Below are positions 1 through 64,000 of a stretch of 64,000 nucleotides of DNA, piece by piece. The notes beneath the pieces are model-generated. The model searched no databases. It was given only the letters and a program-made list of their open reading frames with translations, and was not told the DNA's origin. The stretch comes from Macrostomum lignano (lineage: Eukaryota): positions 1-64,000 of the forward strand of contig NIVC01001938.1 of assembly GCA_002269645.1 (NCBI GenBank), in the 5' to 3' direction. Positions within the stretch are counted from its first letter, which is position 1; each line of letters opens with the position of its first letter. Both the position numbers and the translations under genes were made by a program.

Positions 1-12173: not shown

Positions 12174-12518
12174 TTAGCCTTCATTTGTCGATAAAACTTC
12201 CATTTTATCGATCTCATCCAGCAAGTCCTTCTCTTCCTTCTCATGCTCGAACACGATGTTAAGAGCATTCTCCAATTGGCACCGAAAATTCTCATCGTCT
12301 TCGGCTTCCTTTTCAATTGTCTTCTTGAATGTTAGTAGCGTCTCGAAGCTGTAACCCGAAAAAACGATGTTCGGGTACTTTATTGTTAGGGAATGAAATG
12401 TAAACAAGCGCTGCCCGAACTTTGTTGGAATGTTGAGACGCTTGGCAGTGTCTTCGGTAGATAAGCCAAGATGTTCTTTCAGTAGATTCAAGACTTCAGC
12501 TTGCTTTTTCCTAGCCAA
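12174..12518 (-). CDS. Hypothetical Polinton accessory ORF
   Basis: 114-aa intronless ORF inside the element; no motif recognised. Confidence 0.3.
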   Translation of the reverse strand: MARKKQAEVLNLLKEHLGLSTEDTAKRLNIPTKFGQRLFTFHSLTIKYPNIVFSGYSFETLLTFKKTIEKEAEDDENFRCQLENALNIVFEHEKEEKDLLDEIDKMEVLSTNEG

Positions 12519-12827
12519 GCAGGCAAGCAGTTGAAGGTCGGCAACGAATTGTTCTAGGTCGTAAATTGTTTACGCATACTAGTCTCGTCAGCTTGGACAG
12601 GACCAAAGCACATATTTCTGGCGTTTCCAAATCTAAAAAGAATAATGTGGAATCATAATGTTAATAAGGTTAATAGGTTTGTCTCCAGCTATTCTCAAAA
12701 CACTCAACAGACTGCATGAAAGCCTCAACTAATTTTGATCGTTTTCAGCAAGTTACATGTAAGATTTATAAAGATTTCCTTCAACAGTCAATAATATACA
12801 AGCTAATAAAATAATAAGCAAAAAATC

Positions 12828-13106
12828 TTACCGCGTCTTGATGACAATCTCTTCATTTCGATCATGTATGCTGTTCATTTTCTCCTTCAGGCGAGCGATG
12901 AAGCGAACTTCGCGGCGCTCTTTTTCCATATCCAAATTTCTGTCGTTGGCCGTTTTTTCTTTCTTTTCCGACGACTTGTCAATTTGCTCGAGAACTTTCA
13001 ACAGTGGCGCTTTCTCCTTATCCTCAACATTCGATATAGCAATCGCTGTGCTAGACGGATCTTTGCTGCTAATGCTTTTTATAAGACTTAGTATTTTCGA
13101 AGCCAT
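12828..13106 (-). CDS. Hypothetical Polinton accessory ORF (charged, coiled-coil; likely start MASKIL at 13106)
   Basis: ATG at 13106 is preceded on the minus strand by TATAAAAG; no motif recognised. Confidence 0.35.
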   Translation of the reverse strand: MASKILSLIKSISSKDPSSTAIAISNVEDKEKAPLLKVLEQIDKSSEKKEKTANDRNLDMEKERREVRFIARLKEKMNSIHDRNEEIVIKTR

Positions 13107-13437
13107 AGCTATACTTTTATAGTTGTAGTGAATTGAACTTAAACTGGCGACGAGGCGGAGCAGGTGGGGCGAGGGGCGGTGTGAATCGGCTGTATATATA
13201 CCATTGGTGTGGGCTCGGGAATCCACGGATTCTCTTTTTGTTCTAGAATATTCTAGAATTCGAATTCTAGAAGGGGAACCTGCAGATTTTCTATTTATAG
13301 GTAAGATTTTCTATTAATAGTTGATTGGGGTTGCCAAAGCGGAAAGAGAATGGAAAGCATGTGTGGAACGCATGGCATGGGTTTTATTTTTAGAACTTAC
13401 GTCTACACTCTACAAGGTACAACCTTGTAGTTGGCAA

Positions 13438-13704
13438 CTACAATTGCTTATTGATTTCTGCAAAGTTATAGTAGCTGTCGTAATCTTTTACGTAGGTTAC
13501 TCCATACTTATGAAACCAGTGTCTTTGGAGAGCTAGATTAATATTAGGGACATTGATATCAACGCCGGGCCAATATTTTCTCATGTACTCGCTGCATTCA
13601 AGTTTGCATCGGTACTTACTCTTGTAATTAGGCTCGTGCGCTTTGTAATAAGAACCTGGAGAGACAACTGGAAACATTTTTAGAGAAAATTTAATTTTTT
13701 TCAA
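13438..13704 (-). CDS. Hypothetical Polinton accessory ORF
   Basis: 88-aa ORF near the element end; no motif recognised. Confidence 0.25.
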   Translation of the reverse strand: MKKIKFSLKMFPVVSPGSYYKAHEPNYKSKYRCKLECSEYMRKYWPGVDINVPNINLALQRHWFHKYGVTYVKDYDSYYNFAEINKQL

Positions 13705-13889
13705 AGGGTAAGGACCCTGGGTTAGGGGATTTAAAGTTTTAGGGATGTGGTAGCACGTTGCGGATTGAATGTGGGGAGAAGAATTCAGATTATTTTCTGA
13801 TTGTTTCGAAGATGCTATGGGTGGATGTCAGTGAATTATAATGGGATTATGTTCGAAGTTTTCGGAACAAGTAGGACACCTGTTATGCT

Positions 13890-14104
13890 ATGATTCTGTC
13901 GGGGATAATACGGATGGATTTAATGGGATTATGTTCGAAGTTTTTGGAGTAAGTGCGACCCCCCTTTTTTCTGATTCTGTCGGGGATAATACGGATGGAT
14001 TTAATGGGATTATGGAGGACGTTTTGTGAGCGAGTGCGACTCCCTCTTTTTTTCTGATTCTGTCAGGGATAATATGGATGGATTTAATGAGATTATGGAG
14101 GACG
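13890..14104 (+). repeat. ~81-bp subterminal tandem repeat (3 copies) at the Polinton right end
   Basis: TGATTCTGTCGGGGATAATACGGATGGATTTAATGGGATTATG recurs at ~13892, ~13973 and ~14055. Confidence 0.85.
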
Positions 14105-14176
14105 TGAAAAATTTTGTCCCAAAAGCCCCCTCATGCCTTCTACTTTATCCTCATGTCGTTTCAACCCAACCCGCAG

Positions 14177-15833
14177 ATCCCGAGGAGTTCATCAACCTGC
14201 TGCTGGACCACGTGCTCCGTCATGAGCCGTTCATCAAACTGAGCACTGGGCAGAGCTCCCATGTGCTGCAGCTGTTTCTTGATCGGGCCGATTTGCCTTT
14301 CGAACAGCAGAAGCAGCAACAGCAGGTGTGTCTTTTGAATTAATACTGAGACTATTGGCTTAAGGACTTGCAATCTAATTACCCCCTGGGTGCGGAGGCT
14401 GAAATATTGCAATAGAAGTAATATTTAAACTGCCTTCTTTAGTCATTACTATTGGCTTCTTGGCATTGAAATGTGTAAAACTGAAAAAGCTCTCGCTGTG
14501 CCTTGAAATTATAATCTATCTCGCCTGGGGTATTGTAGTGACTTTGCATCGGGCCTAGGTGTATTAACTAACTAACTTTGAGGCTAGAATTGTTCAGTTA
14601 CCTTATATGCATCGTGCGTTCAATTATGGTATCGTGCACATGACTACATGTATGTGACAACACTGTTGTCAACGTGCACATGACTATAAATATATTGAGC
14701 GAGACCCAGGTGTCTCCAACTGAATTGAATTCATCAATTAACTAAAAACACAACAGGTATTTGCAGCTTTGAGTTTTTTAGCTTTGGCCATGGCATCAGC
14801 CATGGCATCTCAGCAACTCCCCATTGAGCCAATTGGCATCTCAGCAACTCCCCATTGAGCCAATTGGCATCTCAGCAACTCCCCATTGAGCCAATTGGCA
14901 TCTCAGCAACTCCTCCTTGAGCCATGACATGACAGCAACGCTTGTATTATTTGCGTTCCCACAGCAGCAGCAGCAGCCGCATTCCACTGGTGCACGCGAG
15001 CACATCGCGGACACTGAGACCCTGCTGCACCTGTCGCTAATCCAGAGCAACATCCAGTTTAGCGAGCCGCCGCAGTGCCTGATCCTGCAGATGCCTCGAT
15101 CTGGAAAGTCATATAAAATGTTCCACCGCATCCTGCCAGTGCTGCAGTTGAACATCACCAACCTGCTGCCGGACACCGCCAGGGCCTGCAACATCTGCGG
15201 CAACTTTGCCACTATCGAGTGCCATCAGTGCTTTCTCAAGCACGACTCCGGCCGAGACTACACCTATTGCGAACCGTGCTACAAGGCGTTTGCGGATCAC
15301 AGAAAGGGAAAAACGCACGAGCCAATCAAGATTAAATATCCCAGGCATATCCTGGAGAAATATAAGAGACCCGGACAAATTGTTAAAAGTCAGACAGTCA
15401 TGGATCTGCTGGCTGTTGTCTGTATTTGCACCAGCCACTACGTCTGCTTCTTGAGGGCCGAGCCCAACCACTGGCTGTTCTTCGATAGCATGGCCGATAG
15501 GGAGGGCGGTGAGTTCAGACTAGCTTATTCCCGTGTCCGCACATTCTGCTTAATCCATCCCGATTTCATCCCTATCACCCATTCCATCCCCATCCCGATC
15601 CCTATGCCAGCCCCATTCTAACCAGTTCATAAATGATTGAATTTCCAGGCTGCAACGATGGCTACAACATCCCGGAGGTGACCCGCGTCGATGGCCTTGA
15701 AGAGTGGCTTCGCGATCTTCAAGACAAAACAGGCAACGCACCGCCTCCAGAACAGGGCAACCGCCTGCTAGAGGATTGCTATCTGTGCTTCTACGGCAAT
15801 CCAAGATCTGTGCCCTTCCCTAGCAGCTCCTGA
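14177..15833 (+). CDS. CYLD: CYLD ubiquitin hydrolase, 3' exons only (14177-14325, 14965-15508, 15649-15833)
   Basis: DPEEFINLLLDHVLRHEPFIKL, CLILQMPR, B-box cysteines (CNICGNFATIECHQC...YCEPC), His box TSHYVCF, WLFFDSMADREGG, GYNIPEV, RLLEDCYLCFY. AG/GT boundaries are phase-consistent. Confidence 0.95.
14797..14917 (+). repeat. ~31-bp intronic tandem repeat (GCATCTCAGCAACTCCCCATTGAGCCAATTG, ~4 copies)
   Basis: Directly visible in the CYLD intron. Confidence 0.85.
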
Positions 15834-16900
15834 AGTAATGTTGAAAACTATATAGTTCGTTTTAAACGTTTTCGTCTTCTTTGAGATTCAACATCGATTA
15901 TCAAGTTTGTGATTCTTTTCCTAGTAAATAATATTACTGTATTACTGTACAGTAATACAGCTATTTCACATTACTGTATAGTGCACCAGTTATTACAAGT
16001 TATTAAAAGTCAACAAAGGAGAATTAAATTCGGAGAAAAGCGGTGCTATTTTCAAGACAAATATATTCTTCAATACAAGCGTACAAAACAGACCCTTATA
16101 TAAATTTAATTTTAACAATAGTTTTTAAGTCATTGAGAAAGATTTTCTTATATCACTGTATCGGCATAAAATACTTTATATGCTACTTACAGTAGTAAAA
16201 TAAGTAGTAACGCTAGCGCCGGAACTATGTGGATACGTATAACGTTTGTATTGGACCAATTTCATAAAGTATATAAGTGCTGATTGTTGGACTGATGTAC
16301 CATTTATTCCGCTATGATTGCATATTTCTACGCCTGTCTTACCCAGTGATGAAGCGATCTAAATGCCATCGTCATAAAAGTAATTATTCAATCAAGTGTG
16401 ATCTTCAATTAAAATTTGATCTGTTTTGTCTCGATGTTTATTTTTTAATTAATCCCCATTTATTATCACATTTATCCAGATGAATTGATGAGCTGTGTAG
16501 AGACGTTTATCCAGATCGACCCCCTGCTGCGGGGATGCAGAGGCTTTTCTAGCTTTTTGCGAACTTTTTATTTCTATTAAAACAATATAAAGTGAAATTA
16601 ACTTTTTTAGACAAGCCTGTTGTATTTTAAACGAGAAGAAATATACTCGTATCATCAAACATCATAACAAAATATTTTTTAAAACTGAACTGTACTTTGT
16701 CCTGCTGGCATGTTTTTATTTATCTAGATTTACTTTAAATTGAAATAATTAATTACAGCTACGTGTACCTGGCGATACACAACTGCTGAAATTCTGCATT
16801 TTATATTCCGGAATTCTGGAATTTCAATGTTGGTAATGTAGCTCGTAATAACCGTATGTCATTTCTAAATCAGAGTGTTGTGTCCCATCTATATCTTGAC

Positions 16901-17193
16901 CAGGGGTCGGCCAACTCCGGCATGTAAAGCCTCTCTATCCGGCCCTGGGGTCCTTTGAAATTTCACAATAGCAATCCGGTTTTCTCTTCTCAGCTCTCTC
17001 TACAATCTCTCCTCTCCCTTTTCTCTCTTTTCTCCTCTTCTCTTCCTCTCCCCCTTCTCCCCTCTCATTTCCCTTCTCTCTTCTCTCTTCTTTATTCCCT
17101 CCTCTCTTCTTTCTTTCTCCCTCTGCCCCGCAGTCATGCGCTGGGTTCTCTGTATGGCCCTTGAGGTATGAGTAAAAAGTTTCCCAACCCATG
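16901..17193 (+). mobile_element. Non-autonomous hAT-like MITE (copy 1)
   Basis: Starts CAGGGGTCGGCCAAC with an imperfect inverted end GTTTCCCAACCCATG. Interior AAGCCTCTCTATCCGG.CCT.GGGGTCCTTTGAAA is shared with ~59860. Confidence 0.5.
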
Positions 17194-17980
17194 GTCTGAC
17201 CAAAAAAGATCCCTTAAGAGAATATAGGGGCCTCCAATGCCATGTTGGGGATAAAAGTTGGAACTTTCTAGTGCTCCCCGTGTTAAACCTTGACAGGAAA
17301 TCTTGGATAAAGTTTCAAATTTATAAAGCCTCGCTGACTCCTAGGTTTTTTGAGTATTTTAGTTAATGACTCAAAAAAATAGAGACATGATTAAAATTCT
17401 AATCAAAATTCATCAAAACATGATGCGAGCTAGCCCCATGGGGCTTTATTTTGAATTCATATTTACTTATATTTTTTCAGTAGTATAGGGGAGTTTTTTA
17501 ACAATGTCCTTTGAAATTTGTTTCGCGCAAATTTAAACTACGTAGAATGAATTTGATTTAACAGTTTTATAAAGTTATGATTCACAGCTTGCTCGAACAA
17601 ACTAGGAACAGTCACGGTGAGTTCTCTTGTATACTCAAGTTAGTCCTAGTTATGCTCAAATTAAACTGCTATGACCAGTATAAATATAACCCTCAGCTGT
17701 CCCTTAAGTTCTCAATTGCTTCCATTAGTTACACAAAGCCCGTAGTTAGTTGTCTTGTGGATACGAGCCCGTGGGTACAAGCCCGAAAGCTTGCATAAGA
17801 CAGTCTACTAAGTTTTAACCATAGACCCTCTGCAGGCGATTGAGCAAATACTTTTCTACCTTTTTTCCATAGTTCCCGTGTGTTTCAACCCGCAAACAAC
17901 AACGCTTCAGCGCCACTGTATGCCTGGTTGGTTAGTTGCAATTCATAAAATCTTTTTCGTCAAAAATCTAAATAGTTAAT

Positions 17981-20900
17981 ATGAAGTCCGCAGACGAGAG
18001 TCTCCGTTCGTCCTGTCGTAGCAGCCATCCGGTCTCCAAGACTGGCATTGCTAGACCAACTACTGACAGTGGTAGAGTACAACGCTCGGGCGGCACAAAG
18101 AAACCCGGCTGCTGCAGCGAAGAGGACGCCGATCCCGATTTAGACGAGCACGGTTCTAACGAAGGAATCGCTTGTAGCCACCTGATTTACCTGGGCAAAT
18201 GCGAACTGCGAGATCATCCGTCCAGGATGCGTTACCTGAAGTATTCGTCTCAGCGATTGCTGATGCTTGGCAGGCGCGGTTTGCAGGAGATGATGCCTAG
18301 TACTGGGCCTGACTATTACCTGCTGCAGGTTGGTCTGTCTTCATTGTAAATTGTCTCTGAACATGCTAATTCACAACGCGATTCACAACTGGCCCACGAG
18401 GGCCAATTCCCCCAAGGCACAGAGACTGAGAGTGCACATGCCTGACGATTAGAGAGTCAAGGGGCCGCTGTACACCCTGCGTGAGTGTGTCTATGAGTGC
18501 GTGCCTGTGCGGTACAGTATTCGCAGCGAATCGCTGGTTGTGGGACGAGTCTCCGAAGGCTTCCTGAGAATGTTCATTCAACATATCTGCGCTGCTCTTA
18601 TGCTTTAATAAATCATGCACTGGTTTTGTTAACAAAATGGAGATATTCACGCATTTCGCAGCGAAACGTGCGTCGAGCTAAAGCGTCAGATTGCACTCAG
18701 ACGAAAGACAAGCAAATTTACACGATCGTCCGTTTCCATGCGATGGCCATTCTAGCCAGCTACAATGAGCAGATGATGCGAGACAGCATCATCAGCGTGC
18801 CCTATCCGCTTGGCTGTCTGGCTTCGATTGCGGCTGACGATAGCAGCTATTACATCTACGGCACTAACCTGGAGTTGAACTGCGTGTTAAGGTTCCCTGT
18901 GAGTTTCCTTTTTTGTGTGGGGCTCATCAAATTCGGATATTCATGTTGATTTTGTGATTGTTGGTAAGATCGAATAAAGTAAGCTTGGCTATCTATCTAC
19001 TGTAACCCTTCTGCACCGGGTCAGTTCTGGACAGTTGTTGCATTTTTTAAGTCTGCGGGTTTGATAATGACATTGAGTCGTTGGAATCTACTATGTTGTT
19101 AGGCCGTTAGGTTCATTAAAATTCAAGTAAGCTTTATTGAATTCTTAGCTCGTAAATCCTGTTAAGTTAATCATTCAAATCAGTCAGGTCATTGAAGTCT
19201 CGGGTCAGCCAGTCAGGTCGAAGTCTCGGGTCAGTCAGTCAGGTCTACAGTGAAGTCTCGGGTCCTCGGGTCAGCCAGTCAGGTCGAAGTCTCGGGTCAG
19301 TCAGTCAGGTCTACAGTGAAATCTCGGGTCAGTCAGTCAGGTCTACAGTGAAGTCTCGGGTCAGTCAGTCAGGTCTACAGTGAAGTCTCGGGTCAGTCAG
19401 TCAGGTCTACAGTGAAGTCTCGGGTCAGTCAGTCAGGTCTACAGTGAAGTCTCGGGTCAGTCAGTCAGGTCTACAGTGAAGTCTCGGGTCAGTCAGTCAG
19501 GTCTACAGTGAAGTCTCGGGTCAGTCAGTCAGGTCTACAGTGAAGTCTCGGGTCAGCCAGTCAGGTCGAAGTCTCGGGTCAGCCAGTCAGGTCGAAGTCT
19601 CGGGTCAGCCAGTCAGGTCGAAGTCTCGGGTCAGCCAGTCAGGTCGAAGTCTCGGGTCAGCCAGTCAGGTCGTTGAAGTCTCAGGTCCGTCAGGTGGATC
19701 ATTTCTGCTTAAAATCAGTTTTCACGAGTGTAACAAAAATTTTGAAGCGCAACTTTTCTACGCAAGACCAGCGACCTCGGCTTGACGAGCGCTGAGCGTT
19801 TCGGCAGTTTGTGGCGACCGTTCGACTGCTGCGTGAGCCAGACCTTCCCCATTGAGCTCGGCGGCACGGAGTCGTCCGTGTCCAGCTCCAACGCCGAGAC
19901 AGCCGACGGCGATGTCGTGAACTCATTCGAAACAAACCTCATCGACCGTTCGATGGACACCACCGGGTCGGATACCACTGTCCAGTACCTGTTCGTGTCT
20001 AATCTGGACGCTGGAATCTGCGTTTTTAATCTCAACTCGATGAAGATTGTGGCGCATTGCGGTGAGATGGCGCTTTTTGTTGCTTCATGTTTGTCAGCCG
20101 GGTCCTCCATAAAGTTGTATGGAGGATCCTCCATACTGCCTCCTCCATAAAGTTTGTATTTCATGAAATATTGCTGAGTTGCTTTGGTCTGCTTTGGTTT
20201 ACAATTGCTTTGGTCTGACTGGTAGCTTTAGCGCCAGGGGTTTTAGCACCAGGGCTTTAGCACCAGGGGCGCCAGCACCAGGGGCGCCAGCACCAGGGGC
20301 GCCAGCACCAGGGGCGCCAGCACCAGGGGCGCCAGCACCAGGGGCGCCAGCACCAGGGGCGCCAGCACCAGGGGCGCCAGCACCAGGGGCGCCAGCACCA
20401 GGGGCGCCAGCACCAGGGGCGCCAGCACCAGGGGCGTCAGCACCAGGGACAATTTTAGCACCAGGGGTGTCAGCACCAGAGGCGTCAGCACCAGGGGCAA
20501 TTCTAGCACCAGGGGTGTCAGCACCAGAGGCGTCAGCACCAGGGGCAATTCTAGCACCAGGGGCGCCAGCACCAGGGGCGCCAGCACCAGGGGCGCCAGC
20601 ACCAGGGGCGCCAGCACCAGGGGCGCCAGCACCAGGGGCGCCAGCACCAGGGGCGCCAGCACCAGGGGCGCCAGCACCAGGGGCGCCAGCACCAGGGGCG
20701 CCAGCACCAGGGGCGCCAGCACCAGGGGCGCCAGCACCAGGGGCGCCAGCACCAGGGGCGCCAGCACCAGGGGCGCCAGCACCAGGGGCGCCAGCACCAG
20801 GGGCGCCAGCACCAGGGGCGCCAGCACCAGGGGCGCCAGCACCAGGGGCGCCAGCACCAGGGGCGCCAGCACCAGGGGCGCCAGCACCAGGGGCGCCAGC

Positions 20901-21772
20901 ACCAGGGGCGCCAGCACCAGGGGCGCCAGCACCAGGGGCGCCAGCACCAGGGGCGCCAGCACCAGGGGCGCCAGCACCAGGGGCGCCAGCACCAGGGGCG
21001 CCAGCACCAGGGGCGCCAGCACCAGGGGCGCCAGCACCAGGGGCGCCAGCACCAGGGGCGCCAGCACCAGGGGCGTCAGCACCAGGGGCAATTCTAGCAC
21101 CGGGGTGTCAGCACCAGAGGCGTCAGCACCAGGGGCAATTCTAGCACCGGGGTGTCAGCACCAGAGGCGTCAGCACCAGGGGCAATTCTAGCACCAGGGG
21201 CGCCAGCACCAGGGGCGCCAGCACCAGGGGCATTTCAGAGAGTTAATACAACGATATTTGTTTCTACAACAGAGGTTTTCTGTTGGAAAATGCTACATGC
21301 AGGATTTGTAGGTTGACATGCGGCTCGCATTGAACCACTTCCAGGTGAGGACCTACTTCCGGGTGCAAAATACCTCGCCTACGACTCCAAGCGCAGCATA
21401 TTATTCGTCTCGGCCTCTAGCGAGTCCATATTGCGCTGCTACAAGTTTGAGCCTCACCAGCTCAACAGGATGAGCACCCAGTCGCAGGGTGTCACCTTGA
21501 CGGCGTCCGGCACGACGACTCTGACCGGCCTTTCCTCGCCCGGATTAGTCGCCGCCGCGATGCTCGGCGCTGTTGAGAAGGCCAACATCGAGCCGCCAAT
21601 GCCCAGGCTGACTAAATTGGCCGACTTTCTTGTTGGCAATCGCCAGCCAACTTTGCGAGCTTCCGGGCCGCAGTGCATCATGTGGGACCCGGACATGGAG
21701 CACCTGGTTGTGCTGTGCCACTCGCATATTAAGGGCAAGTTTAAAAACAAGATTTTCCGAGTGACGCTTTAA
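17981..21772 (+). CDS. Multi-exon hypothetical protein with beta-propeller (NHL/YVTN-like) blades; approximate exons 17981-18328, 18662-18899, 19769-20060, 21345-21772
   Basis: Phase-compatible GT-AG exons encoding blade-like segments SSYYIYGTNLELNCVLRF, QYLFVSNLDAGICVF, AKYLAYDSKRSILFVS and CIMWDPDMEHLVVL. Confidence 0.5.
18376..18650 (+). repeat. Dispersed intronic repeat, copy 1 (related to 52321-52590)
   Basis: Shared blocks GATTCACA...GAGGG.CAA.TCC..AAGGCACAGAGA...CACATGCCTGAC...GTGAGTG...GTACAGTATT. Confidence 0.5.
19180..19690 (+). repeat. Intronic minisatellite, ~23-31-bp units (AGTCAGGTCTACAGTGAAGTCTCGGGTCAGTC)
   Basis: Directly visible tandem array. Confidence 0.92.
20229..21232 (+). 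repeat. 15-bp GC-rich minisatellite (GCACCAGGGGCGCCA)n
   Basis: About 1 kb array, homogeneous core with variant units at the edges; intronic. Confidence 0.97.
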
Positions 21773-22267
21773 AAGCTATCTAGCAAGCCTTTAGCAAACA
21801 GGATGCATACGACTGACCAAATGACAGATTTTAGAGCAATCCAAATTATTGACTTAATACATTTATAACACCTGCACAATCTATGCCGCTTACTGAATCG
21901 ATTTGTTCATTACAAATATATTGGCAATCCTAAATTCGCTATTAATTGTTTTAACAGGCAGAGTTGATTAATTCTGTAATGATTGCATTAAAATTCGTGC
22001 TGCAGTGCCTAAAATCTGCGTGGTAATCTTTAATTCAATGTAGCTACATATATTGTAAATAATATTACGGCACCAATAAAATTTAGTCGATTAATCAGGA
22101 GTCATGCAATGTACATGTACTTGTAAATTGTTACTTTTTTGCGTGGTGATATTTAATTTTAGCTTTTGAACTCACAATCGAGCAATTTTACACGGCGCGG
22201 AGCATCTTAATTGTAGACCACGTATACAGCATGGACCTGTAGTTGATTCGCAGTTATACAGTTTAAC

Positions 22268-23092
22268 CAGGCGCGTCGCCACCGGGGGGACGGGGGGGAC
22301 ATGTCCCCCAGTAAAAGCTTTTGGGGGCTTGACTTAGCTGCAGGGGGCGTCCGGCGGATGCAGCGAGGAGGCGGAGGAGACCGCCCATTCCGCTAGCCCC
22401 TGGCGAAAGCTTTGGGGGGACATGTCAATGCTTTGTCCCCCCACCCCACCTTGTGAGTCGTTGTGGTGATCAATAATTTTTCTTCAGGGCGCCAAATATA
22501 TATAGCGCCTTTTACAATCCCTACGGCGCTAAAAATGATCGTGCCTTCGGCGCTAAAATGAGTGCCTTCGGCGCTAAAAATGAGTGCCTTTGGCGCCAAA
22601 ATGAGTTCCTACGGCGCTAAAATGAGTGCCTCCGACGCTAAAACTAAAATGAGTGCCTTCAGCGCTAAAATGAGTGCCTGTATGCGGTTCTAAAATGAGT
22701 GCCTGTGGCGCTAGAATGAGTGCCTGCAGCGCTAAAATGAGTGCCTGCAGTGCTAAAATAAGTGCCTGCAGCGCTAAAATGAGTGCCTGCAGCGCTAAAA
22801 TGAGTGCCTGCGGCTCCTTAAACGAGTGCCTGCGGCGCTAAAATGAGTGCCTGTGGTGCTAAATTAAGTGCCTGCGGTTCTAAAATGAGTATATGAGTGC
22901 CAGCGGCGCTATAAGTAAGTGCCTGCGGCGCTAAAGTGAGTGCCTGCGATGCTATAAGGAATACCTGGTGGAGCTAAAATAATCGTGCCTGCGGTGCTAA
23001 AATGAGTGCCAAAATTTAATCGTGTACATGTATATGTTGAATTCTTGGCTTTGTCCTCCCCACCATAAAATCGATCCAAGGCGACGCCCCTG
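22268..23092. mobile_element. hAT-type MITE with internal ~22-bp tandem repeat (GCGCTAAAATGAGTGCCTGCA-like)
   Basis: TIRs CAGGCGCGTCGCC / GGCGACGCCCCTG; flanks CAGTTTAAC and CAGTTAAC, a near-perfect 8-bp TSD. Confidence 0.8.
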
Positions 23093-23779
23093 CAGTTAAC
23101 TGCAGTCTGGGGAATGAATTAGTTAAAGGACTGACGTTTAAAACTATATAAATCTAGGTACATCGCACAGATAAAATCCTTTCGATCAATTAATTGAAGT
23201 TCAGAGCTAAAGTAATGTAAATCATTTGTTAATCATATTAAAAATCATGCATGATTACAACAGCTAGAGTGTGTACATGAATAATTTTGATCGATTGCAG
23301 CAAAACTAGACTCCAGTGAAATTCGCACAGGTTTATTTGTATAGCTTCGATCCTAACTTAATCATCCACCAAAAATTAGTAGTGCTCTACGCAAATTAAA
23401 TTTGAAGGTCATTTTGAGAAAGACTAGCATTGCAATCCTTATTTGAACGAGCTACGTCCGAATACAACGGTAACTTCTAGTGGTCCATGAGTACACAATG
23501 CATCAGATTTTGAAATAAACTTCGTATCTTGCAAAAAACCTTTAATTTGAAAAGCTATGCACATGTATTTATAGTCCGTAATTTACGCTTTTGACAAATC
23601 TGTAGCAACCAATCAGCGTTGACCATACCGAAGCACGCTTTTAACTTTGCATACGTAATCCAATTCTGCGAAATAGTGAATAAAGTGGAGAAACGTTTAC
23701 TTTGATTCATTAATTACAATATTTTTCTGTGCTTTAAATCATTGTCTATATATGCTTAGCCCCTTTTACGCATATTAGC

Positions 23780-26700
23780 ATGCGCTTTCTTTCGAGAACG
23801 ACAAGAATATACCGCGAAATCTACATTATTATCGCATTGTTTGACATATGGATTTCGGGTATGAGCTTTTTAACTCTTCTTTTTGCCTTTATGTTATTGT
23901 TATCTACTTAATCGGTCAGCATAATTTTAAGATTCACTTAGCTGAATTTTGCTTTTTTCAGTGTCCTTTTCAGTATTTTTCCTTCAGTAAATAGAAAGCT
24001 AAAATCTGTTTTGTTTAGTAGTTAGTTACCTATAACTAATAACTGCAAGGCATATGACATTTTAGTCAGAACAAACGATTAAGCCCAAAGCAAAGGCCCC
24101 TGCCCTACCACTTGCCTGGTTTTAATTGTCTTGTTTGTGCTTTAGGTTTGTTTTTCATTCAGTGACAAAGCTATAAATTTATTTAAATATGTTGGCAAAT
24201 CCAAAGCTAATATCTATTAAACCTTATTTGCTACATCATGGTGACATAAAATAAAAAATACATAATGCCTTGCCCTTATTGTACATTGATTTACATATTG
24301 TTTTTTAATTTAAAATTCTAATTATTAGTTGAATCATTCCAATACAATTCTATAAATAATGACAATTAGTAAAGCTTAACTTTTCAATATTTGATTGCTA
24401 ATTTAGTTTAGTAGTCTAAAATAAAATTCTATACTAGGCATGCAATTTAGGGCCCAGTAATGTATATTCTTATAAGCAAAATATTTGCTTAAATTATTAT
24501 ACTATTTAATAATTTAGCAATAATATCAATAGTTTGCCTTCTATTTGTTTAGCATATAACATTTAATAGAATTAGTAAAATAGGTTTATATTCTATTAGG
24601 CTTTAACAAGATTTTAAAATTTTTATTAACAGCTTTTTAAGTACAAATTTTTTTTGATATTTTAGTGTCAATTCAGTAGATTCATTTTCAGTTGCTAATT
24701 TCATTGTTTTAACCTTATTTTCTCCTTCAATTTTAGACTCTGTTCTGGCCAGCAGTCAAGCAGAAATTGACAAACACCTGGAGCTGGGCAAGAAGCTTTT
24801 AGCAGCTGGCCAGCTAGCAGACGCCTTGTCTCACTATCATGCCGCCATCGAGCTGGACCCAACTAACTATCAGAGCTATTTCCGCCGAGCCACAGTCTAC
24901 ATGGCTATCGGCAAGTCCAAGCCAGCTCTGCCAGACTTAGACAAAGTCATCGAGCTCAAACCGGACTTTGCCACCGCCTATCTGCAGCGTGGCGGCATTT
25001 ACTTAAAAACTGGCCAACTAAGCGACGCGAAAGCCGATCTAAGGCGCGTGTTAGAATTGGATCCAAGCAATGCGGAGGCTGCCAAACAGATCGAACAGTT
25101 GACCCCGCTAGCTGAGTTCGCTGAGAATGCTCGCAACTTGGCTGAGAATGGTCAATACACCGATGCTATCGATTTCCTGACTAGAGCTTTGGAGATTAGT
25201 CCGATGGATGCCGATCTGAGAGCTCTGCGCGCCGATGCCTACGAAGCTATTGGAGAAGGCTTCAAGGTAAGTGTTGCGGCGTCTTTAAAGTACGGAAGGG
25301 GGTTTCGCCGTCTTTAAAGTACGGAAGAGGGTTGTGGCGTCTTTACAAGTACGGAAGAGGGTTGCAGCGTCTTTAAAGTACGTAAGAGAGTTGCGGCGTC
25401 TTTAAAAGTGCGGAAGAGGGTTGCAGCGTCTTTAAAGTACGTAAGAGAGTTGCGGCGTCTTTAAAAGTACGGAAGAGGGTTGCGGCGTCTTTAAAGTACG
25501 GAATAGGGTTGCAGCGTCTTTAAAGTACGGAAGAGGGTTGTGGCGTCTTTAAAGTACGGAAGGGGGTTGCGGCGTCTTTAAAGTACGGAAGAGGGTTGCG
25601 GCGTCTTTACAAGTACGGAAGAGGGTTGTGGCGTCTTTAAAGTACACAGGAGTTTGCAGCATCTTTAAAGATGGCGCAATATCCTACGTACTTTAAAGTA
25701 CGGAATTGGGTTGCGGATAACAACACTTTTAACAATACATTGATAAATAACAATGACACAGGCGGCCTCAGATCTGCGAGCAATCAACCGCTTAACCACT
25801 GACAACACCGCCGGTCACCTACGGGTCAGCCACCTGTTCTATCGCCTGGGCGATCCCGAACAATCTCTAAACGAAGTTCGCGAATGCCTCAAACTCGACC
25901 CCGATCACAAAGACTGCTTCAAGCACTATAAACAGGTCAAAAAGGTAGCCAAAGCGTTCGATGCCGTAGTGAAATCATCAGAAGAAAAACAATGGGACGT
26001 CTGCCTGCAGTCGTTGGAAAAATTGACAAAAACTATCAAGCAAAAATCGGCAGGCTTAACTCGCCAGATGGACTCCTACCAGTGCATGTGCGGCGCAAAG
26101 AATGGCGACTCGGCAGCTGTGGACGTCTGCTCTCGAGTCCTGGAAGCGGAGCCCGGCAACGCCGATGCTCTGTGCAATCGCGCCGAGGCCTACAAGCATC
26201 AGGACATGTTCAACGAGGCCATTGCCGACTACCAGAAGGTGCTAGAGACTGACAAGAACAATCAGCGCGCCAAGGAGGGCATTGCTGATGCGCAGAAAAA
26301 GTTGAAATCGTCGCGCAGACGAAATTATTATCAGATTCTTGGCGTGCCCAGATCGGCTAGGAAACGAGAGATACTCAAGGCATATCGGAAGCTGGCTGCT
26401 CAGTACCACCCAGATCACTACAAGGGCAACGATAAAGCAAGTGCCCAGAGGAAGTTTATTGACATCTCAGACGCCAAGGAGGTGCTCACCGATGAGGGTG
26501 AGTAGCTTTTGTTATATAAATGTCAGTTTTATCCTATTATTATATGGTTTTGAATTGTGTTCATTGTCGTGATTTTTTGTTAAAATAAAATTGCATGAGT
26601 CATTTGTTAATGTGGCAATGTCAACTAACTCAAGGTGACAGTTTTGTCTAACTCAGAGTGACAATGCTATCTAACTCGGAGTGGACAATGTTGTCTAACT

Positions 26701-28717
26701 CAGAGTGACAATGCTATCTAACTCGGAGTGACAATGTTGTCTAACTCAGAGTGACAATGTTGTCTAACTCAAAGTGACAATGTTGTCTAACTCAAAGTGA
26801 CAATGTTGTCTAACTCATAGTGACAATGTTGTCTAACTCAAAGTGACAATGTTGTCTAACTCAGAGTGACAATGTTGTCTAACTCAAAGTGACAATGTTG
26901 TCTAACTCAAAGTGACAATGCTATCTAACTCAAAGTGACAATGTTGTCTAACTCAAAGTGACAATGCTATCTAACTCAGAGTGACAATGCTATCTAACTC
27001 AAAGTGACAATGTTGTCTAACTCAAAGTGACAATGTTGTCTAACTCAGAGTGACAATGTTGTCTAACTCAAAGTGACAATGTTGTCTAACTCAAAGTGAC
27101 AATGTTGTCTAACTCAGAGTGACAATGTTGTCTAACTCAAAGTGACAATGTTGTCTAACTCAAAGTGACAATGCTATCTAACTCAAAGTGACAATGTTGT
27201 CTAACTCAAAGTGACAATGCTATCTAACTCAGAGTGACAATGCTATCTAACTCAAAGTGACAATGTTGTTTAACTCAAAGTGACAATGTTGTCTAACTCA
27301 AAGTGACAATGCTATCTAACTCAGAGTGACAATGCTATCTAACTCAAAGTGACAATGTTGTCACTTCAGCTCAAGGTTAAAATGTTGTTTAGCTCAAGGT
27401 GACAATGTTTTCAAACTGATATTTACAATGTTATATAACTCGAATTGACAATTTTATCTATACCCAAAGCGAAAATATTGTCTGAATTCAAATTGACAAT
27501 GTTGTCTTATTCAAAGCAATCCGCATTAGCCGTAATTATATATTTATAAAGTTATTGTAAAATCGTAAATCTCGTACTCTTTCAACAATTTTTCAAACTT
27601 TAACTAATTGATGATAAACACAGTACGCACAGAGTGCAGTTAGCTAAGATAAATTCATATATTTCATGAAACTCAACTGAGAAATGCATTCAATACTTTG
27701 TATCTGCTAAGTTTTAGTAGATGATGTTATTAATTGACGTGACTTGCGTTTGCATTTCCCTACTTGCTATACCAATTTTGCTTGCTCAAATTGTAGTGAC
27801 AATGACAACAGAAATTCAATCCAAATATCTTTCAACTTAGAATTTCTTAGTTTTTTCATGTATGCAAGGTTTTGTTGTGCGATCGATCTATAATATTACG
27901 TCGCTATTTTGGTAAAAGGTTTAAAAAAGCATATCGCAGCTGCATATTTAGTTTGTCTATAATAAGAATTGAATTTATTTATTTTTATGTTGTGCTTTTT
28001 TAGTAGTTGCTTGGAATTCTGGATCGCTTCTTCTAGGCATTGAGGTGTTATGTTACGTACATCTAAGCTATCTAATTTGTAGATTTTGTACTTCTTGATC
28101 CCGGCTTGAAATTCGTCTCGTATAATTCTCAGTTTCACTTTTGCATCATCACTGACCATCTGAAATGCGTTAAAAATATAATTAGTGAGTTTACCATATA
28201 TGTTTATAACAATTCAAAATGCTGCTAAATATTCCTTGAACTTCTGAAATAAGTATAGTTTATATAAAGTTGTCTAAATTAAAATTTCTGTAAAATTACT
28301 GACAATGCAAAGATTATATGGAATGTTTACCATCAAATTAAAAAAAATTCTTGGAAACGGTAATATTTACAATTAAACTACTTAGTCAGTAGAGTAATTC
28401 ACAAAAGTTTCACGTGTTAATATTTTCAATCAAATTTTTAGTTAATCTCTAAATTCCTCATAGTTCAGTCAATAGAAGTTGAGCTCTCCTCATTGTCGAA
28501 CTCTCTCTCCGCTCACTGCCTCCCCTACCCAATCATCCACCCGCCATGTTCAGAGAAGCGAGCAAAGTTTGACAACGGCCAAGATCCCTTGGACCCAGAG
28601 CAGCAGCACGAGGGCTTCAATTCGTTTGGCGGCGGCGGCTTCACCTTTCATCATTTCGATCCGTTTGAGCACCACCAGCAGGGCAATGGCGGCCACTTTG
28701 AGTTCTTCTTTGGCTAG
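23780..28717 (+). CDS. DNAJC3: DnaJ homolog subfamily C member 3 (P58IPK); exons 23780-23858, 24737-25266, 25762-26497, last exon A 28554-28717
   Basis: Signal-like first exon; EIDKHLELGKKLLAAGQLADALSHYHAA; TPR repeats; J domain NYYQILGV...YHPDHY...DAKEVLTD; phase-consistent splice sites. Confidence 0.95.
25268..25715 (+). repeat. ~29-bp intronic minisatellite (GCGGCGTCTTTAAAGTACGGAAGAGGGTT)
   Basis: Directly visible in DNAJC3 intron 2. Confidence 0.92.
26625..27410 (+). repeat. ~23-bp intronic minisatellite (GTGACAATGTTGTCTAACTCAAA-like)
   Basis: Directly visible in DNAJC3 intron 3. Confidence 0.93.
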
Positions 28718-30058
28718 AGAGAGAATCTTATTCATATTCATATATAGTGCCGTTATTTTTAACTTAAAAATAATTAAGATTTAGAATTAGTTTATTAAGA
28801 TTTCCAAAGAGCGCTGGAACCGTCCATAAGTTGATTTAATTAGGCTGTAAGGATTATCAATATGAAAACATCAAAGACACGCCGCCACCGCCGCCACTGC
28901 TGCTGCCGCCGCCACCGTCAGCCTTTGTTTGTCTTGCATGTACGAGTCGTATGTGTTCTTCATTCAAATTAATAATAATCACACAGACCCTCTCTGGCTT
29001 CCCTAACCGCATTTTCTAAATTGCTATTTTATATTAATTTTATCTAAAACCGTGTTTTTAACCGCATGATTAATTTAGGAATTGATTGAAGCTTTTTTAC
29101 AGCTTTAGTTATTGGCTAGAAAAATTAGATAAATCAGCTTATCGTTTATTATATTAAAAATCTGAAGGATTTAATAATACGATGCAAGATAATTTACAAG
29201 AAAAAAGTTGCCCGAATCAAAGATTGCAGGAGATTAAAAAAACTGGTTGCTAATTTTCTTATTGTGTCATTATATCTTATGCCTAAACACCTAAAACTAA
29301 AAGTACTAACATTTCATTTGGAAATAATAAGACGCTGCTCAGATGTTTTGCAACTTTGCAAGATTATTAGGAGAATTTGAATTGGCGCCAAATTTCAAAT
29401 TATGTCTTTGAAAGTCTAATTTATTGAAAAAATATTTGGGATAAATGAAAAATGATACGCCAAGTAACTGATTAAGCGGTTTTGTTTACTCTAAATACTT
29501 GTGAAATTTAAAACTACATATTTGTTCGAAAAAAGCACTTTTAGCGCTAATTCAAATTTTACGTTGCTTGCGGGAATTTAAATTAACCTTAGATTAGGTT
29601 TTCAACGTTTGATTTCACATAAGCGTTGATTTAACTTTCCACGCATGTTCTGGATGTCTGTGGATGTTTTGCGTGTTTAACGACATTATCAATACGGATT
29701 TCCATTAATAAAAAGTGGATTACTTTAGTGGTGACCTGAGCGGATTGGCGATCTCATATTTTTTAATGCCGCACGAAGTTGGCGAATATTTCGTGGTATT
29801 TGTTTTCTTCTACCAGGATTTTTTTCTGTGATCGGTTGAAGCTTTTTTATCGGAGGTTTTTACACTAATTCAATTGAAATGTTTTCTGAATTTCTGCTCT
29901 GTGTGCACTTGAAATCGAAATACGATAGCTGTATTCACTAAAATGTGCATAGTGAACCAACATGTCAGATATGATGTCATTTGTGTCAGGTCAGATTCGA
30001 TATCTGATATATGACATGAAATAAATGGCATGCACATCCCGAATCCTTCCACCTGCAG

Positions 30059-30198
30059 AGAAGCGCAAGCAGTACGACTCAGGTCACGATCCCCTGGACC
30101 CGGAGCAACAGCAGGGCGGCGGCGGCGGGCCGGGCTTTCAACATTTTAATCAGTTTTTCCAGGGCAGCGGTTTCCAGTTCCGGTTTCACTTTAATTAG
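30059..30198 (+). CDS. DNAJC3: Alternative duplicated last exon B of DNAJC3
   Basis: CCTGCAG acceptor, same phase as exon A; encodes EKRKQYDSGHDPLDPEQQQGGGGGPGFQHFNQFFQGSGFQFRFHFN*. Confidence 0.85.
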
Positions 30199-31857
30199 TA
30201 ACTCTAAGTGAATTTAATTCTCGTAATCACTTCTTGTCCGGTTTGGTGAGAGGCACCAGATACTAAGTTATAATGACTAGATTGATTGGAACGCTAATTC
30301 CCTTTGCGAGAAAACAACTGTTACTACTCACTATTCAGTAGCAAGTTTTTAATTAGTAAGTATTTTTCTATGATAATTGTTAGATATTTAAAGACGTTAA
30401 ACTCAGGGCAATAGAAATGTACATTTATTTGGCTGGGCAGATAGTCAACCCCAGGACTGTCAAACTGGCGCAATAGAATGGACGGTAGAGAAGGTTAGAG
30501 AAAATATTTAGGTCGATATCAGGCTACCAGGGAAATGTACACTTGTTTATCGAAGGAAATAATGTAAGATATCTACATTCCAGACCTAGTAAAATAAAAT
30601 TAGGTGGGGAGTGGTTTTATCACCCACTCGTCAGTTTGCAATGTACATTGCTTAGCCCCTAGAACTGATAAACTGATAAAAATAGGGGCAGAAAAGAGAT
30701 CAAGATCAAGAGAGTGAGAGATCATGCTACTTATTAGAAAGTAGTACAGTTGAATAATAATCACATATTGCTTGCGATCTGATCTTATCTAGTTGTTAAT
30801 TAGTATCTGTGGTAAGAATTGAGCTCTATGTTGCTATATGTGTACTGTTATAAGTAGAACCCCGCGCAGAGATACATACATGCCTTTTTGATTGCTTATC
30901 AAATTTCTGCTGTTTTCTTAACATGATTTTTGGTTATTTCGGATCGCTCCTATGCTTTGTTCCTACGCTATTCAAGTTGATTTCTCACAATTCTACTTAC
31001 AGTAGGATGCATACGCAAATTCTTGGTAAAACTTGGGTTTCCATTTTTCTTCTAAACTGCTTTTGGCGTTAGTATAAGTCAAAAAAGGTTTTTTCTAAAC
31101 GTTCTACCTGTATGCCTTATTGTTAGTCAGTGGTTCAATTCCTTGTTCATTCACCTGGGTACTTAGGCTGTCATATAATATTAATCTCTTTTGGCCTACA
31201 TTCGCATGGGATTTGCCTAATATAAGTATCTATTATTGTTAGCAATACGAGAAAAAATTCATGCGACTATCCAATCTGCAATATTGTTTAATTAAATTTG
31301 AATCTTCGGCCCAAGGTGTGTATTATCTAACAACTGTGTCTCTGTCTATTCTATTACTTAATATGTTCAACTATACACTGTTGCAACCTACAGCTTGTCA
31401 ACTTATTGCCAAAATCAATTCTGTATAAATATAGCATTACAATTGGATTGGTATTTGAGTACTATTAGTACTACTACATATAAGCGAAATTGAAATCAAA
31501 TAAGCAGGGCCTATTATACTATACATTTAGTTGCCACACGCTTGCTGTCCCAGCTAACCCAGTCAATATTGCTGTCATAACAGAATCACTCGATATGTTG
31601 TGCATTTTCCTCTTTTAGTTGGCCCCATATCGCATGTGTCAAAGCCACTACTATGGACAGCAGCTCGTTATGCCATGGATAGGAAACCAATGATTACACG
31701 CGCAAAAATATAAGTTAACAGGTAGTTGAATCTACCTGCTATAAAAGGACGTCGTATTCATGTACTCATAGCTGAATTTGTTATCATGTGCTCAAATTCT
31801 AACAGAGTCGTTGTTGTTATTGAATTTTATTTTAATTAAATTTTTGAAATCAGTCTT

Positions 31858-32975
31858 TGACACAAATATGCTGTCAATGTTTAACATATTTGCTGTCAAT
31901 GTTTGAAATATTTGCTGTCAATGTTTGACATATTTGCTGTCAATGTTTGACATAAATGCGTTGTCAATGCTTGACACAAATGTGCTGTCAATGTTTGACA
32001 TAAATGCGTTGTCAATGCTTGACACAAATGTGCTGTCAATGTTTGACATAAATGCGTTGTCAATGCTTGACACAAATGTGCTGTCAATGTTTGACATAAA
32101 TGCGTTGTCAATGCTTGACACAAATGTGCTGTCAATGTTTGACATATTTGCTGTCAATGTTTGACATATTTGCTGTCAATGTTTGACATAAATGCGTTGT
32201 CAATGCTTGACACAAATGTGCTGTCAATGTTTGACATAAATGCGTTGTCAATGCTTGACACAAATGTGCTGTCAATGTTTGACATAAATGCGTTGTCAAT
32301 GCTTGACACAAATGTGCTGTCAATGTTTGACATATTTGCTGTCAATGTTTGACATATTTGCTGTCAATGTTTGACATAAATGCGTTGTCAATGCTTGACA
32401 CAAATGTGCTGTCAATGTTTGACATAAATGCGTTGTCAATGTTTGACATAAATGTGCTGTCAATGTTTGACATAAATGTGCTGTCAATGTTTGACACATT
32501 CTTGCAATGTTTGTCACGAATGCGCTGTCAATATTTGACAGAAATACGCTGTCAATATTTGACACAAATGCGCTGTCAATGTTTGACACAAATGCGCTGT
32601 CAATGTTTGACATAAATGCGCTGTCAATGTTTGACACAAATGCGCTGTCAATGTTTGACACAAATGCGCTGTCAATGTTTGACACAAATGCGCTGTCAAT
32701 GTTTGACATAAATGTGCTGTCAATGTTTGACATAAATGTGCTGTCAATGTTTGACATAAATGTGCTGTCAATGTTTGACACATTCTTGCAATGTTTGTCA
32801 CGAATGCGCTGTCAATATTTGACAGAAATACGCTGTCAATATTTGACACAAATGCGCTGTCAATGTTTGACACAAATGCGCTGTCAATATTTGACACAAA
32901 TGCGCTGTCAATGTTTGACAAAAATGCGCTGTCAATGTTTGACACATTCTTGCAATGTTTGACACAAATGCGTTG
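31858..32975 (+). repeat. ~24-bp intergenic minisatellite (TGTCAATGTTTGACACAAATGCGC-like) with higher-order variants
   Basis: Directly visible; explains the many repetitive ORFs at 31896-33021. Confidence 0.95.
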
Positions 32976-33676
32976 TCAAGCTCTACTACATTTATCCTTT
33001 CCTCTTCGGATTAGCTCGTAATTAATCCCCATTCTAAATGATCTACTGTCGCTTATTGTCTAAACCGTGCCTTCTCTCACATTTTTCATTAGTCAGTTTT
33101 GAAGATGGAAGCTATAACGTGGGTAAACGCTAATTCTGACACAGTTTCTCAGTTTATTTCAGACTTGTGCAGCAGGCAGGCAGCCGCATTAGCTGTATAC
33201 AAACCTGTGGCTTAAATTATACCAATGAAAATGCTAGCTTGAACGCTATAGCATGCAGTTGAATTTGCATGTACAGACACGCACATACATGTAGCTTTAA
33301 TGTACTCTGGGATAGGGATGCACAGTGCCGCACGGGGCGCAGAGATACAGTTTTCTAACCTTTGAAATCGAACCATTTCGTATAAGTTTACACGCTCGTA
33401 GTTAGCTATTTAGCAAAATAAACAATCTTCATCAGTTTGATGCCCATAATGCCAACCCTTGCCACTCTGCGTTTTAAACCTGATAGTTAACTTTGATACC
33501 GCGTATATGGCTGCTTAACATGGCTATAACATGTGAACTCTCATTGCTTATAACAGCCGCAGATAGACAGCTTTACATAGCTTAGTCGACCACAATGAAG
33601 TTTGCCATGCAGTTGAAACTTCACTAAGCACCAATAAAGTACTGTTAATAAATACTGCAAAACTGCGCGACAACAC

Positions 33677-36600
33677 ATGATGCAACAGGATGCGGAAGTT
33701 TCCTATCGACGCAGTCAGCTTAACGAAGGGTTCGAGTCCCGACCGATGCAGACCATGCACAGGGATCAGCCGGCGTATTGCGACTTTGAGCAGGGCTCCG
33801 AGCACTCAGATGACGGTGAGTTGTTACAGTATATGTATATGACTTAGGATACACGACTACACGTAAAAACAGGCAATTTGTCTTCAAGTATTAGACTTCC
33901 TAGATTTCTAGCAATCTATACTATTTCCTGAATCAGTGTTAGATAGATTACCAATCCCTTTGTCTATCTATTCAATGTACTTCCTGACTTAAACAAGGAT
34001 AGATAAGCAATCCGTTTCTAAGCTCGTCAGTTAGCGTTTATGGAGATTAACTAACTTTTCACTGTTAATTAAAAACTTCGAACGCCACAATTCGCAGATG
34101 AATTCGACTGCGGCAGCAGCTGCTCGAGCCTTGGCGACAGGCTGCAGCGGATGCGGCCAATCAGCTGCTCGCCCCATCTGCGCCAGTTCGATCGGCACCG
34201 ATTCGAGGCGCACAACTGGCGCCTGCTGACCATGCGGGCGTATCGCCGGCTGCAGAGCACCGCTGACGGTGTGCAGCGCCTGGTGGGCGGTCCGGCCTCC
34301 AGCGGCGGCAGTGGCGGCAGAGATGCCGCTTCGGCGGCGGCGTCCAGCGGGGCGGCGGCGAGCTTCAACGGCTGGATAACGAAACCGGAGAGTGCGGGAA
34401 TCACGGCAAGCTTTGGCTGCCACGCGAAACCGGTGGGTTGGCAGGTTGGCTTTTTTATTTGCTACATTTCGTCAGCACATCAACTAGCCTCTAGCCTGCT
34501 GGCGCTTCTGGTGCTGGTGCCTCTGGTGCTGGCGCCTCTGGTGCTGGCGCCTCTGGTGCTGGCGCCTCTGGTGCTGGCGCCTCTGGTGCTGGCGCCTCTG
34601 GTGCTGGCGCCTCTGGTGCTGGCGCCTCTGGTGCTGGCGCCTCTGGTGCTGGCGCCTCTGGTGCTGGCGCCTCTGGTGCTGGCGCCTCTGGTGCTGGCGC
34701 CTCTGGTGCTGGCGCCTCTGGTGCTGGCGCCTCTGGTGCTGGCGCCTCTGGTGCTGGCGCCTCTGGTGCTGGCGCCTCTGGTGCTGGCGCCTCTGGTGCT
34801 GGCGCCTCTGGTGCTGGCGCCTCTGGTGCTGGCGCCTCTGGTGCTGGCGCCTCTGGTGCTGGCGCCTCTGGTGCTGGCGCCTCTGGTGCTGGCGCCTCTG
34901 GTGCTGGCGCCTCTGGTGCTGGCGCCTCTGGTGCTGGCGCCTCTGGTGCTGGCGCCTCTGGTGCTGGCGCCTCTGGTGCTGGCGCCTGGTACCTCTGGCA
35001 ACTCGCAATCCCCAATCTCGAAATGTTTTAGCTCATCTGACACCCCCACTCCTCAGGTGCTGATGGTCTGCGGCGCTCCAACGAGCGGCAAGTCGACTCT
35101 AATTAACAGCCTAATGGGCCGACGAGTTTTGCCAGTCCGTTTCGGCCAGGAGGACAAGGGCGTCATCAGGATTGTCTACTCTCAGAGGTGAACTATTTTT
35201 CGTTAATAGTACTGTGAAAACTTTGACTGATCTCAAAGACAAATGATTACAAAAGATGATCGCAAAGTAATTAAGCATGTAGAGTTGAGTTCCTAATTAA
35301 TATCAAGAGTCTGCTCTTCTAGTCAGATTCGTAACCACGTGACACTTCACGCAGGTTTTACGTCAGCTACCGGGGACTCAATTTGAACTCGGACTCGAGC
35401 AGCGACAACGGGAGCAGCAACAACGCGAGAGGCTGTCCAGAGCTGGCCAATCTTGTCCGAGGCTTCATACACGACCGCATGAACGAAGAGGAACGACAGG
35501 AATGGTCGTCGCTGAAGGAGAACTGCTGGCTCGAGATCGGCGTTGACTGCCCGCTGTTGCAGAGCGGCTTTTCAATCATGGAGGTGCCGGAATGCCTGCG
35601 AGAAGACTTCCTGCTGTCCATTCTCAATCAGCAGGAGCAATCGCTCTACCAGACTCTGGTGTTCATGCTGGATGGAATGAACGGCATTTCTCAGATGGTA
35701 CGCAAAGTCGGAGTTCGGTGATGGGGGGGAGACCGCACCCTGGATCTCTTGGTCTATCCATGTCAAACACATTACGGTAGCGATCAGTAACACAACCGTG
35801 GCTAAGCAAACTGTGAACAGTAAATAGTCTAGTCACTTTATTCCGTGATTCAGTCTGAATTATTGAATTTGTATGCAAAGCACTGACCTTGTTCGATTTT
35901 TTACTGAAGATGCAATCATCATTGTATTTTGACTGGTGACGCTTTCAAAAAATAACGATCCTTTAAACGATGCTGTATGATATAAACAATAACTAGGATG
36001 TGATATCCTTACAAAATATCCTTACACAGTGTGTAAAACAGACATGACTTTCTAATCGTCTGACATGTACACTCTCTGTGCTGTGGGGTTTGGCCGGTAT
36101 TCTCATACAGTCAAGTGTCAAAAGAATAAGATTCGACTAGAAAAAATTCCAACAGAAATGGGAAAGTCAGACTCTGTGTACACGATATTTATTTCGAAAA
36201 TTGGTTGAAACAGAGTTCGTGTTTTCAAATTTCGAACAGTATGAAATCTATCTTGTTTGCATCAAGAAAGATGGCGCACGGAAATACGTGAAGCTTGCAT
36301 TGTTTGAGCATATTTAACATCCGGCGAAAGCTTACCCATTTCCCCAAATTTTAAATCGTCCTCCAGGTTCGCGAGTTCCTCCTCCGCCTGAAGAATCAGT
36401 GCACCAACCTGAACATCTTGTACGTGATCAACAAGATCGACTTCAATCCGGAGGCGTTGAAACGCGACGAAGCTGAGCCCGGCTCCGACTCCGACGACGA
36501 TGACTCCGACGAGTCCGAGAACTTCTACGAAGACGATGACGACGAGTCTCTGCGTAAAAACTTCTCAAAAGGTCGCTTGCTCGAGGAGAACAATGCCAAA

Positions 36601-39600
36601 CGCGCTTTGAACATACTGACGAAGACCCTGGGCCTGCAAGGATTCCAGGGACTACCGGACCGCGCGGTCCTTGTATCGCTGCTTCGCTGGAACGTTCCAC
36701 TGAAAGAGGTCAGTCCGGAGGTTGCCGAAAGGAACCAGCTGTACAAGCAGCGGTACAAAGAGCTGGAAGCCGAGCTGGATGGCATGCTGCGCGCCAGAGA
36801 GATGGGCGTGTTCCACCTGTCAGCTGAGATGCTGCGAACTGCCTCCATGCGTCTGTATCGCTCCTTCACGGCTGGTCATCGACTCTTACACCCGGAGGGT
36901 CAGCTCAACAACCAGGAGGCGCTCAATCAGCTCACCAGCGAGACTAAGAAAATTTTCCGAGAAGTTTGGCAGTACATGAAAGACAAAAGGCGCAGCTTCG
37001 TGTTCACCGTTGATCAAGTCTACCGGCGGGAGAAGCAAGATATTATTGATTGGTGCGTCGACCAGCCAATGTCTGAGGACGGCTCAACAGACGAAGCTGC
37101 AAAGAAGGAACGCATCACTCAACTGGTGCAGGACCTGGTGGTGCGTAGACTGCAGAGTCGCTTCGAGGAATTGCTGCGAGCGCCGCTGCAGGTGAGCGCG
37201 GAACTTCCACGAATGGTGAAGCAACCCTCACAAAATACATGCAAGTCAAGAATAGTCGCTTTATAGCGCTATACTGATGAAAGCACTTAAGTAGTGCAAG
37301 GTTGAACTAACATCAAAATGGTATTGCCAACAATGGAAGTATATCGTAATTCAGTTACGAGTGCTTATAATGTTCTGAGGCTATAACTGTCAACATTTCG
37401 CTAATTCGGCATTCTATATTAATATTCGGAAGCAGGTGACTGAGTTCGTGATCTAGGAGTACCTGGGCTTGGGAAAGTGACTTGACTCAGCTGCAGGGGG
37501 TTCCGAGCATACGGATACAGCGAGGGAGGCGTTGCCGCCTATTCCGTTAACCTCCGGCGAGCACCGGTAGCTCCTGTTGCGGTGTCGCGCAGGGAGATCA
37601 ATCCAGTGGCGCCGGTGTCCGCAGCGCGTTCCCCATCCGGAGAGTTCAGGAAGTGGATGGTCGCTCGCCCGGTAGCTCTTAGGCCTGAAAATCTCGGGCC
37701 TGAAAACGTTGGAGAGATCCAGGTTTGGGTCGAGGTAGGTGAGCCTGTGTCTTAAGTGAAGAAGTGAAGACGGGGCATTCACAGATGAAGTAGTGCTCCG
37801 CATTCTCAACACCGGAGAGGCAGAATGAACATTCTTCCCTATGGATTTTCCCTGGAGGTAGCGATGCCCTTGAGAAAGTGAAAACACCGATGAAGTTGAT
37901 GACTTCAATAATATTCTTACAATAAATTTTAAGTCAGTTTGAACTAAGATTCAAACAAAGAGCGATGGCATGCACTCTCAAAGCATGTACAACTTCTCGA
38001 ATTTCGAAAAACATCTATTTATTCCATCGGTGTCTCCTCAGTGAGAGTTTCAGATTCAACGTTTCAAACCAAAATACAACACAATTCAGGACATTCGTCA
38101 AACCCTGCTGGAGAAGCTTAGCGAACTTCAAGCCCGGATCTGCAGCCTGAGCTATTGCCAGCAAACAGCTCAGATGCTCGGACAATCGGTAGCCGACAAG
38201 GCTTCTCACGGCATCAGCCAGTTGGCCCAGCTCACCTTGAACGTACAGATTCGACGGCGACCCACTCGCCTGCTCAGCGTTGTTCGATTCTTTCGCGGCG
38301 CAGCGGACAAACTTGCCCGGCCGGCCGGCGGCAAGGAAGCCGCGCTGACTGGCCGAGAACTGATCCGGTCGCTGGCCGAGACCAGCTACGATTCTATTGA
38401 AGTCAACTGGATGACCCAGCGACTGTTTCACGAGGCTGAAGATCGACTGCGCCAGACGGAGGCCACGATAATGGGCATTGTGACCAGCCGGCTGCAGCAC
38501 AACAGCGGCCTGCAGAAACTGCTGGCCAGGTAAGCCGCAAACGGGCAGGTGATACAAGTACAGTTAATTGAATGAATAAAGGAAGTTTTACTTTTCTAGC
38601 AATTTGACCCCGTTGAAAACGTTACCGTGACAAGAATCGCTAAAGAACCATTGCAAACCAATCACTAGTGACTCTAGCGACTCTTGTAACTTTTTAACGA
38701 CTTAAACGACCGTAATTCAATGCAAAAGCAACGTGAATTATGGAACTGTAAAAGAATCGCGAAAAAGTCGTCCCAGAGTCGCTGTGTCAGCGCTTAACTT
38801 TCTACTAACTCAAGTAGACTGAATGGAGTTGTTATAAATGCAAAATGCGATTCTAATTCATCACGTGACGCAGCTGCGCTTTAGACGCAACTCAGTGATT
38901 CTACGGTGACTCTAGCACGCCTCAGATACGACTCTACGGCCCCATAGTCATTACAGAAGCGTCCCAGTGCCTTTCAGAGTAGCACACAATAAAGCGTCTC
39001 AAATTGACTCTTAGGCGACTCTTTGACGACTTTTTGGCGACTTGTACTGTGAAATCTCGTCGTTTTAGAGTCGTCTAGAGTCACTTATACTCAGCAACAG
39101 TCAAAAGTTCCACCCCACTAAGCGAGATGATTTTTTCACTTATTGCGAGTGACGCAACCTACGGCACGCGCAAAGCTTATTGCCGCTTCGGGGTGGCTTG
39201 GGTCTGCTTAATGGTCCAGGCCTGGACATTAAGCAGACCCAAGCCCAGGAACAACGCCCCGCCACACCAAGCCGATGCTGTTAGTCAACTGAAGGAACAG
39301 CTACAGCTGCGCACTCTGCGCTGGCCTTCCCGGTCCCCAGACATGAATCCCATCGAGCATGTCTGGGACTTCCTAAAACGTAGCATTCGAAAAGAGAATC
39401 CACCATAGAATGTTGCGGAGAGTTCTGCGTCATGCCATTGAAAACGCTTCGGAGCGGCTTCCCCAGGACTTTCTGCGCCGCCTCATCATTGGGATGCCCC
39501 GCAGAGTCGTCGCACTTCTGTGTGCGAGGGGATCCCACACGCATCGCGATTCTAACTGAATATTGCATTAAAAATTTATGATTTTACTACGAGTATTGAT

Positions 39601-42253
39601 AGTCAATCAACTTTCCCTTCCTCGCGGCGGCTTAGTTGTGTAACTTGAGGGTTGAATTGTCAGTGTGAAGTTTTCGCAATTTGGAGGGTGGAACTTTTGA
39701 CTGTTGCTGAGCATATTTCCTATTTTACCCCTGTTACCTGCAGCGACTCTGGGGCGACCCAAGTGACTCTGGGACGCTTCTTGGCCTGGGTACCGTTTTC
39801 ACCGGGGACTGACTTGGTTAGTGTAAAATTGGGTTGGGGTTAGGGTTTAGGATGAAGGAAAAATCGGAAAATTTTCAAACTGACAGTTAGGCCAGAAAAA
39901 TAGGATAAAAATATCTTTTCTGCTAGAAAATATGAGTATTAATCTTCAGATCCGCACCAGAGGCTCTCCGTCTGTGGCAGGACGCTCAGCTCTGCGTGGC
40001 AGCGGCAGACGGTCTGGTAAACGTTGCCAGACACGGACCTCTACGCCTGGAGACCGACTTGGAGCTGCTAAATTCCGAGGGTGCGAATGGTTGGCTTATT
40101 TTAATCTTTTTCTCCTTTCAACTTGTCTTCTGGGGCTATTCTCTTGCTTCAGTTGATACGTACAGCCACTGTGAAGTTATTAACCCTTCACTTTCCAGAG
40201 AATCGTTAGACTCGATGCTTAAATCCGTTATAGCAAGCATAGTAGCTTACCTATGTCGTGTCACCCGTTTCAGCCGAAGCCCCAATACAAGCTGGTTTGG
40301 GTCCGAGCTACAGGTTAGCTGCACCGTACGCTGGCTTCTCTGCTCACGAGCTGATTGCTACCGTCACCAGCCTGTGGGACTTCAACGACCAGTCCAACGG
40401 AGCAAAAAGCGACGAGGACGAGGCTACTCTGTCCCGCTGGCGCTCCAGCCTCGGTGGTCTGCTCAACCACCTGCTGTTGGTGAGTTCGACTCGAAGTGGA
40501 GCAGCCGCGGCGGCGACAGCGTCGGCAGGTTCGTCGGCCAGTCAGCATCGCGGTAGACACCTGGCGGTGACCAGACTGTTGACGTTCAGCGAGACCGGGC
40601 AGCTGTGCGCTCTGCACCTGCCTATCGGGGTGCCCATCTCACGGCTGTTGTCTAACTCGACAAGACTCACGGATGTTCAGGTGCGCTAAGACTTTGAGTA
40701 TCAGAGTGTGATTGAGTTGTAGTAAGTTAATTTACACTGCAGGCTATATTATACAAACTAAAGTAGTCGTCTTTACGGGTCTGCGAGAACTTGGGTCTAC
40801 GACTTGCGCGCCTGCCCTAAGTAGAGTTCCAGTTACAGCAACACAGGCGCAATCTACATGTACAAGGGGCTGTGACCGATGCCAGCTGATTAGGCTGAAA
40901 CAAGCTGCTTGTTTACCAACAACTATAAAAGTGCCTGTCGGGTGAACTTCTCGTGATCCCGTCTTTGTTAACACAGACCACATTTCAGGGTTTCTGGGTG
41001 TTTTTTAAGCATCTTTACAGTTATTTGCGTGTATAAAAAGCAAAGGCATTAAAAACATGTTTAAACAGCCTCATAAAACTCCAATCAAATCGGAACCGCC
41101 CAGACCTGCGAACTCATCGACGGCATGTGCGGCGCACTGGCCCAGCTGTCGGACTCTCTGCCGGCGTTTGCGTGTCGTTTCGACTTTTCCAAGCTGAAGG
41201 TGAGCTGTTGTAGCTTGTCAATTTTGAGTTTATCTTCGGTCATAATCAATAACACAGCGGTCCGAAGTGTCAAAAAACTTTATTTACATTACCGTGCCTT
41301 AATGTACAACTGACAATTTTTATTGTGAAATTCAAACATTGACGCTTCAAGTTTGCAATGTTCTGAGAAGCTTGTGGAGAAGCCCAATTTGAAATAATAA
41401 TTAAAATAGCTGATTACACCTTACACCTTCCCCAATTGGGCAAGATTTGCAACCGACAAGGCTGCGTACGGCTGTTCAGTCCAAGGACTGGGGGTCGCCA
41501 CACAGCCTCAATTACCCCAGCTAATGCTGGCACCCATTTTACAGCTGGGTGAACTGAAGCAATGCAGAGTTAAGTGTCTTGCTCAAAAACACACATTGTT
41601 CCAGTGGGATCAGGAATCAAACCCCTGACCTTTCAGTCGTGAGTCCGGTGCCCTAACCACTAGGCTTCAACCTCTACAACCCCTAAACGATAATGCAAAG
41701 TACACCAAAAAAACACGAACGTACAATGGTACCATTTACAGACTGGTTAAAGTTGTCTTGTACAATCGAAGCACATGTACATGTAGATTAGGTTTAATCT
41801 GTGTCCTTCTCTCCACATTCTCAGGTGCCAGTGCTGCCAGGCAATCGAGTGTCCGTAGTCTACAATCTTTTAGACGACCCCATCGATTTTGGCGGTACGC
41901 TGCCACCATCGTCAACCACGTCAACGGCGACTCTGTTGATACGAAACGGCAGTCACCATCAGCTACTGGACTGGGCCGTGGCGCTGCTATTGAAATCGAC
42001 AAGCTCGCTAGCAATTAGTAGTAATCGGACTCCTCAGGAGGTGGTGACGCCGGAAGAGCTGCAGAGTCTGTTAACTGCCAATATGACGGCCTCGGCTTCG
42101 ACGCGAGCAATTACGGAACGAAGAGAACGTCTCAAAGCCCTAGCCGCTGCTAGTGGGCGTACTCTGGCTATTAATGCTACTGCCTTGTACCAGAGAGCTC
42201 AGCAGGACGATCTTATTCAGGTGAAGCAGACGCTTTTTAACTTGATCGACTGA
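33677..42253 (+). CDS. DSTYK-like protein 1: dynamin-like G domain, helical region, degenerate kinase; exons ~33677-33815, 34098-34432, 35057-35187, 35355-35697, 36367-37191, 38054-38529, 39950-40080, 40274-40680, 41104-41199, 41825-42253
   Basis: P-loop VLMVCGAPTSGKSTLINSLMGRRVLP; LEIGVDCPLLQSGFSIMEVPE; LYVINKID. The C-terminal half is clearly paralogous to gene 2. All ten exons join in phase. Confidence 0.72.
34497..34990 (-). repeat. 15-bp minisatellite (AGCACCAGAGGCGCC)n, inverted relative of 20229-21232
   Basis: Plus strand (GGCGCCTCTGGTGCT)n, located in intron 2 of DSTYK-like gene 1. Confidence 0.97.
37587..37870 (+). repeat. Dispersed repeat, copy 1 (related to 48243-48480)
   Basis: Shared TGCGGTGTCGCGCAG...CCGCAGCGC...CGAGGTAGGTGAGCCTGT...CACAGATGAAG...GGTAGCGATG. 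Confidence 0.6.
38608..39807. mobile_element. Non-autonomous TIR element rich in GACTC/GAGTC motifs, interrupted by a Tc1 remnant
   Basis: Ends CCCCGTTGAAAACGTTACC and GGTACCGTTTTCACCGGGG are inverted repeats; TSD not resolved. Confidence 0.55.
39088..39713 (+). mobile_element. Internally deleted Tc1/mariner transposon
   Basis: TIRs CTCAGCAACAGTCAAAAGTTCCACCC / GGGTGGAACTTTTGACTGTTGCTGAG with TA on both sides; transposase remnant DNAPPH...WPSRSPDMNPIEHVWDFLKR. Confidence 0.9.
41410..41672 (-). mobile_element. tRNA-derived CORE-like SINE (copy 1)
   Basis: Reverse complement of the element at 43050 and 44372. Confidence 0.85.
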
Positions 42254-42365
42254 CTTACGACTAACCTTTAATATGAAGTAGTTTTACCGAGAGTAGGTAC
42301 GAAATAGATTGTGTTAGCGATGATCGAACGATAACTAAAGTACTCAGTTAGCTTACCCTTCTCAG

Positions 42366-45300
42366 GGATGAGCTTCCACCATACAATTCGACCTTACAGG
42401 AGCTGCGACTTCTCGTTCGTCGTGAATTGTCTGCCATCCGGACCGGCATCTCCACTGATCGAGCGGCCAAATCGGCGTCCACTTCGACAACGTCGGTTGC
42501 GACCAGTTCAACAGCTGCAGCCAAGCAAAGCCCGCTTGGCCGATGGGTCCGATTCGACAGACGCATGCGCTCAGTCAGAGAGCGAGCTCTGGCCTGGGCC
42601 TGCCAGCTGGACGACGCGTTGCCTGGTGTGGCCAGAGGCGATCAGAACCCGCTGCCGCCGCCTCCGCCGCCGCAGCAGCTGACGATGCAAAAGCCGGTAG
42701 GCATCGACGCTTCTCTACTGACAGGATCGCTGACTGGCTCGAGCACTTTGGCTAGTGCAGCATCCACTGATTCAGATGTAAGCGTTGAAGCCGTTTGCTC
42801 AATTCGTGCTACCAGGTTTTTCGTCAGAAATTTTGCTACCATTTTACCGAGTAAAAAATATTGAGCTAGCAACCGAAAATGATTGTCATAAATTCAAGAC
42901 GAAATCCGAGGTTTATGCCTAGAGTATCTCCTCGTTGTAGCGTAATATTAGCTCGTTTATATGATTGAATATTACCAAATAAAATCACGGAGAACGCAAA
43001 TAATGTCCCGGAAAAGCTTTATATCTATGATTAACTTTATATGTGATAAGGGGGTTGTAGCCAAGTGGTTAGAGCGTCGGAATTATGACTTAATGGTCGG
43101 GGGTTCGATTCCCGATCCCACTAAAAAATTTTGTGTCCTTGAGCAAGACACAATTAACTCTGCATTGCTTCAGTTCACCCAGCTGTAAAATGAGTGCCAA
43201 CATTAGCTGGGGTAATTGAGGGTATGTGTGGCCACCCCCCGTCCTTGGACTGAACAGCCGTACAATAGCTGCAGCTGAACTGTTGTCGGTTGCACATCTG
43301 TCCATTGGGGCAGGTGTAAATCAATTATTATTTATCATTATTCTAATGTGGCAAGACACTGACATAACGCCTTTGCCTAAACATTTCATTTGTTAGAAAC
43401 TCGGTTCAAACAGTAAGTAATTTGAGCACGAGTGTTCCTTAGTGGAGCATTTTTTCTTAGGTCTTGGAAGCTTTGGTGAGCATTTTTATCCAACGAGGAG
43501 TCTTCTCTTTATTGGTTTGTCATTTCTTTCAGTCGGCAGGTGGAGCCTCGCCCGTACTGGCAGTCACTGGCTGCTCCCGTCGCCTGCAGTTCGGCGTCAT
43601 CAATCGGCTGCTAAGACAGCGGACGCTGCCGCCAACCGACGAGGACGGCACCAGCAGGCGTCTTGGCGCAATCAAACTGCGCCACTCCGAGAGTCAGCGC
43701 CTCGACCTGAACAGGCGAGACCGGCCCTACTACCTACCGTTGAGAGCGGCGGCTGGGCCCGATGATAGCGACGAGGTCGACGTTGCCGAACAAGTCGATC
43801 GATTTGTCGACTCGCTTCCCGAAGACACGGCCACCGCTTGGACCAGCCTGACCTCCGACTGGCTCAGCGTCCAGATCGACAATCCCGTGCTGCGATCGGG
43901 CCTGACGCTGCTAGCGCCTCCGGAGCAGCTCGTCCGGCTGGGTCGCTACAAACTGTTGAAGTCGGCCGAACCGGTAGCGGTTCTCTGCGTGACTGAGGAG
44001 CCTCCGACTGTTAATGTGAGTGCAGGCTGTTTCGCTGTTCTGGGACCTAAATTTCACCATGTCTTGTTAATTACTGATACAGAGCAGCATAGTATTGCTT
44101 TCATAAAAATGTGTCACGCGGCGATTGTTAAAGTGTTAGTGTTAGAAACACCTTTAATATTTAAGTTTTTTATTGCTGTAGTTAAGCTCTCGCATAAATT
44201 TGCATAAAGACTGATTTCTGAGCTTTTAAGCTCGCGAGGTCCTTTGTGATGTTTCTAAGTATTCTAAGACACCACTAGCTACCAATAATCGATTTATAAA
44301 AGTATATAATGATAGCTGGAAAATATCATGTCGTCTAGATATCCATGTTTACATATAATATTTCCATCTAGAGGGTTGCAGCCTAGTGGTTAGAGCGTCG
44401 GACTCACGACTTGAAGGTCGGAGGTTCGATTCCTGATCCCACTCAGAAAAATGTATGTCCTTGAGCAAGACACTTAACTCTGTATTGCTTCAGTTCACTC
44501 AGCTGTAAAATGTTTGCCAGCATTAGCTGGGATAATTGTGGGTGTGTGTGGCGACCCCCAGTCCTTGGACTGAACAGCCTTCGGATGCGCCGCACAATAG
44601 CTGCGGCTGAGCTGTCAGTTGCACATCTGCCCATCAGGATAGGTGTAATTAATTTATTATTATCATTATTACAATCGATTTCAGCAAAAAAATTCCAAAA
44701 TAAAAATCCCCTTATCACAGGAGCTGCATCACCTGCTGTCTCTGCAAGTGAACTTGCCAAACGTACCCGTTCTGGCCGTCCACTGCAAACCGACCGTCGA
44801 TTCCATCAGCACAGAGCCTGGTACGGAGTCACCGCAACCGCTGCCCAGACCTCAACTGTCGGGTGCCGCATCGCCGGCGCCGAGGCTTCGACGAGCTCGG
44901 TACCGTCTGTCGCGCTTCTCAACCTCGGACGACTTCGACGAGGACACTGGCAGCAGCAGTTCGATTGTCAGCGAGACCCAGCTTCTACTGGACAAACGCT
45001 TAGATAGCCAGCAAATTCGCCGACTTGTCCTCCCGCTGTCCTGCGTTGTTGGCAGCGGCTTGTTCAACGAAGACGGCGGCGCTGCCACCGATTGCGTCGA
45101 CCCGATCAGCGGTGGCAGCTACGACGAGACCGTCGCTAGCGATTCTAGCCGGGACACGAGACTGGACGAGGCCGTTGTCGAACTATTAGCCGACGCTAAT
45201 AGATTTGAGTCGGATCAGAGCCTGCAGCGATTGCAGTCGGTTTCTCTGCGCTTGCTAGACTGCTTGGTGAGTAAACAGCGGTTGATTATCTACAGAAATT

Positions 45301-48135
45301 GCGTAAGCGTTGAATTTGCAGTCCAGACTCCAGTTTTCACAAGCTCCAAAAGTTTAAGACAATTTAAAATTTCGATATTATGAAGTTTCGAGCATTAAAA
45401 GTAACAGCCATTTTGATTTTTGACAGTAAAATATACACGTAATAAAACTTCAAGCTTGTGGAAATGATTAGCAATATTGTTTGAACTTCCGAGAGTATGC
45501 AGCATTGCTAGAAAAAAAGCTAGGAGGGACAAGGACTGGTTCTTCGATAAATTTCTCACTACGAGCGTACCATGGTAGTTTTCCTCGTAAGACTTCATAC
45601 GCATACCGGGAAATGATTTTTAAAATTACTTGCAATATCCGTCATCCCCTCATTCAGGTGCAGTCGAAAAACACCGAGTCGTTGGAGCTGCTGGCCACCA
45701 ATGCCGACCGACTAAAGACCCGCATTGCTGACGAATTCACAGATGCCAGAGCACGATTGGACTCGGAGAGGACTGACCTGCAGCGCCAATTGTCAGCTGA
45801 ATTGGCTACGATTCGGCCCCTGGTTCTGGACGATTGCGGCAGGGTACGACTAGACGATCATCATCATCAGCATCAGCAGCAGCAGCAGAACCAACAGCTG
45901 CACAAACGGCTGAATCAGGTAGGTTTTCTATGAGACCGATGTTGACGAAACTGAAGTAAAATCAGCCGCCTGGAAATTTAGCCTTGAGTAAAACTCCTAA
46001 CGGTAACTTGTCAGATATTGAAACGTTGCGGACATTCTATCAAGGTCCTTTTCTTTTGCTCCCAAGAGTTTCTATCGTCAACTCTGCCGAGAAGTTAATT
46101 GATTGCAGTCGGTGTGGTTTGAAGCTTAGCTGTAGGCTTCGTGCTTTAGTTGACGCATCCCCTTCATTTCCTTATACGCCCTCAAAATTCCAGACACTCA
46201 GCAATCCGATTCACGACGCGACTCTCCATCAGCGAGACACAGTTTGCAGAGCTCAAATCGAAGCCTGCGCTATCAGCACCTGCGCGGCCATCCTCAAACG
46301 AGCAGCCAGTGAGCTCGCTTCGTTGTACGAGAGTCGTCTAGCCGAGAGACTTTTGCCTGGCGACTTACCTGCAATGCTCTGCGGCCTGTCCAGTGAACGA
46401 GTGCAGCGAGTTTTGCAGCTTCACCTAGCTCGAGATGATTGGGATTCTACGCCGGTGCGATGGCAGGCTGCTAACCCGGGCGCAGACTCCTGCCTGCAGC
46501 TGAGCATTGGAAAGGTAACTACCGCAATCTGTACCTGTGATCTGTGAGCTCAAGAAACGAAATATTTAAAAAATACATTTCGCAGGACTGGAAGACGCTC
46601 ACCGCTGAGGAGACTCTCATGTCAATCGACATGGCGGGCAGCTCAAAACAGATACTGAAGGATCTCACCAGCCGACTTGAGGCTGCAGAGACAGCCGTTC
46701 TCAGTCTAGTCAACGACCGACTCCAGTATAGCCGACAGTTACAGAAACTTTTGGCCAAGTCCTCAACCGATGCCGCCCGTCTCTGGCAGGACGCTCAGCT
46801 CTGCGCAGCTGCAGCCGAGGCACTGTCGAGCGTTGCAAAGTTCGGCCCGCTGCGTCTGGCTGCGGACGGCGAAGGACTCGGCGAAAGTCGGCTGGGTCGG
46901 CGGTACCGGGTTGACGGGCTGTACGCAGGTTTGGCCGAACAGGACCAGCCCGTAGTTGCCACCGTCACCTGTCTGTGGGACTGCGGCGACGTTGCTGGCG
47001 CTGGCGGCGGTTCTGACGTTGACGAAGCCGCAATCGCTCGCTGGCGCAGTGGTCTTGGCGGCCTACTGAACCACCTGTTGCTGACCGGCGATGTCAGCCG
47101 TGGAAACTTGGCCGTGACGCGGCTTCTGACTTTCAACGACAAAGCTCAGCTGTGCGCGCTGCACGCTCAGCTAGGCAGACCGCTAGCTGACGTGCTCGGT
47201 GGCCCAGATCCTTTGACGGACGTTAGCGCCTGCGAAATTGTCGACGGCCTCTGCGGAGCGTTCGCGCAGCTGACCGAGTCCCTGCCTTCCTCGACGTGGA
47301 GTCTCGATCGCTCGAAGCTCAGCGTGAGATTTTTTAGTCAATTAGTTAGGTCGTCACTAGTCACATGTCAAGGCCCTGTGATGTGTATTGAAATCTAAAT
47401 AAGGAAGCGCCATTCCATATCCTGGGCCATTGTAAACGCACACCCATACAGATACACACACAGGTACGCATTTACACACGGAGACTTTATCATCGTCAGG
47501 AATCTACACGTTCTGTGCTTTGGGATTGATCCTCCTTTTTAAATGATCTGGGCTGGCCTGATATGGAATTGAACCGACACTTTGACGTAACAGTCAGAGG
47601 TCCTTGGTCTAGTTAGTTATGGGTAGCTAAGTCTTTGTTTTAAGACACACACCTTTCAGATATTAAAAAAAGATTTTGACTAACAATATAGGTCTGCGAA
47701 TGCGGCAGTAAAGTTCCGACCCGCAAGTTGCTACTATTTGACCTACTGCACGAGCCAGCAATCAACTTCAAAGCTATGATTGGCAAACCAAAGCGATCTA
47801 TGCTGAAGCATCAGGATGGAGGCGGTTCTCAATCTCAGCAGCATCACCTGATTCTACTGGACCTCAGTTTGTTAGTGCTGCTGTCGCCTGGAAACCCAGC
47901 AGAGTGCCGTCAGCTGCTGAACCTTGACGATCTCAAACTAAGACGATCTCGGATCAACAATCTTGCCAAAGTCGACACCAGCAAGCATGCTGTGGAGTCC
48001 AGCTTCTTATTGAAGCGTTTGATCAGTTTCTACCATGAGAAGCCGAACGAAGTCTGCGCTTCCATTGCCGCAGCCGTGAGGCGCGAGCTATCATATCGGC
48101 GTAACGGCGGTGGCGGCGGAACGTCAAAGGGCTGA
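42366..48135 (+). CDS. DSTYK-like protein 2: pseudo-GTPase, helical region, degenerate kinase; exons ~42366-42696, 43533-44015, 44721-45266, 45658-45918, 46194-46514, 46586-47323, 47728-48135; start unresolved
   Basis: PVLAVTGCSRRLQFGVINRLLRQRTLP, LSVQIDNPVLRSGLTLLAPP and DWKTLTAEETLMSIDMAGSSKQILKDLTSRL...EGLGESRLGRRYRV align by eye to DSTYK segments ([48 protein letters not shown]). Confidence 0.68.
43050..43340 (+). mobile_element. tRNA-derived CORE-like SINE (copy 2)
   Basis: A box TAGCCAAGTGG, B box GGTTCGATTCC, then GTGTCCTTGAGCAAGACAC...CACCCAGCTGTAAAATG and a TTA-rich tail. Confidence 0.88.
44372..44670 (+). mobile_element. tRNA-derived CORE-like SINE (copy 3)
   Basis: Same head, body and (TTA)n tail as 43050. 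Confidence 0.88.
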
Positions 48136-48242
48136 CTCGTGTTTTTTTATTACAGCCTCCAGCGTAAAACATACACTTAAGCTAGTATTGTTTTGCTCTT
48201 TTATTAATAACTGAAAATGTAAGTGTGAAGTTAAAAGGTAGT

Positions 48243-48480
48243 GCTGCGGTGTCGCGCAGGAAGACCTTCTAGTGTATCCGCAGCGCACCTTCCCGTAGAG
48301 TCCAGAAGGTGGATTTAGGATTTAGGTAGTGGACGAACTGACAGGAACGCTCTAGGTTGAAAATGTCGGAGTGGAATTCTGGTTAGGCCCGAGGTAGGTG
48401 AGCCTGTCCTAAAAAAGCCTGTCCAGTCACAGATGAAGATAGAGAGGCATAATTGATTTCACCTGAGGGTAGCGATGCTT
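48243..48480 (+). repeat. Dispersed repeat, copy 2 (related to 37587-37870)
   Basis: Shared sequence blocks as listed for copy 1. Confidence 0.6.
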
Positions 48481-49676
48481 AGCAACGCACCCATGACCTG
48501 AGACGGCCATGGTTACCGCTCTGATGCCCCTGAGGTTGAGTCCAAGCAGAAAGTTACTATTGTAGTTTACGAATAGACAATGTCAATAACAGATCTCGGA
48601 TCTGAGACAGATTCCTGACAATTAAGAAAAATATAAAATCTGTCAACTGCATTGGTGTATCGGTATGTATGTGTACGTGCGATATTGAGAGATTATAACA
48701 AGTTGTATTCTAGAGCCACGACTAGATATGGAATCCCATTGTATTCCTTTTCAAAGGGAGTCCTTGAAAAACCTCGATAGGATGTTTCGTTGGAACTTTT
48801 TTCAACCAATCCGGTAATTATCGACACTGCAGTCAGTTTGGCCCGAAGTTGAGCATACCCTTTTAGTCACATTGAACATTATGTATTAAAATGCTCGTAT
48901 TAAGTTATATTCAATTTTGGTTTAAAATTTGTTTAAATTTTCACACCTATCACCTGCTAAAGGCAGAAATATTATCCCAATCAGTTAATGGCTTTCGCAT
49001 ACTGGGAATGCAACCTCTGAAGTTTAAGTCCAATATTGGATACGAGTGTTTTGATTCTACTTAACCATACCTGTGTGATTGCAATGATTGCGTGATCTTC
49101 CATTGCAATACATTTTGTGTTGAGTTGAGCCATTTTTTCTCTTATAGACTTTGCTACTACAGAGTAACGCCTAAAAGCTGACTAAGACGGGTTGTTTCAT
49201 AATACATTTTACTCGAGTTGACCCACACTTTATTATTCAGTAAGTGCTTCAACTGATACGCGAAATTTGATATATGAAAATTAAAAGTATACATTTCGTA
49301 TAAGGTTGTGTTACATTATTTGTGTTGCGTGCATTACAACCCCTATTTTGAATGCTTTTTTGGTGTTTTATACCTAAACAGATCGATTTTAATTCGCCTA
49401 AATATACCCTTGTCACCATGCAATTTGAAGCTTTCAACTGAGAATTAGTTCTGACTGACAGTTCAGCGACAAGTGTTCTCTGATCTGCAGGTCAACGCAA
49501 TTATTTTGTCAATCCGAGAGAGTAGCAATCATGTAGACTCGTTCTTGACTATAAATATAGAGCAAAGGAGAGTCCTCAAGCTGCTGACTGAATAGGTTTT
49601 ATTACAAAATGCACCTCCAGTAGTTATTTCCAGCGCACTATAGTTCTATTTAAAAGCATCCGAATCCTACATTGTC

Positions 49677-52600
49677 ATGAAAGTTGCATCACTGGCTCAC
49701 CTAGTCGCCATCAGTGAGGCAGCGAACAATCTGACAAGTAGTGTACGCAAGGAGCTCAACGCAGGCAAAGTGACCTCGAAGAAGACGCCAGAAAGGTCGC
49801 GAACGGCTGCTGTGGTTGTCAGCCTGCCAGTCTCTAGATGGGGAGAAGTTTTTGAAGCTATCCAAGTTAGTTTTTGTTTATTTACAGTAGTAAACGTCTT
49901 ATATGCTTTATCATGTTATATACGACCCAAAACTTCATTCCAGACTGCCAATGCAGCCATTGAAAAGGTTGAGTTTCGTTCGAAAAAGGGCGAAAATGGT
50001 ACTGCAACAGCGTCCGACCTGTTTGTGCAAATCTGTCTCCTAGAAGACACTGATACGTGCTCTTCGTCTGCGTTGCAGTTATTAAGTAGCTGCGGCAAGG
50101 AGGTGCGCTTTCTACATGACAGTCGTGACGTAGAGGGAGATAAAATGACAGGTACTACACTTTAGTCTCTTGACATATATATAAATAATTTGTTTCCCAG
50201 AAACCTTGCTCCAAAACTCGCTCACTTCAGTTGCCGACAATCCTTGGTTTCCGAAAAGCGTAGCCGATTTGGACATTGTGATTAACAGGGTTCTGCTTCT
50301 GGAGCAGATGAACGACGTTGATCATCCCGTGAGCCGATGCGCCTTTGAGGCTTTTGACTTTTATGACGATATTCTATTTTAATTGCAATTCATTGAACTC
50401 TTTCTGGCAGAGCATGCAAGACGAGCAGTACAAAACGCGAAGGAAAATGTTTGCCCAACTGGCCTTCGACTACAAGCACGACCAACCCATTCCGGTGGTG
50501 GACTACACTGAAGAGGAGAATCGAACCTGGTCCATCGTGTTCAACCGTCTGTGCGAACTCTACGATAAGCACGCTTGCAAAGAGTTCCTGGAGAACTTCA
50601 AGGAGCTGAGAGAAATCGGCCTGTACAGGTAGGAAGTTTGACCGGTTTCACAGATATCTGGCAGTGTTAGTTGTTTGCTAATCAACGCGACAAGTGGACC
50701 CAGCTAGCGAGATGGCAAATACTCGTAGTTATGCTTTTTCCGCCAAAGAATATCTAGACAGAATGTCCGATCGCGCATCAAGCTTGATATAGTAATCAAA
50801 CTATCATACTACTTTTGTGGTGAAGCAGATGAGTTGTTTACAAACAAGACTTGGTTGTATTACACATTATTGTATTAAACCGATGACTACGCTCGTAGTT
50901 TACAAATGTGCCTTGAGTGCGATACATAATTTCGCTATCAGTCTACGACTTGTGTATTAGAGCCGATGGTTTTGAAACGTGTCTTGAGTGCATTTGGGGT
51001 CTTTGGGGGTCTTTTGCGATGCTTATCGAAGGTTACTGCAGGGATTACTTAAACTTAAGTAGTCCCTGGGTTACTGTGTCAGTAGCCGTACAGTTTATTA
51101 GTAAGAGATTGTCTTTTCGGTACGTTGCAGCAGGAGAGTGGAGGGGGGAAGAGAGCAAAGAAGAGAAGAGAGTGGGGAACAGTAGCTAAGGGCACGCAGC
51201 CACCGCATCAGCCATGACGACTAGGGCCGGGAAAACGCCCGACCACCACAAACCGCCCCCAAGCCCCCAACAGCAGCTCAGAAAGGGATTAGGTGCTTTC
51301 CGCTAACACCTGAGCACACATCCACATAACAGAAGCAAACTCAGCCAAATACTCACACAGGTTTTACAGAGGCACTGATTTTCTAGTTGTTGTTGAGCGA
51401 TAGTCGGCCCTCATTAGCGAGAATCACGGAATCAAGACTGGACATTTAACGTGAGATTATGACGCGGTAATGGCTAAACTACTCTGGCCCCTATTAGCAG
51501 TGATAATGCCTACTTTTTATCAATAAATCAATAAATCTATAAATCTTTCACCCCGCCGCAGGAGCGACCGCATTCCGCAGCTGCGCGACGTCTCCGACTT
51601 TGTGAGACGCCGCTCCGGCTTTACGCTCCGTCCCGTCGCTGGCTACCTGTCTGCTCGGGACTTTCTTTCAGCTCTGGCGCTGAGGGTCTTCTGCTGCACT
51701 CAGTACATCAGACACTGGGAGAAGCCGTTCTATACACCTGAGCCGTGAGTTGCACAGATGAGCTGGACTTCTTCTCAATGGCTCCTCGCCTTGGATACTC
51801 ACCTGCTTTTACCGTTGGTTACAGAGACTGCTGTCACGAACTACTTGGTCACGTGCCAATGCTGGCAGATCCAACATTTGCGCACTTCTCTCAAGAGATC
51901 GGCTTGGCATCGCTCGGCGCGTCAGAGGAGGACGTCAAGAAGCTCGCTACGGTTAGTCAACTCAGCTATTTGATTGACCTCTTAGATGCACACTTGATTG
52001 TGCTACAAGCAGATGATAAAACGTGTGGCCTATCGTTCCTTATTAACGAATTTGATTTTTCAGTGCTATTTCTTCACCGTCGAGTTTGGACTCTGCAAGG
52101 AAGCTGATCAACTGAAAGTATACGGCGCTGGTCTACTGTCGTGCGTTGATGAACTTGTGGTGAGCTAAGTGGCATGCTTAACCTTATGCTTCATCAAAAT
52201 GAACAGAAAATGATTTTAAACCCATTTTAACGAGTACAGAGCAGTTTAGCGATAACTACGTCTGACTTGCACCAAGACAATCTGGTTTGATTCCTGTGCG
52301 GTCCCATTATTAGACCTGGGGTTGTCGCGAGATTCACAGCCATGAGGGACAAACTCCAAAGCACAGAGAGTACATGCCTGACCCTGTGTGAGAGCGTGTG
52401 TGAGTGCGGCCTGCGTACAGTATTGACGCGCTTGCATGTGCTCAGGAGCCAGTGGAATGGGCAGAATTGCTTCAGCGCCATTTGCGGGACGATGTCGCCG
52501 AAAACATTGCGCTAATGTGGTCGCAAGCCTCCTGCAATTAGCTCTTATTCTCATTATTAACGAGTCATGCCATGGATGTGTTCCTTAATACCAAGACTTT

Positions 52601-53567
52601 CTTAGTAATCAAGGAACAATCACTTCTAGCTACTGATAGGCAACCCAGTAATCAATCAATGTTATCGCTTACCTTGAAGGTGTTGAATTCTCGTGAGTAG
52701 TTCTCCGGAACTTCTTATATTCAGTTAGTGCAGGCGCCTGACTTCTGTAGTTCCAGTCCAAGTTCCTTTTATCTGTCTCGAATTGCCTTCGACCGGTATC
52801 TGTAGTTCGGTCCAATAGGAAGCTTCGGTTCCAAATAAGCCTTCTCCTTCTAGCAGTGGCTTAATCCACTCTAGGTATATCTTCGGTAATCACTGATAGT
52901 CTTCGGGAGGCTATCAGGGTAAGTCCTTCTGGAGACTACTACCAATGGAGTCTCGAATAGACTCAGTCACAATATCACTTTTGAGTCGACTCAAACAACT
53001 AGGGCAAATGAGTAAGGCTTACCGCAAATAACTCAGCCGAGTCTTGGTTGACTTGGTCTGAAGGAAGATTCGTTGTTCTAAATAGTAACATGCTTCATAG
53101 TTTCCGCGCATGTTTTGCTGCGCATGTTTGCAGTAGTCTACTTACAGTAGCATTTTAGAATAATTATACTCTACACCATCTGAACATTTTAGCATTCGCT
53201 CAGCGAAAAGTCAAACGTATGCGAATTCGAGCCCGAACTTGTTGTGAAGCAGGAGTGTCGGATTACGACCTTCCAGGATGGCTACTTCTATACATCAAGC
53301 TTCACCGATGCCGTGACTAAGATAAGGTAAGACGTCATAAGAAGCGATTATTCTATGAATAGCTAATGGAAATTATGCAGAAGTTCGTATTAAATAAATT
53401 TCAGGAAGTTTTTCCAATCAGTGGAGCGTCGCCACCAGCTGGTGTACAATCCGTTCACCCAGTCTGTTGAGACAATCGCGAGCGTCGCTGATCTCTGTCG
53501 ACTATTCGAACGCATCAGTTTCGACCTTGATGTTGGACAGCGAATGCTGAAGAGTCTGGAGCGCTGA
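49677..53567 (+). CDS. TPH: Tryptophan hydroxylase paralog A (9 exons)
   Basis: ACT-like N-terminus; PWFP...DHP; [10 protein letters not shown]; [24 protein letters not shown]; CYFFTVEFG; ECRITTFQD; YNPFTQSV. Tyr in AGYLS and Phe in YFFTVEFG favour TPH over PAH/TH. Confidence 0.9.
52321..52590 (+). repeat. Dispersed intronic repeat, copy 2 (related to 18376-18650)
   Basis: Shared blocks as listed for copy 1. Confidence 0.5.
52660..53090. mobile_element. Possible solo LTR in a TPH-A intron
   Basis: TGTTA...TAACA inverted ends about 430 bp apart; no TSD seen. Confidence 0.25.
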
Positions 53568-54054
53568 AGATTATGCTTGAGCCTGCTAATGCTCCATCAA
53601 CTGGTTGCTGTTCTGTTCGATGAGGAAACTACTTTGGTGTCGGTATTGGTAACTCTATAGCTATACTTTTAATTATCATAGTAATTTTCAAAAATAGATA
53701 TTTTTGGATAGCCATATTTTCTAATTATCGCTCAATGCCTAATTCATCTAGTATTATTCAAATCTGATTGGCAATTAATAAACTGTATGGTTAACAACCA
53801 TTTTAAAGCAAATCAATCTTTGTGCCGATGCAAATTTTCAACTGAAATATACCACCATGTGCACTCAATGTAGTGTTAAGTTACGCGAGTCATTGAGCAA
53901 TTCTTAGGCCTGTGTAGTTCATTCTTTCGTAATTAAAGTTATTGAATTGAAGAGAACATGCTCAAAAGCCATGACGAATGAAACAAATTCTATGTATTTC
54001 ATGACATATGCTGAGTACATAATGTCCTACATGGTTTGTGATATTTAGTAGTCT

Positions 54055-54225
54055 ATTCCTGTGATCGGCACTCCGTGTCATGCGATCGGCACTCCATGTT
54101 CCGCGATCAGCACTACATGTAATGGGATCGGCACTCCATGTCATGAAATCAGCACTCCACGTGATTCTGTTAGCACTCCATGTATAAATGGGATCAGCAC
54201 TCCATGTCGTGCTATTAGCACTCCA
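54055..54225 (+). repeat. ~21-bp tandem repeat (GATCGGCACTCCATGT core)
   Basis: Directly visible between the TPH paralogs. Confidence 0.8.
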
Positions 54226-54734
54226 TGAAACTAACAATACAAGGTTTGTGTACAAAGATTGTACAAGGTCAAAGCCTACGTGTACATAGTTTATTCAATT
54301 TTTTTATTCCTTTCTTCGTTGCCCCCCCCTCCCAAGGGAGGAGGGTGCAACAGAACGCAGTCGTTTCTAGAAATTCTATCAGGCAAGACCCAGTCAAGTT
54401 AACCTGTCAACTTGGTCTACTTTGTGTTTACATTTCACGCCTGTCTGACAGTATGCAAGAGTTTCACGTGTGATACTCTAACAGTGAATAACTGCGGGCA
54501 ATATAATTTGATTCGAATGCAGGGTAACTTAGCCTCTAAACAAATAACGGTTCTAGCCCTGTGTTTTGCATTCAGAATTGCACAAATTTTTGTGGTGACC
54601 TCTCGTGGTACGAGCTATATTGGCACCCGAGCAGCCGTCACGAGCCAGACAGCTGATTCGCAACTACAGCACCCTAAATAAATAAGGCCACTTGTAATTA
54701 ATACTGACGACCTAGGAAGTCTCTACCAAAAGCG

Positions 54735-57700
54735 ATGAGCGATAGAAGAAGCACATCACCAACTGCTACTGGAGACCAGGTTAATGACGGTGCCTACCTA
54801 GAACTGGCTGGCGGGGCCGCACTTCGAATGGCTGGATCGCTACGCGAACGACTGATGCTGCAATCGAACAGTCAACTCTCCGAGCAGACGAATAGCTTAA
54901 GAATTGTAGCTCACCTGCCGTCAGATCAATGGGGTGATATTCTGCAAGGCATTCAGGTAATATAATTTTTTGGGTACGTGTAAAGGTCACGTACTGTCAG
55001 TGTCCTATGAAGACGGTCTGGGGAGGTCACGGCCCTTCTCAGAGACAGGAGCGGGCACCCACATACTAATAGAGAGTGGCAACGCACCTAATAGACAGGG
55101 GCACCCATGCAACTAACAGTGAGAAACCACATCAAAGACACGGGCACCCATACAATAGACAGTAGACCAACAGACCAAGAGCATCATTAGCAAGTACAAA
55201 TGAAGTTTAACTTACTCGTATACACTTATAACTACGCAATATACATGCTTAGCAGCCAATCAAACCAATGACTAATGTTATTGCAGGATGCCGGTTTCTC
55301 ACTGATCCACTTGGAATCGCATCGATCAGGTCAGCATAACGGCTGCCCAACCGACTTAGTGGTGGACGTGCGTCCCCCAAGTGATCATTTGGAAAAGGAC
55401 AGAGCGATTCACCAGCTTTCCAACTTGGGACTGAAGGTTTTGGTTTTTGAGGACACTAAAAATACGACATCTAAAGCTGTGAAGCTTGACTGCGATACTG
55501 GTAAGGTTTAAGGTCTTAGCAATGCTACGAGTATTTATTTTCGAATTTTTTTATTTATCTTGAAAACATTCTAACAAAACACGCTCAAAATCAATATAAA
55601 GACGAAGAAATTTGGTTTCCAAAACGACCTGCTGACCTGGATCAAGTGGTTGGCAGTGTCTTCCAAATTGAAGAGCAAAGCATCGACCATCCTGTAAGTT
55701 TTTGAAACAAACAATGTTCGACCATTTGATGTAATTACTCCATGCAAATAGCTACTCATTGAACTATTTCTGGTAGAGCATGCAAGACGAGCAGTACAAA
55801 ACGCGAAGGAAAATGTTTGCTCAACTGGCCTTCGACTACAAGCACGACCAGCCCATTCCGCTGGTGGACTACACTGAAGAGGAGAATCGAACCTGGTCCA
55901 TCGTGTTCAACCGTCTGTGCGAACTCTACGATAAGCACGCTTGCAAAGAGTTCTTGGAGAACTTCAAGGAGCTGAGAGAGATCGGCCTGTACAGGTATGT
56001 TTCAAACATTCTGTTCTACTAAGTATGTGACTAGCATTATGCATACGTTGTAGTCCTCAGGGCTTGAACGATATCAAGTGGTACACAAATATTAAGTTTT
56101 ATATAGTTTATAGTCAAATAGTATGTTCGTGTTCTAGAAACAGGCTTTTAAAGTTCGTAGAGACCGTGAAATATTTGGACAAGAAAATAACGACTACTAA
56201 CAAGTAGTGAAGAAGAAATATGAAGCTAATATTTATCATTTGTGCGGCAAAAGCCCATTGACAAGCAACTCAAGCGATCATTAACTTCATAAACCTGCAA
56301 GCCCACTTTTCCTATCGTAAAGTTACCAAAAACGATACAGCTCCTTTACCCCTCGAAGGAGCGACCGCATTCCGCAGCTGCGCGACGTCTCCGACTTTGT
56401 GAGACGCCGCTCCGGCTTCACGCTCCGTCCCGTCGCTGGCTACCTGTCTGCTCGGGACTTTCTCTCAGCTCTGGCGCTGAGGGTCTTCTGCTGCACTCAG
56501 TACATCAGACACTGGGAGAAGCCGTTCTATACACCTGAGCCGTGAGTTGCACAGATGAGCTGGACTTCTTCTCAATGGCTGCTCGCCTTGGATACTAACC
56601 TGCTTTTACCGTTGGTTACAGAGACTGCTGTCACGAACTACTTGGTCACGTGCCAATGCTGGCAGATCCAACATTTGCGCACTTCTCTCAAGAGATCGGC
56701 TTGGCATCGCTCGGCGCGTCAGAGGAGGACGTCAAGAAGCTCGCTACGGTACGTTATAGCTTTTATTTGCTACAACTGCATGTTATGCGACCACGCAGTT
56801 TTAATTTACAGAATTGATACCTTTTTTAGTGCTACTTCTTCACCGTAGAGTTTGGTTTCTGCAAAGAGGCTGGCCAACTGAAAGCGTACGGAGCTGGTCT
56901 GTTAGCCTGTGTGGACGAATTTGAGGTACAGAACCATAGAATTTTCTAAGCCAATTTAGCCTAGGAGCAAGCATTTAAATCCTCAATGAAGAGTCAAGCT
57001 ATTGAAGACTTGGTTTTCACTGTTAATGGCACAGAAGGGGGCCTGTGGAGCAGTCATCCGAAAATTTGGGCACGCAGTCCGCCCTCCACAGTTTTTCTAG
57101 ACTTGGGCCATTGACAATAACAGATTTTATTAGACAAAACGCGGATATGGCAGATGAAGAATTCCCTGAGCATTGATTGGGTTCGATTTCAATCTTTCCA
57201 GCACTACTAAATTTTAATTGAAAGTAAAACTCCAACATAACAAGCTCAACAGTCACCCCACTCGCAAAGCGTTACTTCAGAAAGGATTGATTGCAAGTCC
57301 AAATTCCCAGATCGATAACTGCAGCCAGCTTCTAAGCTTGATTGGCTTGGAAAATTCTGCACTAAATTTTTTTTACTATATGAGTTCTAATAGAACTTAG
57401 TATATAACTACAATTAACAATTTTAGCACGCAGTCAGTGACCGGGCTAAAATATGCAAATTCGACCCAGCAATCGTTTTACAGCAGGAGTGCAAGGTGAC
57501 CACTTTTCAGGACATGTACTTCTTTACAAACAGCTTCGCAGAAGCTAAGGAAAAACTTAGGTGAGGCATTTAAAGAATTCCTCAAATATCTATATTATAC
57601 ATTTTACAGACTTTTCTATGCGGTTTTAGGCATTTCGCAAATACTTTAAGGCGAAGGCAGGTACTCTTGTACAATCCGTACACTCAGTCCGTGGATTCGG

Positions 57701-57798
57701 CCACCAGCGCTTCATCGGAGGCTGTGAAGCACCTGCTGGACAGAATCTGCTGGGATTTGGAGAACGCAGTGCAAGTGGCTCAAGAATTGAACCACTGA
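54735..57798 (+). CDS. TPH: Tryptophan hydroxylase paralog B (9 exons)
   Basis: Same exon structure as A; [11 protein letters not shown]...DHP; identical [15 protein letters not shown]; CYFFTVEFG; ECKVTTFQD; YNPYTQSV. Confidence 0.9.
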
Positions 57799-59551
57799 TT
57801 GAATAGGAGCTTATTAATTGGATGAAACTCCACAATCAACGAAAATTATATACCCATTCAATACGACTTTTCATACAAGAGCAAATGCAGTAAAACGGAT
57901 TAAAGCTAAACAATTCTATTCATGTTTCTTTGCTCTATACGAGCTGTCTAATACTATGCGACATGAAGAAACACGAAACAACACTTTGATTGCTAAATGC
58001 TCGCTAAATGCGACATGAAGGTTTCATTTTAATTGAATTTTATTCTCACTCTTCAACAATGAAGGATTGAAGGCTATGATTTATGATTCGCCATTCTATG
58101 ATTCGCCATAGACAACTTCATATATGTACAGAGCTGATAGCTTCGGTTTTACGTCTTAAAATCATTTTTAACCTGCGTAGTGAATACTTACCTGCACCAC
58201 CATGGCTGACTTAGTTGCACACGATCAGCGAGCCATAATCAAGTTTCATGTGTTCTGCATGGGTGCCAACCAACTGAGATCTTCGATATGATGCAGCAAA
58301 CGCATCGTATCATTGGAGAGGACTCCAATTGAGGGATGGGGGCAATTCTTACAATGCAGCTCCTCATTGGAACATAGGAAGCAGATGGCTGTGAGAGCGC
58401 TGACAGCCATCGAATCATGGGGTGGGAAATCAAGGACAAACTTAAGTAGAAGGACGCAACACTCGAAATCTATGGTAAATGTTTTGAAGGCAACTTTTCG
58501 CCGAAAAATACACTACAGAGATAGGAGGTTTTAATTTTTTCAGCACAAAAATTGTTATTGCTTTTGATAGGAGGCAGACCCAGTGTTTATCTTTTGATGT
58601 GTTGTGCCTTTCTTATTGCTCTATCGAATGTGTAAAGCTTTTCGTTCAGAAATAGTTTTAAAGGCAGGTTTCACCAGAAAAATACACTACGGAGATAGAA
58701 AATTTCACGATTTTCAACACTAAAACAGTGATTGGGTCTCTTAACAGTGTCAGAGAAAGTTCTAATCACACTATTTTGTGCCTCACATGCTGCTCTAATG
58801 ACGCATTAATCGATTTTTCATGTTTAATTGGTCTTGTCATTATTTTAAACGTTTTTGTTATATGTTACTTGAGTAGTCCTTGTGGGAAATTCCTCCGTAT
58901 TCGCCAGATACTCCCCAGACCTCAGCCTCTTCTTCTTCATCCGCGCCATGAAGTTAATGCAGGGTCTGTTTATTGCTGTTTATTATTTGATTATAATTAT
59001 CAGGTAATACACAGAACTTTTTGTACAGCCCTCGAATTAAATTGAAGTATGTAAAGTATCTCAGTGCCTATCAGTCAGGATAGTAGTGCAAAATAGAGAC
59101 AGGATATAGAAAAAACTGCTAGCTATAGAAATAGCGAGTCAAAAAAATAGATATGGAACTCTATCAACTGAAAAGCTTGGTCCTATCAATTAAAACTATA
59201 TGAGCGCTAAAAACGACGAGAAGGGTTAACCATATTATATGAGTTACTTTAAGCCACTTTAAATTTGCTGGGCTGCTCTGTCCCAAGTGCTTCAACCCCT
59301 CTCCCCACTTCAAGTCGTAACTGTCAGGCAGGTATTATCGTTCATAATTTTTCTCCCCACAATGCATTAGCAAAGCCGTCAATAACAGATCCAGCATTGG
59401 TCGCAACTGCCACATCCTCTAGGGCCTGAATAATATATAAGAGCAATCAACAAGCTTTTATTTCAGTAGCTATAGTGCTCAGCCTCATCAAAACTGCCTG
59501 TCAGTGCTCATATTTTCAGAGAAACAACCAACTCACCCCAGTCAATCGAGC

Positions 59552-61256
59552 ATGCAGCGGCTTCTAGCTCTGCTGACTCTGTGCTCAGTAGCAGTCGCTG
59601 CAGCTGTTGAGCTGCACGAAGTTGACAGCCCGAGTTGGTCAGGTGATAAGGTGCGCCAGTTCAGTCTATCGTTCGCCAACCAAGCAAACAGTTTGTTGCA
59701 GTGCACTGCTTTTGCAGCCAAGTACCTGCTTAGCAATCAGCTTCTTGTCTTCATCGATGGAAGTCGAGTAGTAGAACCCCAATGCTTCTTTGGTGAGTCG
59801 GTTATACTATAATATCAGAAATAGCGCAAAAATGAACTTAGCTCAAGGGTCGGCATAATCAACGGCCCGCCAAGCCTCTCTATCCGGTCCTCGGGGTCCT
59901 TTGAAACTTCACAATGGCAATCTGGCACGCTCGATTTTTATGTCTCCTATTCAGCTCTATTCTCTCTAATCTCCTCTCCCTTTAAGGACGCTTTCCTTTC
60001 ATTCATTTTTGTTTGAAGCTTAATTGGTTCAACTTTAATTCATCGAAAACCAACGCGCTTTTTTAGCCTATCGAGCTCGCTGCCTCAAACTGCCGAGAAA
60101 CAGCCCCATGAAACTAGACAAGACACCATCGATGAAAGTAAGTTGACTGATTTGGTGATTTACCACCTGTTTCTTTACTTGAAACTCTATCTCAATTGAG
60201 TTACATGTATTTATTACAGGTTTTTGTGACGTCACTGGAAACCTGCTGGACTACAATTCAGCACAGAGTGGACAATACGACTGACTTCTACCGGAACTGG
60301 ACTGACTATGCTGTCGGATTTGGTCAGGAGCCGAGCAGGAACTTCTGGATTGGTGCGTATGTTGAGAAACGTACGAGCTAATTTGTTTGTAGATGAATTT
60401 TCCAGTAATCTAGGAAATACTTCTCAATTTTAGTAGCGAAACCGTTTTCATCAAGTCGAAAATAAACGCAAAATTCACATGAATGCATACAAAAAAGTAC
60501 TTGATGTTGATATTCTGATACCTATAGAATAGCTCAGAAAGCAGCATATTATCGAGTTCGGGTTGATAAGTTTGAGTAGGTAAGCGTAAGCAGAAACGTA
60601 AGCCAGTTAAGAAGAGCTGGCCGTGGTTAGTATGCAGTCAGACAGACGGTTTGCGTCACCTTGTCCAGATCGGCAGAAACCATGAGCAAGTTGATGTTGA
60701 GCTGAGAAAATGCACGACCTTATTTACCCTTTCTCATCACTTGACACTTCCGACAGATCTTTTTTTATTGCGATTCGATCATGCCAGTTGATCAGATCAG
60801 ATAAAATGCGAAATCTCTGCAACTCCAGGCCTTCGAACTCTTCACTGGCTCACTTCGCCAACTGATCGAACTCTTCGCGTGCGGATGAAGAAGTGGGACG
60901 ACACTGAGCACTGGGCTGAGTACAGCAGCTTCTCTGTTGCCGACGAGACTGACAAATTTCGTCTAAGGCTGTTCGGATTTTCGAGCTCATCAAACCAGGT
61001 TGGCGACTCGATGGCGATTCACAATGGTCTGCGTTTTAGTACCTTTGACTCGGATAATGATCTGTTCGCAGGCAACTGCCCTCAAATCTACAAAGGAGCC
61101 TGGTGGCACCGTGCATGTCACCTGGTCAATGGGAATGGACTCTACTACAATCTGCCTGAGGCTGCCAGAGTTCCCACGTTTGGCACTGGCATCAGTTGGT
61201 ACTATCGCTTCGGCTATGCCTACTCAATGAAAGAGTTCGAAATGCTTATTCAGTAA
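59552..61256 (+). CDS. Secreted fibrinogen-related (FReD) protein; exons ~59552-59792, 60068-60137, 60220-60352, 60829-61256
   Basis: Signal peptide MQRLLALLTLCSVAVAAA; WTTIQHR...DFYRNWTDYAVGFG...FWIGL; FSTFDSDND; C...YKGAWWHRAC...NGNGLY; GISW...SMK..EMLI. Confidence 0.88.
59844..59990 (+). mobile_element. hAT-like MITE fragment (copy 2 of 16901 family)
   Basis: CAAGGGTCGGC start and shared AAGCCTCTCTATCCGG...GGGGTCCTTTGAAA. Confidence 0.5.
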
Positions 61257-62695
61257 GCAATTGAAGACCCAAAAAGCACTTTTGCTGTATTTGAGAACCT
61301 GATATGAGATTCGTTTTTGAATAGTCTGAGCGCACTCGTCATTTAAATTTGATGAATATGCTAGAGAAGCTCGATCTGCATCCGATCGGAGATGTTACAA
61401 ACCCAGCGATGCATGACTAAACTAGAACAGATTGGACTCGATCTAAATCTGTCTGAGACTGAAAAAGAAATAATTAATGTGCGATAGAACCTGCCGATAT
61501 TGTTATATTGCGCATTCAGCTTGCTCCTATAAGCCTTCGGGCTTAAGTTTTGTTGCTAAACAAAGATATAATGGTGTTACAAGGCCTTGTAGCTTGTGGC
61601 AAATTAAGGCTTTGGGGAAGATGCCTCAATAGGAAATAATGCTGAGTTGCAAGGCTCAAAAGGGTCAATGTAAGAAGTACAACAACAATAAAAAAATATA
61701 AACAAAATATGCTGTCAGTTTCTTTAGAAAGCAGCGTCACAGGGTGGGCCAGAACGAAAGTCGAAACGCCGAGTGAGCGCCTGTCCCTGCCAGTAGGGTG
61801 CCTGTGGGTACGATAGGTACTGCGACCGTATAGATACGGTTGTAGAAAGGTACGTATATACGTAGATATACGTAGATACGTATAGATACGCTCGTACTAC
61901 GACCCTGCGCGGATGATGTGGCCTGCCAGCTGGAGTCGGTGACAGCACAAACAGGTCGCTTGGACCGACAGGGCGGCGCGGTGATAAATTAAGCGCCGTG
62001 TTGTTAACTCAACGTCGCAGCGTTGTTGATCGAGCGAGTCCGTCAGTGTCAAGGTCTCAGCGTTGAACTAACTAGGTCCTATAAGGAAATTGCTGAGATT
62101 CTTAGGCTCACGTGGGGGGATTGCTGATCATGCAGTGATCAGATAGGGTCAACGACTTTTTCTGCCTCAATTCGACTGCCAAGGACTTTTGGTTGCCATC
62201 ATGCAAGCCACTTGACTGCTGAGCATTTAACTGCCACAAAGTGGCTGCCTCTCCCGTACAGCAGCAAGCCGGCGTCGGCGACGTGTGGGCCGACGCTAGC
62301 TTTCCACTGATTCTCCCAATGATCCCGGGAGAACTCCCAAAAATCGTATCGGAGTGTATCGTATGAACTTAATGATTTGTTTCTATGCTTTTTATTAGTC
62401 ACTAGAGTACAGTTTACCATGATTTCTTGTATTCACCCTAAAAGGCCTTCACAATAGCGCCGACGTACATATACAAATAATAACGCATTTAATATAGGCA
62501 GTAGTGTATGTGATAATTTGGCATTAGTGAGGGTAGTTACATGTAGTTACTTTGAGCAGTCCCAAAGGACTGTGATCTAGCCACATGTACCTCCGGCCTA
62601 ATTTTTTTTGTTTTTTTGTTCTTAATTTTGTTCTTAAGATGAGCACCCGCCGCTCCCCATGATGAATATACATCTACACATGAATATACAGCGGA

Positions 62696-62875
62696 AACAA
62701 TTGCTCCAGTGAGCCAAAGGCGCCGAGAGTCTCCACAGCGACGACTGAAAGTGGTGGTGGTCGCCCAGGTCGGTGTACTTGGCTAACTTGCGGGCCTCGG
62801 CCGAGGTGGCAGTTGCGCGGGGGGCGACGGCAGAGGCGTGCATGCAGGTGACTTGGGGCCCGCGCAGCCTGTGTG
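62696..62875 (-). pseudogene. Remnant of the restriction-like endonuclease C-terminus of a non-LTR retrotransposon
   Basis: Reverse strand VTC...ATATSAEARKLAKYTDL...F and, shifted, VVAVETLGAFG, matching the AE.RK..KY..L...F.P.A.ET.G..G pattern of RLE-type LINE ORF2 ends. Confidence 0.5.
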
Positions 62876-64000
62876 CGTGATAGTCGCGTCCCAAGCCCAA
62901 AAAGCAAATATAAGTAATTTAGCATGTGTACGTATACGTATACTCTCATTGCACTCAGCACTCCAGGTCTATTTGTCTGGTGCACGCTATTCTGTGATTT
63001 GTTTTTGTATACGTCCTTTCAGACCATCACCAACTAACGCAAAACTGTATCAATTGAAACGCGTAATTTTGTAGACTTTCCAAGAAACTTTTCCGCTACT
63101 GATGGTAAAAAGAGCGTGTGCATTCAGCTGCGTCAGTGTGAACGTCTTACCTAGCTGAGCTCAACGCAACCATCTCAACTGAAAGAATAGGAAACAACCA
63201 GGCGTGACTAGGGCGTAGCCGTAGCCGTAGCATAGCTAAAAAAGGGATGAAATAAATAAAATCCGAGATACAATTCATTCCCCCCGGCCCCGGCCAATGC
63301 TTCCACTCCCAGTCCCAATAACATGTCATAGATAGCCAATAGGCCTACCAAAGCCATAGGTGACAGCACTATTTGTCATATAATATTTAAGTGATAAAAG
63401 ACTTGTATTGGTGATTTTTTCCCATTTTCGCCTATGTCATGTGATGATATGCCTGACATGCTTGATATTAGCTAATAGCCTATCACTCATAGGACTGGAC
63501 CTCAGACCTGTTTTCATATAGGCAGCTGATCTAGACCTAAGACCTAAACTAGACCCTGACCTAGTTTAGGCCCCTAATAAATTTTAACCAATATAGGTCC
63601 CTAAACTGGTAGGGGTAGGGCTAGGCCTAGTAGAACCTGAACTTTTCTTTGTCTACTTATCAAGGACAAGGTCTTCATTATTTATAATTAATTGAAATTT
63701 ATAATTATAATAGAGCCTAGGGCAGGGTCCAGTGATAAAAAAATTAATGCAATTTTAGGCCTTTTCCTTTATTGGCCTATATGGCTATAGGCCCTAATGG
63801 TGTAAGACTAAGATGGCCACAACATTGAATCTCTATTATATCTACTTTCTCTCTACCATAAATTAGCAACTTAATAGCTATTGTTTTATTATTATGCATT
63901 ATTTTTTGTTTTAATCAATCATATTTATAAATATTGATGCAATAATAGATTTGAAATTAATTATCCATAATACAAAAACTTTAATCTTTTTTGCATTTAT

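Follow-up and report, generated by a model that had tools for sequence, protein, structure and literature searches.

The region 33677-48135 of the window, which is a stretch of 64,000 nucleotides of Macrostomum lignano DNA, most likely contains a single gene whose product of about 2137 amino acids carries two tandem DSTYK-type modules. Two same-strand paralogous units do lie exactly inside this region, as seen by tblastn, blastp and spliced alignment, but the tandem pair of genes proposed in an earlier sequence-only reading is probably wrong, because both a 2137-aa open reading frame and the deposited model PAA92483.1 span the two units. The protein is already present in GenBank as uncharacterised, and the locus is a diverged second copy of BOX15_Mlig031520g1 (PAA92483.1). 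One gene, a two-module protein with one live and one dead G domain, and the mechanism proposed below together form the overall account that we favour with reasonable, though far from complete, confidence.

The one-gene reading is supported first by the spliced window sequence, in which a frame without internal stop (6414 coding nucleotides, forward strand) runs through 17 GT-AG exons from the ATG at 33677 to the stop codon at 48133-48135 and joins both units. The translated product is 98.5% identical, with 0 gaps over 1945 aa, to PAA92483.1 (P0016, Mlig031520.g1). Moreover, GenBank calls one gene at the homologous locus, a second genomic copy that we name L001; each of the 17 exons is conserved there together with its splice dinucleotides, and the exon lengths equal those of the window except for one 1-bp gap in L001. 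Finally, RNA-seq transcripts, processed with StringTie, TACO and TBONE, form the basis of the Mlig_3_7 annotation, whose ORFs were called by TransDecoder (PMC5730564).

Module architecture and the C-terminal domain

Both units belong to the DSTYK/dynamin-like lineage, a known family of which they represent an unusual form. Unit 1 matches Pfam Dynamin_N with 30.1 bits (gathering score 27), and the 13 matches of an exhaustive HMMER search are all M. lignano paralogs or proteins named DSTYK or DSTYK-like by NCBI. Alignment of the M. lignano clade with DSTYK-like proteins by hhalign gave a probability of 100% (E 5e-41, 629 columns), and each unit is collinear with the invertebrate DSTYK(-like) proteins from ahead of the G domain up to where the N-lobe of their kinase begins. 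In the AF2 model the G domain and stalk have, for the greater part, a pLDDT of about 70-85; the best Foldseek match of the unit-1 model was BDLP 2j69 (E 5.8e-12, 707 columns), followed by IniA, SynDLP, the Campylobacter DLP pair, Drp1 and MFN1/2. Profile and structure searches thus agree with the relationship to dynamin and DSTYK that had been suggested from the sequence. The plan of each module is a BDLP/mitofusin-type dynamin-superfamily G domain, a long helical stalk and, at the position of the DSTYK kinase domain, a C-terminal domain some 340 aa long with no recognisable kinase motifs.

The gene starts with exon 1 (33677..33815, corresponding to P0016 aa 1-46), which ends at a phase-1 donor GTGAGT, and exon 2 (34098..34432), which encodes the N-terminal region ahead of the G domain and is also found in the protein fragments P0002 and P0017. 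Intron 2 contains a 15-bp tandem array of 32.7 copies, detected by TRF (34497..34987). The array is in frame with the P-loop exon but is intronic and noncoding: the deposited protein does not contain it, and P0016 and P0002 run from ...HAKP straight into VLMVCG. The G domain of unit 1 is encoded by exon 3 (35057..35187), with G1 GAPTSGKS at 35072-35095, exon 4 (35355..35697), which covers the switch II region with EVPE at the G3 position (35581-35592), and exon 5 (36367..37191), where G4 NKID (36430-36441) and an acidic patch precede the beginning of the stalk. The stalk continues in exon 6 (38090..38529), helical in the model. The C-terminal domain begins in exon 7 (39950..40080) with WQDAQLC (39975-39998), and extends through exon 8 (40274..40680), with RWRSSLGGLLNHLLL at 40435-40479 and LAVTRLLTF at 40561-40590, exon 9 (41104..41199), with CELIDGMCGALAQL at 41107-41148 and CRFDFSKLK at 41173-41199, and exon 10 (41825..42220), which encodes its second half.

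The C-terminal region had been called a pseudokinase lacking VAIK, HRD and DFG. No VAIK-like or HRD-like motif was found in this region of either unit; unit 1, however, holds a literal DFG at aa 970-972 (IDFGG, in exon 10), although it is not conserved, the corresponding residues being NFK in unit 2 and TFG in the paralog Mlig003289. The name pseudokinase itself is undemonstrated, and a kinase origin of the domain, suggested by its position in the architecture and by weak fold hints from models, is unproven. A possible but less probable alternative, compatible with one gene and two modules, is that the domain is unrelated to kinases or has been replaced and that the name is a misnomer. Pkinase and PK_Tyr_Ser-Thr profiles gave no match in unit 1 and unit 2 (E<=10) or in Mlig003289 and P0005 (E<=0.1), hhalign against the DSTYK-like kinase domains reached only E 0.44, and a profile search of PDB sequences returned no match to a kinase. 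Its AF2 models are also of low confidence (mean pLDDT 44 alone, mostly 30-60 within the full model). On the other side, the remainder of the protein stays collinear with DSTYK-like proteins to the first residues of the kinase N-lobe, and the predicted order of secondary structure (three strands and a helix, then two strands followed by a short and then a long helix, two short strands and finally helices) fits, in our own reading, a kinase fold. With a model from a kinase-free alignment, the best 50 Foldseek matches were all protein-kinase domains, at E 0.04-0.2 and a TM of about 0.2; the whole module matched the EphA2 kinase with E 5e-3, a value possibly biased by kinase-bearing homologues in the input alignment.

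The junction between the units

Exon 11 (42400..42777) encodes the tail of unit 1, a low-complexity linker, and ends at a phase-0 donor GTAAGC at 42778, which we regard as strong. An inter-unit intron of 755 nt (42778..43532, forward strand) follows; it contains a stop codon at 42862-42864, to which the frame continues if the donor is not used, an AATAAA at 42978, a SINE-like repeat at about 43050-43270 and an acceptor ...TTTCAG at 43532. The PAA92483.1 model splices the units together with this donor and the acceptor at 43533, each in phase 0, and both sites are kept in L001. The first 300 or so residues of unit 2 contain no Met, and the distance from the read-through stop to unit 2 is only 669 bp, of which about one third is SINE-like repeat. 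These features also argue for one gene, and the connection of the two units is most likely on the basis of the deposited transcript-derived model and of sequence logic.

The same interval could be read as the boundary of a two-gene operon, which we consider unlikely. According to this interpretation, the unit-1 mRNA ends through the AATAAA, 114 nt past the read-through stop, and unit 2 is trans-spliced at 43533, the terminal AUG of the spliced leader serving as its start codon, so that the live and dead modules are separate polypeptides, in line with the sequence-only reading. The M. lignano spliced leader CGGTCTCTTACTGCGAAGACTCAATTTATTGCATG has indeed a terminal ATG (PMC8629364), and joined to 43533 it stays in frame (MSAGGASPVLAVTG...), giving M-SAGGASPVL...; moreover, the stop-to-acceptor distance, much of it repeat, is inside the repeat-adjusted 1-kb operon limit for this species, and operons are estimated to hold about 15% of the M. 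lignano genes, which counts in the same direction (PMC8629364). However, the deposited transcript-derived model was processed by TBONE and is uncut here, with cis-splicing reading through; the acceptor is preceded in cis by an in-phase consensus donor, GTAAGC, a situation in which cis-splicing is favoured over trans-splicing (rule quoted in PMC8629364); and the second genomic copy has kept both splice sites.

In the single gene, unit 2 continues with exon 12 (43533..44015), which lacks a Met codon and encodes the degenerate G domain, with GCSRRLQF at 43569-43592 and APPE at 43914-43925. Exon 13 (44721..45266) carries HCKP at the G4 position (44781-44792) and the beginning of the stalk, and its junction ...LLDCL/VQSKN is confirmed by P0003 and P0016. 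The stalk extends through exon 14 (45658..45918) and exon 15 (46194..46514), where P0001 begins. Exon 16 (46586..47323) encodes the end of the stalk and part of the C-terminal domain, with WQDAQLC at 46784-46807, RWRSGLGGLLNHLLL at 47039-47083, LAVTRLLTF at 47108-47137 and CEIVDGLCGAFAQL at 47231-47272; its counterpart in unit 1, from the end of exon 6 to exon 9, is broken by three introns. Exon 17 (47692..48135) contains the second half of the domain and the stop codon, and its junction ...SKLS/VCECGSK is confirmed by P0001 and P0014.

Duplication, motif states and selection

Unit-2 ORF pieces match the unit-1 region in tblastn with E 1e-17, 2e-11, 4e-8 and 4e-5, covering the block WQDAQLC / RWRS.LGGLLNHLLL / LAVTRLLTF / LCALH / CE..DG.CGA.AQL. 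After splicing, the units share 32.5% identity across 855 aligned residues (blastp E 8.5e-51), and the C-terminal domains, with 43-45% identity, are their best conserved part. Exons 3-11 were duplicated in tandem in the genome, inside the gene, and so gave rise to the two modules, as shown by intron positions and phases that are common to the units or within few residues of each other and by the four M. lignano sequences forming one clade in 100% of bootstraps. An intron that immediately preceded the P-loop exon in the ancestral gene today connects module 2 to the end of module 1.

The motif states given by the sequence-only reading for G1 and G4 of unit 1 (both kept), for EVPE at G3 and for the degenerate G1 of unit 2 were borne out, and the P-loop is indeed kept in one unit and lost in the other. 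Further losses had escaped that reading: unit 1 has no switch-I Thr, conserved as PCT[SA]R in DSTYK-like proteins, and in unit 2 not only G1 (GCSRRLQF) but also G3 (APPE) and G4 (HCKP) are lost. Since it also lacks canonical G2 and G3, unit 1 would be at best a nucleotide binder and not an evident GTPase. The combination of a nucleotide-binding G domain with a dead kinase had been presented as the inverse state of DSTYK, but it is not special to this locus: DSTYK-like proteins of Nematostella, Lingula, Lineus and hemichordates have intact G1/G3/G4, several of them without standard kinase motifs. Intact G domains with degenerate kinase motifs are thus common in invertebrate DSTYK-like proteins; the unusual feature here would be the fusion of a predicted nucleotide-binding module and a motif-dead module in one protein.

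Both modules are under purifying selection. Between the window and L001, dN/dS is 0.19 overall, 0.13 in unit 1 and 0.34 in unit 2, and the excess of synonymous changes has p 2e-13 in unit 1 and p 0.0013 in unit 2 (18 synonymous vs 18 non-synonymous changes, on 709 and 2078 sites); for the unit-2 G domain alone the counts are small, 5 synonymous vs 3 non-synonymous. It is therefore very improbable that unit 2 is a decaying, functionless duplicate, a passenger of the transcript or an annotation artefact, with only unit 1 of importance: its motif losses, faster evolution, long branch in the N-terminal tree and the 1-bp deletion in exon 16 of L001 that truncates the deposited protein would suit such a decay, but its frame of 930 codons is open across six exons despite 32% identity to unit 1, its splice sites and exon lengths are all kept between the two genomic copies, its synonymous excess is significant, its C-terminal domain is the part best conserved between the units, and the single 1-bp gap may be an error of a PacBio-era assembly.

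Related systems and a proposed mechanism

Related proteins include the M. lignano paralogs Mlig003289 (PAA75049.1, 1076 aa) and UniRef A0A1I8IN21 (a 746-aa fragment), members of the same divergent subfamily, which group with units 1 and 2 in one clade in 100% of bootstraps. They share with the units the C-domain blocks LQKLLAK, LGG..NH.L, TFN and LC.LH, the absence of the switch-I Thr, an E at the G3 Asp position and the lack of a Pkinase match; Mlig003289, unlike the two-module protein, is a single module in which the G3 Gly is retained (EIPG) and which Dynamin_N matches over its full length (35.4 bits). Invertebrate DSTYK-like proteins have the same order of N-terminal helix, dynamin-type G domain, acidic patch after G4, long stalk and C-terminal domain, and have the signatures E[IV]G[LV]D.P[LI]L..G, YVIDG and NK.D.D..A..MD in common with M. 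lignano. They consist, however, of a single module of about 850-930 aa with intact G1, switch-I PCT[SA]R, mostly D.PG at G3 and Pfam Pkinase matches, whereas in the M. lignano protein there are two modules, no kinase profile is detected, the switch-I Thr is missing and E takes the place of the G3 Asp.

Vertebrate DSTYK belongs to the same family. The invertebrate profile aligns with human DSTYK 104-891 with a probability of 99.96% (E 5.5e-39), with G domain, stalk and kinase collinear, a match that is to be taken as a lead only. In the human sequence used, the P-loop position reads GQDCNVKC, degenerate as in unit 2, HRD and DLG motifs are present and the G domain is presumably dead. Direct hhalign of both units with this sequence was marginal (E 0.05, P-loop region). 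Unlike human DSTYK, the M. lignano protein has no recognisable kinase motifs in either module and keeps the P-loop and NKxD in one of its two G domains. Human DSTYK (RIPK5, 'Dusty') is an active kinase, which phosphorylates for example STING (PMC11933320).

The best structural matches of module 1 are BDLP 2j69 (Nostoc), IniA 6j73, SynDLP 7zw6 and MFN1/2, in which helical bundles come after a G domain (E 5.8e-12 to 1e-6 in Foldseek, <=707 columns, about 12-15% identity). Proteins of this type have complete G1-G4 motifs and hydrolyse GTP; they have no domain at the C-terminal kinase position, and neither a hydrophobic paddle nor a transmembrane segment was recognised in the M. lignano protein. 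Two diverged dynamin-like modules working together are also found in Bacillus subtilis DynA, where two DLP modules are fused in one polypeptide and both G domains have nucleotide-binding motifs, and in the obligate pair DLP1/DLP2 of Campylobacter jejuni (PDB 5owv, among the Foldseek matches with E 2.7e-8). These systems are bacterial and lack the C-terminal kinase-position domain, and the likeness is one of architecture that arose independently, not of descent.

With two modules in one gene, any hetero-oligomer of the kind suggested earlier would be first of all an intramolecular pair; no finding speaks to the defence role that had also been suggested. Module 1 would bind guanine nucleotide and hydrolyse it poorly or by a non-canonical route, and module 2 would be a nucleotide-free pseudo-GTPase. 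Dynamin-like proteins work via contacts between G domains, and we propose on this ground that the covalent live/dead pair may form a built-in asymmetric dimer, in which the occupancy of the one remaining nucleotide site would set the conformation of two stalks and of both degenerate C-terminal domains. Such a protein would act as a nucleotide-gated scaffold and not as an enzyme, probably at endomembranes.

Gene structure and the junction between the two units

Composition, long introns and interspersed repeats across the window indicate a eukaryotic genome, and exact and near-exact protein matches identify Macrostomum lignano as its source. All the long plus-strand reading-frame pieces between 33.6 and 48.2 kb belong to two mutually similar series, hereafter unit 1 and unit 2. 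Pieces of unit 2 match the unit 1 region in tblastn with E values of 1e-17, 2e-11, 4e-8 and 4e-5, over the block that the sequence-only reading had quoted; after splicing, identity between the units is 32.5% over 855 aligned residues and 43-45% in their C-terminal ~340 aa. By this sequence comparison the paralogy is real and far above chance.

Exon models were built first from GT-AG sites and frame continuity; PAA92483.1 (BOX15_Mlig031520g1), the deposited GenBank protein, was then threaded onto the window, changing several junctions. The result is a single ORF of 6414 nt and 2137 aa in 17 exons, all of them GT-AG, with the ATG at 33677 and the stop at 48133-48135. Its span is exactly the interval (33677-48135) in which the sequence-only reading had placed two adjacent same-strand paralogous genes: the paralogs are there, but as parts of one reading frame that PAA92483.1 also follows. 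That protein (1953 aa) carries both units in one chain, shares its cluster with three fragments of units 1 and 2, and is 98.5% identical to the window protein over 1945 residues, gap-free.

The units are linked by a consensus donor, GAT/GTAAGC at 42778, and an acceptor, TTTCAG/TCG at 43533, both in phase 0. If this donor is not used, the frame ends 28 codons on, at a stop at 42862. The first ~300 residues of unit 2 contain no methionine, and no first exon or start codon that would make unit 2 a separate gene is evident in 42865-43532. About one third of the 669 bp between the read-through stop and unit 2 consists of a SINE-like repeat. Over the homologous locus on NIVC01000051.1 (L001), GenBank has one gene only and no mRNA boundary is called between the units. 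Because the deposited model is transcript-derived, the cis-spliced junction between the units has RNA support.

Alternatively, the two units could be made separately, unit 2 arising by trans-splicing at 43533. The M. lignano spliced leader has ATG as its 3' end (PMC8629364), which would be in frame if joined at 43533; an AATAAA lies 114 nt past the read-through stop, and the spacing from that stop to unit 2 is compatible with the operon definition of the same study (PMC8629364). However, the cis donor is strong and in phase, which favours cis-splicing as the main route, and the deposited model is uncut between the units. Fused and separate products may both exist.

The SINE-like repeat occurs at 43050-43270 (+), 41465-41671 (-) and 44465-44578 (+); these copies fall in three of the gene's introns, one of them the intron between the units. 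By motif reading it has tRNA-type A- and B-box-like motifs (GTGGTTAGAGCG ... GGTTCGATTCC), and ARAGORN and Rfam called no RNA, this repeat included, within 30-50 kb. A tandem array of a 15-bp unit at 34497-34987 shares the reading frame of the P-loop exon, yet it lies within intron 2; it keeps an open frame of LAPLV repeats and could mislead ORF-based annotation. Long arrays of this unit (TGCTGGCGCCTCTGG or its complement) are present twice, at 20179-21144 and 34497-34987, and the two run in opposite directions. Intron 6 holds, at 39127-39408, a remnant ORF read as a Tc1/mariner-type transposase (...SPDMNPIEHVWDFLKR...).

A satellite array with 24-bp and 188-bp periods (~48 and 6 copies) occupies 31856-32979, ~700 bp upstream of exon 1, and is also present, at a different length, in L001. 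Farther upstream lie a gene for a TPR plus DnaJ protein (24826-26505), DNAJC3/p58IPK-like by our reading, and a cluster of ORFs at 6053-11698 that may be a large, Polinton/Maverick-like DNA mobile element. Within the cluster, minus-strand ORFs at 6053-8577 carry what we read as protein-primed PolB-type motifs such as DTDS (their only Pfam match is Endonuclease_7, 5.7e-5, just under the gathering score). An rve integrase core on the minus strand at 10786-11175 (Pfam 4.9e-5) is also under its gathering score, and the ORF at 11207-11698, on the plus strand, encodes a Phospholip_A2_4 domain of parvovirus type (Pfam 1.1e-13). Downstream of the gene, a biopterin-dependent aromatic amino acid hydroxylase exon (Pfam Biopterin_H 5e-24) occurs in two near-identical copies, 50345-50632 and 55780-56022, ~5.4 kb apart, which suggests a local duplication; a fibrinogen C-terminal domain exon is found at 60879-61256.

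L001 is a diverged copy of the locus, with aligned blocks 92-99% identical and indels mostly outside exons. The splice dinucleotides are the same for 17 of 17 exons and exon lengths are equal, except for a 1-bp gap in exon 16 (L001 16563-17303, corresponding to window 46586-47323). The missing base is a deletion in L001, the window copy being intact, and it accounts for the premature C-terminus of PAA92483.1 (...PLGRPLATCSVAQII); it may reflect either faulty assembly or a genuine disabling mutation of that copy. Between the two copies dN/dS (Nei-Gojobori counts) is 0.19 overall, with 58 synonymous and 34 non-synonymous changes; taken separately, unit 1 has a value of 0.13 and unit 2 one of 0.34. 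The synonymous excess is significant in each unit (p 2e-13 for unit 1, 0.0013 for unit 2), so that unit 2 is not a decaying relic; constraint is weaker on unit 2 than on unit 1.

Dynamin kinship and placement in the DSTYK family

A two-unit profile, run exhaustively with HMMER against 1.84 billion cluster representatives, returned 13 proteins: three fragments of the units, two M. lignano paralogs (Mlig003289, PAA75049.1, of 1076 aa, and a 746-aa fragment, A0A1I8IN21) and eight others. Names were looked up for five of these eight, and each of the five is either named DSTYK or DSTYK-like by NCBI or is an unnamed relative from Lineus; the full-length relatives tested carry Pfam Dynamin_N plus Pkinase or PK_Tyr_Ser-Thr. 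When the four M. lignano sequences were aligned with nine DSTYK-like proteins by hhalign, the probability was 100% with E 5e-41 over 629 columns, a span that opens with the helix preceding the P-loop, takes in the G domain and the entire stalk, and stops at the first residues of the kinase N-lobe. The invertebrate profile also aligned with residues 104-891 of human DSTYK at E 5.5e-39, with GQDCNVKC at the human P-loop position; we treat this as a lead, and it agrees with the degenerate vertebrate P-loop of the sequence-only reading. Against human DSTYK, the two units alone gave a marginal E of 0.05 in hhalign, the comparison being decisive only with the invertebrate homologues.

The 2137-aa ORF has two modules versus one in the relatives of 850-930 aa. 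The tree was based on BLOSUM-score distances, Kimura-corrected neighbour joining being saturated, and in it the four M. lignano sequences form one clade in 100% of bootstraps. No species besides M. lignano was found in this subfamily by the exhaustive search; on present sequence data it is Macrostomum-restricted and fast-evolving. In the N-terminal part, unit 1 pairs with Mlig003289 (70%), and identity in the C-terminal domain favours unit 1 with unit 2. Intron positions and phases of the two modules are shared or nearly so; the whole module is tandem-duplicated inside the gene, and the intron that precedes the P-loop exon was copied with it, this copy being the linker intron.

Pfam Dynamin_N matches unit 1 at 30.1 bits, against a gathering score of 27, over profile positions 2-80 of 168 only, and does not match unit 2 even at E<=10; dynamin membership of unit 2 therefore comes only through its paralogy to unit 1. 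A word-indexed search with a profile of the G domain gave short fragments and bacterial Der/Era GTPases only. An AF2 model of unit 1, made with the 13-sequence alignment, has a mean pLDDT of 59, with ~70-85 for most residues of the G domain and stalk. The top Foldseek matches of this model are BDLP (E 5.8e-12, 707 columns), IniA, SynDLP and the Campylobacter DLP pair, and Drp1, the mitofusins (MFN1/2), EHD and dynamin are among its further best matches; the predicted fold of unit 1 is a GTPase domain with helical neck and trunk bundles behind it. The hhalign alignment, the Dynamin_N match and these BDLP-type structures bear out the kinship with both DSTYK and dynamins that the sequence-only reading had proposed.

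The same is true of the contrast it drew between a live and a dead G domain. At G1 (GxxxxGK[ST]; relatives G..N[SC]GK[ST]), unit 1 keeps GAPTSGKS and unit 2 has lost the motif (GCSRRLQF); at G4 ([NT]KxD; relatives mostly NK.D or NK.E), unit 1 keeps NKID and unit 2 reads HCKP. Two other motifs are lost in both units: G3 (DxxG; relatives mostly D[STA]PG) is EVPE in unit 1 and APPE in unit 2, and the relatives' PCT[SA]R, whose threonine we infer to be the G2 switch-I threonine, is replaced by EDKG and GTSRRLG. In the paralogs these two positions read PCNG and EIPG (Mlig003289) and CQAG and EVPS (746-aa fragment); loss of the switch-I threonine and Glu in place of the G3 Asp are common to the paralogs and are therefore older than the tandem duplication. 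Judged by the general knowledge of P-loop GTPases, unit 1 would be able to bind guanine nucleotide, although it lacks canonical switch and catalytic residues, and unit 2 would be unable to bind nucleotide.

The C-terminal domain and the kinase question

The C-terminal ~340 aa of each unit stand exactly where collinear relatives have the kinase. Neither unit matches Pkinase or PK_Tyr_Ser-Thr in Pfam with the cutoff relaxed to E<=10, the domain aligns with DSTYK-like kinase domains in hhalign at E 0.44, and a PDB profile search with it returned no kinase; the label pseudokinase, used in the sequence-only reading, is thus unproven. That reading had also reported VAIK, HRD and DFG as missing. VAIK-like, HRD-like and D.K..N patterns are indeed absent from unit 1, unit 2 and Mlig003289, but unit 1 does carry the exact tripeptide DFG, at aa 970-972, which is not conserved (NFK in unit 2, TFG in Mlig003289).

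By our reading, the predicted order of strands and helices fits a kinase. A model of the domain, made from an alignment of M. lignano sequences only, has a mean pLDDT of 44; protein-kinase domains make up 50 of its 50 best Foldseek matches, with E 0.04-0.2 and TM ~0.2, and the EphA2 kinase appears in the whole-module search at E 5e-3. With such pLDDT, E and TM values, the matches of the domain model are a hint only. We consider it probable that the fold is kinase-derived, and give a smaller but real chance to its being something else.

In the relatives that NCBI names DSTYK or DSTYK-like, from cnidarians, brachiopods and hemichordates, and in an unnamed nemertean protein (together P0006-P0013), the dynamin motifs G1, G3 and G4 are all complete. 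Several of the DSTYK-like relatives have no standard VAIK, HRD or DFG, YRD is found only in the two hemichordate proteins, and no DFG-like tripeptide occurs among the invertebrate DSTYK-like proteins examined. Among invertebrates, therefore, the common state is a G domain that looks live beside a doubtful kinase. It is already in the databases under the DSTYK name and is not special to this locus; what had been put forward as a new inverse state, with an intact G domain and a dead kinase, loses its novelty. The DSTYK family may ancestrally have been a dynamin-type GTPase with a divergent kinase. In the open-access literature we found no paper on this state of the G domain and kinase in invertebrate DSTYK-like proteins, and none treating the non-kinase part of DSTYK as a dynamin-like GTPase; no paper mentioning Mlig031520 was found either. 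The gene itself already has a database entry, as a hypothetical, 'Dynamin N-terminal domain-containing' protein. Besides its restricted subfamily and the tandem duplication of the module, what is particular to the locus is a module 2 without any nucleotide motif yet under selection. We know of no description of such a fusion of two modules in which one nucleotide site is retained.

A possible asymmetric pair in one chain

Dynamin-like proteins work through nucleotide-dependent contacts between G domains. Some bacterial dynamins act in obligate pairs, such as Campylobacter DLP1/2 (PDB 5owv), to which units 1 and 2 can be likened. With a nucleotide-binding G domain in one module and a dead one in the other, and with a stalk and then a degenerate domain at the kinase position behind both, the chain would form a built-in asymmetric pair; its conformation would be set by the single nucleotide site, and the fused protein would be a scaffold or sensor, not an enzyme. 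Our tentative proposal, which we hold to be possible but unlikely in its entirety, is that this eukaryotic protein joins a nucleotide-binding, probably non-hydrolysing dynamin-like module to a motif-dead copy of itself, each with a kinase-derived domain free of catalytic residues, giving up to four pseudoenzyme domains per chain in a scaffold gated by nucleotide at a single site.

Bacillus subtilis DynA is a two-module dynamin fusion. If the proposal is true, the flatworm protein would be an animal counterpart of this two-headed bacterial dynamin, and also a natural experiment indicating that the DSTYK family was ancestrally a dynamin-GTPase-plus-kinase machine, either activity of which can be lost independently. 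Whatever the mechanism, this flatworm lineage is an extreme of the family, with the kinase unrecognisable, the module tandem-duplicated, one nucleotide site kept and the other lost, and both modules under selection. DSTYK is a human disease gene, associated with urinary-tract malformations and the spastic paraplegia SPG23 (PMC10492769), and RNAi and transgenesis are established in M. lignano (PMC5730564). If the fused product is not confirmed, the locus would simply be a lineage-specific expansion of an uncharacterised family; if it is confirmed, the role that the dynamin-like part of DSTYK-type proteins has in the absence of kinase activity could be studied in a genetically tractable system, as could the working of a pair of live and dead G domains.
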